Positions 1 to 64,000 of a stretch of DNA of 64,000 nt are shown here, in pieces. Numbering within the stretch: the stretch's first letter is position 1; each line of letters opens with the position of its first letter. Below the pieces are notes generated by a model. That model saw only the letters and a list, made by a program, of their open reading frames with translations. It was not told the DNA's origin and made no database searches. Source of the DNA: Dehalococcoidia bacterium (lineage in GTDB: Bacteria; Chloroflexota; Dehalococcoidia; Lucifugimonadales; QGNO01); contig CBDHED010000003.1 in assembly GCA_965261825.1 (NCBI GenBank), positions 135,090-199,089 of the forward strand. The letters run 5' to 3'. The translations under genes were made by a program, and so were the position numbers.

Positions 1-1
1 T

Positions 2-937
2 ACAGGAAAGGAGATAATCGAGAAACCCGGAGCTCACGGCAATCTCTTCTTCTTCATCACAGATCTCCTTTACTGGGACATGCGCGGTGACCTCCTTGGG
101 AAATGCTACGGTACCCTGATCATGGTGCCCCGTGAAGAGATGGGCACCGGCAGGGCAATGTCAGTGGAACGCTTAGGTGAGCGTATGTTGTATGAACGAG
201 AGCCCGGCAAGTACAACGAAGAGAAGGTTGAAGAGATCCTAGACATGGTGAAGAAGGGACGCCCCAGGGGCAAAGAGATTCTATACTGGGAGGACGTCAA
301 CGTGGGCGATAAGTTGACGCCCTTTGTGCTTCCTCCTTGGACTGACCAGGACTACGCCGGTCCCAACTTGATCCGCAACGGACCGCAGAGGGCATACGGC
401 TTTGATGCAGGATATAGGATGCGGAAGTACATCAGACAAGAAGGTGGGGGAGGCGTCACTTACACGCATCCGGTTTCCCGCTGGCCTTGGAGCCCGGGTG
501 CCGAACACGGCGATGCCCTCATGGCGGCCTACCGCGGCCAGTCTCTCCCCTTTGACTGGGGTGGTCAGAGATCCCAGATACCTCAAGCCTTGATGAGTAA
601 CTGGATGGGCGACCACGGCTTCATTCGCCGTCTCCAGATGGCCCTACGCCGGCCCATGTACTACGGAGACCTTGGTGTTTATAGCGGTGAAGTGACAAAG
701 AAGTTCAAAGAAGTGCAGAAAGGCGAGTCCGGCGAAGGCGCTGTCCCCGGGGAGAGGACCTACTACGCGGTGGGCATCAAGTACGAGGGACGCAACCACG
801 AGGACCAGGTATTTGTCCAAGGCACGTCCACGGTCTACCTGCCCTCCCGGGAAGGTGGCATGGTGCAACTGCCTATTCCGCACGTGGCCAGACCCCCTGC
901 GGTCCCCTACGAGACCTTCTACAGGGACTGGTACTAG
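2..937 (+). CDS. double hot-dog fold (MaoC/FAS1-dehydratase-like) protein, paralog A; 5' end cut by window edge
   Basis: The frame is open from nt 2. TGKEIIEKPGAHGNLFFFITDLLYWD...CYGTLIMVP aligns with the internal part of the full-length paralogs at 4163, 27949(-), 39084 and 40469. It ends ...VPYETFYRDWY. Confidence 0.8.
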   Translation, partial: TGKEIIEKPGAHGNLFFFITDLLYWDMRGDLLGKCYGTLIMVPREEMGTGRAMSVERLGERMLYEREPGKYNEEKVEEILDMVKKGRPRGKEILYWEDVNVGDKLTPFVLPPWTDQDYAGPNLIRNGPQRAYGFDAGYRMRKYIRQEGGGGVTYTHPVSRWPWSPGAEHGDALMAAYRGQSLPFDWGGQRSQIPQALMSNWMGDHGFIRRLQMALRRPMYYGDLGVYSGEVTKKFKEVQKGESGEGAVPGERTYYAVGIKYEGRNHEDQVFVQGTSTVYLPSREGGMVQLPIPHVARPPAVPYETFYRDWY

Positions 938-966
938 ACCCAGTTTATTGGAGCGTCTAAGGCTTG

Positions 967-2295
967 ATGGAACTAGACGGGATGCTCACCGGGATACGTG
1001 TGCTCGACTCCACCACGGCAGTAGCAATGCCAACGGCGATGCACATCCTGGCCGATATGGGGGCCGAGGTGATAAAGGTTGAAGCCCCCGCCAGAGAGGA
1101 GTCCGCTGCCAGGGATGACGCGTTCCAGTACTTGCAACACGGCAAGCTGGGAGTGACGGTCAATATCAAGGCGGAGGGCGGCCTAGACCTTTACAAAGAC
1201 CTAGTGCGTGTCAGTGACGTCCTTGTAGAGAACAATAGGGCCGGTACCATCGCCCGTTTGGGACTGGGATATGATGAACTGCGTAAAGTAAACCCCACCA
1301 TTGTTATGCTCTCCAACACCGGCTTCGGCCAGACAGGCCCATGGAGGCGCTATACTGGGATCGGATCTTTCCTTGAACTAACCACAGGAGTCAGCCACTT
1401 CACCGGCTATTTGGATCAGGGCCCGCGGCAGGTTGGAGGGGCCTGGATCGATATTCACGCGGCGTGGATGACCGTCTTCTCCGTGCTTGCCGCGCTTTAC
1501 CATCGTGCCCAAACGGGAGTTGGGCAGCATGTCGACTTCGCCATGTACCAGGTCGGTGTGACCACGATGGGTGTTGATCTTCTCGATTACTTCTCCAACG
1601 GTAGGATTGGAAAGCAGATGGCGAATCGTCATCCATACTACGCACCACACGGCCTGTACCCCTGTAAGGGCGAAGACAGATGGATCGCCATCGCCGTAGA
1701 GTCCGATGTCCAGTGGCGGGCACTTTGTATATTGATGGACAAGCCTGAGTTGGCGAATGACCCGCGATACGCAGACAGCCTGAGCCGCTGGCATCATCAA
1801 GACGACCTTGAACCCGTCATCGCGGCCTGGAGCAAGGAATACGATTACAGAGAGTTGATGAAGCTAACCCAAGACAAAGGCATAGTAGCCTCCATAGTAC
1901 CTGATGCCGCAGAACTAATGACGGACCCGCATATGGTGGCCCGGGGCTTCTACGAAAAAATGACCCACTCCCCGGAATCGGGATACGGTACCAGGCTATT
2001 CATCGGACGTCCTTGGAAAGCGTCCCATACCCCATCTCATTTCCGTAGACCCGCTCCCTACCTCGGTGAGCACAACGAATATGTCTTCGGAGAGCTCCTC
2101 GGTTTGTACCACAAAGACCTGGAGCGGCTCTACCAGAACGGGGTTGCCGCCAAGATTCCTCCCAAGCCACAACAAGAGAGTGCAGGTCGACCCGTAGGGC
2201 GTAGAGGCCATATCGGCTACGCGGCGCCGTCGGTGGAGAACGGTACCTTGGCCTACGTTGACTCTGACTATAAAAAGAAACTCGGCATCGAATGA
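967..2295 (+). CDS. family-III (CaiB/BaiF-type) CoA-transferase, alpha-type subunit, copy 1
   Basis: Motifs: GIRVLDSTTAVAMPTAMHILADMGAEVIKVE, NNRAGT..LGLGY, GFGQTGPW, AWIDIH...LAALYHR..GVGQHVDFAMYQ. ATG 967 is preferred over TTG 964 by comparison with the paralogs at 41861 and 59469. Confidence 0.85.
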   Translation: MELDGMLTGIRVLDSTTAVAMPTAMHILADMGAEVIKVEAPAREESAARDDAFQYLQHGKLGVTVNIKAEGGLDLYKDLVRVSDVLVENNRAGTIARLGLGYDELRKVNPTIVMLSNTGFGQTGPWRRYTGIGSFLELTTGVSHFTGYLDQGPRQVGGAWIDIHAAWMTVFSVLAALYHRAQTGVGQHVDFAMYQVGVTTMGVDLLDYFSNGRIGKQMANRHPYYAPHGLYPCKGEDRWIAIAVESDVQWRALCILMDKPELANDPRYADSLSRWHHQDDLEPVIAAWSKEYDYRELMKLTQDKGIVASIVPDAAELMTDPHMVARGFYEKMTHSPESGYGTRLFIGRPWKASHTPSHFRRPAPYLGEHNEYVFGELLGLYHKDLERLYQNGVAAKIPPKPQQESAGRPVGRRGHIGYAAPSVENGTLAYVDSDYKKKLGIE

Positions 2296-3518
2296 CGCAA
2301 GCAGGGCCATTTAATAAGCTGCGTGTTATAGACCTAGCAACCGAGGTCGCCGGCCCCTTTGCCACAAAACTCTTCGCCGACTACGGCGCCGATGTGATCA
2401 AAGTGGAACCGGTTGGTGGTGAGCCGTCAAGGCGCATGGGGCCCTTTCACGAGGACGACCCTCATCCTGAAAAGAGCTTGACCTTCCTTTTCCTGAACTG
2501 TAACAAGCGCGGGGTCACACTGAATCTGGAGACAGAGGCCGGTAGGAAGATATTTCGCGAGTTGGTCAGGGGCGCCGACCTACTCGTGGAGAGCAACCCG
2601 CCCCGCTATCTCGAAGGGTTAGGTATAGGCTATCGCGAACTGGAGAACCTCAATCCCCAGCTCGTGATGACGTCCATTACACCTTTCGGTCGGACCGGGC
2701 CCTATCGGGATTTCAAAGGCAACGACTTGGTGTACTACGCATTCGGTGGGCAGATGTACGTCAGTGGCGCCTATGACCGAGAGCCGTTGAAGCACGGACA
2801 CCCTCAGAGCCTCTTCTTGGGTGGCATGGTTGCAGCACACGCCACCACTGCAGCTCTGTTTGCCAGAACTATGCTTGGCCGAGGCCAGCATATAGACCTA
2901 TCCTTGGCAGAGGTTATGGCGGCCGATCAATACCAGTCCGCCGTGCGCTACGCCTTCTCCGGTCAAGTGACCCGCCGAGCGCCCAAGAGCGACACCGGTG
3001 ACCCCAAGGGCACTGGATTCAACGGCATGGTCCGGGCCAAGGACGGCTATGTGCGTCTGTCGGTCAGCCCCCCGAATCGCCTCTACCCCAGGTCAGGGGA
3101 GACGCCGTGGAAAGATTACGCGGCCCTACTTGGCCATCCCGAGTTGGGACAGCCACTACAAGACGCCGAGAGCATCCAGGATATAGACTCACTCCTCTTG
3201 CCCGTCATCCGGGAGATGCCCAAGTTCGAGTATTTTCATAACCTGATGACCCAGGAGTGGGACGCAGCAGTGGCGCAGACCCCGGAAGATTTGGCCGGCA
3301 GCCCTCAGTTGGAAGACCGTGGCTTCTTCACCCAAGTAGAGCATCCTGTTGTAGGAAAGATAAGATTTCCCGGTGAGATTGTGAGGTTCTCCAAATCGCC
3401 ATGGAGCCTTCGTTTTCCCGCTCCGTTGTTGGGGCAGCACAATAGAGCGGTGTACTGCGGAGAGCTCGGTTACACAGATGAGGATGTCGTGAACCTTAGG
3501 CAGCTAGGCGTCATTTAG
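2292..3518 (+). CDS. family-III CoA-transferase-like, beta-type subunit, copy 1
   Basis: Motifs: LRVIDLATEVAGPFATKLFADYGADVIKVEP, ITPFGRTGPY, GRGQHIDLSLAEV. The start ATG overlaps the upstream stop (ATGA), which indicates translational coupling. Confidence 0.85.
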   Translation: MTQAGPFNKLRVIDLATEVAGPFATKLFADYGADVIKVEPVGGEPSRRMGPFHEDDPHPEKSLTFLFLNCNKRGVTLNLETEAGRKIFRELVRGADLLVESNPPRYLEGLGIGYRELENLNPQLVMTSITPFGRTGPYRDFKGNDLVYYAFGGQMYVSGAYDREPLKHGHPQSLFLGGMVAAHATTAALFARTMLGRGQHIDLSLAEVMAADQYQSAVRYAFSGQVTRRAPKSDTGDPKGTGFNGMVRAKDGYVRLSVSPPNRLYPRSGETPWKDYAALLGHPELGQPLQDAESIQDIDSLLLPVIREMPKFEYFHNLMTQEWDAAVAQTPEDLAGSPQLEDRGFFTQVEHPVVGKIRFPGEIVRFSKSPWSLRFPAPLLGQHNRAVYCGELGYTDEDVVNLRQLGVI

Positions 3519-4162
3519 CAGAGCCCGCGACACTCATCGTATGCATTTGCTTGCGAGTGGAACTACCCCTTCAACAGCGAGGATTTCAACCCCAGGCTCT
3601 ACTACGTGGCCAGGCTGTATAGAGATGGTACGCCCGCAGGGGCTGAAGATGTAAAATTCGTCAGGGGTTCCGAGAGACCACGAGCATCGAGTTCGACGTC
3701 TCAGGCATAGAGAGGAGAGGCAAGTTCACCGTGACGGCGACGCGCCTCCGCCGACGCCGGGCCTGATGGAGCCGAGGCCACGTACCACACCGTCGCTACA
3801 TAGCTCTAGTGAGGTACGGAGATAGTCATAGATCGGTTTCGTGAACCCGGCTGAACCCCTTGGCAACTCCCTGGGGACCCGCTTGCCTAGAGCGATCTCA
3901 CGGGAGTGGGCATCAAGCTAATGCAGGATACACATCCTTTGAGGAAATAAGAGCTCTAAGCTCTGTAGCCACTGATACTCAAAAACATCTCTGTCGTATT
4001 CCTCAATCATTGCCTTGACAGCGCTCTGAATCAGTGGTACAAGCTCGCTCACCTGATGCCTAAACGCTACCGTCTTGAATACCCATGACAAACCTAGAGA
4101 ACCTCTGGGTCCGTATCTCAGTTGGAGAATAGCGTACGCTCGGAGAAAAGGGGGAGGAACGA

Positions 4163-5524
4163 ATGTTGACCCAGACTTTCGAAGAGGCAATTACCGAGTA
4201 CATCGAACGGTGCAAGGAGGCAATTGGAAAAGAGAGAGACGAATATAGGCCCCCCGGCCCGGGGACTCCGTTTCCTTGGTCCTCGCCATATGAAGCGGCA
4301 TTAAGATTCGATTCCCGGACAATCCGCAACTACACCTTGGCTCACGGTGATGACAACCCCCTATTCATCGACCCAGAGTATGGCAAGAGGACGCGCTACG
4401 GCTCCCAACTAGTCCCTAACCCGGCCCTCATTTTGGTAAGAGGCGCCGGCGGCCAAGGACCAAACAGACCCCAGGGATACCCGGTAGGCGATTTCTTTTC
4501 CGGAGTCGCCTGGGACTACTACGATGTTGTCAGGCTTGGTGCCGCTCGTGTTAAGAACACCAAAACCACCACGGAGTTCTTTGAAAAGCAAGGCTCAAGA
4601 GGACGCTTGCTCTTCCTCATCGCGGAGAACCGGTATTGGGATGCCCACGCCGATTTGATAGCCATGTGCTACGGGACGCTTATTCTGGTCCCAATTGAAG
4701 CTATGGGCGGCGGTCGTGCCATGCCCGTGGAGCGCTTAGGCGAACAGCTAATGTACGAACGTAAGGCATCCCAGTACAATCGTGAGCAAGTAGACGAATG
4801 TCTTGCGACGATGAACCAGTCTTACCGACGTGGTGCGAATACACTCTACTGGGAAGACGTTCAGGTAGGAGACAAACTGGGGCCTCTAGTCCATCCACCA
4901 TTCACTCTCCTAGACCAGATATCAGGTGGCGTGGTCTCTGGCGCCACGCAAGGCCCCAGGCAGTATGAGGAGGGTGAGGATCTGACTCATGAGGGCCTTC
5001 AATTTGAGGGCGTGTTCCATCGGAATCGGAAGAGACCTGGAGGTGCGGGCACGCACCCCATTACTCGTTGGCCTTGGGGTCCCCGTGATGAGCACCCCGA
5101 TGCCGTAACCGCCCCGTTCCGCGGACAGCCGTTACCCTTTGACGGGGGGGTCAGGCGCACGCAAGCAGCCAACAGAATGCTGACAGACTGGATGGGTGAC
5201 GATGGGTTCATTCGGCGCTACCAGACCGCCCTACGCAAACCGCTGTATTACGGAGACACCACCATATATACGGGTGAGGTAGTAAGAAAGTTCAAAGAAG
5301 TGCAAGAGGGCAACGCCGAGCCTGGGGGCCAGCCCGGTAAGGCTGAGTACAACGTTGTAGGGATCAAACTGCAAGGGTCCAATCAACTGGAAGAGATCCA
5401 GATGCAGGGCACCGCAGCCATATATCTGCCCTCGCGAGAAACCGGGCCAGTTAAGTTACCCGTGCCCCACCCTGGGAATCCCCCGTACGTACCTTATGAA
5501 ACCTTCTATCGTGACTGGTATTGA
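4163..5524 (+). CDS. double hot-dog fold (MaoC/FAS1-dehydratase-like) protein, paralog B
   Basis: GGAGGA Shine-Dalgarno 4 nt upstream of the ATG. IRNYTLAHGDDNPLFIDPEYG resembles the MaoC_dehydrat_N / hydratase-2 segment. LYWEDVQVGDKLGP is a typical MaoC hot-dog entry. C-terminus VPYETFYRDWY. Confidence 0.85.
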   Translation: MLTQTFEEAITEYIERCKEAIGKERDEYRPPGPGTPFPWSSPYEAALRFDSRTIRNYTLAHGDDNPLFIDPEYGKRTRYGSQLVPNPALILVRGAGGQGPNRPQGYPVGDFFSGVAWDYYDVVRLGAARVKNTKTTTEFFEKQGSRGRLLFLIAENRYWDAHADLIAMCYGTLILVPIEAMGGGRAMPVERLGEQLMYERKASQYNREQVDECLATMNQSYRRGANTLYWEDVQVGDKLGPLVHPPFTLLDQISGGVVSGATQGPRQYEEGEDLTHEGLQFEGVFHRNRKRPGGAGTHPITRWPWGPRDEHPDAVTAPFRGQPLPFDGGVRRTQAANRMLTDWMGDDGFIRRYQTALRKPLYYGDTTIYTGEVVRKFKEVQEGNAEPGGQPGKAEYNVVGIKLQGSNQLEEIQMQGTAAIYLPSRETGPVKLPVPHPGNPPYVPYETFYRDWY

Positions 5525-5712
5525 ACGGCGGCTCGTTAGACCCAGAGCAGTATAACCGGAGGTAGCCGGCTTGGCAGTCCCCGCGTTACTAGCGCCGCTA
5601 CTCTTCTTCCATGGTAACAAGCGGCAAGCCCGTACCACGGACTTCGCCTCTCTACTGCTGCGTGACGGCTACCGTTGAATCGCGTTAGATCAGCGGGGAG
5701 ACGGCGACCGAG

Positions 5713-7512
5713 CTACCAGCCAAAGGCGTAAGCAGTGTTCCCTTTAGGCGAGGCGGCGCCTGAGATTGTGCCCCGCTCCTTGTCAAATTGGATCGCCATC
5801 ACCCTTCCATTGGCCCAGTCCCCCACGATGTCTATCTGGTGGCCTCGACTTTCCAGCTCACCGATAACCTCCGGGGGGATGCGACCTTCGGCGATGACCT
5901 TTGCGGGGTACGCCGCCCTGGGATAAAAGGAAGACGGGAAATGGTTGGAGTGCACGGTGGGTGCATCCAACGCCTCCTGTAGATTCATGCCGAACTCCAC
6001 GTAGTTCATGAAGAACTGTAGCGTCCACTGGTCTTGGGCATCTCCACCTGGCGTACCAAACACCATAAACGGTTCTCCTCTCTTGGTTACCAGGGATGGC
6101 GTCAGTGTTGCCCTGGGCCGCTTGTGTGGAGCCAATGCGTTGGGCCGCTCTGGATTCAGGTAGAACATCTGCCCCCTGGTGCCCAGCGGAAATCCCAATC
6201 CCTTGATGACGGGGGACGAGCGCAGCCACCCGCCGCTCGGCGTAGCGCTCACCATATTCCCTTCGTGGTCAACCGCATCCAGGTGTGTCGTGTCGTTTAT
6301 GTGTCCCTCTGTCGATCCGGACTGGGGCGCTTCAGCCACCGGCAGGCCAAGCGCTCTTCTGTTGTCTAGAGCTACGTCCAGAAGATCGTAGGAGAGACTT
6401 CCCCGGCCAACGTCTCCGGCAACAAGTTCTGTGGAGGCCTGAGCGCCGACAAGCTCTTGTCTTGCTGCGGCGTATCTCTCCGAAAGAAGCTTGGCCACGG
6501 GCACTTCATCAAACATCGGGTCGCCGTAGTAGGCTTCCCGATCAGCGAACGCCAGTTTCGCCGACTCGATCCAGGTATGCAGGTAGTTAGCGGAGTTGTG
6601 GCCCATGCTCTTGAGATCGAACCCGTTCAATATTGCGAGCGTCTGAAGGAAAACCAGGCCCTGCGTCCAGGGAGGGCATTTGTGTACATCCAGTCCTCGA
6701 AAGCTATAGGTCACTGGATCCTCTACTTGTGCGTGCCACTCTGCAATATCCTCGTAAGATAACAGTCCCCTATGAGACTTGCCGCTGGCGTCTTCCACCG
6801 GGTTCTCACTGATGAACCTGGCAATGCGTTCGGCAATGTCTCCCTTATAGAAGGCGTCACGCGCTGCCTCTATGCCACTCGTCCGACCCTTGTGTTGGGC
6901 CTCCTTTTCAGCACGGACCATCGTCTTGAGCACATCGGCCCAGTCCTGGTTGCGGATTACATCCCCCAACTCAGGGGCTCGGCCAAAGGGCCAATAAACC
7001 TCACCGGTTGTCGGGTAAAGCTCTCCTAAACTATCGGCGTACTCGGCAAGCCTGGTCTGCAGTGTCGGGTAGAGGACAAATCCATTCTCGGCCAGATCAA
7101 TCGCGGGTTGGAGCACCTGGGCAAACGACATGGTGCCCCACCTTGCTAAGGCTACAGCCCATGTGTCCACTACAGCGGGCACGCAGGCGGGCAAATACCC
7201 GTCTCCCGGGATGAGGTCAATGCCGTTGTCACGGCACCAGTCAATGGTAAACGCTTTTGGCGTCCATCCCATGCCGCTGATGGCATACGTCCTACCTTCA
7301 CGCGCCGAGTAGATTAGCGTAGGCACTTCGCCGCCAATACCGCAGCTGGCTGGCTCCAGTATGTTCAGACAGAAACACATGGCGGCCGCCGCGTCTATGG
7401 CATTGCCGCCTTGGTCCATGATACGGAAGCCTGCAGCCGTAGCCAGGTAATGTCCTGAGGTTACCACTCCTCGCGTCCCCAGAATCACCGGTCGAGTTGT
7501 GAAAGTCCCCAT
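5713..7512 (-). CDS. gamma-glutamyltranspeptidase (GGT) family protein; no obvious signal peptide
   Basis: 599 aa. INDTTHLDAVDHEGNMVSATPSGG fits the autoprocessing Thr region, and FGTPGGDAQDQ is also present. GGAGGGAG Shine-Dalgarno upstream. Confidence 0.85.
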   Translation of the reverse strand: MGTFTTRPVILGTRGVVTSGHYLATAAGFRIMDQGGNAIDAAAAMCFCLNILEPASCGIGGEVPTLIYSAREGRTYAISGMGWTPKAFTIDWCRDNGIDLIPGDGYLPACVPAVVDTWAVALARWGTMSFAQVLQPAIDLAENGFVLYPTLQTRLAEYADSLGELYPTTGEVYWPFGRAPELGDVIRNQDWADVLKTMVRAEKEAQHKGRTSGIEAARDAFYKGDIAERIARFISENPVEDASGKSHRGLLSYEDIAEWHAQVEDPVTYSFRGLDVHKCPPWTQGLVFLQTLAILNGFDLKSMGHNSANYLHTWIESAKLAFADREAYYGDPMFDEVPVAKLLSERYAAARQELVGAQASTELVAGDVGRGSLSYDLLDVALDNRRALGLPVAEAPQSGSTEGHINDTTHLDAVDHEGNMVSATPSGGWLRSSPVIKGLGFPLGTRGQMFYLNPERPNALAPHKRPRATLTPSLVTKRGEPFMVFGTPGGDAQDQWTLQFFMNYVEFGMNLQEALDAPTVHSNHFPSSFYPRAAYPAKVIAEGRIPPEVIGELESRGHQIDIVGDWANGRVMAIQFDKERGTISGAASPKGNTAYAFGW

Positions 7513-7762
7513 AGCTCCCTCCCTAGCCTAAGCTCCATGTGATGTACCTAGCCATCTTATTCATGGAACCTTACCAGAGGCAGACAGGACGGCCAATACC
7601 TCCTCGCTCGTAACATGTTCAAGCTCAAAGTAGGCTTTCTTATCTCATCATCATTGAGTATCACGCTGGAATAGGCCAAGAACCACTGATTCCCCGCGTA
7701 TCCTTCAATGGCAAGACTGTCGTCATGGTACATGCGGAAGCAGGGGGCCGCGTCGCTGACCG

Positions 7763-7984
7763 ATGAGTGCCCCGACACTGACCGTCCTCGGCCTCGGCGG
7801 AGGCGTCCAGTCCTCCGTCATGGAGCTCATTTCATGGGTCCAAATCCGGATAAGAGGTAGACACCCACGACCAAGCATGTCGTATACTGCCTTTACCGGT
7901 CTATATAGGGAAGCATACCGATTGCGCGTATGGTTCATGATGACCAATAACCCAATACGGAATCCCCATAGAACGAACGTCTAG
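7763..7984 (+). pseudogene. possible remnant of a PP-loop (PAPS-reductase-like) gene; only about 20 N-terminal residues are recognisable
   Basis: MSAPTLTVLGLGGGVQSSVM resembles the N-terminal nucleotide-binding loop of phage-type PAPS-reductase family proteins. The rest of the ORF has no protein-like character. Confidence 0.2.
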
Positions 7985-7994
7985 TACATATGAT

Positions 7995-8399
7995 ATGCCG
8001 ATACCATTAGAGGTTGTTATAGAGCGCACTCCGCTATCCCAGCAGGCTGACCGCCGCCGCTTGAGAGCTTGGAAGCGGGTGGTGCGGAATGCTGTGGGAG
8101 AAGAGTGGGACGCTGAACCGCCCTTCGCCGGAGAAGTCATGGTGGGCATCACCTACTACTTCAAAGGAGAGTCTCTGGATGTCGACAATATGCCGAAGCC
8201 AATCCTGGACGCACTGAAGGGGCTGGTCTATGCCGACGACGACCAAATAACCGACCTCGTCTGCCGCAAGAGAACCCGGGATAGAGACCTGCAATTTGAG
8301 AACCCGTCACCCGTTCTGCTGGAAACGCTCGGACGATCCGAGCAGTTTCTCCACATCACCGTGAACGAAGCACTGAGCCTGGAGGTGCCATCTTGGTGA
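7995..8399 (+). CDS. RusA-family Holliday-junction resolvase-like endonuclease
   Basis: 134 aa. LDVDNMPKPILDALKGLVYADDDQI matches the RusA acidic/Lys core (D-x-D-N-x2-K-x3-D-A-L...D-D-x-Q). Confidence 0.7.
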   Translation: MPIPLEVVIERTPLSQQADRRRLRAWKRVVRNAVGEEWDAEPPFAGEVMVGITYYFKGESLDVDNMPKPILDALKGLVYADDDQITDLVCRKRTRDRDLQFENPSPVLLETLGRSEQFLHITVNEALSLEVPSW

Positions 8400-9049
8400 G
8401 AGACGCAACCGACTCCGAATACCTACTCACGCACAAGACCGCAGAAGAGTACCGAAGCAAGGGCTACCAGGTCCTGTTGGAAGCGCCGCTGGACTTCATG
8501 CCGGGATTCAGAGCCGATCTGCTTGTTCGGAAGGGCGATGAGGCGAGGGTCATAGAAGTGAAGTCCAGAGCGTCACTGGCCGCCGACCCCAAGATAAGCG
8601 AGCTGGCGCGACTCATCGAGTCGATGCCAGGGTGGACTTTTGAGCTGGTTCTGGTGGGTGAACCGGAAAAGGTGGACTCGCCCGAAGGCGCACGTTCGTT
8701 TGAGAGCGATGGGATTCTGCAAAGGCTCGAAGAAGCCGAGAGATCTCTCCAAGCGGAATTACCGGAGGGGGCCTTCCTGCTCGCATGGTCGGCTTCTGAA
8801 GCCGTCATCAGAGAACTGCTTACAGCGCAGGGGGTATCCAGCAGGAGCATCACCTCGCCCGGTTATGTTCTCGACCAGGGGATATACCGTGGGGTCATCT
8901 CTAGGAACGACTACGACGCTCTGACCCGTATGCGAAAGTACAGAAACGCTATCGTCCATGGTTTCGGCACATACGACTTCAACGGTGAACTGGTAACGGA
9001 GCTCATTGCCACCATAAGACGCATCATGGCGAGGCGTTTTAGGGATTAG
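8393..9049 (+). CDS. PD-(D/E)xK nuclease-like N-domain fused to a C-terminal HEPN domain
   Basis: RADLLVRKGDEARVIEVKS gives D42...E55-x-K57, a restriction-endonuclease-like triad. YRNAIVHGF at nt 8942-8959 is a canonical HEPN R-N-x3-H motif. The start (TTG 8393 or GTG 8396) overlaps the RusA-like stop. Confidence 0.65.
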   Translation: MVRDATDSEYLLTHKTAEEYRSKGYQVLLEAPLDFMPGFRADLLVRKGDEARVIEVKSRASLAADPKISELARLIESMPGWTFELVLVGEPEKVDSPEGARSFESDGILQRLEEAERSLQAELPEGAFLLAWSASEAVIRELLTAQGVSSRSITSPGYVLDQGIYRGVISRNDYDALTRMRKYRNAIVHGFGTYDFNGELVTELIATIRRIMARRFRD

Positions 9050-9190
9050 GTCCATGGGCAAGTAGCCCTTGACGACTCGGTTCTGTCTACCGTCCACTTA
9101 GGCCCACCAAAGAGGAATCGAACGGGTCGTAGGGCACCAGTTGCTAGTTGGCACACCCCTTTCGTCGCCCCGCTTTACCTACCCGGCTTT

Positions 9191-11707
<2,517 letters not shown>

Positions 11708-11955
11708 CCTCAGAGTAATGCTCGTAACAGTCCGAGATCCCGCGCCGCTATCGGGATAGCATGGGTAGTCAAGCACCAGACTATCGTCCCCCGTGCATAG
11801 GGAGCTCACATTTGGCCACTTCCGTGGATACCTCATCATCTCTGAACAGTTACAATTGTGTTATTCTTTTGATAAAGATTTCACAAGTCTTGGGGTCAGA
11901 CGCCCACTAACAATCAGCCCTCTCCCGCAGGGGGTAGAACAGCAGGAGTTGCTCT

Positions 11956-14900
11956 GTGACATTCCTCACCGCATTGGCATTACGCCGCCCGACGGTTGCC
12001 CTCTTGGCCATCATTATCGTCTTGACCTCCGGCATTCTTGCGTACCGGTCCATGCAGGTGGAGCTCTTCCCGCAAATTGAGTTTCCTCTGGTTACGGTAT
12101 TTGCCTCCTACCCTTCCGCAGATCCTGGCGCGGTGGTTCGAGAAGTCACGGACCCAATCGAACGGGCCATTTCTGGCGCGGATGGACTGGAACTTCTCCA
12201 GTCCACGTCCTCTGAAGGGAATGCCGTGATCTTCGCGACATACAAGTTCGGGACGGACATGGCTGCTGCGGCGAGCGACGTTGAGAATTCCCTTAACGGT
12301 TTGAACTTCCCCCCAGGCGTCGACAGCCCCACCGTGGGCCGTTTCAACCCTGACGACTTTCCGGTGATCCAGTTCGGCGTCGTTTCCGATAGGCCACTTA
12401 CCGAAGTCCAGCGGCTGACGGAGGACCTTATCATCCCAGAGATTGAAGACATTGAGGGGGTCACGGAGGTCCGACTGACTGGAGGCGTGGAGCGCAACAT
12501 AACGGTAGTAGCGGATTTGAACAAGTTGTCGGCCAACGGCGTCTCCCTCTATCAAGTCTCCTCCGCACTACGCGAGAACAACGTGACGCTGCCGGCGGGC
12601 CTGCTTTTCGACGGCGGGCAGGCGGTCATCGCCAAGACCACGCACTCTCTGGACTCGGTTGATGAGCTCCAGAGCCTCGTCGTTGCCATCAACGAATCGG
12701 GGCCGGTGCGGCTGTCGGACGTAGCAACGGTCTCCTTTGGCTCGGCACGGCCCTCCAGCGTTTCCCGTATCAACGGGCAGCCCGGGCTCTCCGTATCTGT
12801 CACAAAGGATCCGGATGCCAACACCCTGGATGTCACGACCCTGGTGAACGAGAGCCTGGAAACCATCACGGGAATACCTGACGACGTCAACATCATCGTG
12901 GTGACCGACCAGGGCCCGGACATTCAGAGACAGATTGACAATCTGGTGAGAGAAGGCGTGTTTGGCTTCCTCTTTGCCGTTTCCGTGGTATTTGCATTCA
13001 TGCTCACCATCCGTCCGACCATTGTGCGAGGGCTGTTTACCACCATTAGGCCCACTGCCGTCATAGGGCTATCCATACCCCTCAGCGTCTTCACCGGCAT
13101 ACTCCTCATGTACTGGCAGGACATGTCCCTCAATTTCATGACACTGGGCGGCCTTGCCATCTCTGTAGGCCGGGTGGTGGACGACTCCATTGTCGTGCTG
13201 GAAAACGTGTACCGCCACATACAGGGCGGCCGAGAGCGCTGGCGCGCCGCGCTGGAGGCCACGGTGGAGGTGGGGCCGGCTATCTTCGCGTCCACTATGA
13301 CGACCGTTGTCGTCTTTGTGCCGCTGGCCTTCATAGAGGGGCTGGTGGGCTCATTCTTCCTCCCCTTCGCACTCACAGTAACCTTTGCGCTGTTGGCCTC
13401 TCTGATGGTGGCCCTCACCGCTGTGCCGGTGCTGGGCGCCCTGCTGCTGCGCCCGGGTGACCTGCCTGATGTCGCCGGCGACGAAGGCGATATCCCCATG
13501 CAAGAGACTTGGTTGCAACGGACGTATATCACCATTCTCAAGTGGGTGCTTGGGCACCGCGCCGTAACGCTCCTGGCCGCCGCCATCCTGACCCTGGGGA
13601 GCCTTGGCCTCCTGGCGATCATTCCGGTAAACCTTTTTGGCGGCGGCGGCGACCGGTTCCTGCAAATTGAATTGAGCTTGCCCCCAGGCTCAGGGGTGGA
13701 ACAGACCGTTGAGGCGGTCACGGGCATTGAGGCCCGGCTCGGAGAGTTCTCGGAAGTGTACAGCGTAACCATCGGCGCTGGTGGCGCTGACCCCGAGTTT
13801 GCCGGGATCCCCGCCGGGCTTGGAAGCGCAAGCTTTCTTGTCCAACTCTCGGAAGACGCCCCGCAGGACATTGCGGAAACGTTGCGTGAAGAGTTGGCCA
13901 AGCCTGGGCAGACCTTGCGAATATCGGAGGTCTCGGCTGGGCCACCCGTCGGGGGAGTTGAGATCGCCGTCACAGGCACCAACTACGACGACATCGCTGC
14001 GGTTTCCGCGGAATTGACCGCCTCCATAGCAACAATTGAAGGTGTTATCAATTTGGAAAGCGACGTCACCGAGGCCCGGACAGAGGTGGTCGTGGAGGTG
14101 GACCAGGAGAAGGCGGCGCTCGTTGGACTGACGACGCAGCAAGTCGGGTTGCAACTTAGCCAGTACCTCATCGGACAGCGAGTCACCACGATCAACGTTG
14201 ACGGCGAAACCGTGGACGTTTTCGTCTCCGGAGACCCACGGGCCGCGGGCGGCATCGAACAGCTCAAGTCGCTCATCATCGTGGGCCCTGCCGGCACCGT
14301 CCCGCTCGGTGACGTGGCGGAACCCGTCCTGCGGGAAGGGCCGGTCTCAATCACTCGAACGGACGGAATGCGGTCTTCCAGCATCGCAGGCGACATAGTC
14401 TCGGATAACGCGCAGGCGGTGGGCATTCTCATTGATGAGAAGATCGCAGCATTGGACCTGCCGCCGGGCGTGAGCGTGACCAGCGGCGGCATCTTCGCGG
14501 ACATTGAGGAGGGCTTCCAGGCCATATTCATCTCTATGGCCGTGGGCATCGTACTAGTCTACTTGGTTATGGTGGCCAGCCTCGGCAGCCTGCGGAACCC
14601 CTTTGTCATCGTTCTTACATTGCCCCTGGCGCTCATTGGCGTTATGGTCTCGCTTGTGGTAACCGACCGAGCGCTCGGTCTGGCGGCCATGATGGGAGTC
14701 CTCTTACTCATCGGCATCGTGGTCACCAACGCCATCGTGCTGATCTCCTTCGTGGAGCAGCAACGGACCCGCGGGTTGAGTGTCTACGACGCGCTGGTCT
14801 CCGGCGCACGAGTGCGGCTGCGCCCCATCCTGATGACGGCCATCACAACCAGCTTTGCACTGCTGCCCCTGGCCGTGGAAACGGAGGGGAGCGGGGGGAT

Positions 14901-15078
14901 TATCAGTGCGGAATTGGCGACGGTGGTTATAGGCGGACTCACCAGTTCCACGGCGCTGACCTTGCTGGTGCTGCCCATCGTCTACACACTCTTCAACGAC
15001 AGCATCCCGCGCCTGATCGACAGGCTGTTGCGTAGAAACGTTCCAGCCGCCGCGTCCGAAGCCACCGAAACAGCTTGA
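11956..15078 (+). CDS. RND (AcrB/HAE-type) efflux transporter; no adjacent adaptor or outer-membrane gene
   Basis: 1040 aa. N-terminus LALRRPTVALLAIIIVL...ELFPQIEFP, with 12-TM architecture and two large loops. GTG start with AGGAG 7 nt upstream. Confidence 0.9.
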   Translation: MTFLTALALRRPTVALLAIIIVLTSGILAYRSMQVELFPQIEFPLVTVFASYPSADPGAVVREVTDPIERAISGADGLELLQSTSSEGNAVIFATYKFGTDMAAAASDVENSLNGLNFPPGVDSPTVGRFNPDDFPVIQFGVVSDRPLTEVQRLTEDLIIPEIEDIEGVTEVRLTGGVERNITVVADLNKLSANGVSLYQVSSALRENNVTLPAGLLFDGGQAVIAKTTHSLDSVDELQSLVVAINESGPVRLSDVATVSFGSARPSSVSRINGQPGLSVSVTKDPDANTLDVTTLVNESLETITGIPDDVNIIVVTDQGPDIQRQIDNLVREGVFGFLFAVSVVFAFMLTIRPTIVRGLFTTIRPTAVIGLSIPLSVFTGILLMYWQDMSLNFMTLGGLAISVGRVVDDSIVVLENVYRHIQGGRERWRAALEATVEVGPAIFASTMTTVVVFVPLAFIEGLVGSFFLPFALTVTFALLASLMVALTAVPVLGALLLRPGDLPDVAGDEGDIPMQETWLQRTYITILKWVLGHRAVTLLAAAILTLGSLGLLAIIPVNLFGGGGDRFLQIELSLPPGSGVEQTVEAVTGIEARLGEFSEVYSVTIGAGGADPEFAGIPAGLGSASFLVQLSEDAPQDIAETLREELAKPGQTLRISEVSAGPPVGGVEIAVTGTNYDDIAAVSAELTASIATIEGVINLESDVTEARTEVVVEVDQEKAALVGLTTQQVGLQLSQYLIGQRVTTINVDGETVDVFVSGDPRAAGGIEQLKSLIIVGPAGTVPLGDVAEPVLREGPVSITRTDGMRSSSIAGDIVSDNAQAVGILIDEKIAALDLPPGVSVTSGGIFADIEEGFQAIFISMAVGIVLVYLVMVASLGSLRNPFVIVLTLPLALIGVMVSLVVTDRALGLAAMMGVLLLIGIVVTNAIVLISFVEQQRTRGLSVYDALVSGARVRLRPILMTAITTSFALLPLAVETEGSGGIISAELATVVIGGLTSSTALTLLVLPIVYTLFNDSIPRLIDRLLRRNVPAAASEATETA

Positions 15079-15182
15079 GCCCAAGACCGCCCGTGACCGG
15101 CACGGAAGGAGCAGACTAGCCCACCACGCCTTAAGACAACCGGTGGAGTATCGCTCACGGCTACTTCTTAGAGTCTGGCCTC

Positions 15183-15231
15183 ATCCAATCAACCGCCCAT
15201 AAGTACCGCACTTTTTCGTTGCTATTGCGTC
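15183..15231. repeat. intergenic direct repeat, copy 2 (downstream of the RND gene)
   Basis: atccaatcaaccgcccataagtaccgcactttttcgttgctattgcgtc; see copy 1. A weaker partial relative (tggcacaccc...tttatcc...) lies at 15327-15412. Confidence 0.7.
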
Positions 15232-15450
15232 CTGTCTTTAAGACGCCGATTCTAGGCACGAAATCCCGCCGCATTGTGTAGAGATGCCTTCTCTGGTACC
15301 CTGCGTTTGGGTTGATATCGCGTGGCTGGCACACCCGTCCGCCACGTTTTATCCCTAGTCCATCCAAAGTGACACCGGAGCGAATTTCTCGCCTCTTTTG
15401 TGCCTATTTACCAAACTTTGCTAGCTCAAACGCTGTGTTGAGGGAGCATT

Positions 15451-16230
15451 ATGACTGGAGAGAACGGATCATCGCAGAGTGCCGCCGAGCAGTTTGGCAG
15501 GCAGGCGGAGCATTACGCGGTAAGCACCGGCGTGCACGCCCACAGTGAGGGACTGGATGTATTGCAAGAGTACGCATCACTGGGTGGCCGCGGCGTTGCC
15601 GTGGACATAGCCACGGGGGCAGGGTTCACCGCGTTTGCCGTGTCTCCATACGTGGAGCGGGTGCTCGCCACCGATATAGCGGCCGGAATGTTGCAACAGA
15701 CCAGGCAGCTGGCCGGCGAGCGAAATCTGGGCAACGTAGAACTTGCCTTTGTTGAGGCAGAGCACATGCCCTTTGCCGGTGGTTCTTTGGACATGGTGAC
15801 GTGCCGGCAGGCGGCGCACCACTTCTACAAACTCCCCCTGGCGCTGCGGGAGATCAGTCGCGTGCTCAAGCCCGGCGGGGTGTTCTTGTTGAGCGACACT
15901 TGCGCTCCTGAAGAGGACGCTGTGGCGGCGTGGATGAACGATGTTGAGCTGAGGCGCGATACAACCCACGTTAGGGATAGGAAGCAGTCGGAGTGGCGCG
16001 CCATGCTACAAGAAGTCGGGCTGGCGGTAACCCACCTCCAGATGGCCAGAGTTCACCTGGAGTTCAACGACTGGGTGAAGCGATCGGCGACCCCGGAGGA
16101 AGAGGTGGAACCCTTGAGAAGGGACTTCCTATCGGCTTCTGAAACTGTTGTGGATGCTCTTGGCATAGAGCCTGAAGGCGGCGGCATCAACTTCAGCTGG
16201 CCGGTAGTGGTGTTGCGGGCTGTGAAGTAA
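15451..16230 (+). CDS. class I SAM-dependent methyltransferase (UbiE/Methyltransf_11-like)
   Basis: VDIATGAGFTAFAV is motif I. LKPGGVFLLSD is the post-I/III region. Confidence 0.8.
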   Translation: MTGENGSSQSAAEQFGRQAEHYAVSTGVHAHSEGLDVLQEYASLGGRGVAVDIATGAGFTAFAVSPYVERVLATDIAAGMLQQTRQLAGERNLGNVELAFVEAEHMPFAGGSLDMVTCRQAAHHFYKLPLALREISRVLKPGGVFLLSDTCAPEEDAVAAWMNDVELRRDTTHVRDRKQSEWRAMLQEVGLAVTHLQMARVHLEFNDWVKRSATPEEEVEPLRRDFLSASETVVDALGIEPEGGGINFSWPVVVLRAVK

Positions 16231-16250
16231 ATGAAACGGTAGATTGACCA

Positions 16251-16886
16251 ATGACCTTAGTGACAGACCGCCTTAGCTGGTTGGGCTTAAGAGTGATTAT
16301 TCTGGCCTCAGTGCTGGGAGTTTCCGGCTGTCTGGGTGGGATGCCTGAAACGCTCACACCGACGGCTACGCCCGTACCGCCACCGACGCCAACTCCAGCG
16401 GCTACGCCCGTACCACCACCGACGCCTACCAAAGGTAGGTATGAGACCTGCCCCTCCTTTGATCCGGATGAGGTGGAAGTGAGGTGGAAGATTGATCCGG
16501 ATGAGGTGGAATACGTTGGGCTATCGCTTCCTATAATGCCAAGTGAGGATGTCACCCTGCATCCGGAACTGGTAGAGGACACCATCGAGCTTGTCAAGAG
16601 GGCGTTAAAGGGTGATGGTACTATCAAAGAGCTCGGAATCGAAGAGGCAGGAGAGGCGATGCAAGTTACTGTGACAGATACTGGAGGAGGAGTTCGGATG
16701 GGTGGTCCTACACGTAAGTTGGGAGATGGCCGTGAACTGTACCACGAAGTTTGGCTGGGGGGATCGGCCACTTTTGAGGACGGTTCTGAGACCGGCTTCC
16801 AAGTCTGGGCTTATCCCGCACTCTCCAGCCGGGGTTGTACGATTCAACGTGTGATAATCTTCCATGAGTATTTTGCTCCCATCTAG
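16251..16886 (+). CDS. hypothetical lipoprotein with Pro/Thr-rich linker
   Basis: Signal peptide plus lipobox (LGVSGC), followed by TPTATPVPPPTPTPAATPVPPPTPT. No recognisable domain. Confidence 0.6.
   Translation: MTLVTDRLSWLGLRVIILASVLGVSGCLGGMPETLTPTATPVPPPTPTPAATPVPPPTPTKGRYETCPSFDPDEVEVRWKIDPDEVEYVGLSLPIMPSEDVTLHPELVEDTIELVKRALKGDGTIKELGIEEAGEAMQVTVTDTGGGVRMGGPTRKLGDGRELYHEVWLGGSATFEDGSETGFQVWAYPALSSRGCTIQRVIIFHEYFAPI
16365..16426 (+). repeat. 36-nt-period tandem duplication inside the lipoprotein linker
   Basis: gctacgcccgtaccgccaccgacgcc (16365-16390) and gctacgcccgtaccaccaccgacgcc (16401-16426), encoding ATPVPPPTP twice. Confidence 0.8.
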
Positions 16887-16950
16887 TGGCTAGGCGTGGG
16901 CGGGGCTAGTGGGAGGATTCTTGAACTCGTCCACAGACTGGCGATTACTT

Positions 16951-16975
16951 AGCAGTACCCTCAAAGGGTACTGCT
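16951..16975. terminator. perfect 11-bp hairpin between convergent genes (candidate bidirectional terminator)
   Basis: agcagtaccct-caa-agggtactgct. No strong U-tract. Confidence 0.45.
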
Positions 16976-17017
16976 TCAACCCGCTCGTTCCTCCTGGCTT
17001 TGTCCTGCCATCAATCC

Positions 17018-18001
17018 CTATATAGATTTACGTAACGCTTCCAAGTTTGCCCCTGGGCAGCGTGGCGAAATTGAGCATGTGGAGCCGATCATAAAGCTCT
17101 GGCTCTCAGTCTGGGCGATCGCCTCTTTGACTTCGCCGGCTACTGACCCGGGTTGGCCGTGCAGGAGTGTTTCGCGACTAACACCCCCTATGAGAGGTTT
17201 GCTTGTGAAAGTACGGGCTTGTTCAAGAGAGGGGTTGGTGGCGTCCTGCGTGTCCCAGTTGAAGGCTTGAACAGGATAATCGATAAGGTCCCTCAGCATG
17301 TTGTGGCTGCGGCAAACGTGAAGTACATTGAACCAAGCATCTTTGGCCGCGCTTAGGACGCGTAGATCATAGGGACGGCCAAACTCCGCGTACTCTTCGC
17401 TGGTGATGAGGTCCGTGGTAGCCCAGGACGTGGTCGCGAAGAAGATACCGTCAGCACCGGCGTTCAATATTTCGCTGACGTAGCTGCTAAAGGTCTGGGT
17501 GATCACCTCAAGGGCTGAGTGAATTCTGTCTGGGTGATGCCGCATCTGTTCTACTAGAGTACCCTCTGACTCCACTAGGCGTCCCGCAATGGAGATGGGG
17601 TTGAATACCGTCATTATGAAAGGCACATCACCGGCTAGGCCGTTCTTGATATCGCTCAGGGCCTTCAGATGTTCAGCGAGGACACCCGTAGTTGTTTTCA
17701 GAGGTTCAAGATAATCCCATTGTTCTAGTGAACCAACCGGCACATCCAGCGCAGTCGGGCCCTCGTTGGGGTCTGCTGGATACTGGAATGTGGCTCCCCA
17801 GTCTTCAACGTGATACTGAGCGCGCGGATTCACCTTCATGAAATCCCAGTCGTATTGCTGCTGGAAGCCAAGCATCGACTCTACAAGACCTTGGGTAGTC
17901 GTTTCTTTATCGTAGAAATGCCGCCACACACTGATGGGAGGCCGGTCAACCGTTTCACCTTCAAGTACCGCCTGTATTCGCTCTTGCTTTGTCAACGTCA
18001 T
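17018..18001 (-). CDS. uroporphyrinogen decarboxylase (URO-D) family protein, MtaA/CmuA-like
   Basis: ERIQAVLEGETVDRPPISVWRHF is the N-terminal signature of the URO-D/methyltransferase family. The internal ATG at 18001 is preferred because GAGGAGG lies 6 nt upstream. Confidence 0.7.
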   Translation of the reverse strand: MTLTKQERIQAVLEGETVDRPPISVWRHFYDKETTTQGLVESMLGFQQQYDWDFMKVNPRAQYHVEDWGATFQYPADPNEGPTALDVPVGSLEQWDYLEPLKTTTGVLAEHLKALSDIKNGLAGDVPFIMTVFNPISIAGRLVESEGTLVEQMRHHPDRIHSALEVITQTFSSYVSEILNAGADGIFFATTSWATTDLITSEEYAEFGRPYDLRVLSAAKDAWFNVLHVCRSHNMLRDLIDYPVQAFNWDTQDATNPSLEQARTFTSKPLIGGVSRETLLHGQPGSVAGEVKEAIAQTESQSFMIGSTCSISPRCPGANLEALRKSI

Positions 18002-18014
18002 TGGAGCCTCCTCA

Positions 18015-18173
18015 TTACCCTGTTTCTCCATGTTCTTTTTTCAATCGCTCGGCGCGGCGGCGAGTGATTTCTTGCAGCAACCGCACGCCTCTGCCGGTAA
18101 TGCGCATCTTGCGCTTGCTTTGCCGTTTCTGCTCGCGCCGGTCTGATCTGGTCTCGGGCTCTTCATCAGCCAT
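18015..18173 (-). CDS. possible 52-aa highly basic small protein (not in the ORF track)
   Basis: MADEEPETRSDRREQKRQSKRKMRITGRGVRLLQEITRRRAERLKKEHGETG. Its stop lies 13 nt upstream of the URO-D start on the same strand. No clear Shine-Dalgarno. Confidence 0.25.
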   Translation of the reverse strand: MADEEPETRSDRREQKRQSKRKMRITGRGVRLLQEITRRRAERLKKEHGETG

Positions 18174-18266
18174 AACCCGATGGTAAGGCAACATTTGGTC
18201 TCAAAGCAAACTAATGCCAGATAGCGTGATTTAGGTTACCATGTCCGCTGCTCCTAGGACGCAAGT

Positions 18267-19709
18267 ATGGACAAGCCGCGCTTGGTGAAACAACTCGAAC
18301 ACATTGTGGGCAAGCGGTCGGTGATTCACCACCCCGACGACCTGCTGGTCTACGAGTACGACGGTTCCGTGGATAGGGGATTACCCGCGGCCGTGGTGTT
18401 TCCTGCTTCTACGGAGCAGGTGTCACGGATTGTGGACCTGGCGGGTAGAGAAGGCCTGCCGGTTATACCAAGAGGCGCTGGGACTGGGCTTTCCGGCGGC
18501 GCCATTGCCTGCCAAGGCGGGATAGAGTTGGCGCTGACCAGGATGCGTTCTATTCTGGAGATAGACCCCCAGAATAGAATAGCCGTAGTTGAGCCCGGCG
18601 TTGTGAATCTTGATCTGTCCGTCGCTGCTTCCATGTACGGTCTCTATTTCGCCCCGGACCCTTCCAGCCAGCGCGCTTGCACCATAGGCGGAAACGTAGC
18701 CGAGAACTCCGGAGGACCTCACTGCCTGCGCTACGGGGTGACGACAAACCACGTGCTGTCCTTGCAGGTGGTGTTGGAGGACGCGTCTGTGGTGTGGCTG
18801 GGCGACCCCTACCGGTACCGGCCCGGGTACGATTTAGTAGGAGCGTTCGTTGGATCAGAGGGGATGATGGGGGTGGTTACAAAGGCGGTGGTGGGTTTGC
18901 TGCCCGCTCCGCAGTCGGTGAAGACAATGCTTGCCGTGTTCAGCGAAATCGAACAGGCCAGCATGGCTGTATCCGCGGTGATCGGCGGAGGACTGATACC
19001 TACTGCAATGGAGATGATGGATAGCCTGGCCATAAAGGCGGTGGAAACTGCAATCAACTTTGGATACCCCAAGGACGCTGGGGCGGTATTGCTCATAGAG
19101 GTGGATGGCCTGGAGGTGGAGGTGAATGAATCAGCCGGCGTGGTGCGAGAGATTTGCATTGATGCGGGGGCCACCGACGTCAAGGAAGCAAGCGAGGCTT
19201 CGGAAAGGGAACGGCTCTGGGCGGGAAGGAAGGGCGCTCTGGGCGCGCTGGGTACCCTGGCCCCGAACTATTACCTGGTAGACGGCGTGGTGCCAAGATC
19301 AAAGCTTCCGGATGTGTTGCGTAAGGTAGGGGAGATCAGTGAGGAGTACGGTTTAGCCGTTGCCAATGTCTTCCACGCCGGAGACGGCAACCTGCACCCC
19401 TGCATTGTTTTCGACGAAAGGCAGCCCGGCCAAACCGAACGAGTCATAGAGGCCGGCGGCAAAATACTGGAAGTGTGCGTGGACGCCGGTGGAGTCCTTA
19501 CTGGCGAGCACGGTGTAGGACTGGAGAAGAAGGCGTACATGCCGCTGATGTTCAGCGACGCCGATATGGATGCAATGCTTCAGCTAAAAGAGACCTTTGC
19601 CCCCAGGGGTCTGTTCAATCCCGGCAAGGTGTTCCCTGACGGCGTGTCCTGTCTGGATGCCGGGCAGCAAGCGGCGGTGGGCAGAGTTGGCGCCGGAGCC
19701 TGGACGTAA
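18267..19709 (+). CDS. glcD: glycolate oxidase subunit GlcD (FAD-linked oxidase)
   Basis: FAD_binding_4 motif PRGAGTGLSGGA. 480 aa. First gene of a D-E-F arrangement. Confidence 0.85.
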   Translation: MDKPRLVKQLEHIVGKRSVIHHPDDLLVYEYDGSVDRGLPAAVVFPASTEQVSRIVDLAGREGLPVIPRGAGTGLSGGAIACQGGIELALTRMRSILEIDPQNRIAVVEPGVVNLDLSVAASMYGLYFAPDPSSQRACTIGGNVAENSGGPHCLRYGVTTNHVLSLQVVLEDASVVWLGDPYRYRPGYDLVGAFVGSEGMMGVVTKAVVGLLPAPQSVKTMLAVFSEIEQASMAVSAVIGGGLIPTAMEMMDSLAIKAVETAINFGYPKDAGAVLLIEVDGLEVEVNESAGVVREICIDAGATDVKEASEASERERLWAGRKGALGALGTLAPNYYLVDGVVPRSKLPDVLRKVGEISEEYGLAVANVFHAGDGNLHPCIVFDERQPGQTERVIEAGGKILEVCVDAGGVLTGEHGVGLEKKAYMPLMFSDADMDAMLQLKETFAPRGLFNPGKVFPDGVSCLDAGQQAAVGRVGAGAWT

Positions 19710-21007
19710 TGACGTCTCCTGCCCAAATGCGGGGAATGCTCGTCCATGTCATGGATGGGACTTCCTTTGTTCCTGACTCCGATCTGTCCCGTCACGCGGT
19801 GGAAGGCCTCACTCCCAAAGCGGCCGTTTTCCCCACTTCTGAAGAAGAGCTATCGGCCTTGCTCAAAGAGGCAAATGAAAAATGTTGGGCTGTAGCGCCC
19901 AAAGGGTCGGGAAACGCCGATCGATTGGGGAACTTGCCGGAAAGATTGGATGTTGTGGTTGGCGCCGAAATGCTGCCAAACCCTATCGACCATAATCCCG
20001 GTGATTTGACGATAAGCGTTGGCGCGGGGACTACGTTCGGACTGTTGCAGGAGCGGCTCGCCGAAGAGGGCCAGTGGCTGCCGCTGGATCCGCCGCTGGC
20101 CGGTAGGAGGACAGTGGGCGGCATACTTGCCGCAAACCTGGCCGGGCCGCTCAGCCTTTCCTACGGCGGTGCCCGTGATTTTGTACTGGGAGTGAGGGTT
20201 GCAAGCGCCGCTGGAACTGTTACCAAGAGCGGGGGGAACGTAGTCAAGAACGTTACCGGGTTCGATTTACCCAAACTGCACATAGGTGCGTTGGGGACGC
20301 TGGGCATAATCTTGCAGGCCACTTTCAAAGTGATTCCATTGCCCAAAGAGGACAGGACCCTGGCCGCTGAGTTCAACGATTTGGGCAAGGCGGTAGATGT
20401 CTGCCAGGAGATCGCTCGTTCTCCATACACCGGTCAGGCGATAGAGCTCATCAGGGGAAGCGACGGACGGAACCGGGTCTACGCCCGTTTCTTGGGCTCA
20501 GTCCCCTCTGTAGAAGTTCGACTGGAGAAGGGAAAGTCCTTGCTGGAGCAGGCTGGCGCTAAGAACGTCAACACCCTTGCCCAAGATCAAGCAAGAGCAC
20601 TCTGGGACGCCGTTACGGATTTTGGATGGAACGGCAGTGCGGAAGAAGAGATGCTGCTCAGCTTGGGGCACCTTCCATCTAAGACCAAGCCCGTGATCGG
20701 CGCAATATCCGAATATTGCATGCAAAACGGCTACAGTTTGGAAATGGCCGTCGGGCCGGCGCGGGGCGTTGTGAAGTGCAAGATTGTGGCTCCTTGCAAT
20801 CAAATGAGAAACGTAGTATCCAGCCTTAGGAGTATAGCTGCATCCGCCGATGGCTATGCGTTGGTAGAGCAGGCGCCTCTGCAGGTAAAGGCTGAGTTGG
20901 ACGTGTGGGGTGACCCGGGCCCGGCCCTGCATCTGATGCGGCGATTGAAGAACAGAATGGATCCCAACCGTATTCTCAATCCCGGCAGATACGTGGGAGG
21001 TATCTGA
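19709..21007 (+). CDS. glcE: glycolate oxidase FAD-binding subunit GlcE
   Basis: FAD-binding PCMH-type domain (PKGSGN...). Its start overlaps the glcD stop by 1 nt. Confidence 0.75.
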   Translation: MTSPAQMRGMLVHVMDGTSFVPDSDLSRHAVEGLTPKAAVFPTSEEELSALLKEANEKCWAVAPKGSGNADRLGNLPERLDVVVGAEMLPNPIDHNPGDLTISVGAGTTFGLLQERLAEEGQWLPLDPPLAGRRTVGGILAANLAGPLSLSYGGARDFVLGVRVASAAGTVTKSGGNVVKNVTGFDLPKLHIGALGTLGIILQATFKVIPLPKEDRTLAAEFNDLGKAVDVCQEIARSPYTGQAIELIRGSDGRNRVYARFLGSVPSVEVRLEKGKSLLEQAGAKNVNTLAQDQARALWDAVTDFGWNGSAEEEMLLSLGHLPSKTKPVIGAISEYCMQNGYSLEMAVGPARGVVKCKIVAPCNQMRNVVSSLRSIAASADGYALVEQAPLQVKAELDVWGDPGPALHLMRRLKNRMDPNRILNPGRYVGGI

Positions 21008-21008
21008 G

Positions 21009-22292
21009 GTGGTGCGGCAACAGGCCCCAGGCCATCCCGTCTTTGCCGGACCCCGTGACGAAGACCTGTACAAGTGCGTACATTGCGGTCTGTGCCTCAA
21101 TGCTTGCCCCACATATCTGGAGACCGGCCTTGAAACCGAATCACCGCGGGGACGTATTGCACTTATGAAGGCGGTGCGCGAAGACCGCGTCTCCTATACC
21201 AGGCAAGTAACGTCGCATATGGACTTGTGCTTGCAATGCCGTGCCTGCGAAGTGGTGTGCCCTTCCGGCGTCCCCTTCGGCAGACTAATGGAGGCAACGC
21301 GGGAAGAGATATCCAAGCAAAAGAGAGCGCCGCTATGGAAGAGATTCGCTTTGAATCTTGCCTTTCACCATCTCCTATCCTACCCCGGGCGCTTGTATAC
21401 TTTGGGCACGGCGCTGCGGCTATACCAGCGGACCGGCCTGCCCCGGCTGCTCTGCCGGGTCCCTGGAATGGCCGACAGGTTCCACAGGCAACTGCCAAAG
21501 ATCCCTGGCAAGTTTTTCAAACCGCCGGGAGATGTTGCTGCCCTCCGCATCAAAGCCAGAGCCAAGGTCTTCCTGCTCTCCGGTTGCGTTATGCCGTTGA
21601 CCCATGGCCCGACAATGGAAGCCGCTGTACGCGTGCTTACAAGGAACGGTTGCCAGGTGGCAGTGCCCCAAGACCAGGTTTGCTGCGGCGCTTTGAATCT
21701 GCACGGTGGAGACAGGCGGCAGGCACAGAGCATGGCACGGCGTAATATCGATGTTTTCTTGGGTGAAGACGTGGACGCCGTGGTGGTGGCATCGGCGGGG
21801 TGTGGCTCCACAATGAAGGAATACGACGACCTTTTGCACGACGACCCTGAATATGCGGAGAAAGCGCAAGTCCTCAGCGCCAAAGTTAAGGACATCTCTG
21901 AGTTCTTGGTCGGCTTGCCCTGGGAGCCCCCCAAGGGAAAGATGCCCATTCGGGTAACGTACCAGGATGCGTGCCATCTGGCCCACGCTCAGCGGATAAT
22001 GGAGGCGCCTCGCCGCCTGCTTCAGTCGATACCCGAGCTGCAACTGGTGGAGATGGAAGATTCCAGCCGCTGTTGTGGAGCCGCCGGTTTGTACAGCACG
22101 TTGCAGCCGGAGATGTCGCGCCGGCTTCAGAGGAACAAGGTGTTGTCTGTGCTGGCCACGGGTTCGGAAGTGATGGCCACGGCCAACCCCGGTTGCGCAA
22201 TTCAAATGGAGACGGGACTTAGGGAAGCAGCCAGCCCGGTTAGGGTGAGTCACGTAATAGACCTCTTGGATCAGGCTTACGCCTTGGAGTAG
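21009..22292 (+). CDS. glcF: glycolate oxidase iron-sulfur subunit GlcF
   Basis: Two ferredoxin-type clusters (CVHCGLCLNACPTY and CLQCRACEVVCPSGV) plus two CCG domains. Confidence 0.85.
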   Translation: MVRQQAPGHPVFAGPRDEDLYKCVHCGLCLNACPTYLETGLETESPRGRIALMKAVREDRVSYTRQVTSHMDLCLQCRACEVVCPSGVPFGRLMEATREEISKQKRAPLWKRFALNLAFHHLLSYPGRLYTLGTALRLYQRTGLPRLLCRVPGMADRFHRQLPKIPGKFFKPPGDVAALRIKARAKVFLLSGCVMPLTHGPTMEAAVRVLTRNGCQVAVPQDQVCCGALNLHGGDRRQAQSMARRNIDVFLGEDVDAVVVASAGCGSTMKEYDDLLHDDPEYAEKAQVLSAKVKDISEFLVGLPWEPPKGKMPIRVTYQDACHLAHAQRIMEAPRRLLQSIPELQLVEMEDSSRCCGAAGLYSTLQPEMSRRLQRNKVLSVLATGSEVMATANPGCAIQMETGLREAASPVRVSHVIDLLDQAYALE

Positions 22293-22294
22293 AC

Positions 22295-23407
22295 ATGGGT
22301 TGGTCCAGACATCATCCCATGGGCCTCATATTCTCTGCGCCGCAACTGTGCTATCCGGGGTATACCCTGTTTGCCAATGCTGGAGGCGGCGCTCAGCCTG
22401 GCGAGTCCGGTAAATACACCAACTTGATAGACCTGGAAGGACGCATATGCCATCGCTGGCGGCATGAGGAGGGTATCAGGTACGGACACCTGCTTCCCGG
22501 CGGGAACCTGCTCTTCCGCACTAGGCCGCCAGAAAGCGCCGACCTTCCCGGCCATGCCGGCGGCGCGGCGGCGGCGATAATCGAGATCGATTGGGATAGC
22601 AACGTGGTCTGGGAATACCGCGACCCCTACCTTCACCACGATTTCGTCAGACTGCCCAGTGGCAATACCTTGCTCCTTTTCTGGCAGCGCATGCCAGAGG
22701 AGTTGACCTCCCGTATACAGGGCGGATACAAGACGGACGACGACCCGGCGGCTATGTTTGGCGACGTGATACGGGAGGTTACACCTGGGGGAGACGTGGT
22801 CTTCGAGTGGCGTTCCTGGGAATGCCTGGATCCTTTGGAGAATATCATCTGCCCGCTGGAGAACCGCGAGGAGTGGACTCATGGAAACTCGCTGGCGGTC
22901 ATGCCAAACGGCGATATCCTGGTCAGCTTCAGAAAAACCAGCGCCATCGTCATAGTGTCCAGAGAAAGCGGGGAGATCAAATGGAAATGGGGCCCAGGCG
23001 AGGTATCGCATCAGCACCATGCATCGCCACTGGACAACGGGCGGTTGCTGCTGTTCGATAACGGGTCGCACCGCCGGGGCATGGACTATTCCAGGGTGAT
23101 AGAGGTTGACCTGTCCACGGGCCAAATCGGCTGGGAGTACCAGGGCGACCCACCCGTTTCTTTCTACAGCTATCACATCAGTGGAGCGGAGCGGCTGCCC
23201 AACGGCAACACGCTCATTTGCGAAGGCGCACACGGGCGGTTATTTGAAGTTAGTCCGGATAAGGATATAGTCTGGGAGTACGTAAATCCGTTCTTCTCTT
23301 CTGGTCCTGGCGTGGAACGCGCCAACTGGGTGTTCCGGGCGCACAGGTACGGCCCGGATCATCCTGCCCTTAGAGGAAGAGACCTGCGGCCCAAGCTGCT
23401 ACAGTGA
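22295..23407 (+). CDS. arylsulfotransferase (ASST/Arylsulfotran_2)-like beta-propeller protein
   Basis: Repeated blades: HHDFVRLPSGNTLLLF, THGNSLAVMPNGDILVSF, HQHHASPLDNGRLLLFDNG, PNGNTLICEG. Confidence 0.55.
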   Translation: MGWSRHHPMGLIFSAPQLCYPGYTLFANAGGGAQPGESGKYTNLIDLEGRICHRWRHEEGIRYGHLLPGGNLLFRTRPPESADLPGHAGGAAAAIIEIDWDSNVVWEYRDPYLHHDFVRLPSGNTLLLFWQRMPEELTSRIQGGYKTDDDPAAMFGDVIREVTPGGDVVFEWRSWECLDPLENIICPLENREEWTHGNSLAVMPNGDILVSFRKTSAIVIVSRESGEIKWKWGPGEVSHQHHASPLDNGRLLLFDNGSHRRGMDYSRVIEVDLSTGQIGWEYQGDPPVSFYSYHISGAERLPNGNTLICEGAHGRLFEVSPDKDIVWEYVNPFFSSGPGVERANWVFRAHRYGPDHPALRGRDLRPKLLQ

Positions 23408-23431
23408 ACCGCGTTATTGCAAGGAGATTGT

Positions 23432-24466
23432 ATGGACATAGGAGTTGGTATAGACGGTTCTTTGGGTCTGTCTCTTCAAGACCAGGGGCAGGTATCCAGA
23501 GAAGCAGCGCGTTTGGGCTATTCCAGTATATGGACGCCGGAGGGGCCTGGCCTAGATTCCTTCCATCTCTGCCAGCTGCGATGGGCGGCTACCACCGGTG
23601 TTGTGGACGGCGGGCTGACCACCGGCATTTCCGTGTCGCCGGTGGCTCTACGCGGGCCGGTGGCGCTGGCGATGAGTGCGGGAACGCTGAGCCAGATTAC
23701 GGGAGGGCGGTTCCTGCTTGGAATAGGCGTCGGAGGGTTGTACCAGGAGGAGACACGCCGCGCTTTTGGTGTGCCGGAGGCCTCGCCGGTGCAGCTGATG
23801 AGGGAATACCTGACAACCATCAGAGGATTGCTGGCGGGTGAGGTGGTTACCTACGAGGGCAGGGTTGTGGACCTGAGTGGCGTTCAGCTTGCCTTTGATT
23901 CCTCGCCCCGTACGCCCATATACCTTGGTGCTCTTGGGCCCCAGATGTTGAGACTGGCCGGCCAGCTTGCTGATGGCGTCGCATTGAACTGGTGCACGCC
24001 TGAGCAAATTGCTTGGAGCAGAGAAAGGGTTGCAGAGGGTGAGGCGAAGGCAGGCCGCGAACCGGGTTCCGTGAAAGTCGTCGAGTATATAAGGATGTGC
24101 CTGGATGAAGACGAAGACCTGGCCAGGCGTGCCTTTGTAGCCGCTATGCTTGGTTACGCGCTGGGGCAGCCCGGAACTCGGAGACCGCGTGGTTTGGGAT
24201 ATAGAGCACATTTCGATAGAATGGGATTTGCCGATCTGCTTTCTGACCTGGATGAAATGAGGAACAACGGGGTGCCGGAGGACAGGATAATAGAGGCCTT
24301 TCCGCCGGAGATGGCGTTGCGCGTAGGCTACTTTGGCAAGCCGTCCGGTGCGGCCGAGGCCTTCCGCAAGTTGTCTCAAGGATTGGATACAGCAGTGGCG
24401 CGGGTGGTAGTGACCCGCCCAGGAGTAGGGCCCGTAACGGCAACTATGGAGGCTTGTAGGCCGTGA
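23432..24466 (+). CDS. LLM-class (luciferase-like) flavin/F420-dependent oxidoreductase
   Basis: TIM-barrel LLM pattern: LGYSSIWTPEG..., GRFLLGIGVGG, LRLAGQLADGVALN. ATG 23432 with AAGGAG upstream. Confidence 0.8.
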   Translation: MDIGVGIDGSLGLSLQDQGQVSREAARLGYSSIWTPEGPGLDSFHLCQLRWAATTGVVDGGLTTGISVSPVALRGPVALAMSAGTLSQITGGRFLLGIGVGGLYQEETRRAFGVPEASPVQLMREYLTTIRGLLAGEVVTYEGRVVDLSGVQLAFDSSPRTPIYLGALGPQMLRLAGQLADGVALNWCTPEQIAWSRERVAEGEAKAGREPGSVKVVEYIRMCLDEDEDLARRAFVAAMLGYALGQPGTRRPRGLGYRAHFDRMGFADLLSDLDEMRNNGVPEDRIIEAFPPEMALRVGYFGKPSGAAEAFRKLSQGLDTAVARVVVTRPGVGPVTATMEACRP

Positions 24467-24517
24467 GTTGAAACCACAACTACGGCGTGAGTCTGCTTGA
24501 TATATAAGGAGGAGTAC

Positions 24518-25300
24518 ATGGCAGAGCTTTCAATGTTTGATCTGACGGATAGAGTGGCTATAGTGACCGGAGGCGGTCACGGAATCTCCAAAGCAGTCGC
24601 TTTGGGCTTCGCTCAAGCCGGAGCTCACGTGGCTATAGTGGACAAGGTTCCGGAGAGGGCGGAAGCCACCAGCGCCGCTATTGAAGACCTTGGCCGTGAA
24701 TCGCTGTTCGACACGGCTCACATAGGCTATGAAGACAAGGCCAGCGGGTTTGTAGGCAGAGTGCTGGATAAGTTTGGCCGCGTAGACATTCTGTTCAACG
24801 GAGCAGGCGGGATGCGTACTGCGGATGGGCTCTACTACGAAAAGCCGGTGGAGGAGTTGACCGAGGACGTACTGGATGAGGTCATTAGAAACAACGTGAA
24901 GTCGTGCTTCTTCATGTGCAAGGCTGTGGGGCCTACCATGCTAAACCAGGGCAAAGGCAGCATTATCAACGTGAGCTCGGTGAGCGGATACGAGCCTTCA
25001 CCCCGGCGCACGCCGTACGGTATCAGCAAGGCGGGCATCACCAACTTCACCAAGAGTCTTTCCGCGGAGTGGGGGCCAAAAGGCGTCCGCGTCAACGAAA
25101 TATGGCCGCTGGCGGTGACACGGCCCCAAGAAGAAAGATACCAGGACCAGGAGAACGTCAAGCGCCTTACCGACCGCATCGCAATCGGACGTCTCGGTGT
25201 GCCGGAGGACCACGTTGGCGCAGCCATATTCCTCGCTTCCGACGCCAGTGAGTGGGTCTGCGGAGCCACCTTCAGGGTAGACGGAGGCCGCACCGGCTAG
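24518..25300 (+). CDS. SDR-family oxidoreductase
   Basis: VAIVTGGGHGISKA (TGxxxGIG-like), NGAG, and S...YxxxK (YGISKAG). AAGGAGG Shine-Dalgarno before ATG 24518. Confidence 0.85.
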   Translation: MAELSMFDLTDRVAIVTGGGHGISKAVALGFAQAGAHVAIVDKVPERAEATSAAIEDLGRESLFDTAHIGYEDKASGFVGRVLDKFGRVDILFNGAGGMRTADGLYYEKPVEELTEDVLDEVIRNNVKSCFFMCKAVGPTMLNQGKGSIINVSSVSGYEPSPRRTPYGISKAGITNFTKSLSAEWGPKGVRVNEIWPLAVTRPQEERYQDQENVKRLTDRIAIGRLGVPEDHVGAAIFLASDASEWVCGATFRVDGGRTG

Positions 25301-25833
25301 GCAGGACAACTCCAGGGGTCATAGGGTTTAAGGACAAGCTTATTCTTGCGAGAGAGCGGATGCGTAGGTTCGCCACTCCCGTTGCATCCCAAGCAATAGA
25401 GTCGTTCTCTATGGCGCTTCAGCAGCTTGCGAACCTCATCGGCGCGGTTAAGCAGTCGACCATTGTCTCCCCAGGCGCAGACTATATGCAGCGCGTCTGA
25501 AACGGCATGTAGGATTGCACTGTTGTTATGAAGGCCTATAGGGTCTAAGACCGTAAGCAGATCATTCGGGTCCTTTGTACGGTACGCAAATAGGTTTACC
25601 ACTCGCAGGGCGCTGTACCTCCATTTAGCCAATTGAGTGACATACTTCAGGCATATATCGATCGTACGGTCAGTGAATATCTCGTCGGCGGTCGAGGGGT
25701 TTAGCATCAGGAAAGTGACGGGCTTTCCATTGCTGGACTGATTGCTTATCTGGGCTTCCCAGAGATAGCGGTATTTCCTGTCAGATGAGAACTCAGCACG
25801 GATGTTGATCGGTCGGATATCGCTCATGTTCAT
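25297..25833 (-). CDS. DUF1643 domain protein
   Basis: Motifs: RKYRYLW...VTFLMLNPSTADE..DRTI, VVNLFAYRT, IVCAWGDNG. The start was trimmed to ATG 25833 so it does not overlap the upstream aminotransferase gene. Confidence 0.7.
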   Translation of the reverse strand: MNMSDIRPINIRAEFSSDRKYRYLWEAQISNQSSNGKPVTFLMLNPSTADEIFTDRTIDICLKYVTQLAKWRYSALRVVNLFAYRTKDPNDLLTVLDPIGLHNNSAILHAVSDALHIVCAWGDNGRLLNRADEVRKLLKRHRERLYCLGCNGSGEPTHPLSRKNKLVLKPYDPWSCPA

Positions 25834-25855
25834 CCACCGGAAGTAGCCAGTAGAT

Positions 25856-27037
25856 CTAACCTGACAGAGCCCGCTCGGCGGCGGCAACGCCTTCGCCTCG
25901 CGCCACCTCGTACCCTTCCTTATCCAGCAACTCCTCAAGGGCGGACAGTACAGCCAGTACGCTTGCCGGATTTGAGTTCTCACCCATCAGGCCAATGCGC
26001 CAGATTCTGCCGGCAACAGGACCAAGGCCGCCGCCTATCTCTATGTTGTAGTCTATGAGCAGTGACCGGCGCACTTTGGCTTCGTCAATCCCCTCCGGGA
26101 CCCATACCGTGGTTAGCGTGGGCAGCCGGCTGTCCTCATCAGCGAACAGCTTCATCCCAAGTGCTTCCAGGCCGGTGCGCAGGGCGGCGGCGTTGTGCTC
26201 GTGCCTGGCAAAGCGGGCTTCCAAGCCCTCCTCCAGCACCACGCGCAAACCTTCCCGCAGCCCGTAGATCATGGAGATGGGGGCCGTGTGGTGATAGGCG
26301 CGGTTCTCGGACCAGTAGGATTTGAGCAGTGACATGTCCAAGTACCAGCTTTGCACCGGTGTCTTGCGGCTGTACAGCACCTCTTCGGCGCGCTTTCCCA
26401 GCGTGAGGGGAGATAGACCAGGCGGACAGCCCAGGCACTTCTGGGTTCCGCTGTACGACACGTCCCCATCCCACCTGTCCAAGGCCACTTCCAAGCCGCC
26501 CAACGATGTCACCGTATCTATGATGACCAGGGCGTCGTGCTCATGCGCAACCCTGGTTATCTCCTCGGCCGGACTCCGCACCCCCGTGGAAGTTTCGGCG
26601 TGCACCATGGCTACGGCTTTTACCGAGGCGTGGTTCTTGAGCTCCGCGCTGACTGCGTCGGGATCCAGAGGATGGCCCCATTCCGCCTCAACGCGGGCCA
26701 CGGTAGCGCCGGCGCGCTCTGCTATCTGAGCAAGCCTCTCGCCAAAGTATCCGTTGATGCCCACGACGACCGTGTCGCCCGGCTCTACGACATTGACTAC
26801 GGCGGCCTCCATACCCGCGGAGCCCGTACCGGAAACAGGTAGAGTTATCCCGTTGTCGGTTTGGAAGACCACGCGAAGCATGTCCCGCACGTCGTCCATG
26901 ACTTTTAGGAAGTCCGGGTCAAGGTGACCCAGCAAGGGCGCGGCCATAGCCTGAAGTACACGAGGGTTTACGTTGCTGGGCCCTGGCCCGAGTAGGAGCC
27001 TGACCGGGGGATTGAACTCTTCAAGATACTGTGGCAT
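25856..27037 (-). CDS. class-V aminotransferase (serine/alanine:glyoxylate aminotransferase type)
   Basis: [19 protein letters not shown]-terminus; SGTQKCLG contains the PLP-Lys region. 393 aa. Confidence 0.85.
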
Positions 27038-27167
27038 TCATGTCCTTTCGGTGGTTGGTAGTTTCACAAGCAATTCTGGCTGAAAATGAACAGCCAGCCC
27101 ATTATAACACTAGCCACAAATATGCGGTCTCCGCCCGGCCGGCTGGCCGTAAGACCGGCGGCCATCC

Positions 27168-27923
27168 CTATGGGACAACGTGGTCCGGTTCCAACCTGCT
27201 GGCAAGCTCTACCGTGTCCGCGGAGAGCGGGGCTTCTTCCAGATCGTATCTGGCGGAGAAGGCGTCGATTATGGCCTGCCGGACATCGTGGTAGGTTACA
27301 GCGCCAACCTCATCTCCAATGCTGCCCGCTGTCTCCGGGTCCCAATCGAACCCCAGATGTCTGTATACGGGCAGCAGCACGTCCCGGACCCGGCTTCTCC
27401 CGTTCACCACCACCACTCCTCCAACGTGGGCGGCGCTGGGGACAAGGCGCTGACCGACTCCCATGAGCTTCTTCACGCCGCGAGCGTTGACGCTATAAGC
27501 CCCAGGGCAGTATTCGCCGGGTATTTCGCCTACTCGTGCGTCCACTCCCAGCCTTCGAAAAGAATCCTCCATGATCCCGGCTACCTCTTCAAAGCGAGCT
27601 TTTACCCCTTCTCTGGGCTGCCGGTCCGGTAATGCCCAGGCAAAGGCCAGGGTGTCTTCGTGGAACACGGCGGCTTTGCCGCCAACCAGCCGTTGCACCG
27701 CCTCGAATCCGTTCTCTCTGGCCGCTTGAACAGCGGCTGCATAGCCGGGCGACCTGCTGTCTTGCCGGCCGAAGGCAACGATTGCAGAAGGCCTGTGGAG
27801 CCGCAGCGTCTCAGGCTCTTTTTCATCAGCAACCTTCAGCAATAAGGACCGCGATACAGCGGTATCCAAGGCAGGTCGCTGGAGGAAAGACTCCGTAGTC
27901 AGCCTGATGGTGCGCTTGTGCAT
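27168..27923 (-). CDS. lipoate/biotin protein ligase (BPL_LplA_LipB) family protein
   Basis: Motifs: LRLHRPSAIVAFGRQD, GGKAAVFHEDTLAFAW, KLMGVGQR. Confidence 0.7.
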   Translation of the reverse strand: MHKRTIRLTTESFLQRPALDTAVSRSLLLKVADEKEPETLRLHRPSAIVAFGRQDSRSPGYAAAVQAARENGFEAVQRLVGGKAAVFHEDTLAFAWALPDRQPREGVKARFEEVAGIMEDSFRRLGVDARVGEIPGEYCPGAYSVNARGVKKLMGVGQRLVPSAAHVGGVVVVNGRSRVRDVLLPVYRHLGFDWDPETAGSIGDEVGAVTYHDVRQAIIDAFSARYDLEEAPLSADTVELASRLEPDHVVP

Positions 27924-27948
27924 GAGCTGCGGTTATCTAAAGACAGTC

Positions 27949-29286
27949 CTAGTACCAATCCCTGTAGAACGTCTCGTAGGGAACGAAAGCAGGCCGCTGC
28001 GCATGGGGAACGGGAAGCGAGACAGGCCCTGCTTCCCTGGACGGCAGATAAACCGTACCTGTGCCGATGACCTGGGCCTCGCCGACTTGATTGAGTCCCT
28101 GGTACTTGATGCCCACGGCGTGATACTCCACCTTTCCTGAGACTGCGCCCTGACCGGAATCGCCTTCCTGGACATCTTTGAACTTCTTCACAACCTCGCC
28201 CGTGTAGGTGGTCACGTCTCCATAGTAGACCGGCTTGCGTAGAGCAATGACCAGACGCCGGATGAAGCCGTCGTCACCCATCCAGTTGCTGAACAGCTGC
28301 TCGCACATCTGGGTGCGCTGCACCCCGAAATCGAACGGGCCCGGCTGTCCGCGGTAGACAGCGGTGAGGGCGTCTTCGTGCTCGTTGCCCGGGCCGCGCC
28401 AGCGGGTGATGGGATGTACGTGGCCTACCTGGTTGATCCGCGCCCGCCTGTACATAGGTTCAAAAGAAAGCTCGTCACCCCCGGCAAGGGGCCCCGATAC
28501 CGTTGCATAGCTCAGCGAGTGATAGCAGACCTGGTCCTGCAGCGTCCACGGCGACAAGGTCACGGGGCCGACGGTATCGCCTTCTTCCACGTCCTCCCAG
28601 TAACGCGTCTCCGCGCCGCGCCGCGGCTCGTTTTTGATCTCGTTGAGCACTTCTTCTATCTGCTCGTTGCTGTACTGAGACGTCTTCCGTTCGTACAGCA
28701 TCTGCTCGCCCAGCCGTTCCACTGGCATGGAGCGGCTGCTCCCCATGCTGGACATTGGCACGTATATCTGTGTGCCGTAGCACTTGCCTAGGAGGTCGCC
28801 GTGGAAGTCCCAGTAGTGGTTGTCTGAGATGAAGAAGACCAGGTTGCCCCGGGAGCCCGGCTTTTCGAATATCTCCTTGGTCACTTTGGAGGAGCGGAAC
28901 TTCGTCCCTTCCCGGATGGTGTCGAAGAACTCCCACGCCGCGCCGGAAATGAAGTTGGCAAGGGGGTAGCCGCCGGGACGCACCGCACCGTGCACTGAGG
29001 GGTAGCGGACCAGAGCCATCGCCGGCCCCGGCGCTATCTGACTGCCGTAGCGGGTTGTCTTGCCGTATTCCGGGTCGGTGAACAGGGGGTTGTTGTCCCC
29101 AATTGACAAGGCGTACCTGGTGATGAAGTCAGAACTGAACCTTTGGGGGTACTCGTAGGGAGGCCCGGCGTGGTCATACGGCGCGGGCATCCATGGGGGC
29201 AGGTTCTCATCGGACTCTTGATCTATCTGCTCCCGTGACCTGGATAGAAACTCTGCAACTGCTTCTTCAAAAGTCTGCGTTGTCAT
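27949..29286 (-). CDS. double hot-dog fold (MaoC/FAS1-dehydratase-like) protein, paralog C
   Basis: Full-length paralog: TFEEAVAEFLSRS..., YALSIGDNNPLFTDPEYG, CYGTQIYVP, ...FVPYETFYRDWY. AAGGAG Shine-Dalgarno. Confidence 0.85.
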   Translation of the reverse strand: MTTQTFEEAVAEFLSRSREQIDQESDENLPPWMPAPYDHAGPPYEYPQRFSSDFITRYALSIGDNNPLFTDPEYGKTTRYGSQIAPGPAMALVRYPSVHGAVRPGGYPLANFISGAAWEFFDTIREGTKFRSSKVTKEIFEKPGSRGNLVFFISDNHYWDFHGDLLGKCYGTQIYVPMSSMGSSRSMPVERLGEQMLYERKTSQYSNEQIEEVLNEIKNEPRRGAETRYWEDVEEGDTVGPVTLSPWTLQDQVCYHSLSYATVSGPLAGGDELSFEPMYRRARINQVGHVHPITRWRGPGNEHEDALTAVYRGQPGPFDFGVQRTQMCEQLFSNWMGDDGFIRRLVIALRKPVYYGDVTTYTGEVVKKFKDVQEGDSGQGAVSGKVEYHAVGIKYQGLNQVGEAQVIGTGTVYLPSREAGPVSLPVPHAQRPAFVPYETFYRDWY

Positions 29287-29600
29287 TGCTCCGCTCCTTA
29301 ACGCCTTGTGTTAGGCTAATTATTGTCTCTGCCGGACTAAGCGGGGTAGGGGATAGCTTTGAATCGACTGCTCAATCCGGCCTGACCCTGCGATTCTATC
29401 ATCTGGTCCGGCATGGTCAATATTGCGCTGGGTGTGAAGTTCTGTTCCCGTTCCGCAACTTCACCGTTGACCACGTCGTACCCAAGTCCAGGGGAGGCAC
29501 CGATCACATAGAGAACTTGCAGCTACTGTGCGGCGCCTGCAACAGCATGAAGGGGACCAAGACGCAGGCAGAGTTTCTGGCTGCGCTGCGGAGCAGGTAG
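29286..29600 (+). CDS. small HNH endonuclease; start uncertain and possibly N-terminally truncated
   Basis: CAGCEV...DHVVPKSRGGTDHIENLQLLCGACNSMKG is a complete HNH/His-Me finger. There is no in-frame ATG or GTG between the hot-dog C start and the domain; only TTG at 29280 and 29286. Confidence 0.6.
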   Translation: MLRSLTPCVRLIIVSAGLSGVGDSFESTAQSGLTLRFYHLVRHGQYCAGCEVLFPFRNFTVDHVVPKSRGGTDHIENLQLLCGACNSMKGTKTQAEFLAALRSR

Positions 29601-29826
29601 GCGTAAGGACTAGTATTTTTGTTCTATGGTGCAACCAGCCCTAACTGAAGGAATGGCTGCTGAAGCAGCCGTGTTAGAATGGAGTGAATGTCAAGAAAGG
29701 GGGGCTTGAACCATGGACATTTTCCAGGGCTTCGATACTAGCCTAGTCGTCTTCTTGGCAGCACTCGAAACAACCGTACAAAGAAGTCGTTGGTCTAGTT
29801 ACTAACATTAGGTACTAGGATTATCT

Positions 29827-30378
29827 ATGATCCTTTCGACCATTGCGGATTGGTTTAGTATTGTTCAAGCGGTTATTGCCTTAATAGCACTAATAGTTGC
29901 GGGCGGCTTTGCCATTTTCAAGTTTCGTCTATTCAGACCCTTTGAACCGCATCTATCGCTCTCGCAGGAAGTTTCCCACAGATTCACGGACAGCGATTAC
30001 GTTCACCTCGCTGTTACCGTTATGTTGAACAATAATTCGAAGGTGCGAGTAATACTTACCAAGGCTTTTGTCCGCTTTCAACAAGTACGTCCGATTACAG
30101 GTTCAGAGTTAGAAAGCCTGTACATCCAAGCGTTTACAAGCGGGGAGTACGCGGACATTCAATGGCGTGTGATAGACGAGTTCCAACGCACTTGGCCTAA
30201 GAACACCCTAATTATAGAACCTGGGGAGACCCATCAAGAGGTCTACGAGTTCATAGTTGCTTCCAGTCTAAAGACAATCCTTGTGTACACTTTCTTCTGT
30301 AACTCTAAGCGTTCCTCTAATTCCGCAGAGGGTTGGGCGGCAACTACGATTCATGATATAGTCCAAGTAGGACTTTGA
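29827..30378 (+). CDS. hypothetical membrane-anchored protein (one N-terminal TM helix plus a ~150-aa domain of unknown function)
   Basis: IVQAVIALIALIVAGGFAIF is the TM segment. The gene is visibly AT-richer than its flanks. No recognisable motif. Confidence 0.55.
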   Translation: MILSTIADWFSIVQAVIALIALIVAGGFAIFKFRLFRPFEPHLSLSQEVSHRFTDSDYVHLAVTVMLNNNSKVRVILTKAFVRFQQVRPITGSELESLYIQAFTSGEYADIQWRVIDEFQRTWPKNTLIIEPGETHQEVYEFIVASSLKTILVYTFFCNSKRSSNSAEGWAATTIHDIVQVGL

Positions 30379-30388
30379 GGTGGACAAT

Positions 30389-30532
30389 ATGGTTAAGAAC
30401 TTTTTCAGAAAAGAAGAAGGTACGAGAGGATCAACGCGGAGAATAGCGCCACCTAAGACCGAAGGCAATGGTAAGCCGCCTGGAGCTGCACCAGTCAAGA
30501 TTGTTGAGAGCGCGCCTGAAAAGAAATCCTAA
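30389..30532 (+). CDS. possible 47-aa Lys/Pro-rich peptide (not in the ORF track)
   Basis: GAGGTGG Shine-Dalgarno 5 nt before ATG 30389, which lies 10 nt after the upstream stop. Sequence: MVKNFFRKEEGTRGSTRRIAPPKTEGNGKPPGAAPVKIVESAPEKKS. Confidence 0.3.
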   Translation: MVKNFFRKEEGTRGSTRRIAPPKTEGNGKPPGAAPVKIVESAPEKKS

Positions 30533-31035
30533 AATCATGGCGAGCGGTAGAACGACCGAAATGTCCATTCTGCCAAACGTGTATTAGCCCGCACTCTTCA
30601 AGTGTCGTGACTTTGAACGCGGAAGCCCGCTTGATTCTTGCGTGCCCTGCCTGTAGAGAGATATTGGGGATTGTCCGCATGTCTACATTAGGAACCTTTC
30701 ATTCTAAGCCGCCACGCCAACCAACCCGCTGGGCAAAGTAGACTTGGCTAGCTAGTGGGTCTATCCTACCCGCCCGCACTGGTACACAGGGGGGTAATTC
30801 CATAAGTGTTATAACCCCACGCCCCTCCGCCATCTCTCCCTTTCCCATTGGCCCATGAATAATCGCCGGGGCATGTCTTGTCCCCAAGCCCGCAACGAAA
30901 AACGTGCTAACCCCTGACGGAATTCGGATTTGTTTCCCATATTTCCAAAAACTTGGTTCGTTCTAGCTTTGAAGTTGACATAACGTTGGAAACAAATATC
31001 CGCCAACGGGAAATTCTATGACACTGTGCACGGTC

Positions 31036-31044
31036 TGCTAGAAT
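31036..31044 (+). promoter_or_regulatory. candidate extended -10 element (TGcTAGAAT) upstream of the DUF3090 gene
   Basis: tgctagaat lies 30 nt upstream of ATG 31074. There is no good -35 element. Confidence 0.25.
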
Positions 31045-31073
31045 AGCTTGGAAACGTCCCAGGTACGGAGAAC

Positions 31074-31598
31074 ATGCCCCAAGCGCAATACAATCTAGGA
31101 CACGTAGCCAAACTTACGGCCAAGTCCATTGGAGAACCCGGTTCAAGGTACTTCCAGGTGGCGGCTGAAGCCAGAAACGGCCAGGCCGTACTGATATGGA
31201 TGGAAAAGGAGCAGCTTTTCAACCTTGGAGTGCAGGTGAAACGGCTGCTTTTCGAATATCAAGAGGAAGCGGAACGCAGCTCCTCTGAAGATTCCTACAA
31301 TGAAGCCGTCTTCGGTGTGCCGGACCCGCCTGTCATCGAGCTAACAGCCGGACAGATGTCGATTGGATATGATCAGACGTCCGCCATGTTCTTCCTGGCG
31401 GCACACCACGTTGATCAAGAAGACCCAGTTCCCCTGGTAAATCTCGAGGCCACGTACAGGGAAATAGACTCTCTGGCGGATCAAGCCTTCGAAGTATGCG
31501 CCGCCGGCAGACCGCGCTGCCTGTTGTGCGGGGCTCCGCTGGACGCGGAAAAGCACCTTTGCCCCAGGCACAACGGACATGGAGTGATGGCTACTTAA
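31074..31598 (+). CDS. DUF3090 family protein
   Basis: NLGHVAKLTAKSIGEPGSRYFQV..., with the C-terminal pattern C-x2-C...CPRHNGH that is typical of DUF3090. Confidence 0.7.
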   Translation: MPQAQYNLGHVAKLTAKSIGEPGSRYFQVAAEARNGQAVLIWMEKEQLFNLGVQVKRLLFEYQEEAERSSSEDSYNEAVFGVPDPPVIELTAGQMSIGYDQTSAMFFLAAHHVDQEDPVPLVNLEATYREIDSLADQAFEVCAAGRPRCLLCGAPLDAEKHLCPRHNGHGVMAT

Positions 31599-31610
31599 CG
31601 GAGTTCATCT

Positions 31611-32348
31611 GTGACGGTCAACAGCAGGAGTGATCGATTTAGTCCTCAACTCTTCGACCTGCTAGCCAGGGGCAAAATGGGCGATTGCAGGCTGACACCG
31701 GATGGGTCTAATTACACGTTTCTAACCACGGTTTCCAAGGGCGGTGAAGACCTCAAGGTGATTTACAAGCCTCGCCGGGGCGAGATGCCTCTGTGGGACT
31801 TTTCTGGAGGTACCCTCTACCTCAGGGAGTATGCGTCTTATCTGCTCAGCGAAGCCTTGGGTTGGGGCTACGTTCCGCCCACAGTGATACGCGACGGGGC
31901 ATTTGGAGAAGGCTCGGTGCAGCTCTACGTAGAGTGTGATAGAAGACAGCATTACTTCACCCTGCGCGAACGTTTCATAGAGGATATGTTGCGCGTCTGC
32001 GCCTTCGATGTCGTTGCCAACAATGCGGATAGAAAGGCAACTCACACCCTGCTGGGCAACGACGGTGGCGTATGGCTGATTGACCATGGGATCACCTTCC
32101 ACGATCAACACAAGTTGAGGACGGTGATATGGGACTTTGCCGGGCAGATGTTGCCGCACTGGCTGCTGGAAGAGCTGGAGTCACTCAGGGATAGCTTCGA
32201 TGCGCCGGAAGGGCTGGCCGAAGGCCTGAGCAAGCTGCTCAGCAAGCCTGAAGTGGATGCGACTCTATACAGGTTACAGGAGCTGATAGATCAGGGAGAG
32301 TTCCCCATTCCCACTCTGAGACGGGCCGTCCCTTGGCCGTGGCTCTAA
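31611..32348 (+). CDS. SCO1664-family protein (PI3/PI4-kinase-like fold)
   Basis: Motifs: DGSNYTFL...VIYKPRRGEMPLWDF, NNADRKATHTLL, WLIDHGITFH (kinase-like catalytic/DxG segment). This family is the usual partner of DUF3090. Confidence 0.7.
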   Translation: MTVNSRSDRFSPQLFDLLARGKMGDCRLTPDGSNYTFLTTVSKGGEDLKVIYKPRRGEMPLWDFSGGTLYLREYASYLLSEALGWGYVPPTVIRDGAFGEGSVQLYVECDRRQHYFTLRERFIEDMLRVCAFDVVANNADRKATHTLLGNDGGVWLIDHGITFHDQHKLRTVIWDFAGQMLPHWLLEELESLRDSFDAPEGLAEGLSKLLSKPEVDATLYRLQELIDQGEFPIPTLRRAVPWPWL

Positions 32349-32349
32349 A

Positions 32350-33110
32350 TTAGAGCCATGGCGCTCCCCTCTGGTAGCCGCCCGTGAGCTGCAATGCAGT
32401 CCCAGACACCCATCTTGAAGCCGGACTGACCAGGTACAACACGGCTTGACCCACATCCCGCGGGGTGCCAAGCCCAAGGGGGTAACTTTTGACCCTTGCC
32501 TCGCGCTCTTCCCGCGACCATCCGAAATCCCGCGACTCTACTTCCGCCGGCATGATTGCGTTTACCCGGACACCCTTGTCCGCTACGTGGGCGGAGAAGG
32601 CAGCCGTAAGCCCAATTAGACCTGCTTTGGCCGCATTGTAGGCAGGCGACCCCCCGGCGCTGGCGACCCGTGCAGCTTGCGAGCTTATATTCACAATGCA
32701 CCCCTCGCCGGCTTCCAGCATGGGTCTGAGAGCGGACTGAGAGCAGTAGAACACGCCACTCAAGTTCACATCTATCACCCGCTGCCACTCCTCTATCGGC
32801 AGGTCCCACGCGTTGCCTCTAGGTGCGTCTATTCCCGCGTTGTTAACCAGAATGTCCAAGCGGCCGTACTCCTCCAGGGAAAGCTCAACCAGGCGGTGGG
32901 CGTCTTCCGGTCTGCTGGTGTCCATTACAATGTGGCTTGCTCTGCTGCCTTTGGAGCCACCTCGTCAGCAGTCGCCGTCGAATCCTGGAGGTCGCCGATG
33001 ACTATTGTGGCGCCGGCTTCGGCAAGGACCTGGGCAATGCCTCGGCCAATACCCTGAGCGGCCCCGGTGACTATCGCCACCCTTCCATCAAGTCTGCTGC
33101 TGTCCCTCAT
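32350..33110 (-). pseudogene. SDR-family oxidoreductase interrupted by a -1 frameshift (or a sequencing indel)
   Basis: N-terminal ORF 32925-33110 (VAIVTGAAQGIGRGIA) and C-terminal ORF 32350-32925 (NNAG, S...YNAAK) are two halves of one SDR. Adding one A to the AAA run (plus-strand TTT 32950-32952) restores ...APKGSRASHIVMDTS... Confidence 0.75.
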
Positions 33111-33146
33111 TTCTGTTCCTCCCGGATGATCTGCCTGTCTGCGAGC

Positions 33147-33593
33147 TTAGCTACACTTCCCGGACCTGCTTCGCTCTTCCAAGCAGCCAAAGATCCTGTC
33201 TGCCAGGAAGACCGCGGCGCCCTTCGAAATAGTGTCGGGTATCGCTGCCAGCAGCCCGCTTGACTTCATCTCCGCGCTCCATATCAGCTTTGTCTGATCC
33301 ACATGCTCCTCTAACCTCATTTCAGTCAGAATCTCAAAAGCGCTGCCAATGGACTTGCCGTCTATCCTTACTCTGGTCAGGTGATTCTCCATGCTCAGCA
33401 CTTCAAAGTTCAGGGTGACCGTCCCCTTCAAGAAAGTGAAGGAATGGCCCACTTTGACAACGAAATGCGTAGGGTCTTCTTCCTTGAAGCTCTTGATGTT
33501 AGGGATGCATTCACTTATCCCCTTGGGGTCAGAAGTGAGTTTCCAGACCTCCTCCACGGGAGCACCGATTGAATATTCTTTCTCTGCATGCAT
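33147..33593 (-). CDS. SRPBCC / CoxG-family protein
   Basis: 148 aa. IGAPVEEVWKLTSDPKGISECIPNI...GTVTLNFEV fits the CoxG (PF06240) pattern. Confidence 0.6.
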   Translation of the reverse strand: MHAEKEYSIGAPVEEVWKLTSDPKGISECIPNIKSFKEEDPTHFVVKVGHSFTFLKGTVTLNFEVLSMENHLTRVRIDGKSIGSAFEILTEMRLEEHVDQTKLIWSAEMKSSGLLAAIPDTISKGAAVFLADRIFGCLEERSRSGKCS

Positions 33594-33614
33594 AATTAGG
33601 TAGTTGTTGGCCTA

Positions 33615-34808
33615 ATGTTAACTAGTCCCGGGTTTGTGTTGCAGCCCATGAGAGCGGAAGACAAGAAAACCTTAGAAGACGTCCAACACTTCTGCGATAA
33701 TCTTCGCCCTTTGGAAGACATATTCTACCTTGAACACAAGTACAACGACCAACTGATTCCCCTTGCACGGGAATCGAACATTCTGGGCATGCCCGTCAAG
33801 GAGCAGTACGGTGGCCGGGGTTTGAGCAGTCTGTTGTACGCGGAAGCCATGGAAAGGATCGCTGCGGAAGGCGCTGGCATCCGTACGTTCTTCTCCGGAC
33901 ATTCCTCTCTGGGGCAAAAGACCTTGCAGCACTTTGGGACGGATTTTCAGAGGCAAAAGTACCTTCTCCCCTCAACCAGAGGGGAGATTATTCTGGCGTT
34001 TGCACTCACGGAGCCGGATGCGGGGAGCGACCCACTCTCTATGACGATGAACTGGGAAGACAAGGGCGACCACTACCTTTTGAACGGAGTCAAGTACCTC
34101 ATCTCCAACGCAGGCGTTGCCGATGTCATAGTAACGTTCGCCAGGGGATCGGATGGATGGATAAGCGCTTTCCTTGTCGATACCCGGGAAGAGGGTATTG
34201 AGCGAGAAGACCTGGCCGCAAAGATGGGCATGCCAACCACTAACACCGGCATGTTCGAGTTGACCGACTATCGAGTCCCCAGGGAGAACCTCCTTGGCAA
34301 GAAGGACGATGGTTGGAATATTGCCAAGTATTCATTGTTGAACGGTCGCCTGAGCGTTGCCGCCGGCAGCGTTGGCACCATATCCGACTGCTTGGCGGAG
34401 TCCCTGAGCTTTGCCAAGGAGAGGGTACAGCACAGGAAAGCAATAGCCATGCATCAGCTGATTCAAGAGCACATCGCGATAATGAAGACAAACTTGGAGT
34501 CGTCCAGGCTTATGGTCAGGAGGGCCGCTCATCTGGTGGACAGGTTTGAGGAAGAAGGCGACGACGAATCGTTCGAAGCTGCCGATACCGCGGTAGCCGA
34601 GGCCAAGTTTCACGCTACCAATGCCGCCTGGGATGCCGCCGATAGGGGTGTTCAGATCCTGGGAGGCAGGGGATGGTCGTTCCTGTACAGGCCGGGCAGG
34701 CATCTTGTAGATACCAGGGTCTGCCGTATATACGAAGGCACCGATGAGATTATGAAGCTGAAGATAGCATCGGCGCTTCTGGGTAAAGGGTTTGAAGCCT
34801 ACCGGTAG
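33615..34808 (+). CDS. acyl-CoA dehydrogenase
   Basis: Motifs: FALTEPDAGSDP, YLISNAG, RIYEGTDEIMKLKIA. The start could instead be ATG 33648. Confidence 0.85.
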   Translation: MLTSPGFVLQPMRAEDKKTLEDVQHFCDNLRPLEDIFYLEHKYNDQLIPLARESNILGMPVKEQYGGRGLSSLLYAEAMERIAAEGAGIRTFFSGHSSLGQKTLQHFGTDFQRQKYLLPSTRGEIILAFALTEPDAGSDPLSMTMNWEDKGDHYLLNGVKYLISNAGVADVIVTFARGSDGWISAFLVDTREEGIEREDLAAKMGMPTTNTGMFELTDYRVPRENLLGKKDDGWNIAKYSLLNGRLSVAAGSVGTISDCLAESLSFAKERVQHRKAIAMHQLIQEHIAIMKTNLESSRLMVRRAAHLVDRFEEEGDDESFEAADTAVAEAKFHATNAAWDAADRGVQILGGRGWSFLYRPGRHLVDTRVCRIYEGTDEIMKLKIASALLGKGFEAYR

Positions 34809-34826
34809 GGAGGTGTGCCTGGCTGG

Positions 34827-34845
34827 TGTGATTCATCGAATCACA
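34827..34845. promoter_or_regulatory. perfect 8-3-8 palindrome, candidate operator
   Basis: TGTGATTC-ATC-GAATCACA, located in the spacer between the ACAD gene and the ABC binding-protein gene. Confidence 0.4.
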
Positions 34846-34904
34846 ATTCCGTGTTTCGACGGAAATCATGACCTGACCGAGGGAAATCGTACACCTGATT
34901 AATT

Positions 34905-34918
34905 GTGATTCTAATCAC
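34905..34918. promoter_or_regulatory. second palindrome sharing the GTGATT half-site
   Basis: GTGATT-CT-AATCAC. GGAAATC direct repeats lie between the two palindromes. Confidence 0.35.
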
Positions 34919-35057
34919 GATGCAAAGGACTTGACAAGCTCCGAAGTGCGTTTTAAGGTTAGGAACTTCAGAGGGTGCAGCTTGGTTGTTGGTATACCCC
35001 TGTTAAAACGAGGTGGGTCGATTTGCTAGTGTCGGAATCGACGAGTGATGAGGAGTC

Positions 35058-36923
35058 ATGATGTTGAAACCAATGCCGCAGTTACTAGTTCGCTTGATGA
35101 TAGGTGCCGCTCTGCTGTTGATGCTGGCATGTGGCACCGCCGAAGAAGCCACTCCGACTTCTTCGGCTCCCACTCCGACACCTACCTTATTCGTGCCTGC
35201 GGTGCCTGCGGTGCCGGTACTCGCAACGGCGACACCGACTCCGCTGCCCGGCGTTACTGCCGTACCAACAGCCACCTCCACACCGGTGCCGGTTGGCGAC
35301 CAGCCGAAGTACGGCGGCGTCCTTCGTTTCGCTAACTCTGCCCAGCATACGCTGGATACCATTGCAAACACCGGGTCCAACTACGGGGCCATGATAGGCG
35401 AGGCCGCCATCTTCAACCAGCTCGTCAGAGTCAACAACCAGGACTGGGTCACGGTCGAAGCTGACCTGGCCGAGTCGTTCTCTGTAAGCGGTGATGGTAC
35501 TGTATGGAAGTTCCAGATCCGCCAGGGAGTGGTGGACCATGAGGGCGACCCATATACCGTGGATGACGCCTACTGGGGTGTGCTCCGTATCATAGAACGT
35601 CCCAACGGCGTGCAGGCTTTTCGCCAGTCGTGCCTTCGCTCCTATCTAGAAGATGTCTGGGACGAGAACATGCAGGCGTTGCCCAACGGTGGAGCCGAGA
35701 TCACCGGCGCCAATGAGTTGACGGTGCGCCTCAAAGCGCCTGCGATGAGCTTTATTCCTTGCATCGCTAACCACGCAGTGGTGTTTCAGCCGTCCAAGTA
35801 TGTGAAGCTCATAGACACCGACCCTAGTGGAGAGACCAGGGATCTGACGGTGGCTGAATACGTAGGCACAGGTCCCTTCAAATTCAAGGACATGCGTTTG
35901 GACGACTTCTTCGCCGTGGAGCGGTACGATAACTACTTCAGAGAGGGGCTCCCATATCTGGACGGGATCGAGGTCTTCGTAATGCCCGAGCAGAGCACCT
36001 GGGAGGCCGCTTTTAGCACCGGCAGGATAGACTTCAACTCCAACTCCGTTGGCCCGTACGTAGTCTCTAACGCGACGGTAGACCAGATGAAACGCGTGCT
36101 CGGAGATACCGTGCAGTTCGACAGGGTCCTGGCCATGGGTCTCGGCGGCTTTGACGTAAACGTTCGCCGACCGCCTTTCGGTCCTGCCGAGGATCCCAAT
36201 GCAAAGAAACTCCGCTGGGCGATTCAGATAGCCATCGACCGAGGCGAGATCAACGAACTGGTCTACGATTCGAACGGCTACTTCACCTTCCCATACTTCG
36301 TGGGCTGGAGCTGGATACACACGGAGCAGGAGTGGTTGGCCAATTTCCAGGGTTTCGACCCCAGCCCAGAGGCCAAGGCCAGAGACATGGCAGAGGCCAG
36401 GCAGATCATGGAAGAGCTTGGCTACGGTCCGGACAACAGGCTGAGTTTCACCTTCCTGGCGAGTCCGACGGGTGTGACGCCCGCCTACGCCCAGGTGGTG
36501 GCCAGGCAGTTGCGCGACCTTTATATGGACATAGAGGTTGTAACCTCACCTGAGCGTACCGCGATATCCCGCACAGGCGATTTTGATATTGTCACATTCA
36601 TGAACGGTGCCAGCTTCCCTGACCCTGACACCTTCAATACAGATATCAACCTTGAGTGGGGCAAAGGTGGACAGCGGGTAAGTGGCTGGACGAACCCCGA
36701 ATGGCTGGCGATGCATGAACAGCAGGCGCTGGCTCAAACTTTGGAAGAACGCGCCGTTATCCTGCGGCAGATGGCACAGATCTGGCACGAAGACTCGTTG
36801 CGCATCGGCACTGTCCGGCCCGAGATGAATGAGGGGTGGAGGACGTATATCAAAGGGTGGATATCACCACCCTACCACTTCATTCAGCGTAACTTCGAGC
36901 GTGTCTGGATAGACAAGTCGTAG
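35058..36923 (+). CDS. ABC transporter substrate-binding lipoprotein, family 5 (peptide/opine/nickel type), copy 1
   Basis: Lipobox LMLACG, a Pro/Thr linker, then PKYGGVLRFA... and an SBP_bac_5-like body. 621 aa. Confidence 0.85.
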   Translation: MMLKPMPQLLVRLMIGAALLLMLACGTAEEATPTSSAPTPTPTLFVPAVPAVPVLATATPTPLPGVTAVPTATSTPVPVGDQPKYGGVLRFANSAQHTLDTIANTGSNYGAMIGEAAIFNQLVRVNNQDWVTVEADLAESFSVSGDGTVWKFQIRQGVVDHEGDPYTVDDAYWGVLRIIERPNGVQAFRQSCLRSYLEDVWDENMQALPNGGAEITGANELTVRLKAPAMSFIPCIANHAVVFQPSKYVKLIDTDPSGETRDLTVAEYVGTGPFKFKDMRLDDFFAVERYDNYFREGLPYLDGIEVFVMPEQSTWEAAFSTGRIDFNSNSVGPYVVSNATVDQMKRVLGDTVQFDRVLAMGLGGFDVNVRRPPFGPAEDPNAKKLRWAIQIAIDRGEINELVYDSNGYFTFPYFVGWSWIHTEQEWLANFQGFDPSPEAKARDMAEARQIMEELGYGPDNRLSFTFLASPTGVTPAYAQVVARQLRDLYMDIEVVTSPERTAISRTGDFDIVTFMNGASFPDPDTFNTDINLEWGKGGQRVSGWTNPEWLAMHEQQALAQTLEERAVILRQMAQIWHEDSLRIGTVRPEMNEGWRTYIKGWISPPYHFIQRNFERVWIDKS

Positions 36924-36932
36924 ACTGGAGAC

Positions 36933-36979
36933 ACGCAAGTGCCCTGGGGGTCATTGAACCTCCTCCGGGGCACTTGCGT
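36933..36979 (+). other. 12-bp-stem hairpin between the binding-protein and permease genes
   Basis: acgcaagtgccc (36933-36944) pairs with gggcacttgcgt (36968-36979). The loop is 23 nt. Confidence 0.5.
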
Positions 36980-37025
36980 ACACTGTGCCAACTAATGTGC
37001 CCCGGGTCTTGTGACGGAGGAGCAG

Positions 37026-37985
37026 GTGAAAAAATACATTGGCAAACGGCTTTTGCTATTTTTTCCAACCCTGACAGGCGTAGCTCTAGCTATCTTCATT
37101 CTGATGAGAATTGTGCCCGGAGACACGGCTGAGCTTATCCTGGCCGGACCGAGCGGCGAGGCGTCGTACACTCAAGAAGACCTGGATCGTTTGCGTGTGC
37201 AGCTTGGCTTGGACAAGCCCATATACGTTCAGTTCGTGCGGTGGGTAGCGGACCTGGCACGGGGCAATCTGGGGTATTCAGCAGCCAAGAAGAGGCCAGT
37301 AGCTGGCGAGCTACAGCGTCAGTTCCCTGTGACTCTACAGCTGGGACTCTTAAGCGTTATTGTGATCTGGAGCATCTCAATCCCTATCGGTGTCCTTGCT
37401 GCGGTTAGGCAGGACTCCTGGATCGATTATGTTTTTCGCGGTACAGCTATCGTTGGCCTTGCCATGCCAAGCTTCTTTGTTGGCCTGCTGGTAATCCTGG
37501 TGCTATCCCGGTTCTTCAACTGGCTACCGCCATTCGGATTTGTCCACGTATGGGATAATCCTACGATCAGTTTTCAGCAGCTGATCTTCCCGGCCGTTGC
37601 ACTTGGATTCAGTTCCAGCGGTACGCTGCTCAGGATGACTCGCACCCAGGTACTAGAGGTCTTGCGTGAAGACTACATTCGCACGGCGCGCGCCAAAGGA
37701 CTGAGCGGAAAAGTAGTGCTCTGGCGGCATGCCGTGCGCAACTCCCTACTGCCGGTAGTGACCATTGCAGGGACACAGATAGGGTTTCTGTTCTCTGGTA
37801 CGGTTGTAATTGAGCGGATTTTTAACATCCCAGGAGTAGGACGAGGGCTCCTAGAGGCGCTTACCGTTCGGGATCTGAATGTGATCCAAGCCTACATTAT
37901 GTATTTTGCGTTTATCGCCCTGGTCGCCAACCTTCTGGTGGACCTGACTTACGCCTGGTTGGATCCCAGGATACGTTACGGATAG
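37026..37985 (+). CDS. ABC transporter permease (DppB/OppB-like)
   Basis: The N-terminus (V)KKYIGKRLLLFFPTL parallels MRNYIIKRVLLFIPTI of the paralog at 48406. EAA-like motif RTARAKGLS. GTG 37026 with a GGAGG upstream. Confidence 0.85.
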   Translation: MKKYIGKRLLLFFPTLTGVALAIFILMRIVPGDTAELILAGPSGEASYTQEDLDRLRVQLGLDKPIYVQFVRWVADLARGNLGYSAAKKRPVAGELQRQFPVTLQLGLLSVIVIWSISIPIGVLAAVRQDSWIDYVFRGTAIVGLAMPSFFVGLLVILVLSRFFNWLPPFGFVHVWDNPTISFQQLIFPAVALGFSSSGTLLRMTRTQVLEVLREDYIRTARAKGLSGKVVLWRHAVRNSLLPVVTIAGTQIGFLFSGTVVIERIFNIPGVGRGLLEALTVRDLNVIQAYIMYFAFIALVANLLVDLTYAWLDPRIRYG

Positions 37986-38027
37986 CAAAAAGTGTAACAG
38001 TGAGCAGTTCTCACAAGGATCAGTTGC

Positions 38028-38933
38028 ATGCAGACCGAAATAACTGAGCCAATCCTAAGACGGCGAAGACGATCATATACGCTGTGGTCAAAGTATCCTA
38101 TGGCCCTGTTGAGGCTTACCAAGAAGAAGCCCCTGGGTGCTACCGGGCTATACATCCTCATCTTTGCTGTAATAGTGGCTGTGATTGGCCCGTCAATCGC
38201 TCCGTTCGATCCATGGGATACTCACCGAACCAGCCGGCTCGTGGCCCCAAGCAGCACCTTCTGGTTTGGAACTGACAGTCTGGGTAGGGACCTTCTTAGC
38301 AGGACTATTTATGGAGCTCGCATTTCTATATTCGTTGGTCTGGTAACGACTATTGCAGCGACGGTAATCGGCTCGTTTATAGGTGTAACCAGCGCCTATT
38401 TCGGCGGAAAGTTTGACCTCATTGTCCAACGATTCGTAGATGCACAAAGCGCTTTCCCATCACTTCTCCTAGCCCTGGCTCTAATGGCTGCATTTGGTGC
38501 TTCTCTGACCAGCGTCATGGTGGCCCTGATAATTATCTTTTCAAGCAGGGGTGTGCGGGTGATCCGCTCGCAATCACTTAGCATCAAAGAGACTCCCTAT
38601 ATCGAATCCGCTCGTGCCATCGGTTCAAGTGACTTCCGCATCATGTTGAGACATATACTCCCCAATACGTTTGGCCCTATGATGGTGGTGTCCACAACCT
38701 TGCTTGGTTCAGCCATTCTTCTGGAAGCATCCCTGAGCTTCCTGGGTGCAGGAGTGCCGGTAACCGTGATCTCCTGGGGCGGCATGCTCAGCGGCGATGT
38801 ATTGAAGGACTTCGCCGGCGCGCCTTGGATTGGGCTTTTCCCCGGACTTGCACTCTCAGCAGTGGTCTTTGGAGTTAACGTGTACGGGGATGCGCTAAGA
38901 GATATTTTAGACCCCAGACTACGCGGAAGATGA
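38028..38933 (+). CDS. ABC transporter permease (DppC/OppC-like)
   Basis: Motifs: WFGTDSLGRDLLSR, ESARAIGSS, DALRDILDPRLR. Confidence 0.85.
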   Translation: MQTEITEPILRRRRRSYTLWSKYPMALLRLTKKKPLGATGLYILIFAVIVAVIGPSIAPFDPWDTHRTSRLVAPSSTFWFGTDSLGRDLLSRTIYGARISIFVGLVTTIAATVIGSFIGVTSAYFGGKFDLIVQRFVDAQSAFPSLLLALALMAAFGASLTSVMVALIIIFSSRGVRVIRSQSLSIKETPYIESARAIGSSDFRIMLRHILPNTFGPMMVVSTTLLGSAILLEASLSFLGAGVPVTVISWGGMLSGDVLKDFAGAPWIGLFPGLALSAVVFGVNVYGDALRDILDPRLRGR

Positions 38934-39015
38934 GTTTCTCAAAGTGCTGCCTCTCGGTGGAAACTGGCGCCTCGCTTAGTGAACTGCCACTGTATACTAG
39001 GTTCCCGGTTCCGGT

Positions 39016-39055
39016 TGCAGATGCCAGTGGCGCGCACCCTCCACTGGCATCTGCA
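39016..39055 (+). terminator. 15-bp perfect hairpin after the permease genes
   Basis: tgcagatgccagtgg - 10-nt loop - ccactggcatctgca. No U-tract. Confidence 0.4.
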
Positions 39056-39083
39056 GCCTCATTCTCGCAGTGGGTAGAGATAT

Positions 39084-40433
39084 ATGACCAGACAACAGAC
39101 GTTTGAAGAAGCCATTGCCGAGTACCTGCAGCGATGCCAGGAGCAGATAGGCAAAGAGCGTATTGAAGGACTGCCTCCCGGGCCGCCGTCCCCGTACGAC
39201 CAGTCCGGGCCGCCATACGAATCACCGCTGCGGCTCGACGCGAGGACCATCCGCAACTACGCGCTCAGCATAGGCGACGATAATCCCCTTTTCACCGACC
39301 CGGAGTACGGCAAGCGGACTCGCTACGGCTCCCAGATTGCTCCCGGCCCCATCATGGTCGTGGCGCGGGCCGGTGGCGGCCAGGGGCCGATGCGGCCGCA
39401 AGGATACCCCGTAGCCGACTTTGTGGCAGGGACGGCATGGGAGTTTTTCGACGTCATCCATACGGGCACTGGACCCTTCCGGTCTTCCAAGACGGATCGC
39501 GAGGTATTCCAAAAACAGGGGTCGCGGGGTGGGCTTATCTTCCTCATATGCGAGCTTTTCTACTGGAACGCCCACGGCGATCTGCCCGCCAAAGCTTACG
39601 GAACTTTGATCATGGTGCCCACCGAGAGCATGGGCGGCTCCAGGGCTATGTCCGTGGACAGACTGGGCGAGCAGATGATGTACGACCGTGGCACACAGCG
39701 ATATGAGCCCGACGAGATCTCGGGATACATGGATATGATCGGCAAGCCCAAGCGGCGGGGAGCGGAGACCTTGTACTGGGAAGACGTGGAGGTCGGCCAG
39801 GAGCTGGATCCGCTGTTGCTGCCGCCCTGGACGTTGCAGGACCAGATAGCCAATAACCTGGCCCGCTCACTGATGGGACGCAATCCCGAAACCCGAGACG
39901 ATGAGCTGGCGTTCGAGCAGATATATCACAGCCTGCAATCCCATAGAGGCGGGGCTCGCACCCATCCTGTTTCCATGTGGCCTTGGACCCCCAATTCCGA
40001 GCACGAAGATGCCCTGCTGGCGGCCTACAGAGGCCAATCCGGGCCGTTTGACCACGGAGTGCAGCGCTTCCAGATACCGCAGCAGTTGCTCACCAACTGG
40101 ATGGGAGACGACGGTTTCGTTAGGCGTTATCAAACTGCCATCCGCCGTCCCGTCTACTATGGTGACGTGACTATCTACCGCGGCTGGATATCCAAGAAGT
40201 TCACGGAGCGGCAGACCGGGGAAAACGCACCGGGTGCAGCGCCCGGAGACGTGGAGTACAATGCCGTCGGAATAAGGATGGAAGGCGTCAATCAGACGGG
40301 AGAAGTGCAAGCCCAGGGTACCGCTGTGGTGTATCTGCCCTCTAGGAAGACCGGCCACGTCCATCTGCCGGTCCCGCACCTGGCACAGCCGCCTTACGTG
40401 CCTTATGAGACGTTCTATAGAGACTGGTTCTAA
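39084..40433 (+). CDS. double hot-dog fold (MaoC/FAS1-dehydratase-like) protein, paralog D
   Basis: Motifs: TFEEAIAEYLQRC, YALSIGDDNPLFTDPEYG, AYGTLIMVP. It ends YVPYETFYRDWF. Confidence 0.85.
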   Translation: MTRQQTFEEAIAEYLQRCQEQIGKERIEGLPPGPPSPYDQSGPPYESPLRLDARTIRNYALSIGDDNPLFTDPEYGKRTRYGSQIAPGPIMVVARAGGGQGPMRPQGYPVADFVAGTAWEFFDVIHTGTGPFRSSKTDREVFQKQGSRGGLIFLICELFYWNAHGDLPAKAYGTLIMVPTESMGGSRAMSVDRLGEQMMYDRGTQRYEPDEISGYMDMIGKPKRRGAETLYWEDVEVGQELDPLLLPPWTLQDQIANNLARSLMGRNPETRDDELAFEQIYHSLQSHRGGARTHPVSMWPWTPNSEHEDALLAAYRGQSGPFDHGVQRFQIPQQLLTNWMGDDGFVRRYQTAIRRPVYYGDVTIYRGWISKKFTERQTGENAPGAAPGDVEYNAVGIRMEGVNQTGEVQAQGTAVVYLPSRKTGHVHLPVPHLAQPPYVPYETFYRDWF

Positions 40434-40468
40434 CCAGCGTAATTCAGCGTCAACCGGGGAGGAGATTC

Positions 40469-41824
40469 ATGGTGACACAGACATTTGAAGAGGCCATAGC
40501 AGAGTACATAGAGCGCTGCTATGAGTCGGTGGGGAAGGAACGGGAGGAAGGGCATCCGCCGGGGCCGGGGACCCCGTACCCCATCGGCGAGCCTCCGTAC
40601 GAGGCTGCAATAAGGCTGGATGAAAGGACGGTGCGCAACTACGCCCTCAGCATAGGGAACACCAATCCTCTCTATACAGACCCTGAGTACGGAAGGCATA
40701 CCAGGTACGACGCCATGCTGGCGCCAAATACGGCCCTCATCCTAGTGCGCAGCCCCGGTGGCCAGGGGCCAACACGCCCTGAAGGCTATCCCGTGGGAGA
40801 CTTCTTCTCAGGGCTGGCCTGGGAGTTCTTCGACGTGCTGAGGGTTGGTGACGCACGCTTCAAGAATACCAAGAAGACAAGCGAGTTCTTCGAAAAATCG
40901 GGTTCCCGCGGACAGTTGCTTTTCCTCATTGAAGAGATCAAGTACTGGAATGCTCATGCAGACCTGGTGGGTAAGTGCTACGGCACCCTGATTCTGGTGC
41001 CCATCGAGAGCATGGGTGGAACAAGGACTATGAACGTGGAGCGCTTGGGCGAGCAGCTTATGTACGAACGTTCCACTTCCAAGTACAACCGGGAGCAGAT
41101 GGACGAATACGTGTCGTTTCTGGAAGGTAGTACCCGCAGGGGTTCCAAGACCCTGTACTGGGAGGACGTACAGGTCGGGGATAGACTTGGGCCTCTTGTA
41201 GTACCCCCGTTCACCTTGCTTGACCAGACAGTCCAACGGGTGGTGTCCGCTGCCGCTACGGGAAGGTACGGGACCTCAGGAGACGAACTGGCCTTCGAAC
41301 CGGTGTATCACCATAACCGTGAAGGGAGAGGCGGTTACGGCAGGGGCTTTGCCCATCCCGTAACCCGCTGGCCCCACGGACCCGGAGATGAGCATCAGGA
41401 CGCTCTCATGGCGGCTTATAGAGGCCAGCCAGGGCCGTTCGACGGCGGCCAGCACAGGTCTCAGCTGCCCCACAGGCTCATCAGCGACTGGATGGGAGAC
41501 AACGGTTTCATAAGGAGATACCAGTGCGCCCTGCGCAAGCCCGTCTACTATGGAGACACCACCTTCTACACCGCTGAAGTGGTGAAGAAGTTTAAGGAGT
41601 CCCAGGAAGGCGACAACGAGTCTGGAGGGCAGCCCGGCAAGGCGGAATACTTCGGGGTGGGCCTGAAACTGGAAGGCAAGAACCAGGTGGGAGAGACCCA
41701 GATGCAGGGTACTATTGCTGTGTACCTGCCATCTCGTGAGGGCGGCCCGGTCCAGTTGCCGGTACCGCACAAGGGCAATCCTCCTTACGTGCCTTACGAG
41801 ACCTTCTATAGAGACTGGTACTAG
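40469..41824 (+). CDS. double hot-dog fold (MaoC/FAS1-dehydratase-like) protein, paralog E
   Basis: GGAGGAG Shine-Dalgarno. YALSIGNTNPLYTDPEYG has Asn where the others have Asp. It ends YVPYETFYRDWY. Confidence 0.85.
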   Translation: MVTQTFEEAIAEYIERCYESVGKEREEGHPPGPGTPYPIGEPPYEAAIRLDERTVRNYALSIGNTNPLYTDPEYGRHTRYDAMLAPNTALILVRSPGGQGPTRPEGYPVGDFFSGLAWEFFDVLRVGDARFKNTKKTSEFFEKSGSRGQLLFLIEEIKYWNAHADLVGKCYGTLILVPIESMGGTRTMNVERLGEQLMYERSTSKYNREQMDEYVSFLEGSTRRGSKTLYWEDVQVGDRLGPLVVPPFTLLDQTVQRVVSAAATGRYGTSGDELAFEPVYHHNREGRGGYGRGFAHPVTRWPHGPGDEHQDALMAAYRGQPGPFDGGQHRSQLPHRLISDWMGDNGFIRRYQCALRKPVYYGDTTFYTAEVVKKFKESQEGDNESGGQPGKAEYFGVGLKLEGKNQVGETQMQGTIAVYLPSREGGPVQLPVPHKGNPPYVPYETFYRDWY

Positions 41825-41860
41825 GCTGAGTACCGACGGGCACGGAAAGGATACTTCCTT

Positions 41861-43198
41861 ATGAAGATGGACGGGATGCTCAGCGGAATACGCGTTCTGG
41901 ACTCCACGACGGCCGTGGCGATGCCTACGGCCATGCACATCCTGGCCGACATGGGGGCCGAGGTGATCAAGATAGAGACCCCTACCAGGGAGGAGTCCGG
42001 CCGGCGTGATGAGAGCTTTCAATACCTTCACCACAGTAAGAAAAGCATGACCATCAACCTGAAAGCCCCCGGCGGAGTCCAGCTTTACAAAGACCTGGTC
42101 GGCAATAGCGACGTGCTGGTAGAGAACAACCGCGCCGGAACCCTGGACCGCCTGGGCGTGGGCTACAGTGAGCTGATCAAGGTGAAGCCGGGCATCATCC
42201 TCCTTTCCAACACCGGATTTGGGCAGACCGGCCCGTGGAAGCGCTATGCCGGCATAGGAACGTTTCTGGAGCTGATTGCCGGAGTTAGCCACTTCACTGG
42301 CTATCCTGACCAGGGGCCCAGGCAGGTTGGCAACGCCTGGATAGACATACATGTAGCCTGGATGGCGGTCTTCTCCATACTGGCGGCGCTCCACTGGCGT
42401 GAGGAGAGCGGGGAAGGGCAGCACATAGACTTTTCCATGTACCAGGTTGGCGTTTCAACCCTGGGAGCGGAGGTACTTGATTTCATTGTAAACGGCAATA
42501 TAGGGGAGCAGATGGGGAACCGTCATCCGGTGCATGCCCCGCACGGTGTCTACCCCTGCCGCGGCGACGACAAGTGGATAGCCATAGCCGTAGAGAACGA
42601 TGAGGAGTGGCGCGCCCTGCTCAAGACTATGGGCCGCCCGGAATGGGCGGACAACCCCAAGTTTGAAGATGCTCTATCGCGCCATCACAACCAGGATGAA
42701 ATAGATGGCCATATCGCTGAGTGGACAAAGGGCTGGGACTTTTATGAGCTTATGCATCTGCTCCAAGGCAACGGCGTAACAGCCTCGGTAGTCCCCAACA
42801 CGGCTGAACTCATGACCGATCCCCACATGAAGGCCAGGGGCTTCTATGAAAAGTTGACCCACTCGCCGGAATCCGGGCTTGGCTCCCGGGTTTTAATCGG
42901 CAGGCCCTGGAAGGTCTCCAAGACACCGTCTAGGTTCCGCGACCCGGCCCCCACGCTGGGACAGGACAACGAGTACGTCATGAAAGAGGTCCTGAAGCGC
43001 ACGCAGGAAGAGATGGACCGGCTGTATGAAGCCGGAGTACTGGCCAGGCAAACCCATCAGGAGACGCCTCCATCGCCGCGAACGCCAGCGGCCCCTGCTC
43101 GACCCAGGCCTGGCGCTGCTAACCCTGCTCCCAGCTTGGAAGAGGGCACCCTTGCCTATACAGACACCGACTACCAGAAGCGCTTGGGGGTGGAGTGA
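41861..43198 (+). CDS. family-III CoA-transferase, alpha-type subunit, copy 2
   Basis: Close paralog of 967-2295 (GIRVLDSTTAVAMPTAMHILADMGAEVIKIE; AWIDIH). Same C-terminal GTLAYTDTDYQKRLGVE tail. Confidence 0.85.
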   Translation: MKMDGMLSGIRVLDSTTAVAMPTAMHILADMGAEVIKIETPTREESGRRDESFQYLHHSKKSMTINLKAPGGVQLYKDLVGNSDVLVENNRAGTLDRLGVGYSELIKVKPGIILLSNTGFGQTGPWKRYAGIGTFLELIAGVSHFTGYPDQGPRQVGNAWIDIHVAWMAVFSILAALHWREESGEGQHIDFSMYQVGVSTLGAEVLDFIVNGNIGEQMGNRHPVHAPHGVYPCRGDDKWIAIAVENDEEWRALLKTMGRPEWADNPKFEDALSRHHNQDEIDGHIAEWTKGWDFYELMHLLQGNGVTASVVPNTAELMTDPHMKARGFYEKLTHSPESGLGSRVLIGRPWKVSKTPSRFRDPAPTLGQDNEYVMKEVLKRTQEEMDRLYEAGVLARQTHQETPPSPRTPAAPARPRPGAANPAPSLEEGTLAYTDTDYQKRLGVE

Positions 43199-44421
43199 TG
43201 GGCGGTAGCGTGTTCGGGAAGTTCCGCGTCGTGGACATGACTAGGGGCATAGCGGGACCCTTTGCCAGCAAGCTCCTGGCGGACTATGGAGCAGACGTGA
43301 TCAAGGTCGAACCACCTCAGGGCGACCCTTCAAGGCAGATGGGCCCCTTCGCCGGAGGCGACCCTCACCCTGAAAAGAGCCTGCTCTTTCTCTATCTCAA
43401 TTGCAATAAACGGGGAGTAACCCTGGACGTTGAAACCGGCGCCGGTAGAAAGCTCTTCCTTGACCTAGTGAAGACGGCGGATGTCCTGATGGAGGACTAC
43501 ACCCCGGGATTTCTGGATAGCTTGCAGTTGGGCTACCCGCACCTGGAAGAGATCAACCCAAAGCTGGTGATGACCTCTATTACACCGTTTGGCCAAACGG
43601 GGCCGTACAAGAGCTACAAGGGTAATGACCTTGTCCACTATGCCATGGGCGGCATGATGTACACCAGCGGTGCATACCACAGGGAACCACTTAAGCATGG
43701 CCACCCGCAAAGCCTCTATCTAGGAGGCATAGTAACCGCTTACGTCACCTCGGCCGCGCTCTTTGCCAGGAGGACACTGGGCCAAGGACAGCACGTTGAT
43801 CTGTCTCTATCGGAGGTCATGGCCGCCGACCATTACCAACCTGTGGCCAGGTATGCCTTTTCAGGGGGAGTAACGCGGCGCGCCCCCAAGAGCGATACCG
43901 GCCAGGAGAAGGGCACCGGCTTCCTGGGCATTGTCCCGGCAAAGGACGGGTACGTTAGGGCCTCCATCAGCCCTCCACAAAGGCTCTATTCTCGCTCCGG
44001 GCCTCAACCCTGGCCTGAGTATGCCGGCTTGCTGGGGCATCCGGAAATTGGTGATGCCCTGGCCGAAGCAACCAGTACACAGGAGATCGATGAGATACTA
44101 CTGCCTGTGATAAGAGAAATGCCCAAGATGGAGTACTACCACAGGTTGATGACAAACGAATGGCTGGCGGCGGCGGCACAGACTCCGCAGGACTTGGCCA
44201 ATTGCCCGCAGCTTGAGGAACGGCAGTACTTCACGGAGGTGGAGCACCCCGTTATTGGCCGTGTAAAATTCCCTGGAGAAGTGGTGAGATTGCCCAGCTC
44301 TCCCTGGAGCCTTCGATTTCCCGCCCCTCTCCTTGGCCAGCATAACAGGGCCGTCTTCTGCGGAGAGCTGGGCCGCAGCAAGGACGATCTTGTTGGGCTT
44401 AGACAGGTGGGAGCAATCTGA
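43198..44421 (+). CDS. family-III CoA-transferase-like, beta-type subunit, copy 2
   Basis: Paralog of 2292-3518. ATG 43198 overlaps the alpha stop (TGATG). GTG 43195 is an alternative start. Confidence 0.85.
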   Translation: MGGSVFGKFRVVDMTRGIAGPFASKLLADYGADVIKVEPPQGDPSRQMGPFAGGDPHPEKSLLFLYLNCNKRGVTLDVETGAGRKLFLDLVKTADVLMEDYTPGFLDSLQLGYPHLEEINPKLVMTSITPFGQTGPYKSYKGNDLVHYAMGGMMYTSGAYHREPLKHGHPQSLYLGGIVTAYVTSAALFARRTLGQGQHVDLSLSEVMAADHYQPVARYAFSGGVTRRAPKSDTGQEKGTGFLGIVPAKDGYVRASISPPQRLYSRSGPQPWPEYAGLLGHPEIGDALAEATSTQEIDEILLPVIREMPKMEYYHRLMTNEWLAAAAQTPQDLANCPQLEERQYFTEVEHPVIGRVKFPGEVVRLPSSPWSLRFPAPLLGQHNRAVFCGELGRSKDDLVGLRQVGAI

Positions 44422-44489
44422 ACTCCCTCTGAACCCAGGGTGAGCCCGTTCAGCCGGTGCGCCCACCCTGATGTCGCGCTGGACTCCTG

Positions 44490-45341
44490 CTAGGAACGCG
44501 TCTCCCCTGTGACGTGCCGCTGCCGCTTTTCCAAGAAAGCCGGTGTGGCGTCGTCACTATCCTTGCTCAACTGGCCTACCATGAAGTTCAGGGTATATTG
44601 CATGTCCCAGGCTGCCTGTTCAGGCAGATCTCTGCTCTTGACAGCGAACTCTTTGAGCATTCGCACCGCTACGGGTGGCATCTCACATATCCTCTGGGCA
44701 AGCTCTTCGCAGCGAGCCATCAGTTGGTCGTGGGGCACAGTCTCATATATAAGGCCAATTCGCTCTGCTTCCTTGGCGTCTATCGGCTCATCGGTCAGAA
44801 GCATCTTCATGGCGTGAGCATAGTTGAGCTGGCGTATCAGGTGTGTTGCGGAAGGCCCACTGCCAATTCCACCCCGATTGGAAAGCAAGGCGAAGTAGAA
44901 GCGGGCGTGTTCCTCACAGGCTATACGAATGTCTACGGTGTTCAGCAGCATGTAAAGCCCGGCGCCGGCGGCCCATCCGTTGACTGCCGCTATCACGGGC
45001 TTCCACACGCGTGGGAAGTCAACTCCTCCCCCAAAGACCACAATGTCGCGCCCGTTCACCGTGCCGGGTCTTGGCCAGAAGAAGTTGTCAGCCTGCTGAT
45101 GCCGCACGTCGTCGTAGGACATGCCGGGAGGCGGAGGCTGGATGTGATGACCGGCAGAGAAATGCCTGTCGCCAATTCCGGTTAGGATCATCACCCGCAT
45201 ATCTTTGTCCTGCCAGAAGTCCCGGTAGGCTTCTCCCATCTCCTCCATGACCTGGGAGTCCATCACGTTGGCCTTCGTCGGGTTGTTGACGGTTAGATAG
45301 GCAACGTTCTCCTTCTTTTCGTAAATCGTCTTCATGGGCAT
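44490..45341 (-). CDS. enoyl-CoA hydratase/isomerase (crotonase) family protein, copy 1
   Basis: Motifs: VAYLTVNNPTKANVMD, ILTGIGDRHFSAGH, AAVNGWAAGAGLYMLL. Confidence 0.85.
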   Translation of the reverse strand: MPMKTIYEKKENVAYLTVNNPTKANVMDSQVMEEMGEAYRDFWQDKDMRVMILTGIGDRHFSAGHHIQPPPPGMSYDDVRHQQADNFFWPRPGTVNGRDIVVFGGGVDFPRVWKPVIAAVNGWAAGAGLYMLLNTVDIRIACEEHARFYFALLSNRGGIGSGPSATHLIRQLNYAHAMKMLLTDEPIDAKEAERIGLIYETVPHDQLMARCEELAQRICEMPPVAVRMLKEFAVKSRDLPEQAAWDMQYTLNFMVGQLSKDSDDATPAFLEKRQRHVTGETRS

Positions 45342-45368
45342 AGTTTCACCTCCGAAATCCGCACCTTA

Positions 45369-45390
45369 ATATATCCGTGTATATATCCGT
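45369..45390 (-). promoter_or_regulatory. tandem 10-nt direct repeat upstream of crotonase copy 1
   Basis: atatatccgt occurs at 45369-45378 and 45381-45390. The repeat lies 28-49 nt upstream of the crotonase ATG at 45341 on the minus strand. Confidence 0.35.
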
Positions 45391-45443
45391 TTGCGGAACT
45401 AGTCAAGGGTTCGATTCGAAAGGTGTGATTTGTAGAGCACCAA

Positions 45444-45469
45444 GCAGGCAAGGCGTTTGCCAAGCCTGC
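45444..45469 (-). terminator. hairpin immediately downstream of the LuxR-type gene
   Basis: On the minus strand: GCAGGC-TT-GGC-AAAC-GCC-TT-GCCTGC. Only a weak U-tract follows. Confidence 0.3.
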
Positions 45470-45474
45470 AATCT

Positions 45475-46200
45475 CTACTGAGGATGTTGGGAAAGCAAAT
45501 TAACCCGCTCTGCATGGCTGAGTACCCCACCCGCCTTCAACGCTTCGATGATCGCCTCCGTTCTGGAGCGGACGTTCATCTTTAGCAGGATGTGTGTGAC
45601 GTGAAGCTGGACCGTTCTCAGGCTGACGTGTAACTGAGAGGCCACTTCCGTGTTGGTTAGTCCCAGAAGCATCAGGCGTAACACCTCCTGCTCTCTTGGC
45701 GAAAGAGATTCAAAGCCACGGTTGTGTCCCGCAGCACCGGAGATGTGAGTCATGCTGAAATCGACGCTTGCTCTGGCCTCCGCTCCCAGAACCGTTATTC
45801 CCCGCGCGGCAGCCCGCAGGGCGCATTCAAAGGCCGCTCTTTCAATATCCAGTGAGAGGTAGCCAAGCACGCCGGCTTGCAAGCATTCATTCACCAATAC
45901 GGGATCCTGGCGCGCCCTGGTCGTCAAAACCACGATTTTGGAAGAGAGCCCTGCGTCGCTGGCAAACCACCTTGCCAGCGTTGCCGGGTTGAAGTCATCC
46001 GGGTTTGCTCCCACCACTACAAGGTCCGGCTGCAACAGCTTGACCAGCTCGTAACCCTCGTCAAAGTTGTTGGACTCACCCAGTACGGCGAAGGCGGGCA
46101 TCTCATCCACGAAGCTGGTAATCGCTTCCCGCATCATGGTGCTTCTGATGAGGATGACTACCCCGCACGAACCCGTAGCAGCTCGACCGTTCCTCTTCAT
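45475..46200 (-). CDS. LuxR/GerE-family regulator with a degenerate (pseudo-)receiver domain
   Basis: C-terminal HTH LSPREQEVLRLMLLGLTNTEVASQLHVSLRTVQLHV. The N-terminal CheY-like fold lacks the DD pair, the phospho-acceptor Asp and the conserved Lys. ATG 46200 with GGAGGGG Shine-Dalgarno. Confidence 0.8.
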   Translation of the reverse strand: MKRNGRAATGSCGVVILIRSTMMREAITSFVDEMPAFAVLGESNNFDEGYELVKLLQPDLVVVGANPDDFNPATLARWFASDAGLSSKIVVLTTRARQDPVLVNECLQAGVLGYLSLDIERAAFECALRAAARGITVLGAEARASVDFSMTHISGAAGHNRGFESLSPREQEVLRLMLLGLTNTEVASQLHVSLRTVQLHVTHILLKMNVRSRTEAIIEALKAGGVLSHAERVNLLSQHPQ

Positions 46201-46426
46201 GGCACCCCTCCATTTGGATGGACAATGCTCAAGCTTGGGGGCAGAATACCTACGCATTTGTGAAATGTCAAAAATGTGCAGCTATACTTCGCTTTTTCGC
46301 AAAAACACATACGTATCGGTACGTATTGCAAAGATGGGCTAGTTTAACTAACGTGCAGAATAGCTTTGCCGTTATTTTTTCATCACCGCAACGCAGGGTG
46401 AAACGCTGATGCAGTGGGAGGTTTGT

Positions 46427-48289
46427 ATGGACGCTTATCGCATTCTCCGCAATAGATTGTGGATCACCGCCATCATTTCAGTGGGCTTGATTGCGCTGCT
46501 GGCCTGTGGCTCCACGGAGGAGGCAACACCGACGCCTACGGCAACGGTTGCCGCGCCCGTCAGCGCCGCCACGCCTACACCTGAACCGCCAATGGCCGAT
46601 GAACCGGTCTACGGCGGCGTGGCAAGGATTGCCGACAGAATACGGGCACAATCCTTTGAGCTTACCCACCTTGGTGGAGGCCTGCAGCCTGCCAATGGCA
46701 TCGGCCCAATCGTCTGGTCGGCGCTGATCAGAGAAAGCATCGTGGACCGTGTAAGCTTGGAGGGCGATCTTGCCGAATCCTGGACAGTAAGCGCGGACGG
46801 TACGGAGTGGAAGTTCAAGATTCGTGAAGGGATCGTGGACCACAACGGAGATCCATACGGTGCGGAAGAGGTACGTTATCTTTTGCACCGCATGGTCGAC
46901 CGGCCCAACGACGCCCCTTACTCGCAGGGCGGCGGCTGCATGAAGACGGCGATAAAGGAACCCACCAGCGCCGGCGGCGCTGAGGTTAGCGGGCCGAACG
47001 AGGTTACCATTCGACTCAAAGGTCCCACTTCATGGTTTGCCGCTTGTGTCAGCAGCGGATACGTGATGTTCGGCCCTGCCAAGCAGTACAAGGCAATCGA
47101 CGACACGGGCGAGTGGAGACTCCTGGACTTCGATAAAGATGAGGTAATAGGCACCGGGCCTTTCAAGGCCGTGGATCTACTGGAGGAGTCAAGGGCCGTT
47201 TACGAAAAGAACGAAAGGTACTTCAAAGAAGGACGGCCATACCTTGACATGGTGGAGATATTCCACGCCACTGAGCGCTCCACGGTGATCGCCGCCATGT
47301 TGGCCGGGCAGAACGACCTGATTGCCAATACCTGTTGCGACGGATTCCGCGCCGAGTTGACTCCCATAAAGAAAAGCCATGGAGCCAAGATTGTTATGCC
47401 CATCGCGGTAGGCTACGGGCAGGCGGGGATCATGGTGAACCTCAGGCGTGCTCCATTTGGTCCGCTGGACGACCCAACGGCGCGCACCATCCGCAAGGCT
47501 ATGCAGCTCTGGTACGACAGGGACGAGAGCGGGCAGGCGGGATACCAGGGCATGTACATGAAACCGTACTACTACTACCCCGGCTGTGCTCATTGCGAGT
47601 TGCCAGGCTTCGATTGGATATACACGCCGGAGCAGTGGGAAGAGTTCCCCGGATTCAATCCCGACACCAAGGAAGCGGACATAGCGGAAGCCAAGCGTTT
47701 GATGGAATCCCTGGGGTACGGCCCGGACAATATGCTGGAGTTCGACCTGGCCGTGTCCGCCAGCGGCAGCACGCGCCGCCAGGCTGACGCCGCCATTCCC
47801 AAGATGGCCCAGATTTATCTGAAGCCAAACGTACGGGTCAGCCAGATTGGCCAGGGCGAGATGGGAGACGATACCACGCAGATGGTGTTCTTCGTCCGCG
47901 GTTTCGGACTGCTTGACCCGCAGCAGTACGACGACCAGCTATACCTGCCCTTTGAGGTCTACCAGAACTCCAACTGGAACCGCTACGACAACCCTGAATA
48001 CCTCAGGCTGCACAGCCTGGCCGCCACCACCGTAGACCAGGCGGAGCGCGGACGCCTCTACAGAGAGATAGTCGATGTCCTGTACGAGGATGCCGGCATA
48101 TTGCCAAGCAGCCGTGCAACCCCCATACATCCCTTCAACGGTGCTTGGCGCGGCTGGACGCCCAAGACAAGGCACGTTCAGAATTCAAGCATTGAAAACG
48201 TCTGGATACATCCCAGCGGTGAGGCCAGCCAAGAGGTGCTTGAGCAGTACGACGTCTTCACCAGGTTTCCTGACCGGTTCCCTCAATAG
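46427..48289 (+). CDS. ABC transporter substrate-binding lipoprotein, family 5, copy 2
   Basis: Lipobox LLACGS, a Thr/Pro linker, PVYGGVARIA... Paralog of 35058-36923. ATG 46427 has GGGAGG upstream. Confidence 0.85.
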   Translation: MDAYRILRNRLWITAIISVGLIALLACGSTEEATPTPTATVAAPVSAATPTPEPPMADEPVYGGVARIADRIRAQSFELTHLGGGLQPANGIGPIVWSALIRESIVDRVSLEGDLAESWTVSADGTEWKFKIREGIVDHNGDPYGAEEVRYLLHRMVDRPNDAPYSQGGGCMKTAIKEPTSAGGAEVSGPNEVTIRLKGPTSWFAACVSSGYVMFGPAKQYKAIDDTGEWRLLDFDKDEVIGTGPFKAVDLLEESRAVYEKNERYFKEGRPYLDMVEIFHATERSTVIAAMLAGQNDLIANTCCDGFRAELTPIKKSHGAKIVMPIAVGYGQAGIMVNLRRAPFGPLDDPTARTIRKAMQLWYDRDESGQAGYQGMYMKPYYYYPGCAHCELPGFDWIYTPEQWEEFPGFNPDTKEADIAEAKRLMESLGYGPDNMLEFDLAVSASGSTRRQADAAIPKMAQIYLKPNVRVSQIGQGEMGDDTTQMVFFVRGFGLLDPQQYDDQLYLPFEVYQNSNWNRYDNPEYLRLHSLAATTVDQAERGRLYREIVDVLYEDAGILPSSRATPIHPFNGAWRGWTPKTRHVQNSSIENVWIHPSGEASQEVLEQYDVFTRFPDRFPQ

Positions 48290-48306
48290 GCCTAATGGGC
48301 TAGAGT

Positions 48307-48352
48307 TAATGCTGGACCACCTGCGATCAACTTCGCAGGTGGTTCAGCATTA
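48307..48352 (+). other. 20-bp-stem hairpin between the binding-protein and permease genes
   Basis: taatgctggaccacctgcga - tcaact - tcgcaggtggttcagcatta, with one G:U pair. Confidence 0.55.
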
Positions 48353-48405
48353 GAAATGACTATGGGTTATAATCAAGTAACCGCCACCGGCGAACCTACC
48401 GGACC

Positions 48406-49365
48406 ATGAGAAACTACATCATCAAGCGGGTGTTGCTCTTCATCCCCACCATTCTGGGGGTTTCCGTATTCGTCTTTGGCGCTTTGCGCGTACTGCCCGG
48501 TGACGTGGCGGAGTTGATTCTGACCGGGGGAGACCCCGACGTGGTGATCTCCGAGGATATGAAGGAGGAGCTGAGAAAAAAGACCGGGTTGGACAAGCCG
48601 ATACACATCCAGTACATCGACTGGATATGGGGAGTGACCAGGTTTGATCTCGGCAACTCCTGGAATACGGACAGGCCAATTACCCGCAACCTCAAACGCC
48701 AGCTCCCCGTCACCCTCCAGCTCGCCGTGGCGTCCCTCACCCTGGTTGTCCTCATTGCTATCCCCATAGGCATACTCGCCGCCCTCTACCAGGATAGGTG
48801 GCCCGATTACCTCCTGCGGGGCACCGCTGTCCTGACTAGTGCAATGCCGGGCTTCTTTGCCGCGATACTGATAGTGCTGATCCTTGCTGCCGGGTTCGGC
48901 TGGCTGCCTCCTCTCAGGTTCTACAACCTCTGGGAAAGGCCGTGGGATTCCATGACTCAGCTGTTTTTCCCCGCGGTTGCCCTGGGATTGCTGGGAACTG
49001 CAACGCTGCTGCGAATGACAAGGGCCCAGATGCTGGAGGTACTACGTGAAGACTACGTCCGCACCGCCAGGGCCAAGGGCTTGTCCGAGCGATTGGTGAT
49101 AACGCGCCACTCCATGCGCAATGCCCTGATCCCCGTGGTTACCGTCATAGGATTCCAGGTGGCGATCCTACTGGGCGGCACCGTAGTGATAGAGGTTATC
49201 TTCAGCCTACCCGGCATGGGCGAACAGCTGGTGCGGGCCGTCCTATTGAGGGACTTCCCCGTGGTGCAAACTTACGTTCTCTATCTTGTGTTCATCTCGC
49301 TGCTCGTCAATCTCATAGTAGATATCTCCTACGCCTGGTTGGATCCACGGATTAGGTATGCGTAA
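48406..49365 (+). CDS. ABC transporter permease (DppB/OppB-like), copy 2
   Basis: Motifs: MRNYIIKRVLLFIPTILG, RTARAKGLSERLV, WLDPRIRYA. Confidence 0.85.
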   Translation: MRNYIIKRVLLFIPTILGVSVFVFGALRVLPGDVAELILTGGDPDVVISEDMKEELRKKTGLDKPIHIQYIDWIWGVTRFDLGNSWNTDRPITRNLKRQLPVTLQLAVASLTLVVLIAIPIGILAALYQDRWPDYLLRGTAVLTSAMPGFFAAILIVLILAAGFGWLPPLRFYNLWERPWDSMTQLFFPAVALGLLGTATLLRMTRAQMLEVLREDYVRTARAKGLSERLVITRHSMRNALIPVVTVIGFQVAILLGGTVVIEVIFSLPGMGEQLVRAVLLRDFPVVQTYVLYLVFISLLVNLIVDISYAWLDPRIRYA

Positions 49366-49389
49366 CCAGCCGTTCAGTTCAGGGGGCCT

Positions 49390-50292
49390 ATGAGCACGGA
49401 AGGCGCAACCGGCGAACTCGCACTGCAAAGCCAGCAGCTGAGACTCTTGAGGCCGGTCGTTGCTCTTTGGGGATTTGCCCGCAGAAAACCGCTGGGCGCC
49501 GCCGGCTTGGCCATTTTGGTATTTGCAACCGTGATCGCTTTCACCGGCTCCATTATCGCACCCTACGACCCGTTCGAGACCAGGCTGGACATAGCGTTGC
49601 AGGGTCCAACCGCTCAGCACTGGTATGGTATGGATAACCTGGGACGGGACGTATTCAGCCGCACCATTATTGGCACAAAAGTGTCCCTCTACGTAGGCCT
49701 TACAACCATGCTGATGGCCACGGCCATAGGGATGTTCCTCGGGGTCTCCAGCGCGTACCTGGGCGGAAAGTACGACCTCATTGTACAGAGGTTCATTGAT
49801 GGAATTGTCGCCATACCATCCTTGCTGCTCGCCTTGACTCTGGTCGCAGCATTCGAAATCGGGATGGAAAACGTAATACTTGCCCTTACCGTAGTCAATA
49901 CGCCGCGGATTACTCGCGTAGTGAGATCATCCGCCCTCACCATCTTGGCAATGCCATATATAGAGGCGGCTCGGACCATTGGCTCTAGCAACTTTCGCAT
50001 AATGCTGAGACACATTACGCCCAACACCTTCGCACCACTGGTCGTGGTGGCTTCTGCCGCGGTGGGGTCAATCATCACCGCTGAAGCCAGCCTGAGCTTT
50101 CTGGGTCTAGGCGTCCCCTACGACACACTTTCCTGGGGAGGTCTGCTGGGGGGAGATACCAGGCAGCTCTTCATTTCGGCTCCATGGATGGCCTTTGGAC
50201 CAGGGGTGAGCCTGACTCTGGTAGTCTTCGGCTCGGCTATCTTTGCTGACGCCCTGCGGGACGTTTTCGATCCCAAGCTTAGAGGGCGTTGA
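49390..50292 (+). CDS. ABC transporter permease (DppC/OppC-like), copy 2
   Basis: Motifs: WYGMDNLGRDVFSR, EAARTIGSS, DALRDVFDPKLRGR. Confidence 0.85.
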   Translation: MSTEGATGELALQSQQLRLLRPVVALWGFARRKPLGAAGLAILVFATVIAFTGSIIAPYDPFETRLDIALQGPTAQHWYGMDNLGRDVFSRTIIGTKVSLYVGLTTMLMATAIGMFLGVSSAYLGGKYDLIVQRFIDGIVAIPSLLLALTLVAAFEIGMENVILALTVVNTPRITRVVRSSALTILAMPYIEAARTIGSSNFRIMLRHITPNTFAPLVVVASAAVGSIITAEASLSFLGLGVPYDTLSWGGLLGGDTRQLFISAPWMAFGPGVSLTLVVFGSAIFADALRDVFDPKLRGR

Positions 50293-50346
50293 GCGGGGAG
50301 CCTGTCTTGCAAACGTACATTGACAAAGGGGTAGGAGGACATAATC

Positions 50347-51771
50347 GTGGTCGCTATTGAGTTTGAACTGGACAACGCTACTATCACTAAACTTGCACCC
50401 CGCATTCAACGGCGTGAGGTCTCACCTGTGGAGATTGTGGAATCCTCTCTCCGGCGCATAGAGAGGCTGCAGCCCGTTCTGGGTTCCTTTACCACTATTG
50501 CCGCTGAGCATGCCATGCTCCGCGCCCGTGAGGCGGAGCAAGAAATTGCCCAGGGGCGTTACCGGGGACCTTTTCATGGCATCCCCTACACGTTGAAAGA
50601 CGTGGTGGCTACGGCAAACGTCCGCACCACGTGGGGCGACCCGCGGGGTGTGGACTACAAACCGAAAGAGAGCGCCACCATCCACACGTTGCTGGACGAA
50701 GCCGGAGGTATCCTCCTTGGGAAAGTGGTATCGGAGATAGGACGAGGGCAGGGTGGCCCCGTTGGCTGTCGCAATGCCTGGGATCCCACTCGCAGCCCGG
50801 GGACCTCCAGCAGCGGGTCCGGCTCAGCCACCGCGGCCTCCATGGGGCTGGGTTCCATAGGCACCGACACCGGCGGATCGGTGCGTCATCCCGGCAGCAA
50901 CAGCAACCTGGTCGCTCTGCGCCCTACGCACGGCCGCATCAGCGGCTTTGGAGTCCATGCCAGCTCCGTAACTACGGACCAGGCAGGGCCGTTGACCAAA
51001 ACGGTGGAGGACAACGCCATCATGCTGCACATCCTGGGCGTGTACGACCCCAAGGACCCCATCAGCATCAATGAGCCGCGCTACGACTACCAATCCGGGA
51101 TGCAGGACGGCATCAAGGGCATAAGCATAGGCGTACCCGTGGATGATTGGGTCTGGAAAGACTGGCTTACGGAGGAAGAGGAAAGCGTTTGCCGGAAAGC
51201 CATCTCCGTGCTCCAGGAACTGGGCGCCTCTGTGACAGAAGTGGCTCTTCCCAGGGCCGCTGAGGCTCGTTCCAACTCGTTCTCATCGCGGGCGCCGGGT
51301 ACCCTCATATACCTTGACAAATTCACCAGGGAGCAGTTGGACGCCTGGCCGGAGGTGGGCACCGGCCTCGATGAGGCCTTGCAGGAGTCGGCGGTGAACT
51401 ATCTCCGCTTGCAGCATCACCGCGCCCTAATTAGGCAAGAGGCCAACGAGGTGTTGCGCAAGGTAGACGTAATAGCCATGCCCACGGGCAGCACGTACGG
51501 TGACGCATGGGACGCTGAAAACATCGTCATCCGCGGTAGGACGGTACCCGCCCGGTCGCGTGCCGTGTATCGCAACGCCTTGGCCAGTATTTGCGGCCAT
51601 CCCGCCATCAGCGTCCCTTGCGGATTCGGCAACAACGATCGCTGGCCAATTGGAATGATGCTTCAGGGACGCGAGCTGCGGGAGGCGTTGCTCTACCGAA
51701 TTGCCTGGGCTTACGAGCAAGCTACGCCCTGGCACAAGCGTCATCCCAACCTTGACTATGGTGTTCAATAA
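50347..51771 (+). CDS. amidase-signature family amidase, copy 1
   Basis: YTLKDV (Lys), GTSSSGSGSATA and GTDTGGSVRHPG (Ser-cisSer). AGGAGG Shine-Dalgarno before GTG 50347. Confidence 0.85.
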   Translation: MVAIEFELDNATITKLAPRIQRREVSPVEIVESSLRRIERLQPVLGSFTTIAAEHAMLRAREAEQEIAQGRYRGPFHGIPYTLKDVVATANVRTTWGDPRGVDYKPKESATIHTLLDEAGGILLGKVVSEIGRGQGGPVGCRNAWDPTRSPGTSSSGSGSATAASMGLGSIGTDTGGSVRHPGSNSNLVALRPTHGRISGFGVHASSVTTDQAGPLTKTVEDNAIMLHILGVYDPKDPISINEPRYDYQSGMQDGIKGISIGVPVDDWVWKDWLTEEEESVCRKAISVLQELGASVTEVALPRAAEARSNSFSSRAPGTLIYLDKFTREQLDAWPEVGTGLDEALQESAVNYLRLQHHRALIRQEANEVLRKVDVIAMPTGSTYGDAWDAENIVIRGRTVPARSRAVYRNALASICGHPAISVPCGFGNNDRWPIGMMLQGRELREALLYRIAWAYEQATPWHKRHPNLDYGVQ

Positions 51772-51898
51772 TCAAGCTAGGCTGGCTGAAGCTGGCCGTA
51801 ATTTCGGGGAGAGCTTGGCGAAGAAGATCGCACCCCTTTGAAGCCAGGCTCTCCTTTCTGGGAGACCAATAAAGCATGAACGGCTGCTATGAGGAGGG

Positions 51899-53326
51899 AT
51901 GAAGTTGACCACTGGAACAGTAGACCTAGACTCCGCGACTATCACTGAAACCGGCAAACTGCTCAGGGAACGCAAACTATCGCCTGTGGAGCTGACCCAA
52001 GCCACTATAGATAGGATGGAAAGGCTCCAGCCCATTCTGTTGTCTTTCATAACTCCCACGCCGGAGTATGCTTTGCAGCGCGCCAAAGAGGCCGAGAAAG
52101 ATATTATGGAAGGCAGATACCGCGGCCCTTTGCACGGCATACCGTACACCCTGAAAGACTGGATGGACGCCAAAGGGATTCCCACCACCTTCGGAGGGCC
52201 CAGCGGCCCGGCCCAGCACTACATGCCCCAGGAAAGCTCCACCATCCACGCACTGTTGGAGGAGGCAGGAGGCATCCTGATGGGCAAGGTGGATCCCGGA
52301 ATAGGGATAGAGAGAGACACGGGCGGCCCCGTTGGTTGCCGCAACGCCTGGGACCCTACAAGGAGCCCGGGCACCTCCAGCAGCGGGTCCGGTTCGGCAA
52401 CCGCAGCCTCCATGGGGCTTGCATCCATCGGCGCCGATACAGGTGGGTCGGTGCGCCATCCCGCCAGCAACAGCTCACTCGTGGGCATGCGTCCAACCCA
52501 GAGCCGCATCAGCGGCTTCGGAGTCAAGGCGTCGCCTTTGACCACTGACCAGGCTGGGCCGCTGACCAAGACAGTGGAAGACAACGCCATCATGATGGAC
52601 ATTCTGGGCGTGTACGACCCCAAGGACCCGGCAAGCATCAATGAGCCCCCATACGATCATCGAGCCTGGCTGACGGATGGCATCAAAGGCTTGCGCATTG
52701 GCATGCCCGTGGACGACTGGGTATGGAAGGATTGGCTCAGTGAGGAGGAGGAGCAGGTGGTTAGAACAGCCATCGGCCTCCTAGAGGAACTGGGCGCTTC
52801 CATCATAGAGGTGAACGCTCCCCTGTCCGGGGAATCGCGCGCCCTTATGCAGGCCGTGGGAGGGGGCGGCGCCCTCTACTACCTGGAGCACTTTACTGAA
52901 GAGCAGATGTCGGCTTGGCCTGAAGTGCGCGCCAATCTGGAAGCGTCCCTTCAGCGGCCGTTGAAAGACCACTTTGAGGCCGTTCTTAAGCTCACAAGTC
53001 TCAGGCAGGAAGTGAACGCGATATTTAGGGAAGTGGACGTCATAGCCATGCCTACCGGCAGCACTTACGGCGACGCATGGGACGCTAAGACCGCCGTCAT
53101 TCGCGGTAGGACTGTGCCTGCACGTTCACGCGCCGTATGGCGAAACGGCATGGCCAGCGTATGCGGGCACCCCGCTGTATCCGTGCCCTGTGGCTTTGGC
53201 AATAACGATACGTGGCCCATTGGGCTGATGTTGCATGGGCAACGCCTGCAGGAGGCGCTTCTCTACCGGGTTGCCTATGCTTACGAGCAGGCCACCGAAT
53301 GGCACTTGAGGCACCCGGTCATATAG
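51899..53326 (+). CDS. amidase-signature family amidase, copy 2
   Basis: Same motifs as copy 1 (YTLKDW, GTSSSGSGSATA, GADTGGSVRHPA); a close paralog of it. Confidence 0.85.
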   Translation: MKLTTGTVDLDSATITETGKLLRERKLSPVELTQATIDRMERLQPILLSFITPTPEYALQRAKEAEKDIMEGRYRGPLHGIPYTLKDWMDAKGIPTTFGGPSGPAQHYMPQESSTIHALLEEAGGILMGKVDPGIGIERDTGGPVGCRNAWDPTRSPGTSSSGSGSATAASMGLASIGADTGGSVRHPASNSSLVGMRPTQSRISGFGVKASPLTTDQAGPLTKTVEDNAIMMDILGVYDPKDPASINEPPYDHRAWLTDGIKGLRIGMPVDDWVWKDWLSEEEEQVVRTAIGLLEELGASIIEVNAPLSGESRALMQAVGGGGALYYLEHFTEEQMSAWPEVRANLEASLQRPLKDHFEAVLKLTSLRQEVNAIFREVDVIAMPTGSTYGDAWDAKTAVIRGRTVPARSRAVWRNGMASVCGHPAVSVPCGFGNNDTWPIGLMLHGQRLQEALLYRVAYAYEQATEWHLRHPVI

Positions 53327-53372
53327 GCCGGAACGGCAGGGGCGCTCCTCTCCACTGTACGGTGGGAGGCAG

Positions 53373-54137
53373 CTATTCCTCCACGCTTGACAGGAACTGC
53401 CTTACGTGCGGGAGCACTACGTCGCCCCGTTCCAGCGCCTCTTGGTGGTCCAGCCCGGGCAATACCACGAAAGTAGCGTTAGGTATCTGGTCGACGCACC
53501 TCTCCAGACCTTCGCGCCAGAAAGTATCAAGCTCGCCAACATAGACCAGGCTGGGCATCGTCATGTGTTGGAGCGTATCCGTCTGGTCCGGCAGGTCGCG
53601 CACCGCCGTCAACGAGGCCGCTTGTGCCAGCGGATCGTTTGCCCTTGTCTTCGCCTCGTCTTCTTCGGTCAACGCTCCCTCGGCTTTCCTCGCCGCTATC
53701 ACGGCATCCATTCCTTGCAGCCACTGCTCTATCGACTTGTCACGCTCCTCCTTGGGCCGCTTGTATGGTGACATACTGCTGACGATCAGCGAGTGAAATC
53801 GCTCCGCGGCATATTTGGCGCAGCCGAATCCAATGCGCCCTCCCATGGAGTGACCCCAGTAATGAGCTTTATCTATTCCCAGCTCGTCCAGAATGGCCAC
53901 TATATCCGCCACGTTGTGCTTGATATCGTACGCTTCCGCATCGTGGGGTTTATCGCTTTCCCCGTGTCCCCGGGCGTCGACGATTACAAGCCGGTACTCG
54001 CTTTTTAGCGCTTCTACGTGGCCGGCCCGGTACCATTCCTTCATGCTATCGCCTTGGCCGTGCTGCAACACCAGCGCCGGCCCTTCCCCCTCCACGTGGT
54101 AGTGAACGCTTACCCCTTTGTTCGTAACGTATGGCAT
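53373..54137 (-). CDS. alpha/beta-fold hydrolase
   Basis: HGQGDS oxyanion region and GHSMGG nucleophile elbow, with a C-terminal His region. Confidence 0.8.
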   Translation of the reverse strand: MPYVTNKGVSVHYHVEGEGPALVLQHGQGDSMKEWYRAGHVEALKSEYRLVIVDARGHGESDKPHDAEAYDIKHNVADIVAILDELGIDKAHYWGHSMGGRIGFGCAKYAAERFHSLIVSSMSPYKRPKEERDKSIEQWLQGMDAVIAARKAEGALTEEDEAKTRANDPLAQAASLTAVRDLPDQTDTLQHMTMPSLVYVGELDTFWREGLERCVDQIPNATFVVLPGLDHQEALERGDVVLPHVRQFLSSVEE

Positions 54138-54338
54138 GTCCCAACCTCACTTGTTGAACGGTGAGCCCATCATATATTGCTTGGCTCACTGCGAACAGTG
54201 GTCAGGTGGAGTTACTGCCAAGTTTTTTATTGAGAGGGGGATGGCCGTACGGGGATAGGGGGCATCGTCTACCTGCAACGGGGCACAGGCCTCCACCTCC
54301 GTTGTCATTGCGAGGAACCTGAGCAATCCTAGGACAAA

Positions 54339-54368
54339 CGAGGGACCCACCCTGAGGCGGGTCCCTCG
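54339..54368 (-). terminator. intrinsic terminator-like hairpin flanked by A- and T-tracts
   Basis: aaa-cgagggaccc-(10 nt)-gggtccctcg-ttt. It lies 66 nt downstream of the vWA gene stop on the minus strand. Confidence 0.55.
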
Positions 54369-54433
54369 TTTATCTGACTCTGCAGGTCTCCTATGCGCCA
54401 CTGTCGCAAGGGCAGGCAGAGTCCTGTTCCGGG

Positions 54434-56178
54434 CTACCTGCTGCTCTGCAGCAACTGGATCCTCTCCGTCCGAACCGCCAAATCCGTGAACTCCGCAAAG
54501 TCTATCTCCTCGGGCAGAAGCTGCTGGATGCGCCTGGCCTGAGAGATCACTTGCTCCAGACTTCCCTCCTGCGCCCAGTAGCTCTCCCGGAGTATCTCTG
54601 CGTACTCGGCCACCACGGCCGACACCTGGAACCTGGGTGAAGCCTGCTCAAGGGATGACTCCAGATCTTCGCGGTTGAACTCTCGGTAGATCTCGGAAAC
54701 CACTCCGCTGTCCGGGTCCTCGTACCGCACTCGGGCAGTGCTGAGCAGTCCACTGGCACCGTCCTTCAGCTTCAGCTCGTATAGGGCGGTTACGCTGTGG
54801 TCAGCGCCTATCTCGCCGGCGTCCACCGCATCGTTCCTGAAGTCCTGGTCGTCCACCCGGCGGTTCTCGTACCCAAGCAGCCTGTAGCGGCTCACCACGT
54901 CAGGATTGAACTCGACCTGAATTTTGCCATCCTTGGCAATGACTTGCAGCGTCCCGGTGAGGTTTTCGACGAATATTCTGCGGGCCTCTGCCAGCGTATC
55001 AACGTAGTGGTATGAGCCGTCGCCGTCGTTGGACAGTTGCTCCATCAGGATGTCGTTGTAGTTGCCCATGCCGAATCCCACAGTGGTCAGGGTGATGCCC
55101 TGTTCGACGTTCTCCCTGATCCGCCGCAGAATGGACTCCGCTCCTGTGTTTCCGACGTTGCCGACGCCGTCGGAGAGGACTATGACACGGGTTATGCGTC
55201 CGGGCTCCACCTCGCTGGAGGCCATCCGGTACGCCAGACGCAGCCCATCCTCCACATACGTAGACCCTTCTGGATGCAGCGAGTCTATGGTTCTCATGAT
55301 CCTAGCCTTATCCTCGCCGTCGGTAGGCTCCAGCAACACAGAACCGCGGGAGCCGTAGATCACTATGCCTACCTTGTCCGTGGGCCGTAGCTCATCAACC
55401 AGGAGCCTCAGGGACTGCTTGACGAGCCCCAGCCTGTCCTCCCGGCCCATTGAGCCGGACACGTCGATGGTGAAAATCAGGGTGGCGTCCTTTCGCTCCT
55501 CGCTGCTGACGGACTTGCCCTGTAGACCCACTCGCATCAGCCAGTGGTTCTCCATGCCAAAGGGCGAGGGCGAACCTTCCATGTGAATGGCGAATTCTCC
55601 CTCCTCCGGCCGCTCGTATCCCTGGTCGAAGTAGTTCACGAACTCCTCTACGCGTACCGAGTCGGGGTTCGGGAGATTGCCGTCCTGCACGAACGCCGCG
55701 CCACCGTGTACGAAGCCGTATCGACGTCTACGGCGAAGGTCGAAAAGTGGTCATCCTCCGTATCTATAAAGGGGTTGACTCCGTAGTGCTTGAAGAACGT
55801 CACGTCGTACGGCTCATCGTTAACGGTGGCGGAGCCGCCTATGTTGTTGAAACCCTCCTGCATGGGGACCGCTGTCGGCTGTGATTGGGAGGGAGCTGTA
55901 AGCATTACTCCAGGAGGGGGTGGAGTGGCAGCGGTTATCGGTGGTGCACCAGGGGCGGGCGTCGGCTGTGATTGGGGGAGAGTTATAGGCGGTGCTTGGA
56001 GGGCTGGCGCCTCTGATCCACTTGGGCCCTGGGCTCCTTGAGGGCCAGGTTGGGCGGTTGCCGGCTGTGATCCGTGGGGAGCTGAAAGCTCTGATTCAGA
56101 TGGCGCGCCGCACGCTGCCGCCAGTAGCAGCAGAACCATCCCTAGGGCTATACCGGTTGTCCTGATAATGCGTTCCAT
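54434..56178 (-). pseudogene. vWA-domain lipoprotein (vWA_N + VWA + DUF3520 architecture, YfbK-like) split by a frameshift or indel
   Basis: Upstream ORF: signal/lipobox, Pro-rich linker, then ...FIDTEDDHFSTFAVDVDTASYTVARR. Downstream ORF: (F)VQDGNLPNPDSVRVEEFVNYF...DVSGSMG (MIDAS). The two are one protein if one nt is added at the minus-strand TT run (plus-strand AA 55692-55693). ATG 56178 with AAGGAGG upstream. Confidence 0.75.
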
Positions 56179-56301
56179 AATGTAATCCTCCTTCTCTCTT
56201 TTTCTGTCCTGTGGACGGCTCCAGTGTGCCAAGGAGGCGTGTACATTCCCGACTACAGTTGTGCTACATTTGGACTGTATTGCATAGCAGAGATGTAACA
56301 C

Positions 56302-58213
56302 TTGTCAACTTTCGCCGATCTCCTAACCGAATACATGGCCCGAGTCGGCATTGGGGACGCGGAGATGGCGCGCCGGGTCGGAGTGAGCCGGCTCACCCTC
56401 ATCAGGTGGAAGGAAGGGGTAACGTCCCGCCCTCGCTACCGGGAGGATGTGATCAACTGCGCCGACCTGCTGCGGCTGACTCCCGCGGAGAGAGACGCTC
56501 TGCTGCTCGCGGCTGGGTTCTCGCCGGACGCCCCTGCCGCAATCGACCAAACGACTTCGCTGGCGGTGCCTACCCCGGCTGAGCAGGCCGAGGTAACAAC
56601 GGAGACCTACCCCAGACCTCGAAAGGGTAGAAAGTCCCTGATTATCGCAGCAACGGTGGCCGGTGTGGCGGTTGTTGTCGCAATCGCCGTGGTAGCAGTC
56701 CGGATACTGAACGACTCCTCGGTCCCTATCGCCGCTCCCGGGGAGTCGCTCCTGGTTGTGGCGCCCTTCGTCAACTACACGGCAGGGCAGCAGGGGTTCA
56801 ACGTGAGGGGGCGCATCAAGGCCGAGATAGACCGGCAGATAGTCGAAGCCGGGCTGGCCGGTGTGAGGACCGCGGACTGGCCGGAGGAGATAGGGAGCGA
56901 GGATACGGCTCTGGAAGCCGCTCGCCGCTCCGGCGCTACAATAGTCATCTGGGGGGAGTACGACAGCGGCCGCGTCAAGGCCACATTGACCGTGCCTGAG
57001 GAGCAGAGGGAAGCCATTGGCCAGAGCGTAGTTGACATTGCTTCCTCCCCTGCGGAACTGCCCACCATCATCAACCTTGACCTAGCCGACGAGGTGCGCT
57101 CAATAGCACTGCTTACCCTGGGCCAGCTCTACCTGGAGCGGCAGGACTTCGACACGGCAAAGTTAGTCTTCATACAGGCACTGGACCAGCCGCCCGTGGA
57201 CCCGGCGGCTCTGGCAAGCCTTTGGTACCGCCTTGGGCGCGCCTACCAGGGAGGAGAACCTGGCAGACCTGGATGAGGCCATTTCACTGTTCTCCAAGGC
57301 CCTGGCTGTCTACCCCCAATCGGTAGACGTCTACAGCAGCCGCGGATTGTCATACCTGGAACGAGGCAGGGACGGCGACGCCAGTAGGGCCATCGCCGAC
57401 CTGACCCAGGCTACGGCCATATCCCCCGATGCCGTTTCCGCACATATTAACCGCGCCGTCGCCTTCATGGAGCGGGACCAGACGGGCGACCTGCGCCAAG
57501 CTCTCAAAGATCTGAATCGAGCCATAGGACTCGACCCGGAGTCTGCCGGGGCCCTGGTCAACAGGGCCGTCGTCTACACACGCAGAAACGCACCCGGGGA
57601 CCTTGACCACGCCTTCGAGGACTTGGAGCGGGCAATAGAAATTCAAACCGACTTTGCGGCCGCCTACGCCAACCGCGGAAACGTTTACCTGCAACGAGGG
57701 CTGGACGGAGACCTGGAACGCTCCTTGGACGAGTTCACTCGCGCTATAGAGCTTGACCCCGATTCCCCGATGGCGTTTTTCAACAGGGGCCTGGTCCACT
57801 CCGCCATCGGGGATATGGATAAGTCCATTGCCGACCTACGACGTGCTCAGGAACTGGACCCATCGGATTTCACCGTGAACAACACTCTCTGTTGGCAGTT
57901 CGGCGTGCAGCGACTGCCGGAACAGGCGCTCCCATTCTGTGAGCTGGCGCTGCAGGAGGACACTGAAGGCCAGGCGAGGGATAGCCGGGGCCTTGTCTAC
58001 GCCTTGATGGGCAGGTACACCGACGCCTCGGCAGACTTTCGCGTTTTCCTTGACTGGGCGAGCGCGTCAGCAGGAGGAGAGTGTGAGGCATACTACAGCC
58101 CCAGCCGCCTGGCCTGGATAGAGAAGTTGGAGGCTGGTCAAGACCCATTTGATGTCGAAACTCTGAAAGACCTGCGTGTTAGACCCGGCAAGGTGGGCAG
58201 TGACACGTGCTAG
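56302..58213 (+). pseudogene. HTH(XRE)-TM-TPR protein split by a frameshift or indel
   Basis: N-terminal part: HTH (AEMARRVGVSRLTLIRWKEG), a TM helix, and the start of a TPR. The second ORF continues the TPR repeats. Deleting one G from GGG 57249-57251 gives ...LGRAYQEENLADLDEAISLF... Confidence 0.7.
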
Positions 58214-58413
58214 AACGCCCCACGACCGGATCCGTGGATCAGTACAGTGAGACACCTTTGCTGATTGCCATACATCAGAGTCGCCTGGAGGTAGTAGAGG
58301 CATTGCTGGGCGTAGGCGCCAACCCCAACGCCGGAGTTACTACGGTAACAGTATCCCGTGCGTACAAGCGCGGAAGAACGAGGCGTTCACCCGGGCATAG
58401 AGCCACCCCTTGA
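58207..58413 (+). pseudogene. single ankyrin-repeat fragment
   Basis: TPLLIAIHQSRLEVVEALLGVGANPNA is one canonical ANK repeat. The rest of the ORF is not protein-like. Confidence 0.3.
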
Positions 58414-58532
58414 CTCAGCAGTGCCTCGTTGATATGTTGCACTTGGCGCCATTCCCATAGTCGCAACTGGCTCATCTGAACTGTTGACAAGACGCCAATT
58501 CGCCTCTAAACGTCGCCCAGGGGAGGGAACAA

Positions 58533-59444
58533 GTGGTCAAGAAGACCATTTATGAAAAGAAAGACGGCATTGCCTATCTCACCATCAACAACCCGGAGAA
58601 AGCCAATGTAATGGATGACGTCGTCATCGGGGAGATGGGAGAGGAGTACAGGGACTTCTGGGAAGACCGCGATATGCGGGTCATGATTATCACCGGCATT
58701 GGCGACCGCCACTTTTCCGCCGGGCACAACATACAGCCTCCTCCGACTGGCATGACCCATGACGACGTACGGCAAGACAGGGTTGACCAGTTCATCTGGC
58801 CTCCGTCTGCTTCAATAAACGGCAGATTGCCGTCGGTGGACGTACGCAGCGGGCACGATTTTCCGCAGATATGGAAACCCGTCATTGCCGCGGTCAACGG
58901 TTGGGCTGCAGGCGCAGGCCTCTACACCCTTCTCACCACTACGGATATACGCATCGGCTGCCGGGAGCATGCCCGCTTCTATTTCGCTCTTCTATCCAAT
59001 AGAGGCGGCATCGGCAGCGGGCCGACCGCGGCTCGGCTCATAAAGCAAGTCCCTCACGTTCACGCCATGAAGATGCTCCTTACGGATGAGCCGGTCAACG
59101 CAGACGAAGCGGTACGCATGGACCTGATCAACGAAGCCGTGCCCCATGATCAGTTGATGTCTCGCTGTGAAGAGCTTGCCCGCCGCATCTGTGAGATGCC
59201 CCCAATAGCGGTTCGTTTCCTCAAGGAATTCCTCATCAGGGGCGCTGACATGACTACCGACCAGGCCTGGCACCTGCAATGGGTGTTCAACCACCTGGTG
59301 AGCCAGCACTCCAGCGACAGCGATGATGCAACGGAAGCGTTCTTGGAAAAGCGCCAACGCACGGTGACCGGCGAGGTGCGTGGCAGCACAACGGGCCGCA
59401 ACCGTGACGAGCGAGGATACCTTACGTACGATAGATTTGGCTGA
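58533..59444 (+). CDS. enoyl-CoA hydratase/isomerase (crotonase) family protein, copy 2
   Basis: Close paralog of 44490-45341: IAYLTINNPEKANVMD, ITGIGDRHFSAGH, AAVNGWAAGAGLYTLL. GTG start with a GGAGG upstream. Confidence 0.85.
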   Translation: MVKKTIYEKKDGIAYLTINNPEKANVMDDVVIGEMGEEYRDFWEDRDMRVMIITGIGDRHFSAGHNIQPPPTGMTHDDVRQDRVDQFIWPPSASINGRLPSVDVRSGHDFPQIWKPVIAAVNGWAAGAGLYTLLTTTDIRIGCREHARFYFALLSNRGGIGSGPTAARLIKQVPHVHAMKMLLTDEPVNADEAVRMDLINEAVPHDQLMSRCEELARRICEMPPIAVRFLKEFLIRGADMTTDQAWHLQWVFNHLVSQHSSDSDDATEAFLEKRQRTVTGEVRGSTTGRNRDERGYLTYDRFG

Positions 59445-59468
59445 ACATACCCTCATCAGGAGCACATA

Positions 59469-60815
59469 ATGGACGGTCCGCTCTCCGGCCTACGCGTCAT
59501 AGACTCCACAACGGTCTTGGCCATGCCTACAGCCATGTACATCATGGGCGACATGGGCGCAGAGGTAATCAAGGTTGAAACCCATACCAGGGGGCGAGGC
59601 GGCGGCGGCCAGGTCAACTACGCCGACAACGTTGTTCCCCAAGAGCAGCACTGGAACCGGGATGGCAGCTTCCACGCTCTGCACAGAAGCAAGCGCGGAA
59701 TTACATTGAACTACAAAGTTCCGGAGGCGGTGGAAGCCTTCAAAGACCTGGTCAGAGTCAGTGACGTCTTGGCCGAGAACAACCGCCCGAGTACCATGGA
59801 GCGCCTGGGCCTGGGATATGAAGAACTGCGAAAGATCAAGCCGGACATCATCTACTTCTCTTTTAGCGGCTTTGGCTACACTGGCCCCTGGCGAAACTAC
59901 CAGGGCATTGGCAGAATGTTCGAATTGACCAGCGGGGTGAGCCAGTTTACCGGCTACCCGGATGAAGGCCCCCGGCGTGTCGGCTCGGCATGGTTCGACC
60001 CGCCCAACGGATGGATGGCCGTATTCTCCATCCTTGCCGCCATTCACCACAGAAACAGCACAGGCAAAGGCCAGTGGATAGACCACTCCATGTACCAGAT
60101 GGGCGTGTCCACTATTGGCGATGCTCTCCTGGACTATATCGCCAACGGCCGCAACGGCCACCTCATGGGCAATCGCCATACGTCCAAAGCGCCTCATGGA
60201 GCGTACCGCTGCAAAGGCGATGACAACTGGATAGCTATCTCCGCAGAGACGGATGCCCACTGGGACGCCCTCAAGGAAGTGATGGGCACCCCCTCTTGGG
60301 CGGAGTCTGATGATTTTTCGGATGTCCTATCCCGCTGGCATAACCAGGATGAACTGGACAACCATCTCAATGAGTGGACCAAAGATCACGAGCACATAGA
60401 GCTGATGGACGCATTGGTAAGAGCCGGAGTGCCGGCGGGAGCCGTGCTCAATCCCAAAGAAGTAATGACCGACCCCGCCATGAAGGAAAGCGATATTTTC
60501 GAAAAGGTGGAGTTCCCTTCCCAGACCGGTATGGGGACTCGCATGCTCCTGGGGCGTCCCTGGCGCATGTCGGACACAACCAGCTATATACGCCGCCCGG
60601 GTCCAGAACTTGGCGGAGACAACGAATACGTCCTGGGTGACCTCCTGGGTCGCGACGAACCTGAGATCGCACGGTTCTACGAGCTCGGCGCTCTGGGCAA
60701 GGAGCCGGAGCCTATGGGCAGACCCGGTACGCCCCAAGACTTGGACAAAGAGGTGGAGGACGGTACTCTGCGAGGATACGACACCGACTACAAACACATT
60801 CTGGGAATAGCTTGA
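59469..60815 (+). CDS. family-III CoA-transferase, alpha-type subunit, copy 3
   Basis: Motifs: GLRVIDSTTVLAMPTAMYIMGDMGAEVIKVE, AWFDPP...LAAIHHR. C-terminal tail GTLRGYDTDYKHILGIA. Confidence 0.85.
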   Translation: MDGPLSGLRVIDSTTVLAMPTAMYIMGDMGAEVIKVETHTRGRGGGGQVNYADNVVPQEQHWNRDGSFHALHRSKRGITLNYKVPEAVEAFKDLVRVSDVLAENNRPSTMERLGLGYEELRKIKPDIIYFSFSGFGYTGPWRNYQGIGRMFELTSGVSQFTGYPDEGPRRVGSAWFDPPNGWMAVFSILAAIHHRNSTGKGQWIDHSMYQMGVSTIGDALLDYIANGRNGHLMGNRHTSKAPHGAYRCKGDDNWIAISAETDAHWDALKEVMGTPSWAESDDFSDVLSRWHNQDELDNHLNEWTKDHEHIELMDALVRAGVPAGAVLNPKEVMTDPAMKESDIFEKVEFPSQTGMGTRMLLGRPWRMSDTTSYIRRPGPELGGDNEYVLGDLLGRDEPEIARFYELGALGKEPEPMGRPGTPQDLDKEVEDGTLRGYDTDYKHILGIA

Positions 60816-62038
60816 TGGACAGCACCGCTTTACAAGGGTTCCGTATCATAGAGTTGAGCGGCGGCATCGCCGGACCGTTTGCCACCAAGCTGTTCGCCGA
60901 CTACGGAGCCGACGTAATCAAGCTGGAGCCGTTGCAGGGAGACGAGGCGCGTAGTCTGCCCCCCTTTTTCCATGACGAGCCTCATCCGGAGAAGAGTCTT
61001 GCCTTCCTATACCTGAACACCAACAAACGGAGTGTTACCCTCAACATTGGAACAGCACACGGAAGACGGATCTTCAGAGACCTGGTTGCAAGCGCCGACG
61101 CACTCATAGAGAGCCATCCCCCGGGTTACCTGAACAGCCTTGGACTAGGCTACGACGAGCTTTCACGGTGCAATCCCAACCTAGTGCTCACTTCCCTTAC
61201 ACCGTACGGGCAAAACGGTCCCTACAGTGACTATCCGGGCAATGACCTCATCTACGAGGCTATGGGCGGCATTATGTACACCAGCGGCGCCTACGCCAGG
61301 GAACCGTTGAAGCATGGGCACCCCCAGAGCCTCTACATAGGAGGCATCACCGCCGCCTACGCCACCTCTGCGGCGCTGTTCGCTAGGGCATGGCTGGGCA
61401 AAGGGCAGCACGTTGACCTGTCCCTGCGAGAGGTGGTAGCGGCCCATCACCACAGCACGCCTACCCGCTACAGCTTTGGCGGCTCCATAGAGCGGCGCGC
61501 TCCCAAGGTGGATGCCGGTTCACCCAAGGGCGGCGCTCATTTCGAAGGGATAGTGCCGGTGAAGGACGGCTACGTTGGCGCCACCTTCCAACGCGGCGTC
61601 CAGCGCGGTACATATTCAGACTACGTCAAGATGCTTGGCCGTCCCGATGTGGACGACCCGGATTTCCCACCCATCATGTTCCCCGCTCGCATACCTGAGG
61701 ACAAGGACAGGATACTTCTTTCCATCCTCAACGACTGGGGCAAGTTTGAATATTTCAACAAGGCTGCCTCCGAGAGTTGGGTAGCCGCCGTTGTGCAGAC
61801 CTCTCAGGACTTGGTGGAAGGGGAGCACCTCAATGCACGCGGGTTCTTCACAGATATGGAGCACCCCGTAATTGGCAAGATCAAGATGCCCGGGGAGATC
61901 TCCCGTCTCACTGGAAGCCCTTGGAGCCTGCGTCGTCATACGCCTCTCTTGGGGCAACACAACAAGGAGATCTATTGCGGTGAGCTTGGATTCAGTGAAG
62001 AAGAGCTCATCCAGCTAAAGCGCCAAAGCGTGATCTAA
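60815..62038 (+). CDS. family-III CoA-transferase-like, beta-type subunit, copy 3
   Basis: FRIIELSGGIAGPFATKLFADYGADVIKLEP. ATG 60815 overlaps the alpha stop (TGATG). Confidence 0.85.
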   Translation: MDSTALQGFRIIELSGGIAGPFATKLFADYGADVIKLEPLQGDEARSLPPFFHDEPHPEKSLAFLYLNTNKRSVTLNIGTAHGRRIFRDLVASADALIESHPPGYLNSLGLGYDELSRCNPNLVLTSLTPYGQNGPYSDYPGNDLIYEAMGGIMYTSGAYAREPLKHGHPQSLYIGGITAAYATSAALFARAWLGKGQHVDLSLREVVAAHHHSTPTRYSFGGSIERRAPKVDAGSPKGGAHFEGIVPVKDGYVGATFQRGVQRGTYSDYVKMLGRPDVDDPDFPPIMFPARIPEDKDRILLSILNDWGKFEYFNKAASESWVAAVVQTSQDLVEGEHLNARGFFTDMEHPVIGKIKMPGEISRLTGSPWSLRRHTPLLGQHNKEIYCGELGFSEEELIQLKRQSVI

Positions 62039-62058
62039 ACAAACAGGAGGAGAATCCC

Positions 62059-62958
62059 ATGGCAGGTATAATCTATGAAAAGCGCAATCGCATAGCCTTT
62101 GTCACTCTCAACAACCCGGAGAAGGCAAACGTCCTCAACGACCAGGTGATGATGGATCTCAGAGACGCTTGGAAGGAGGTATGGGAGGACAAGGACGTAC
62201 GGGTCGCCGTCATCACTGGCAAGGGGGACCGCCACTTCTGCGCCGGCCATGACCTTGCGCCAAGGCCGGGCCAGACCGAGGATGAGCGCCGCCGCGAATT
62301 TGTGGAGCGCATATTCTGGGCCAACTCCCAGAACACCTCCTCTGATTACAAGCCCATCTACGGATCGGTAAACGAATATCCCACGGGCGTGGACGGGCGG
62401 AGCGCCGGTCACTTTCCCCAAATATGGAAACCCGTGATAGGCGCTATAAACGGCTGGGCCGTTGGCGCAGGCTTCTACATGATGCTCACAACCACGGACA
62501 TACGCATCGCCAGCAGGGAGAATGCCCGTTTCCAGTACATGCTAATGAACCAGGGCTGGCTGGGCAGCGGCCCCGGGGCGGCTAGACTGCCTCGCCAGAT
62601 CGGCCACGTGGACGCAATGAGGATTCTGCTCATGGACGAACCTTTCGACGCTGAAGAGGCGCTGCGCATTCGTCTCATCAACGAAGTGGTGCCGCACGAA
62701 AAGCTCCTGGAACGCGCCGAAGAGCTGGCCACCCGCATCGCCAGCCTGGCGCCCGTAGCCGTGCGCATGATGAAAGAGTTCCTCATCCGCGGCGCAGACC
62801 TGCCCTTCGATGCCGCCTGGCAGATGTCGCACCTGATGCAGCACTTGGTCATGCAGCTCACCACCGACCCGGAGGAAGGGCGCAACGCCTTCAACGAAAA
62901 GAGGGAACGCAACTTCACCGGTGGGCTCAGAGTGCCTGGAAACACGGACGGCGTATAA
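62059..62958 (+). CDS. enoyl-CoA hydratase/isomerase (crotonase) family protein, copy 3 (more divergent)
   Basis: Motifs: IAFVTLNNPEKANVLN, ITGKGDRHFCAGH, GAINGWAVGAGFYMML. AGGAGGAG Shine-Dalgarno. Confidence 0.85.
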   Translation: MAGIIYEKRNRIAFVTLNNPEKANVLNDQVMMDLRDAWKEVWEDKDVRVAVITGKGDRHFCAGHDLAPRPGQTEDERRREFVERIFWANSQNTSSDYKPIYGSVNEYPTGVDGRSAGHFPQIWKPVIGAINGWAVGAGFYMMLTTTDIRIASRENARFQYMLMNQGWLGSGPGAARLPRQIGHVDAMRILLMDEPFDAEEALRIRLINEVVPHEKLLERAEELATRIASLAPVAVRMMKEFLIRGADLPFDAAWQMSHLMQHLVMQLTTDPEEGRNAFNEKRERNFTGGLRVPGNTDGV

Positions 62959-62988
62959 CCGGTGTAGACCAAGCAAAGGGGGAGCAAT

Positions 62989-63780
62989 ATGGTTGAAAAG
63001 ATCACCGTGGGTAACGTAAGCGTTGCCGTTGTTTTGGATGCGGCGCCTCCGCCTTTTGAGCCTAACCAGTTCTATCCGGACGTGCCGTTGGAGGCTTGGG
63101 AGCCGTACAAAGAGGACCACCTGGACGAAAACGGCAAGTTCCGTACCAACTTCTGCACCTGGGTCCTACGTTCCGCCGGGCAGACGGTGCTTGTGGATAC
63201 CGGGCTTGGCAACGGACAGCTTATAGATAACTTGGAAGCCGTTGGGGTCACGCCTGATGAAGTCAACTCAGTGGTCATAACCCACCTTCACGGAGACCAC
63301 ATTGGTTGGAACGTTGCGGACGGCAAAGCCACGTTCCCCAACGCCAGGTATCTCATACCCAGGGGAGACTGGGAGCACTTCACCAAGGACGATGTACCCG
63401 CTGCCGTACAGCAGAACGTGATGCCGATCAGTGAGATGGGCCTCATGGACCTCATAGACGACGATCACGCCGTCACCCCGGAGATTGTCACCCTGGCTAC
63501 ACCGGGCCACACGCCCGGCCACGTCAGCGTCCTGATCAACTCAGGAGGAGAGAAAGCCTGTGTGGTCGGCGACCTCTTCCATGGCTCGGTGCAAGTCACC
63601 GAGACGGATTGGAACTCGGGGGCGGACATGGACAAAGAGTCGTCGCGGCGCACCCGGCACGCCGTGCTGGACAGGTTGGAACAGGAGGGATACACCCTGG
63701 CTGCAGGCCATCTTCCCATTGGCCGCAGTATTGGCAGACTGGCTAGGTTGGAAGGCAGGCGTTACTGGCAAGCGCTTTGA
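62989..63780 (+). CDS. MBL-fold metallo-hydrolase
   Basis: ITHLHGDHIGWN (HxHxDH), a later TPGHTPGH, and GDLFH. Confidence 0.8.
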   Translation: MVEKITVGNVSVAVVLDAAPPPFEPNQFYPDVPLEAWEPYKEDHLDENGKFRTNFCTWVLRSAGQTVLVDTGLGNGQLIDNLEAVGVTPDEVNSVVITHLHGDHIGWNVADGKATFPNARYLIPRGDWEHFTKDDVPAAVQQNVMPISEMGLMDLIDDDHAVTPEIVTLATPGHTPGHVSVLINSGGEKACVVGDLFHGSVQVTETDWNSGADMDKESSRRTRHAVLDRLEQEGYTLAAGHLPIGRSIGRLARLEGRRYWQAL

Positions 63781-63865
63781 ACGCAACCCGCCTCTGCCTC
63801 GTTCACGCCATTTGACCGGCTAGAGTGAACTTTCCAGGCACTTACTTGAAAAGAAACAAGGCCTT

Positions 63866-64000
63866 CTACATCTGAATGGTGGAGAGTTCCACTATCTCCG
63901 CGTGGGCCCTGCCGTTTTCTATGGTGAGCAGGCCTATTTGCCCCAATCTGCTCAAGTGCCCCGGATTGGTCGGGCTGCCCGGATTGACGTAAAGCACCCC
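63866..64000 (-). CDS. C-terminal 44 codons of a metallophosphoesterase (YfcE/MJ0936-like) family gene; 5' part lies outside the window
   Basis: The minus strand reads GVLYVNPGSPTNPGHLSRLGQIGLLTIENGRAHAEIVELSTIQM*. The NPGS motif plus terminal beta-strands are typical of this family. Confidence 0.4.
   Translation of the reverse strand, partial: GVLYVNPGSPTNPGHLSRLGQIGLLTIENGRAHAEIVELSTIQM

Follow-up and report, generated by a model that had tools for sequence, protein, structure and literature searches.

The window, by which we mean the whole 64,000-nt stretch of DNA that was analyzed, contains six PF02515 genes arranged as three alpha/beta pairs, with the stop codon of alpha overlapping the start codon of beta. 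Each pair probably encodes a single BbsEF-type family III CoA-transferase that is heteromeric, and most likely an obligate heteromer in which every dimer contains a single catalytic site. The initial annotation had proposed such a heteromer, composed of an Asp-bearing catalytic subunit and a subunit without the nucleophile, and this proposal is supported by the BbsEF precedent, the adjacency of the genes, their co-evolution, and the gene fusions found among their relatives. The two-subunit design with one Asp-bearing chain is already established by BbsEF and is not new in kind.

RESULTS

All six proteins were full-length matches to PF02515 (CaiB/BaiF), with E values of 1e-83 to 1e-103 and scores of 280 to 346 bits (cut-off, 23.3), and no further PF02515-like ORF was found in the window. 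The Asp-bearing subunit of pair 1, alpha1 (967 to 2295, + strand; PF02515 E value, 7e-101), has 442 aa when read from the ATG at 967, its ORF opening with a TTG at 964, and carries a C-terminal extension of about 50 aa. Its partner beta1 (2292 to 3518, + strand; 408 aa; PF02515 E value, 3e-83), the BbsE-like subunit without the nucleophile, starts with an ATG that overlaps the alpha1 stop codon. Pair 2 consists of alpha2 (41861 to 43198, + strand; 445 aa), which is 65% identical to alpha1, and beta2 (43198 to 44421, + strand; 407 aa from the ATG at 43198, with a GTG at 43195), which is 69% identical to beta1. Pair 3 consists of alpha3 (59469 to 60815, + strand; 448 aa), which has a Gly-rich insertion near residue 45, and beta3 (60815 to 62038, + strand; 407 aa from the ATG at 60815, with a TTG at 60812).

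The genes of each pair are adjacent and co-oriented, with an overlap of 1 or 4 nt. The overlapping stop/start codons described in the initial annotation (ATGA once and TGATG twice) were borne out at all three junctions, which read gaATGAcg at 2292, gTGATGg at 43196, and tTGATGg at 60813. The alpha and beta chains are paralogous (24 to 30% identity), and their ORFs are separate and in different frames, with no single polypeptide in the window containing both modules.

The catalytic Asp of family III enzymes lies at the start of the central helix (Asp169 in Frc and CaiB, Asp212 in SUGCT). We assigned this column with HMMER, aligning both single sequences and profiles to solved structures. Each alpha protein had an Asp that aligned with the catalytic residue of SUGCT (Asp212), 4ED9, 10UH, and 9FN0 chain B: Asp162 of alpha1, the predicted nucleophile (GAT codon, 1450 to 1452), Asp162 of alpha2 (42344 to 42346), and Asp177 of alpha3 (59997 to 59999), all on the + strand. 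The spacing rule by which the Asp had been located, about 13 residues before the AAL motif, holds in these alignments. In the beta proteins, the column fell on the Leu of HPQS-L, namely, Leu174 of beta1 (CTC codon, 2811 to 2813), Leu173 of beta2 (43714 to 43716), and Leu173 of beta3 (61331 to 61333), again all on the + strand. None of the three 23-residue beta segments contains Asp or Glu, and the nearest acid to the column is the family-wide Glu of the REP motif, 10 residues upstream. The claims that all three alphas have an Asp at the nucleophile position and that the beta segments have no acidic residue were confirmed by alignment to solved structures, and the six peptide strings quoted in their support were all present in the translations. 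Because Leu occupies the column in all three copies, beta belongs to the family in structure but is not a catalytic member in its own right. In SUGCT, the Asp212Ala variant is inactive, indicating that the Asp is essential, and the pocket is built from both chains (PMC10871334).

The best PDB sequence match of beta1 was 9fn0_A (2e-59 with the single sequence and 5e-82 with a profile). Its AF2 model (pLDDT, 88.6) had 9fn0_A and 9fol_A as its top fold matches (E value, 1.5e-33; TM, 0.76) and matched 9FN0, SUGCT, Frc, and CaiB at TM values of 0.65 to 0.77. The family membership of alpha comes from sequence matches only; for alpha1, these included 10uh_A (8e-52) and 9fn0_B (5e-47), with the Asp aligned in both. 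The 9FN0 and 9FOL entries, released in December 2025, are the solved structures of BbsEF, the benzylsuccinate CoA-transferase. Chain A has Tyr171 at the Asp column, and D178, the CoA-adduct site in the title of 9FOL ("D178-CoA adduct"), is assigned by residue count to chain B, the chain of 9FN0 that aligns with alpha. Judging by the chain lengths, chain A is probably BbsE and chain B probably BbsF. That BbsEF consists of two subunits has been known since 2001; in the literature searched, we found no earlier statement that BbsE lacks the Asp.

The two kinds of chain also differ at other motifs. Whereas the alpha-like proteins and the homodimeric enzymes conserve EN, GN.HP, and GVPAG, beta and 9FN0 chain A have ES instead of EN and lack the other two. 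The Rossmann-domain motifs ADYGADVIKVE, NxNKR, and TSIT, which hold CoA-contacting residues in solved relatives, are mostly kept in beta. Around its own pocket, beta has strongly conserved clade-specific motifs, PLKHG.PQS.Y.GG and a GPF..D.PHPEKS loop that includes D55 and E60, and the conservation of this pocket exceeds the needs of a simple dead site. The conserved GN.HP and GVPAG of alpha are located in the linker/small-domain region and should act at the partner's pocket, which we count against our main model.

One scan of species-representative genomes confirmed at least 595 related stretches, and we analyzed the best 80 loci, mostly from Dehalococcoidia MAGs, aligning their ORFs with MAFFT. 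An alpha-like gene directly adjoined a beta-like gene in about 76 of these best 80 loci of at least 595 stretches. The beta-like genes of two of the 80 (L009 and L054) had no alpha-like neighbor within 4 kb. The gene order was inverted in one clade of the 80 loci, and adjacency was still near-universal. Among the proteins from these best loci, 83 of 83 alpha-like sequences had Asp at the nucleophile column, and the 85 beta-like sequences had Leu (27), Gln (24), Glu (7), His (6), Phe (4), Asp (3), and others. The split in Asp between alpha-like and beta-like proteins over the 168 related sequences gave a Fisher P value of 4.5e-45, with a column entropy of 0 bits in the alpha-like and 2.9 bits in the beta-like proteins. 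About 12% of the beta-like relatives in the best 80 loci keep Asp or Glu at the column while still being paired, so the clade as a whole is not defined by having lost the nucleophile. Chance was ruled out as the cause of the Asp/non-Asp split, which is family-wide.

A neighbor-joining tree separated the 85 beta-like proteins and 9fn0_A from the alpha-like proteins, 9fn0_B, and the homodimeric enzymes in 93 of 100 bootstraps. Within it, 9fn0_A was nested among the beta-like proteins and 9fn0_B lay inside the alpha-like group, with alpha1 falling in the alpha-like/9fn0_B clade; the homodimeric enzymes formed a third group, apart from both clades. Independent convergent loss of the Asp was ruled out as the main story, since 9FN0 chain A falls in one clade with the beta-like proteins. 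Repeated loss of the nucleophile inside the beta-like clade is nevertheless suggested by the varied replacement residues and by a subclade that retains Asp or Glu.

Pairwise distances of the alpha-like and beta-like proteins were strongly correlated in a mirror-tree analysis (r = 0.90 over 75 pairs), the highest value in 500 permutations being 0.12. Three relatives (L062, L071, and L077), located on two or more distinct branches of the tree, were single-ORF beta-linker-alpha fusions with a P/S/G-rich, poorly conserved linker. A 968-aa ORF at another locus (L068) was rejected as a fusion, because what precedes its alpha domain is just a long stretch without stop codons. Homologs of beta number in the thousands, and conservation across 120 of them amounted to 60% mean column identity with 24 invariant positions.

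DISCUSSION

We propose that the two paralogous chains of each pair would form a dimer of two interlocked rings, as is typical of the family, and that alpha-beta dimers may further pair into an alpha2beta2 tetramer. The nucleophilic Asp would come from alpha only (D162, D162, and D177) and, by the mechanism known for the family, would form an acyl-aspartyl anhydride and then a beta-aspartyl-CoA thioester (PMC9813914). The single catalytic site would be the large domain of alpha closed by the small domain of beta, making beta indispensable for folding, and beta would probably also shape the specificity for the acid substrate. The symmetry-related pocket, between the large domain of beta and the small domain of alpha, has Leu in place of the Asp, has lost the other canonical motifs, and is predicted to be non-catalytic. 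The stop/start overlap would couple translation so that both chains are made together.

The pairs resemble BbsEF in having two paralogous family III subunits with genes side by side, of which one carries the nucleophile (D178 of chain B) and the other (Tyr171 in chain A) also lacks EN, GN.HP, and GVPAG, and in the tree chain A clusters with beta and chain B with alpha. However, beta is only about 32% identical to chain A and has the clade-specific KHG and DDPHPEKS motifs, and the roughly 50-aa C-terminal extension of alpha is absent from chain B. The gene order is alpha-beta in the window but beta-alpha in more distant relatives, the latter of which we take to be the bbsE-bbsF order. No bss/bbs context exists in the window; the substrate therefore certainly differs from that of BbsEF, and the pairs are not BbsEF proper, i.e., benzylsuccinate-specific orthologs. 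With the homodimeric family III enzymes (Frc/YfdW, CaiB, SUGCT, YfdE, 4ED9, and 10UH), the pairs would share the fold, the interlocked dimer, and the Asp-anhydride/beta-aspartyl-CoA mechanism, and alpha has all of their canonical motifs; those enzymes have two identical sites per dimer, whereas one pocket here is without the Asp. By description, the two-domain type III proteins DddD and PtmU4 also combine two family III modules as one unit (PMC6006322), but the window genes are separate, with overlapping codons, and fusions occur only in the three distant relatives. The succinyl-CoA:o-phthalate CoA-transferase PhtSa/PhtSb is likewise described as a two-subunit family III enzyme and is expected to form a BbsEF-like tetramer (bioRxiv 10.1101/2022.07.29.502009). 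BbsCD, which comes from the same pathway family as BbsEF, follows the same concept: to judge from a title cited in PMC10818641, it has an inactive paralog as an obligatory partner, although its fold is unrelated (short-chain dehydrogenase).

The conservation of the beta pocket bears on two readings in which that pocket would be in use. Because beta keeps the Rossmann motifs and has gained clade-specific residues (K167, H168, Q172, and Y175; D55 and E60), it could bind a second CoA thioester or acid. An Asp-less pocket repurposed in this way, for hand-over, regulation, or an Asp-free second reaction, is unlikely; if it were real, many SAR202 pairs would be bifunctional machines and not half-inactive transferases. 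It is quite unlikely that both pockets are functional, with beta using a relocated acid (e.g., E60 or D55) or holding a CoA thioester or an acid without a covalent bond, be it for channelling or regulation or for a second, lyase/isomerase-like reaction as in DddD. D55 (89%) and E60 (93%) are indeed conserved in beta-like proteins only, and their loop, which is in cis with the nucleophile column, matches the part of the pocket formed by SUGCT Trp91-Tyr102 and MCT Arg47, but the E60 column is occupied by Gln in 9FN0 chain A. Similarly, beta combines the Rossmann CoA-contact motifs with a conserved KHG...Q..Y at the pocket entrance, but the KHG motif is conserved in the close clade only and not in all beta-like proteins. 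One subfamily, of 397 aa, carries Glu two positions past the column; the residue at the column varies widely among beta-like proteins (2.9 bits), as expected under relaxed selection, and EN, GN.HP, and GVPAG are gone together with the Asp. Moreover, the sole adduct named in the BbsEF entries is that at D178, in chain B.

That alpha and beta are separate, co-transcribed homodimers, with alpha a normal transferase and beta a non-transferase (a racemase or isomerase) acting on its product, is very unlikely. The idea draws on the presence of racemases (MCR) and intramolecular transferases in family III, on the full length and good conservation of both proteins, and on the two beta-like genes without a nearby alpha-like gene, whereas those racemases and isomerases that are known in the family likewise require the Asp (Asp165 in MCT and Asp156 in MCR). 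It is further contradicted by the clustering of beta with a subunit of a proven heteromer (93% bootstrap), by the mirror-tree correlation (r = 0.90), by beta-alpha fusions in at least two separate branches, and by near-universal adjacency despite the inverted order in one clade. Having lost the nucleophile along with three more canonical motifs, beta might also be taken for a decaying duplicate with no function, which is extremely unlikely: the three beta ORFs are intact, and the conservation of beta (a mean identity of 60% per column, with 24 positions invariant, over 120 homologs, and thousands of homologs co-evolving with alpha) effectively refutes it.

The heteromeric reading, in which alpha alone supplies the nucleophile, affects how the large expansion of CaiB/BaiF paralogs in SAR202 and other Dehalococcoidia is seen, an expansion so far interpreted as a multitude of independent enzymes acting on recalcitrant organic matter (PMC5395668). 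On the sequence evidence, a large share of these genes is made up of co-evolving BbsEF-type alpha/beta pairs (at least 595 stretches, with about 76 of the best 80 loci paired), and the design with a nucleophile-less partner is very common in these bacteria. Counts of catalytic transferases in their genomes would then be overestimates, expression of single genes in a heterologous host is likely to fail, and substrate specificity is probably to be sought in the pair. For annotation, a non-catalytic partner can be recognized by the absence of Asp at the column, ES in place of EN, and the lack of GN.HP or GVPAG. The current understanding of the enzyme family is not overturned by these findings.

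None of the six proteins received an NCBIfam equivalog name (succinate-glutarate, mesaconate, formyl-CoA, oxalate, or carnitine), the best score being 216 bits against cut-offs of 413 to 750. Substrate clues come from the annotated neighbors. These encode hydratases of the hot-dog and crotonase types, an acyl-CoA dehydrogenase (ACAD), Opp-type importers, amidases, and a lactonase; neither a thiolase nor a glycyl-radical enzyme was seen among those in the window. Downstream of pair 1 lies the gene of a double hot-dog (FAS1_DH/MaoC-like) protein of about 450 aa (4163 to 5524, + strand) with weak Pfam matches to PF13452 and PF01575; the protein is probably an acyl-CoA hydratase whose step follows that of the transferase. 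This gene is syntenic with the pair in six of the related loci (L001 to L006), and its paralogs (56 to 69% identity) are located just upstream of pair 2 (39084 to 40433 and 40469 to 41824) and at 27949 to 29286 on the − strand; no relative of the hot-dog proteins was found in the PDB or NCBIfam. A crotonase-family enoyl-CoA hydratase gene (PF00378) lies immediately upstream of pair 3 (58533 to 59444, + strand), and two further crotonase-family genes (PF00378) lie downstream of pair 3 (62059 to 62958) and after pair 2 (44490 to 45341, − strand); all NCBIfam matches of the proteins from the crotonase regions were below the equivalog cut-offs. The ORF at 80 to 937 had no relative in Pfam, NCBIfam, or the PDB, and an AidB-like MBL lactonase is encoded at 62989 to 63780. 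Together, the neighbors suggest that carboxylic acids, either imported or derived from lactones, are activated without ATP for a beta-oxidation-like breakdown. Such a role has been proposed before for SAR202.

The three gene pairs and their nucleophile column

We found exactly six PF02515 (CoA_transf_3) ORFs in the window, and these form three co-oriented pairs on the plus strand: a1 at 967(964)-2295 with b1 at 2292-3518, a2 at 41861-43198 with b2 at 43198(43195)-44421, and a3 at 59469-60815 with b3 at 60815(60812)-62038. The overlapping stop and start codons reported in the initial annotation were read as ATGA at 2292 for pair 1 and as TGATG at 43196 and 60813 for pairs 2 and 3. The three alphas are 51-65% identical to one another and the three betas 55-69%, while alpha and beta of one pair share only 24-30% identity.

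The initial annotation had also claimed that the alphas carry Asp at the position of the family III nucleophile (the column) and that the betas have no acidic residue in that segment. All six of its peptide strings were found in the translations, and the three 23-residue beta segments contain zero D or E. To place the column, HMMER alignments to PDB chains were made with single sequences and with profiles. The catalytic Asp of human SUGCT, 4ED9, and 10UH (a Brucella Frc-like structure) falls on alpha's Asp in 'AWI-D-IH' (codons 1450-1452, 42344-42346, and 59997-59999, plus strand, in alpha1, alpha2, and alpha3) and on beta's Leu in 'HPQS-L-F/Y' (2811-2813, 43714-43716, and 61331-61333, plus strand, in beta1, beta2, and beta3). 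Family III catalysis proceeds via an acyl-aspartyl anhydride and then a beta-aspartyl-CoA thioester (PMC9813914), and in SUGCT the catalytic residue is Asp212, whose Asp212Ala variant is inactive (PMC10871334).

The best PDB sequence match of beta was chain A of 9FN0, the solved BbsEF benzylsuccinate CoA-transferase (E = 2e-59 with a single sequence, 5e-82 with a 120-sequence profile), which was also its best fold match (Foldseek E = 1.5e-33, TM 0.76; AF2 model pLDDT 88.6). Judging from chain lengths, we take chain A to be BbsE and chain B to be BbsF. The HMMER alignments put Tyr171 of chain A at the column and match chain B Asp-to-Asp with alpha. The title of 9FOL reads 'D178-CoA adduct', and by residue count D178 belongs to chain B; therefore, a two-subunit family III transferase with its nucleophile on one chain only is already documented by structure, in entries released in December 2025.

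The loop that follows the first Rossmann strand-helix unit is longer in alpha3 than in alpha1 and alpha2, owing to an insertion of about 20 residues (residues ~44-65) that opens with RGGGGQ. All three alphas end in an extension of about 45-60 aa (2140-2292, 43040-43195, and 60670-60812), in which a Pro-rich spacer leads into a conserved terminal motif of approximately G.LA.YDPDY...LG(I/L/V). It is also present in the alpha-likes (relatives of alpha) of loci L001-L017, L027, L039, and L063, is missing in 9FN0 chain B and the homodimeric enzymes, and might cap a pocket or dock on beta.

Conservation and pairing across the family

At E ≤ 1e-20, homologs of beta1 number more than 5,900; those named in a source bear generic names and come from Chloroflexota, Dehalococcoidia, or SAR202 MAGs. 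In 118 of these homologs, the residue at the column was Q, L, Y, F, or N apart from a single E, and D was absent. Scanning species-representative genomes confirmed at least 595 related stretches, and the best 80 loci of these (L001-L080) were analyzed; they are mainly from Dehalococcoidia, with a few from Proteobacteria, Myxococcota, Desulfobacterales, Binatia, and Bacillota. Across 168 related sequences, the column was D in 83/83 alpha-likes (entropy, 0 bits), whereas the beta-likes were variable (L27, Q24, E7, H6, F4, G3, D3, M3, and others; 2.9 bits), the difference in D being highly significant (Fisher p = 4.5e-45). The acidic beta-likes, with Asp in L033, L051, and L069 and Glu in L066, L068, L074, L076, L078, and the L062 fusion, mostly fall in one subclade and retain an Asp-bearing alpha-like gene as their partner. 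Such pairs may represent either heteromers in which both sites are active or intermediate stages of nucleophile loss.

Positions kept in at least 85% of alpha-likes, usually also in homodimers, and not in beta-likes or chain A were the nucleophile Asp, the Asn of 'VEN', 'GN.HP', 'APHG.Y' plus Trp positions, and 'GVPAG'. At the 'VEN' site, beta and chain A carry ES, and b2 carries ED. Conserved in beta-likes only was a 'GPF..D.PHPEKS' loop with D55 (89%) and E60 (93%), and the betas of the window's clade have a conserved 'PLKHG.PQS.Y.GG' immediately before the column. Beta retains ADYGADVIKVE, NxNKR, and TSIT, Rossmann-domain motifs with CoA-contacting residues in solved relatives.

An alpha-like ORF directly adjoins a beta-like ORF in about 76 of the best 80 loci. 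The alpha-then-beta order is confined to the clade of the window itself (L001-L006; beta-likes at least 52% identical to beta1), and all more distant paired loci (L007-L080) have beta then alpha, so the order was inverted once with the pairing kept. In a neighbor-joining tree of 174 sequences, 85 beta-likes and 9fn0_A split off (bootstrap, 93/100) from all alpha-likes, 9fn0_B, SUGCT, 4ED9, and 10UH; 9fn0_B is nested within the alpha-likes, and the homodimeric enzymes cluster separately as a small third group. Pairwise distances among alphas and those among their partner betas correlated at r = 0.90 over 75 pairs and at 0.89 without the window's clade, against a permuted maximum of 0.12 (500 permutations). 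Three Dehalococcoidia MAGs, on at least two different tree branches, encode single-ORF fusions of 825-856 aa laid out as beta, a P/S/G-rich linker, and alpha (L062:3998-6475, L071:3854-6394, and L077:3974-6544). The fusions follow the gene order of most loci, and their alpha half has Asp and their beta half E, F, or Q at the column.

Taken together, these family-wide results argue strongly, if indirectly, that alpha and beta form one working physical unit, and they indicate that the window pairs are part of an old BbsEF-type lineage, not a local oddity.

Proposed mechanism and alternatives

Judged by sequence, the window pairs are members of the BbsEF-type heteromeric family III CoA-transferases, a known kind. 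The heterodimer with one catalytic subunit put forward in the initial annotation gains support, as a heteromer with one Asp-bearing subunit, from homology, synteny, co-evolution, and fusions. Each alpha-beta dimer would have one catalytic pocket, built from the alpha large domain and the beta small domain, and another pocket, of the beta large domain and the alpha small domain, that would lack a nucleophile. Beta would be needed for the interlocked dimer to fold and would probably play a part in acid specificity, and the overlapping stop and start codons would couple translation.

That this second pocket is functional and repurposed is unlikely, although the alpha linker and small-domain motifs are strongly conserved despite being expected to face it, and conservation of D55 and E60 in beta-likes points the same way. 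It is quite improbable that alpha and beta are two independent homodimeric enzymes, a reading contradicted by the co-evolution, by the fusions, and by the grouping of beta and BbsEF chain A in one clade. The strong conservation of beta makes a decaying duplicate extremely improbable. With the one-nucleophile heteromer as the preferred reading, BbsEF-type pairs like those in the window would make up a very large set, unrecognized so far, whose value is practical (annotation and expression of SAR202/Dehalococcoidia CoA-transferases) rather than conceptual.

Gene neighborhoods and putative substrates

Directly adjoining alpha1 upstream is an unannotated ORF (80-937, 285 aa) that had no match in Pfam, NCBIfam, or PDB; its 'WEDVNVGDKL' stretch may be hot-dog-like, and homologs occur in L001-L006 and three other loci. 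Downstream of pair 1 lies a double hot-dog protein of ~450 aa, one of four paralogs 56-69% identical (4163-5524, 27949-29286 on the minus strand, 39084-40433, and 40469-41824), which gave weak FAS1_DH_region/MaoC matches only and had no relative in PDB or NCBIfam. This protein and the ORF 80-937 homolog keep their synteny with the transferase pair across L001-L006. The neighboring hot-dog genes at 39084 and 40469 could themselves be heteromeric.

Upstream of pair 2 lie genes for an acyl-CoA dehydrogenase, an Opp-type binding protein with two permeases, and two hot-dog paralogs; downstream come a crotonase and a LuxR-type regulator. Pair 3 lies between two crotonases, followed by an AidB-like lactonase of the metallo-beta-lactamase fold (62989-63780, below the equivalog cut-off), whose position is consistent with a route from lactone to hydroxy acid to CoA ester. 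No NCBIfam equivalog cut-off was reached, and a substrate therefore cannot be assigned. These neighborhoods are consistent with a pathway in which imported or lactone-derived carboxylic acids are activated without ATP and then undergo hydration and beta-oxidation, a role already proposed for the SAR202 CaiB/BaiF expansion in a study that does not mention heteromers (PMC5395668).

Two Opp/Dpp-type importer sets (35058-38933 and 46409-50292) each comprise one SBP_bac_5 protein and two permeases, with no ABC ATPase gene among the annotated ORFs adjoining them; two tandem amidases (50347-53326) follow the second set. The interval 7995-9049 holds a RusA-like resolvase next to an AHJR-like nuclease, with a few-base overlap; the two are flanked by a gamma-glutamyltranspeptidase and a KatG-type catalase-peroxidase and may be the leftover of a mobile element or prophage. 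A plus-strand run at 18267-25300, typical of SAR202-like genomes, encodes a GlcD/GlcE/GlcF-like FAD and Fe-S oxidase, an arylsulfotransferase-like protein, a luciferase-like monooxygenase, and a short-chain dehydrogenase.

Follow-up and report, generated by a model that had tools for sequence, protein, structure and literature searches.

Long double hot-dog proteins of a MaoC-type branch amplified in Dehalococcoidia retain the hydratase histidine and lack the canonical aspartate

The hydratase 2 of eukaryotic MFE-2 (1s9c, 1pn4) is built from a two-domain subunit whose N-terminal half is non-catalytic and whose C-terminal half is catalytic. This enzyme and the fungal FAS dehydratase region, from which Pfam family PF13452 (MaoC_dehydrat_N / FAS1_DH_region) takes its name, have the Asp and His of the canonical hydratase-2 motif in their C-terminal domain. 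An equivalent layout, structural N-terminal and catalytic C-terminal domain, is seen in 5i7n, 4v12 (MSMEG_6754) and Rv0216 (2bi0), which are 325–343 residues long. Mch/MeaC (4e3e, 8hgn) and the itaconyl-type enzyme PaIch (8huc, 8khg) share the double hot-dog fold, and Mch, MeaC and Ich process CoA-activated acids at a step that follows a family-III CoA-transferase. Related hot-dog folds catalyse reactions besides hydration; YiiD reportedly has malonyl-ACP decarboxylase activity, which resides in a hot-dog domain of MaoC-like type. The closest heteromeric systems are the steroid enoyl-CoA hydratase ChsH1-ChsH2 and the (3R)-hydroxyacyl-ACP dehydratases HadAB and HadBC of Mycobacterium. In the latter, HadB holds the catalytic dyad Asp36/His41, with His58-Gly59 at the active-site entrance, and HadA is a non-catalytic hot-dog subunit (PMC4491049).

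The stretch of 64,000 nucleotides analysed here, from a Dehalococcoidia bacterium of the marine SAR202 group and referred to as the window, encodes five members of a related family (copies A–E, Table 1). All five had been predicted from the sequence, and each was recovered as an open reading frame. They share 53–70% pairwise identity in a full-length alignment, far above chance. The blocks that had been listed as common to them were all found in the alignment: TFEEAI.EY..RC, Y(A/T)L(S/A)(I/H)G(D/N).NPL(F/Y).DPEYG, (C/A)YGT.I.VP...MG..R.M.V(E/D)RLGE, LYWEDV.VG and WMGD.GF(I/V)RR. The complete copies span 445–453 residues, against 325–353 residues for the PDB entries closest to them in structure, which bears out the estimate of about 100 residues in excess of usual fused hydratases. 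Copy E is separated from copy D upstream of it by 35 nt. An Rfam scan of the window gave no matches. A look-up of the exact sequence of copy B returned no record; the origin of the window was inferred from neighbouring genes that are 99–100% identical in OZ252212.1.

Table 1. Positions of the hot-dog genes, of landmarks in copy B and of neighbouring genes within the window.
Feature	Position	Strand	Description	Basis
Copy A	2-937	+	partial, C-terminal 311 aa, truncated by window start	ORF list, alignment
Copy B (focal gene)	4163-5524	+	453 aa, long-form double hot-dog protein	ORF, PF13452, AlphaFold2, Foldseek
N-terminal hot-dog domain, copy B	4304-4693	+	residues ~48-177; structural half	
GDDNPLF motif in N-terminal domain, copy B	4346-4366	+		
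C-terminal HadB-like hot-dog domain, copy B	4829-5470	+	residues ~223-436	alignments, invariant columns
His311 codon, copy B	5093-5095	+	predicted catalytic histidine; invariant	aligns with HadB His41
Asp327-x-Gly329 codons, copy B	5141-5149	+	both residues invariant; Asp327 candidate replacement acid	
C-terminal tail VPYETFYRDWY, copy B	5489-5521	+	runs to protein C-terminus	
Copy C	27949-29286	-	445 aa	ORF list, alignment
Copy D	39084-40433	+	449 aa	ORF list, alignment, Pfam
Copy E	40469-41824	+	451 aa	ORF list, alignment, Pfam
First family-III CoA-transferase pair	964-3518	+	443 + 408 aa, 4-nt gene overlap	PF02515
Second family-III CoA-transferase pair	41861-44421	+	445 + 408 aa, 4-nt overlap	
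Acyl-CoA dehydrogenase, SBP_bac_5 binding protein, two permeases	33615-38933	+	directly upstream of copies D/E	

The copies belong to the hot-dog (MaoC-like) superfamily and contain two hot-dog domains, as had been proposed; Pfam, AlphaFold2 and Foldseek agree on this point. The AlphaFold2 model of copy B is a double hot dog (pLDDT 90, pTM 0.90) with low pLDDT confined to residues ~255–285. A Foldseek search with this model gave 199 matches in the PDB with E ≤ 1e-3, among which MaoC-like dehydratases ranked first. The top matches were 5i7n (E 1.5e-17), 4v12 (2.8e-17), 4e3e, 8hgn (MeaC), 8huc/8khg (PaIch) and 1s9c (MFE-2 hydratase 2); 5i7n, 4v12 and Rv0216 (5.5e-11) match best over the full length. 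For 5i7n and 4v12 the TM-score is 0.64–0.68 on the target. The solved hydratases among these matches are only 10–14% identical to the family. Thioesterase families of the 4HBT or TesB type were found neither in Pfam at E ≤ 1 nor among the 50 top PDB fold matches.

All four full-length copies match PF13452 in their N-terminal domain (27.9–43.2 bits against a cut-off of 22, E 1e-6 to 5e-11; residues 52–166 in copy B). For PF01575 (MaoC_dehydratas, cut-off 27 bits), copies D and E score 27.5 and 31.7 bits and copies B and C 14.9 and 19.1 bits, and it is in copy E only that the best-scoring stretch (309–377) falls in the C-terminal domain. A search of PDB sequences with copy B alone gave only matches to ChsH1/ChsH2 at E ~0.05, so that profile searches were needed. 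These align the N-terminal domain with HadA, the large subunit of ChsH1-ChsH2 and single hot-dog hydratases, and the C-terminal domain with HadB, the small ChsH subunit, 5i7n and 4v12, at E-values for HadAB and ChsH of just 1e-3 to 1e-6; stretches of PaIch were matched weakly only. Landmarks of the C-terminal domain are RRG..YWEDV at its entry, EHxDA, PFDxG.QR and WMGDDG. The profile searches and the model, which had been recommended as a check, thus located both hot-dog domains and an inserted segment of ~45 residues in the C-terminal domain (~255–300). In contrast to HadAB and ChsH, the family fuses both hot dogs in one chain of 450 residues, has this insertion at the place of the expected GDxNP segment as well as a hairpin insertion, and ends in a conserved tail. 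The tail and the greater length also set it apart from 5i7n, 4v12 and Rv0216. PDB sequence, profile and fold searches gave no full-length match to a characterised enzyme with the canonical Asp/His dyad, the result that had been named as a refutation of the original proposal.

The original prediction had drawn attention to the N-terminal GDxNPL(F/Y) motif, where Phe or Tyr replaces the expected catalytic His, as a non-canonical hydratase motif. This reading is not supported. The motif lies in the PF13452 domain, which is normally the non-catalytic half of double and heteromeric hot-dog hydratases. The large ChsH subunit shows the same change from His to an aromatic residue, in its case Tyr (GDRNPIY), so that a Phe/Tyr motif is normal there. 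The reading of copy E as having Asn in place of Asp in this motif is correct (GNTNPLY). Asp63 of the N-terminal domain was rejected as a partner of the C-terminal histidine, since the two motifs belong to what we take to be different pseudo-symmetric sites of the hot-dog dimer and copy E has Asn at this position.

Nor are the catalytic residues wholly unclear, as had been supposed, since the C-terminal domain contains an invariant histidine, H311. It corresponds to HadB His41 and to the His of 'NPIH' in 5i7n, around which the C-terminal domains align in sequence. H311, D327, G329 and R332 are invariant in an alignment of 96 sequences with identities down to 23%. Gly329, 18 residues beyond the histidine, aligns with HadB Gly59, and the WxGDxG motif is common to the family, HadB, 5i7n and 4v12. 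Glycines of the Gly329 type, as in PhaJ and MFE-2, presumably contribute to the oxyanion hole. What is missing is the canonical acid: the position five residues before the histidine, Asp36 in HadB, is Gly306 in copy B and Gly, Ser, Thr or Cys across the family. 5i7n (..ANPIHWD..) still has the Asn-Pro-Ile-His portion of the usual motif; the family lacks it. A regular-expression search with the hydratase-2 motif [YF]-x(1,2)-[LVIG]-[STGC]-G-D-x-N-P-[LIV]-H-x(5)-[AS], as quoted in PMC4491049, matched none of the copies and none of the reading frames of the window; here the family differs from MFE-2 and FAS. Of the suggestion that a new active site is used, one part stands: the absence of the canonical Asp makes a modified site plausible, but the canonical His is kept.

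On the sequence evidence, we infer that Asp327, two residues before Gly329, is the best candidate for the missing acid. From its place where the central helix begins, it would take over the role of the canonical Asp, possibly assisted by Glu310. Several standalone short forms of the family have an acidic residue at the sixth position ahead of the histidine, which was considered as a shifted catalytic Asp and rejected: it is unconserved there, and in the long form the position is occupied by Trp, His or Tyr.

On balance we favour, by a modest degree, a MaoC-type, (R)-hydratase-like enoyl-thioester hydratase or dehydratase, with the long protein as predicted catalytic subunit of double hot-dog architecture. 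The N-terminal hot dog would be the structural half that accommodates the substrate, and the C-terminal HadB-like hot dog would hold the active site, with H311, G329 and, on the central helix, R332.

The C-terminus of the proteins is conserved. As predicted, all five copies in the window end in VPYETFYRDW followed by Y or F, and the tail is kept as ..[YR][RK][DE]W[YF] throughout the clade of long forms; short forms lack it. In the model of copy B it forms a short helix at residues 445–448 (pLDDT 85–92). This confident packing in a monomer model suggests that the tail folds back onto its own subunit. A docking peptide for the CoA-transferase was rejected as the main reading of the tail, which is also kept in clusters without CoA-transferases.

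Both H311 and D327 are present in 343 of 394 family sequences. About 33 lack both residues, eight lack D327 alone and one or two lack H311 alone. In ~16–20 related loci the long form is preceded by a paralog of 382–403 residues (in one case by an A-domain fusion), and every one of these upstream partners lacks both H311 and D327. In locus L009, for example, the short partner is encoded at 3290-4468 and the long form at 4505-5869. They form a single clade in a neighbour-joining tree, which is rough, being based on BLOSUM distances without support values, and was used for clade membership only; most of the co-loss signal may thus be one event, and the same tree places further, independent double losses elsewhere. 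A second hot-dog gene adjoins the long form in only ~22 of 58 loci. The window itself contains no partner devoid of the two residues: copy B has no paralog next to it, and H311 and D327 are kept in copy D as well as in copy E.

The frequent position of the long form behind a short paralog without H311 and D327 suggests, from gene order and sequence, a HadAB-like pair in which the long form is catalytic. By analogy with HadA/HadB or ChsH2/ChsH1, the two proteins probably form a heteromer in many genomes, with the difference that here the partner is a double hot-dog protein as well. The notion of a scaffold partner, put forward originally for the long family, finds its place in this arrangement: it fits the shorter upstream paralog. 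For the long form itself, a role without catalysis, in which it would bind substrate or act as a scaffold for another enzyme such as the CoA-transferase, is improbable. Such a role would agree with an N-terminal motif without His, a C-terminal domain without the canonical Asp and an invariant tail that could serve in docking, and non-catalytic hot-dog subunits do exist (HadA; PMC4491049). But H311, D327, G329 and R332 would hardly be invariant across very distant relatives of a scaffold, and their loss is limited to the separate short partner clade, the pattern expected if the long form is the catalytic member. The tail, for its part, is kept in clusters without a CoA-transferase and is confidently packed in the monomer.

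The neighbouring genes encode enzymes of CoA-thioester metabolism. A hot-dog gene followed by a two-gene family-III CoA-transferase is found twice in the window and recurs in 14 of the 58 related loci; the pairs begin 26 nt after copy A and 36 nt after copy E (PF02515 E-values of the first pair, 7e-101 and 3e-83). The best NCBIfam models for them are succinate-glutarate and succinyl-CoA:mesaconate CoA-transferase. Both pairs score below every equivalog cut-off (~200 against 700–750 bits), and a substrate is therefore not assignable. The acyl-CoA dehydrogenase and uptake genes ahead of copies D and E recur in the same arrangement in three related loci (L011-L013). Copy C lies upstream of genes for a lipoate-protein-ligase-like protein and a class-V aminotransferase on the same strand, a set that recurs in loci L033, L034 and L041. 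Genes for crotonase-family enoyl-CoA hydratases are located near the CoA-transferase pairs. The window also encodes amidases, gamma-glutamyltranspeptidase and peptide-type transporters. In related loci there are genes for amidases, ornithine-cyclodeaminase-like and DUF1028 proteins and peptide-type ABC transporters, and a DHDPS-family gene adjoins some of them.

From this gene order a pathway can be proposed for the MaoC-type hydratase. Adjacent ABC or MFS transporters would import organic acids, and the adjacent CoA-transferase would convert them to CoA thioesters. Where required, the acyl-CoA dehydrogenase would desaturate these, and the long double hot-dog enzyme would hydrate the resulting enoyl-CoA. 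Hydration of CoA-activated organic acids is thus probably the job of the family, and its many paralogs would each serve different acids.

The genomic logic is that of Mch, MeaC and Ich, and the family could in principle be a divergent but ordinary hydratase of C5-dicarboxylyl-CoA (mesaconyl-, itaconyl- or citramalyl-type), orthologous to Mch/MeaC or Ich. The fold matches to 4e3e (a Chloroflexus MaoC-domain protein), 8hgn and 8huc/8khg and the nearest models of the CoA-transferases point in this direction, and the invariant Arg332 might bind a second carboxylate. We nevertheless consider this assignment very unlikely. The family lies outside the sequence models of these enzymes, with no NCBIfam equivalog match and 10–14% identity to the structures named, and has Gly at the canonical Asn/Asp position, ~100 additional residues and a clade-specific tail. 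The low scores of the CoA-transferases likewise speak against it. A citramalyl- or malyl-CoA lyase of the HpcH/CitE type, the partner enzyme, was not found among the 45 window ORFs scanned. Finally, Mch, MeaC and Ich are single-copy, whereas 5–9 or more paralogs per genome of ~2 Mb argue for many substrates rather than one central pathway.

The same neighbourhoods leave some room for a different thioester chemistry, in which His311 and a non-canonical partner would decarboxylate a carboxylated acyl-CoA, as described for the hot-dog domain of YiiD, shift a double bond, eliminate or add an amine or thiol, or hydrolyse the thioester. Both the canonical Asp and the hydratase-2 motif are absent, the surroundings of the CoA-transferase pairs already supply crotonase-type hydratases, and one member of the broader family is fused to a PrpD/MmgE-type domain. 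Amidase, cyclodeaminase-like, DUF1028, gamma-glutamyltranspeptidase and peptide-transporter neighbours hint at nitrogen-containing substrates. We judge such a reaction unlikely all the same, because sequence and fold matches are to hydratases and dehydratases throughout and never to a thioesterase or decarboxylase, and the His and Gly that correspond to active-site residues in HadB are still present. A thioesterase beside an energy-conserving CoA-transferase would, moreover, be wasteful. Departure from the canonical dyad need not mean another reaction: the mesaconyl-CoA hydratase MeaC has Asn226/His231 instead of Asp/His and is still a hydratase (PMC10164722).

We regard the family as real and as an uncharacterised variant within a familiar type of enzyme, a long branch of the MaoC-type hydratases. 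That it is unnamed, as originally stated, agrees with our searches. Copies B and C have no NCBIfam match and copies D and E match only fragments of HadA/HadB (E ~0.003–0.007). Public records carry only the generic labels 'MaoC family dehydratase N-terminal domain-containing protein' or 'acyl dehydratase'. Literature searches did not yield a description of the family, and the words dehydratase and hydratase are absent from the text of the SAR202 genome paper PMC5395668. The tailed clade is nearly restricted to Dehalococcoidia/SAR202, where genomes of ~2–2.5 Mb contain at least 5–9 copies.

SAR202 Chloroflexi abound in the dark ocean, and oxidation of refractory dissolved organic matter has been proposed as their role there. 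Earlier work has discussed the expansion of their family-III CoA-transferases. If the long proteins provide the hydratase step for CoA-activated acids, they would be an expressible handle on the substrates of SAR202.

In the broader family, members are fused to A-T-TE modules of NRPS or, in the one case mentioned, to a PrpD/MmgE-type domain, and others adjoin PP-binding carrier proteins, which fits thioester chemistry. A more far-reaching proposal, which we put forward tentatively and regard as possible rather than probable, is that of an undescribed two-component hydratase with a His311/Asp327 dyad, a clade-defining aromatic tail (..RDW[Y/F]-COOH) and a double hot-dog paralog devoid of both residues, massively amplified in SAR202 for the processing of many CoA-activated components of refractory marine dissolved organic matter and recruited into NRPS-like biosynthetic clusters with carrier proteins. 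The acid would then have left its usual loop (His-5) for the first turn-forming part of the central helix, and the recruiting phyla would be Proteobacteria, Myxococcota and Actinomycetota. A MaoC-type enzyme with the His in place but the Asp displaced or gone would widen the catalytic repertoire of hot-dog proteins, as would its pairing with a double hot-dog paralog lacking both residues. The same module is present in gene clusters of Lysobacter (Lysobacter enzymogenes, locus L066), Myxococcaceae, Lentzea and Allosphingosinicella, which offer cultivable systems for its study.

The window encodes five hot-dog proteins (copies A–E; see table), as the original prediction stated, and the ORF listing and the alignment bear out all the shared blocks quoted there, including the Asn for Asp in copy E (GNTNPLY). 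The copies align end to end with pairwise identities of 53–70% and share an identical extreme C-terminus, VPYETFYRDW followed by Tyr or Phe. This pattern is not due to chance.

The four full-length copies, B–E, match Pfam domain PF13452 (FAS1_DH_region, N-terminal half of MaoC dehydratases) over residues ~48–166, with E values from 3e-6 to 5e-11. The signal for PF01575 (MaoC_dehydratas) was weak; copies D and E reached the cut-off, B and C did not, and NCBIfam has no model for the long double hot-dog family. The AlphaFold2 model of copy B, computed from a 96-sequence alignment (pLDDT 90, pTM 0.90), shows two hot-dog units, with low confidence only at residues ~255–285. In the Foldseek comparison with the PDB, the first matches were the double hot-dog MaoC-like dehydratases 5i7n (E 1.5e-17) and 4v12 (MSMEG_6754), followed by 4e3e (a Chloroflexus MaoC-domain protein), the mesaconyl- and itaconyl-CoA hydratases MeaC (8hgn) and PaIch (8huc/8khg), and further by MFE-2 hydratase 2 (1s9c, 1pn4) and fungal FAS dehydratase. 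Identities were 10–14% and the targets only 260–353 residues long, in agreement with the claim that the copies exceed usual fused hydratases by ~100 residues. As revealed by alignments, the extra length is spread over five places: an N-terminal helix and extension, the inter-domain linker, a ~45-residue insertion (255–300), a hairpin insertion (~380–395) and a 17-residue tail. The profile searches and structure prediction suggested earlier located two hot-dog units and the insertion at ~255–300. The ~450-residue tailed proteins (long form) are clear members of the MaoC-like double hot-dog superfamily and keep the canonical His in the domain where it is expected.

The Y(A/T)L..G(D/N).NPL(F/Y).DPEYG block, in which an aromatic residue replaces His, is part of PF13452, the N-terminal domain. 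When the PDB was searched with a profile or a single sequence, this block aligned to the large ChsH1-ChsH2 (steroid hydratase) subunit, which has the same replacement (GDRNPIYVD); HadA-type subunits also align. In the Mycobacterium dehydratase HadAB, the hydratase-2 motif and the Asp36/His41 dyad occur in HadB only, and the substrate is bound by HadA (PMC4491049). Given these two precedents, Phe/Tyr is the expected state of the N-terminal domain and not, as had been considered, the sign of a new active site.

The C-terminal domain is HadB-like. Its profile (..EHEDALLAAYRGQPGPFDxGVQR...NWMGDDGF..) aligns with HadB (..IHWDDEIAKVVGLDTAIAHGMLT...SWVGDPGA...), as well as with the ChsH small subunit, 5i7n and 4v12. 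His311 (copy B numbering) falls on HadB His41 and Gly329 on HadB Gly59, and a WxGDxG motif is common to the family and HadB. The glycine equivalent to Gly329 forms the oxyanion hole in PhaJ and MFE-2. HadB Gly59 is located at the active-site entrance (PMC4491049). H311, D327, G329, R332, W343, G345, D346 and D365 are invariant in the 96-sequence alignment, down to 23% identity. The canonical Asp five residues ahead of the His is absent (Gly306 in copy B; Gly, Ser, Thr or Cys across the family), and the hydratase-2 motif has no match in any copy or any frame of the window. The description of the catalytic residues as unclear thus stands for the acid and no longer for the His. A departure from Asp is known from MeaC, which has Asn226/His231 at the dyad positions (PMC10164722). 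We propose Asp327, one residue ahead of the HadB His58 position in the active-site-entrance stretch, as a candidate replacement acid.

In ~22 of the 58 long-form loci of related genomes, a second family member is encoded directly upstream, usually a tail-less short form of 382–403 residues; the Myxococcaceae version is an adenylation-domain fusion. Actinomycete and proteobacterial loci show a gene overlap or a gap of at most 4 nt, SAR202 loci a gap of 36–50 nt. Among 394 family sequences aligned to one profile, 343 have both H311 and D327; ~33 have lost both, eight D327 alone and one or two H311 alone. All upstream partners lack both residues (H311 replaced by Tyr, Phe, Arg or Gly; D327 by Ser, Thr, Ala, Gly or Ile). 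The partners group in a single clade beside the long-form clade in a rough neighbour-joining tree, which also shows double losses at three or more other points. The long form is the predicted catalytic subunit and the partner the predicted structural one. HadA/HadB and ChsH2/ChsH1 likewise combine a catalytic and a structural subunit; unlike in these, each subunit here is itself a double hot dog. As H311 and D327 are kept in the long form and lost in the partners, the scaffold role formerly considered for the long form fits the partner instead, and given the conservation and co-loss of these residues a purely non-catalytic long form is improbable.

The pair pattern is incomplete in the window: copies D and E, in tandem, both keep H311 and D327, and copy B stands alone. 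In the closest MAGs (L008–L010), a short partner and another long form precede copy B, so the local gene order is rearranged.

The ending ..[YR][RK][DE]W[YF] is common to the whole long-form clade, with variants (..RAEWF, ..SQEWF, ..SREWF, ..SPAWY) in Lentzea, Lysobacter, Allosphingosinicella and Myxococcaceae, and is absent from short forms and the nearest tail-less relatives. The copy B monomer model gives it a short helix (445–448, pLDDT 85–92), suggesting that the tail packs on its own subunit. Since the tail is kept even at loci with no CoA-transferase nearby, it has no tie to these enzymes.

Features of the window
Feature	Position	Strand	Remark
Hot-dog copy A	2-937	+	ORF, partial
CoA-transferase pair 1	964-3518	+	3' of copy A
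Hot-dog copy B	4163-5524	+	ORF
Gamma-glutamyltranspeptidase	5713-7512	-	kept beside copy B orthologs in L008-L010
AHJR-like nuclease domain	8393-9049
Peroxidase domain (possibly KatG-like)	9224-11707		827 aa
AcrB-family transporter	11956-15078
Glycolate-oxidase-like set	18267-22292		two FAD-linked oxidases, Fe-S/CCG subunit
Arylsulfotransferase-like	22295-23407
Luciferase-like monooxygenase	23417-24466
SDR	24497-25300
Class-V aminotransferase	25856-27037	-	3' of copy C
Lipoate-protein-ligase-like (LplA-B_cat)	27168-27923	-	3' of copy C
Hot-dog copy C	27949-29286	-	ORF
SBP_bac_5 cassette, first region	35058-38933
Hot-dog copy D	39084-40433	+	ORF
Hot-dog copy E	40469-41824	+	ORF
CoA-transferase pair 2	41861-44421	+	3' of copy E
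LuxR-type regulator	45475-46257	-	between clusters
SBP_bac_5 cassette, second region	46409-53326
Tandem amidases	50347-51771, 51899-53326		after second cassette
CoA-transferase pair 3	59469-62038		flanked by two crotonase-family genes, not a hot-dog gene

Two hot-dog genes of the window, copies A and E, have a family-III CoA-transferase pair 26–36 nt downstream. The three pairs are paralogous (443–448 and 408 residues each), and the 4-nt overlap of the genes in each suggests heterodimers. None of the three comes anywhere near an NCBIfam equivalog cut-off, so the models assign no substrate. An acyl-CoA dehydrogenase gene and an uptake cassette precede copies D and E; a second cassette and two amidase genes are located downstream of the second CoA-transferase pair. 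These paralogous SBP_bac_5 (peptide/opine-type) ABC cassettes each comprise a binding protein and two permeases, with no ATPase gene among the adjacent ORFs scanned. The trio of copy C, ligase-like and aminotransferase genes recurs with 91–96% identity in three Dehalococcoidia MAG loci (L033, L034, L041). The oxidative genes at 18267–25300 form a run of a kind typical of SAR202, and those at 5713–15078 are apparently unrelated to the hot-dog finding.

CoA-transferase pairs follow the long form in 14 of the 58 loci and MFS transporter genes occur at 12; ABC cassettes, amidases, DUF1028, DHDPS-family and crotonase genes are also recurrent. Short forms adjoin CoA-transferases in Rhizobium, Burkholderiales and Acidimicrobiia. 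The representatives search revealed fused short forms (P0181, P0198, P0218, P0224, P0241, P0245, P0263, P0266); fusions to NRPS-like modules are of the types hot dog-A-T-TE, hot dog-A-MT-T-TE, hot dog-A-T-C and A-hot dog, and one wider-family short form is fused to an MmgE/PrpD domain. The fusions imply that these proteins act on thioesters bound to a carrier and have a connection with the chemistry of di- or tricarboxylates.

Window genes, long-form loci, wider-family neighbours and fusions all suggest reactions of polar organic acids as thioesters of CoA or a carrier protein. An acid would be taken up, activated without ATP by the two-gene CoA-transferase, desaturated where needed by the acyl-CoA dehydrogenase, and the product hydrated by the long hot-dog enzyme; the many paralogs may cover different substrates. 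Another activity on thioesters (as a decarboxylase, an isomerase, a lyase of amines or thiols, or a thioesterase) is a less probable but real alternative, favoured by the missing canonical Asp and by neighbours suggesting nitrogen-containing compounds. It is quite unlikely that the long form is a plain ortholog of mesaconyl- or itaconyl-CoA hydratase, as sequence membership is lacking, the partner lyase was not found in the window ORFs scanned, and each genome carries many paralogs.

Homologs of copy B come almost all from Dehalococcoidia/SAR202 MAGs, and several loci can belong to the same genome. Scanning GTDB representative genomes gave 527 relatives; among the best 80 of these loci, those with at least 38% identity belong to Dehalococcoidia/SAR202 MAGs, apart from one in a Lentzea sp. 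and one in Lysobacter enzymogenes. At least six loci occur in OZ240235.1 and at least nine in MAG S32_256, and six protein clusters of the family lie on a single 2.24-Mb contig. The wider family comprises 7,206 clusters (50% identity, E ≤ 1e-3), 767 of which reach E ≤ 1e-30. Public sources give the long-form family a generic domain name only, and our literature search found no description of it; neither 'hydratase' nor 'dehydratase' occurs in the SAR202 genome paper that highlights the expansion of CoA-transferases (PMC5395668). Of interest are the tight link to this expansion, the missing Asp with conserved Asp327 as candidate, the partner devoid of H311 and D327, and the unexplained invariant tail.

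Members also occur in Allosphingosinicella (L001/L002, ~1–12000) and Myxococcaceae JPH2 (L003, ~5490–18817), where the tailed protein is encoded inside a conserved biosynthetic-looking cluster with a PP-binding carrier protein, a FemAB-like protein and a partner hot dog without H311 and D327 (an adenylation-domain fusion in Myxococcaceae). Further genes are glutamine-synthetase-like, SDR, cupin, DHQ-synthase-like, GATase_4, WelO5-like and DegT, and additionally in Allosphingosinicella an FkbM-type methyltransferase and a C39-peptidase ABC exporter. The hot-dog pair was also examined in Lentzea (L059) and L. enzymogenes Lj46 (L066).

The window has a G+C content of ~57%, and the proteins of the first ABC cassette are 99–100% identical to those of OZ252212.1, a 2.0-Mb Dehalococcoidia MAG chromosome (L012). 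The 644 nt that separate copy B from the first CoA-transferase pair (3519–4162) have no listed ORF of at least 150 residues, and a strong purine-rich ribosome-binding site (GGGGGAGG) immediately precedes the ATG at 4163. No Rfam family reached the gathering threshold anywhere in the 64 kb. Within the hot-dog genes, 48 of the 58 loci L008–L065 show a 'conserved' antisense ORF of ~190 residues (e.g. L027, 6781–7359, minus strand), with comparable antisense ORFs in the window (28475–28936, 39867–40379); it is most likely a shadow ORF resulting from conserved sense-strand coding, not a gene.

Follow-up and report, generated by a model that had tools for sequence, protein, structure and literature searches.

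The stretch of DNA analysed here (64,000 nt, referred to as the window, to whose positions all coordinates refer) carries two overlapping genes on the forward strand. Gene 1 (7995..8399, + strand, 134 aa, Pfam PF05866) is predicted to encode a RusA-family Holliday-junction resolvase, and gene 2 (8393..9049, + strand, 218 aa) a fusion of an Hjc-like PD-(D/E)xK domain with a HEPN domain, as judged from PF18743, an AF2 model and dN/dS. The ORFs, their coordinates and the TTG and GTG start codons within the end of the RusA gene were all as described in the initial annotation. The overlap amounts to 7 nt, with TTG at 8393-8395, GTG at 8396-8398 and the RusA stop codon TGA at 8397-8399. The start at 8393 is favoured for gene 2, because its homologues commonly begin with MVR at the same position as the window protein and because one related locus (L007; related loci are numbered L001 etc.) has ATG in place of the TTG.

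A GGAGGT Shine-Dalgarno sequence for gene 2, read directly from the sequence, lies at 8381..8386 (+ strand), 6 nt 5' of the TTG, within the conserved (Q/L)-E-V codons of the RusA C-terminus. GGAGGT or GAGGT was found at the same place within the RusA 3' end in 7/7 loci inspected, which came from several phyla, and the two genes overlapped by 7 nt or 1 nt in these loci (n = 7). The overlap and the internal Shine-Dalgarno sequence indicate that gene 2 is, by prediction, translationally coupled to the RusA gene.

The flanking genes were identified as a GGT gene (PF01019) and katG (two peroxidase stretches), and the intergenic lengths of 482 nt and 525 nt agreed with the approximately 480 nt and the 525-nt spacer given earlier. 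The G+C content of the cassette (0.57-0.59) equals that of its flanks. Scans of 7500-9650 for sigma-70 promoters and intrinsic terminators, which are little informative for Chloroflexota, found none, and no RNA genes were detected in the whole window with Rfam at gathering thresholds or with ARAGORN. No record was identical in sequence to the window GGT protein, and a metagenome scan for GGT yielded 55 loci at ≤75% identity, none with katG synteny or the cassette. At the other end of the pair, a diverged and truncated gene 2 tail (9032..9067, + strand) was delimited by blastn end-points, tblastn and comparison of the protein tails. DNA homology to relatives stops near 9032 in blastn, an in-frame stop codon (9047-9049) cuts about nine codons from gene 2 relative to 227-aa relatives, whose tail is poorly conserved, and tblastn alignments of the relatives continue past the window stop to 9067.

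Gene 1 matched PF05866 with E = 2.5e-12 (48 bits, cut-off 22.8, residues 18-96). Searches of the PDB with single sequences gave only noise for both proteins, and profiles were required. The profile search matched E. coli RusA (1q8r) with the DxDN..K..DAL..DDxQV motif aligned, in which D62, D64, D82 and K68 of the window protein correspond to DLDN..K..DDAQV of 1q8r (E. coli triad D70, D72, D91). The catalytic aspartates are encoded at 8178-8180 (D62), 8184-8186 (D64) and 8238-8240 (D82). In a Foldseek search of the PDB with the AF2 model (pLDDT 77, pTM 0.75), the top seven matches were all E. coli RusA, with probability 1.0 and target-normalised TM-scores of 0.56-0.72. D62, D64, D72, D82 and D87 were kept in 84/84 pairs. 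Gene 1 is thus predicted with confidence to encode a RusA-family junction resolvase with the RusA alpha/beta fold and an intact catalytic Asp triad.

The N-terminal part of the gene 2 product (8414..8731, + strand, residues 8-113) was assigned by Pfam, profile and Foldseek searches as an Hjc-like, i.e. archaeal-resolvase-like, domain of the restriction-endonuclease fold. It matched PF18743 (REase_AHJR-like) with E = 1.9e-21 (76.3 bits, cut-off 26.1, residues 8-113). A profile search of the PDB returned Hjc and ST1444 structures (2eo0, 4tkk, 1hh1) with the PD...E-V-K residues aligned, and the motif residues are E9, D42 (8516-8518), E55 (8555-8557) and K57 (8561-8563). The AF2 model of the whole protein had a pLDDT of 89.4, and in the Hjc-like domain the elements followed the order helix-strand-strand-strand-helix-strand. 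Foldseek matches to this domain comprised Hjc 4tkd, Hje 1ob8, ST1444 2eo0, AF1548 and Bax1 at probabilities of 0.6-0.9, with TM-scores kept low by the two-domain query. PF18743 was matched by 60/60 diverse family members and Pfam Hjc by 16/60. Among the 84 pairs, D42 was kept in 81, E55 in 69 and K57 in 73, and in 14 of them E55 was replaced by A, L or Q, so that the catalytic Glu has been lost in about 17% of the pairs. By these comparisons the N-terminus of the gene 2 product is assigned as an Hjc-like PD-(D/E)xK domain.

The C-terminal part (8705..9043, + strand) was recognised by Foldseek and motif as a predicted HEPN domain, with model helices at residues 105-120, 124-145, 156-165, 171-188 and 198-217 (pLDDT mostly >90), which form an all-alpha up-down bundle, and the motif R184-N-A-I-V-H189 at 8942-8959. 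Foldseek matched it to 2hsb (target-normalised TM-score 0.71, rmsd 2.1, probability 1.0), also to 1wol, 1ufb, 1o3u, 3o10 and the sacsin HEPN domain, and to the HepT toxins 5yep, 6m6u and 7bxo (probability 0.97-0.99); the domain is closest to HepT toxins. The window protein itself fell below the cut-offs of the HEPN-clan Pfam models (HepT-like 16.5 vs 23.5 bits, HEPN 13.4 vs 22), and these were passed by the relatives P0185 (HEPN, 23.5), P0216 (HepT-like, 23.6) and P0187 (MtlR, 25.2). Pfam HepT-like was matched by 16/60 diverse members (best E = 1.4e-6), and some members carry the JGI/NCBI labels DUF86 or HepT-like. RNxxxH was kept in 91/102 full-length representatives, R184 in 84/84 and H189 in 83/84 pairs, and this near-invariance argues for RNase catalysis and against a role as a scaffold. 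The C-terminus of the gene 2 product is therefore assigned as a predicted HEPN domain with RNxxxH. The position two residues after the catalytic His, presumably that of the Tyr AMPylated by MntA in HepT, is F191 in the window protein; among the 84 pairs it was F in 75, Y in 5 and L in 3.

All motifs cited in the initial annotation (D62-x-D64-N65, K68, D72 and D81-D83 of RusA; D42 and E55-x-K57; RNAIVH) were found, and its structural reading of a RusA protein coupled to a PD-(D/E)xK-HEPN fusion was borne out by profiles, predicted folds, catalytic residues, and the conserved overlap and Shine-Dalgarno sequence.

Relatives of gene 2 formed 1733 clusters at 50% identity. The pair was found in at least seven bacterial phyla, among them Chloroflexota, Cyanobacteria, Nitrospinota, Acidobacteriota, Spirochaetota and Proteobacteria, and on plasmids (including a Ti plasmid) and integrative elements. 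It is frequent among assemblies with names that point to symbionts of sponges or corals. GTDB was scanned with the RusA alignment, which is better conserved than the REase-HEPN alignments, and this gave 280 matches among 185,579 species genomes, i.e. a patchy distribution. The initial annotation had asked whether the two genes co-occur elsewhere, and the linkage proved strong: the pair was adjacent in 78/80 of the best RusA-seeded GTDB loci, the other two being disrupted copies. In one of these (L078) an amber codon interrupts RusA and the partner gene is intact; in the other (L058) an IS element separates the two genes. If real, these disruptions imply that the effector is not lethal without RusA, which is an indirect hint against strict addiction. 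Looked up from the gene 2 side, RusA was directly upstream in all cases, from 96% down to 25% identity, and plasmid homologues of 25-29% identity had the same gene arrangement. RusA, AHJR-like and HEPN also occur naturally joined in a single ORF (P0185). HTH-fused variants occur in the family.

The two genes have co-evolved (Mantel r = 0.77; 0/999 permutations as high). Clustering of 959 flanking ORFs revealed no third conserved partner gene, and no MNT nucleotidyltransferase was conserved near the pair, the upstream partner being RusA at the loci examined. Comparison with nine relatives gave dN/dS values of 0.08-0.20 over both genes (RusA 0.08-0.20, gene 2 0.10-0.15), indicating that both are under purifying selection. 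Chance ORFs or pseudogenes were ruled out by dN/dS and family size. Together the comparisons across genomes indicate that the pair is a compact two-gene operon, evidently inherited as a unit.

The unit is about 1.1 kb long with sharp ends, since homology between copies stops within about 40 nt of the genes, and each clade has it at a different, unrelated site, usually among housekeeping genes. Some copies are carried on serine-recombinase (serine-recombinase/replication-relaxation) integrative elements and others on plasmids, and two copies were present in one MAG. In the window, a remnant of such an integrative element together with the cassette leader extends over 7755..7994 (+ strand), with blastn homology to relatives beginning at 7755-7772. 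The ORF at 7763-7984 corresponds to the N-terminal part of the element's PAPS-reductase-like gene, cut short; this gene is intact (278 aa) in L020 and has the same truncated form in L017 as in the window. The last 37 nt or so (7958-7994) are the only upstream sequence common to the window and L001/L014. The gene debris reported upstream of the pair is thus indeed a remnant, and can now be assigned more precisely to a serine-recombinase integrative element. On these alignments, the window pair is evidently all that is left of a serine-recombinase element that had inserted next to katG, on its GGT side.

At four independent insertions the pair is bracketed by long direct repeats of target DNA, which measure 171-174 nt (L001/L002/L003/L014), 36+53 nt (L024), 55 nt (L055) and 123 nt (L093), compared with a null 95th percentile of 11 nt; the repeat at L093 reflects a tandem array of the pair. 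Flanking repeats were absent at most loci, no recombinase was found inside the flanking direct repeats, and no conserved terminal sequences or inverted repeats were found at the cassette ends. The distribution of copies indicates that the pair is horizontally mobile.

The suggestion that the pair might lie next to known defence genes found little support. No PADLOC-DB v2 family matched either protein at E ≤ 1, and the 150 immediate neighbours from about 77 loci were mostly housekeeping genes. The few defence-like genes among the 150 were a type I MTase, SoFic, SduA, AbiEi and two HepT-like_2 genes (raw counts), and a copy on a Rhizobium plasmid adjoins AbiEi/AbiEii. With such a predominance of housekeeping genes, the genomic neighbourhood makes a weak case for a link to defence islands.

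Although the initial annotation did not recognise a described system here, both the fusion and the pair had been noted before. The REase-HEPN fusion was catalogued in 2013 by Anantharaman, Makarova, Burroughs, Koonin and Aravind (PMC3710099), who read such fusions as conflict effectors targeting DNA plus RNA. Neither the text nor the supplement of that paper contains RusA, and the supplement also lacks AHJR. The pair itself appears in Chen, Christiansen, Deng and Kurmayer 2016 (PMC4766695) as a 1194-bp insertion in the mcyT-mcyD spacer of Planktothrix rubescens, described as 'RusA + putative Holliday junction resolvase'. That insertion consists of just two ORFs, has neither terminal inverted repeats nor a transposase, and was present in 20.6% of filaments; it was handled as a neutral marker, with the HEPN domain unrecognised and no function proposed. 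Planktothrix RusA homologues were among the best matches to the RusA subfamily in our searches. A search of the literature found no functional study of an AHJR/HEPN fusion or of a RusA/HEPN pair.

Many toxin-antitoxin, abortive-infection and CRISPR-ancillary systems use a HEPN RNase as their effector, and what varies among them is how it is controlled. The interpretation towards which we lean, tentatively, is that the pair is a conflict module resembling toxin-antitoxin or abortive-infection systems, with a HEPN effector, recognition of branched DNA by the Hjc-like domain, and control by RusA. A small defence or addiction cassette, as proposed in the initial annotation, is also our best guess. 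The pair has the traits of such modules, namely two overlapping genes in a small bicistronic operon and a distribution that is patchy and mobile. The HEPN RNase, with an active site that is practically invariant, would be the effector. The Hjc-like domain might target the HEPN domain to, or sense, branched DNA (four-way junctions, forks) of the kind made by replicating or recombining invaders, and its DNase site, which is usually kept, would be dispensable in some lineages. RusA, with its invariant catalytic site, could cut the same structures and so limit or time the activity of the effector in uninfected cells. Its role would then be like that of enzymes which degrade the ligands activating other HEPN RNases, and unlike that of an antitoxin that purely binds its toxin. 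This ligand-processing role is a conjecture, made because an antitoxin needs no invariant catalytic triad. Much more doubtful is the fuller version of this proposal, a structure-sensing immune or addiction module in which branched DNA switches HEPN on, RusA is the off-switch, and the unit possibly mobilises itself without a transposase, leaving long target duplications.

We attach a smaller, still appreciable likelihood to a non-toxic accessory module of DNA recombination or repair, in which RusA and the Hjc-like domain would process branched DNA for the host or the element, and the HEPN domain would remove RNA from hybrid or R-loop intermediates or serve as a dimerisation scaffold. Such a role is consistent with purifying selection on all three nuclease sites, with the invariant RusA triad, and with the position of most copies alone among housekeeping genes, outside defence islands. 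The pair on pTi_CFBP2177 adjoins ligD and an imuA/Y-family polymerase cassette, and the intact partner gene beside the disrupted RusA of L078 suggests that there is no addiction. However, occurrence in so few species genomes (280/185,579), the variable location and the carriage on plasmids and elements speak against it, and a presence/absence polymorphism such as that in Planktothrix is unlike a core repair function. The near-invariant R and H of the HEPN domain are difficult to reconcile with a scaffold, and we know of no junction-resolution pathway with a HEPN RNase.

The sharp ends of the cassette raise another explanation, which we regard as rather improbable: a self-mobilising selfish cassette whose own nucleases drive insertion or copying in a homing-like or Campbell-type manner, with RusA resolving the junctions and no transposase or integrase involved. 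L001 and the element-borne copies have in common only the sequence from -38 nt to +1 nt around the genes, the Planktothrix insertion comprises the two ORFs without terminal inverted repeats or a transposase, and the long direct repeats at four independent insertions enclose no recombinase. Yet most loci lack such repeats, one of those observed is explained by the tandem array, and the ends share no conserved terminal sequences. The insertion sites are unrelated, which would be unexpected for a site-specific homing enzyme; serine-recombinase elements, plasmids and ordinary recombination could account for the spread; and the HEPN domain would be left without a role.

RusA is best known from lambdoid prophages and the window copy adjoins gene debris, but a domesticated or decaying phage module, i.e. 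a prophage remnant with RusA as the phage resolvase, as also proposed in the initial annotation, is largely refuted and very improbable, because tblastn of gene 2 against 50,697 phage records gave no match, the window RusA gave only two weak partial matches to phage records, the RusA profile found only two distant relatives among 2.9 million IMG/VR contigs, phage structural genes were present in none of 93 loci, and the debris stems from an integrative element of the serine-recombinase/replication-relaxation type and not from a phage.

The preferred reading, a conflict module with a HEPN effector, concerns a very large family in which a HEPN RNase is paired with two nucleases of junction-resolvase type, without a nucleotidyltransferase, CARF or ATPase partner. 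If RusA does control the RNase by way of branched DNA, the logic by which a HEPN effector is regulated here would be new, and cells or mobile elements would have a novel means of reading the replication or recombination of invaders. The polymorphism in the bloom-forming Planktothrix and the presence of the pair in assemblies with symbiont names would make any function ecologically relevant, and the small size of the module (about 1.1 kb, two proteins) makes the key experiments easy.

Among known proteins, gene 1 resembles E. coli and lambdoid RusA (PF05866; 1q8r, 2h8c) in fold (target-normalised TM-score 0.64-0.72, probability 1.0), in the DxDN...K...DAL...DDxQV core and in size (about 120-135 aa). 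The window subfamily differs in being only about 17% identical to E. coli RusA and, compared with lambdoid RusA, in being coupled to a REase-HEPN gene and nearly absent from phages. The N-terminal domain of gene 2 has the PD-(D/E)xK fold and the E...D42...E55-x-K57 spacing of Hjc/Hje (PF01870) and the related type IIS enzyme BpuJI, and in Sulfolobus Hjc the catalytic residues coincide with those of the window protein in spacing and even in residue number. In contrast to archaeal Hjc/Hje, this bacterial domain is joined to a HEPN domain, it lacks the catalytic Glu in the fraction of pairs given above, and its junction specificity is putative. The REase-HEPN fusions of PMC3710099 and Pfam PF18743 have the same domain architecture as gene 2, but the obligate operon partner, the family size and the mobility are absent from that description. 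The Planktothrix insertion (PMC4766695) is the same gene pair, showing insertion polymorphism at the population level; it differs in its cyanobacterial host, and, as estimated from Nostoc copies, the cyanobacterial proteins share about 37-42% identity with those of the window.

The HepT/MntA type VII toxin-antitoxin system (DUF86/PF01934) shares with the pair a HEPN fold with RNxxxH, a two-gene operon in which the partner lies upstream of the HEPN gene and overlaps it, and a patchy, mobile distribution. Here, however, the upstream partner is RusA and not a minimal nucleotidyltransferase, and the HEPN domain carries an additional N-terminal Hjc-like nuclease domain. The likeness to type III CRISPR Csm6/Csx1 and ring nucleases is one of analogy, not of homology, and is drawn only from the conservation pattern and inference. 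In both, a HEPN RNase fused to a sensor would be accompanied by a separate enzyme that destroys the activating ligand, as proposed here, whereas the RusA/HEPN pair has neither a CARF nor a SAVED domain, lacks cyclic-oligoadenylate signalling and lies outside any CRISPR context.

The ORF listing bore out both gene positions proposed in the initial annotation, a RusA-family gene of 134 aa (gene 1, 7995-8399, + strand) and a REase-HEPN fusion gene of 218 aa (gene 2, 8393-9049, + strand). The residues it had named in RusA (D62-x-D64-N65, K68, D72 and D81-D83) and in the gene 2 product (D42, E55-x-K57, and RNAIVH at nt 8942-8959) were all present. The gene 1 product scored 48 bits against Pfam RusA (curated threshold 22.8), and a profile from eight RusA partners of different phyla matched E. 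coli RusA (1q8r), with DxDN..K..DAL..DDxQV aligned. For its AlphaFold2 model (pLDDT 77) the seven best PDB matches were E. coli RusA structures, all with probability 1.0.

Residues 8-113 of the gene 2 product matched PF18743 REase_AHJR-like (76 bits, threshold 26.1), while residues 110-212 gave HEPN-clan Pfam matches below threshold only. A profile from 60 diverse relatives aligned PD...E-V-K with the catalytic motif of Sulfolobus Hjc/ST1444. In the confident AlphaFold2 model (pLDDT 89.4) the N-terminal domain matched Hjc, Hje, ST1444, AF1548 and Bax1, and the C-terminal helical bundle matched the HEPN structure 2hsb (target-normalised TM-score 0.71, rmsd 2.1), the HepT toxins of MntA-HepT complexes and sacsin HEPN. 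Among 60 diverse family members, PF18743 was found in all 60, HepT-like in 16 (best E = 1.4e-6) and Hjc in 16; RNxxxH was present in 91 of 102 full-length representatives. The Pfam, profile and model matches therefore support both proposed folds.

The 3' end of gene 1 reads ...TCT TGG TGA, with the stop codon at 8397-8399, and TTG 8393 and GTG 8396 lie inside it, confirming the proposed gene overlap, which is 7 nt long. The start of gene 2 was assigned to 8393 because the related locus L007 has ATG in place of the window's TTG; homologous products begin with MVR... at the equivalent position. The sequence GGAGGT (8381-8386, + strand), 6 bases 5' of this start, is built from conserved (Q/L)-E-V codons close to the RusA C-terminus. 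This arrangement recurs across loci of several phyla, the overlap being 7 nt or 1 nt (TGATG). Upstream of gene 1, conservation is limited to about 38 nt ending ...TAGCACATATAGATATG (7958-7994, with equivalents in L001 and in L015-L022), and this leader has no Shine-Dalgarno sequence for the RusA ATG. An A/T-rich TATAGA-like box directly before the start codon might point to a leaderless RusA transcript. A consensus scan around the cassette (7500-9650) found no promoter, the sigma-70 consensus saying little for Chloroflexota. Compared with 227-aa relatives, gene 2 is cut short by about nine codons through an in-frame stop (region 9032-9067), and its last residues have diverged (ARRFRD vs TTPTLHDGSNGPTPP); as family members show little conservation in this tail, the change is probably inconsequential.

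The REase-HEPN family proved large. At an E-value cut-off of 0.001 it counted 1733 clusters (50% identity), of which 823 also passed 1e-10, and almost all were about 220 aa long. In every gene 2 context looked up, namely Chloroflexota relatives (70-93% identity), one 48% relative, Nostoc (37%), a Nitrospinae MAG and others, a RusA gene lay immediately upstream and overlapping. A RusA-seeded scan of one genome per GTDB species gave 280 relatives, and in 78 of the best 80 loci the REase-HEPN gene was directly downstream. The two exceptions were damaged copies: in L058 an IS element with a DDE transposase (4405-5759) separates the genes, and in L078 an amber codon (~4256-4258) replaces the conserved RusA Q84, the partner gene looking intact. 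RusA was followed by the fusion, with a 1-nt overlap, also on Agrobacterium pTi_CFBP2177 and on a Rhizobium plasmid, where the homologues are only 25-29% identical. The co-occurrence set as a test by the initial annotation is strongly borne out. Single-ORF fusions of RusA, AHJR-like and HEPN domains also exist among database proteins (P0185). The identity matrices of the two proteins correlated (Mantel r = 0.77, 0/999 permutations), dN/dS against nine relatives was 0.08-0.20 for both genes, indicating purifying selection, and among 959 flanking ORFs from 93 loci, clustering brought out no further gene conserved with the pair. The data show an operon of two translationally coupled genes that co-evolve, move horizontally and between them carry three active sites of nuclease type. 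Architectural variants occur in the family outside the window (P0164, P0264, P0185, P0216 and P0187); some carry an XRE-type HTH fused N-terminally to AHJR-like and HEPN, and longer forms have a second HEPN-like region (663 aa) or MtlR/DUF4145-type HEPN matches.

Site conservation was counted over 84 non-redundant pairs. HEPN R184 and R140 and RusA D62, D64, D72, D82 and D87 were each present in 84/84, and HEPN H189 in 83/84, indicating that the predicted RNase and RusA sites are indispensable. REase D42 was found in 81/84, E55 in 69/84 (A, L or Q in 14) and K57 in 73/84 (R in 8). As read from these substitutions, the predicted Hjc-like DNase site is usually retained and has repeatedly been given up, which fits a domain whose core job is DNA recognition.

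We tentatively propose that the pair is a conflict module, of the kind represented by toxin-antitoxin or abortive-infection systems. The predicted HEPN RNase would be its effector, the Hjc-like domain may target or sense branched DNA, and RusA, probably processing the same DNA structures, would thereby limit the effector. The invariance of its catalytic triad suggests that RusA is more than a mere binding antitoxin. A role as a non-toxic recombination or repair accessory is less likely.

A defence or addiction role of the pair is plausible but unproven. Immediate neighbours were mostly housekeeping genes (PhoU, CoA-transferase, asparaginase, ribosomal protein S2, GlnA, LigA), few of 150 were defence genes, and PADLOC had no model for either protein; defence-island association is weak. 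Strict addiction is disfavoured both by this weak association and by L078, where the effector is tolerated without RusA if the amber codon is not a sequencing error. On pTi_CFBP2177 (L094) the neighbours are ligD, an imuA/Y-family polymerase cassette and a 644-aa GHKL (HATPase_c_3) ATPase; on Rhizobium pT136b (L095) they are a DUF6088/AbiEii pair, an IS5 element and an "ATP-binding protein", an ATPase neighbour thus recurring on both plasmids.

DNA homology of the window to its closest relatives (84-92%) was restricted to 7755-9032, the other flanks being unrelated. In eight relatives (L015-L022, e.g. L020 304-8139) the pair lies inside an integrative element with a large serine recombinase, a replication-relaxation-like (Replic_Relax) protein, HTH proteins, a conserved membrane protein and, immediately upstream of RusA, a PAPS-reductase-like gene. 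What the window keeps of this gene is its truncated N-terminus (7763-7984), and L017 has the same truncated form. The "gene debris" described upstream of RusA is therefore element debris. Only about 240 nt of the element (7755-7994) are left, the remainder not being found in the window, and this copy is a cassette stranded between the GGT gene and katG. The katG region (9800-11400) had a G+C of 0.63-0.65 vs 0.55-0.59 in its surroundings, and neither tRNA or tmRNA genes nor Rfam families at gathering threshold were found anywhere in the 64-kb window.

L001-type chromosomal copies have in common with element-borne copies only the two genes plus 38 nt ahead of the RusA ATG and 0-1 nt beyond the gene 2 stop, so the transferred unit measures about 1.1 kb and its ends are sharp. 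Long direct repeats of target DNA bounded the cassette at four independent insertions: 171-174 nt of 96-98% identity in L001/L002/L003/L014, where the 3' end of an acyl-CoA dehydrogenase gene is duplicated (L001 5144-5317 and 6697-6870), 36 and 53 nt in L024, 55 nt in L055, and a perfect 123 nt in L093, directly before the RusA gene and directly after the second REase-HEPN gene. L093 (2900-5200) is a tandem array with REase-HEPN genes at 3179-3880 and 4390-5064, one RusA between them and a further partial 3'-end copy upstream. The repeats of the L001 group, L024 and L055 are far longer than transposon target duplications and enclose no recombinase gene, and most loci have no flanking repeats. 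The same pair has been published as a 1194-bp insert, lacking a transposase and terminal inverted repeats, that 20.6% of Planktothrix rubescens filaments carry in the mcyT-mcyD spacer (PMC4766695). That the pair is a self-mobilising selfish cassette seems improbable.

The suggested phage origin is scarcely credible, as a search of 50,697 phage records gave nothing for gene 2 and only two distant RusA relatives turned up in 2.9 million viral contigs; phages lack the family almost entirely. Hosts outside Chloroflexota, such as Vicinamibacterales, Spirochaetia, Arenicellales, Paracoccaceae and Salinibacteraceae, have copies with 50-60% identity to those of the window, and many host MAG names of L014-L093 (SB066x, IRC1, RHO3, Plut) are presumably typical of sponge/coral symbiont bins. 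This suggests exchange within a shared habitat, binning errors being possible; L034 has 3 kb of flank in common with a Dehalococcoidia locus, possibly such an error.

The initial annotation had not recognised the combination as a described system, which holds only in part for the fusion. The REase-HEPN fusion appears in one table line of Anantharaman et al. 2013 (PMC3710099), and the pair is recorded once, as a neutral insertion marker in Planktothrix (PMC4766695). Pfam already holds the AHJR-like family as PF18743, and in NCBI and JGI annotation its members go under the names "HepT-like ribonuclease domain-containing protein" or "DUF86 family". In the literature no description was found of the obligate cross-phylum RusA partnership, the family size, the sharp mobile unit or the conservation pattern. 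Being compact and widespread, the module lends itself to testing; its combination of nucleases is unusual, and there are hints of transposase-free mobility.

Among HEPN-based modules of two genes, this pair brings in a partner of a new type. In HepT/MntA, control is exerted by an MNT partner, whereas no MNT gene was found near the pair, so that this mechanism does not apply here. Moreover, a Phe stands two positions past the HEPN catalytic His in 75/84 pairs, at the position where HepT has a Tyr that is AMPylated by MntA. The proposed logic may instead be analogous to that of enzymes which destroy the activating ligand of other HEPN RNases.
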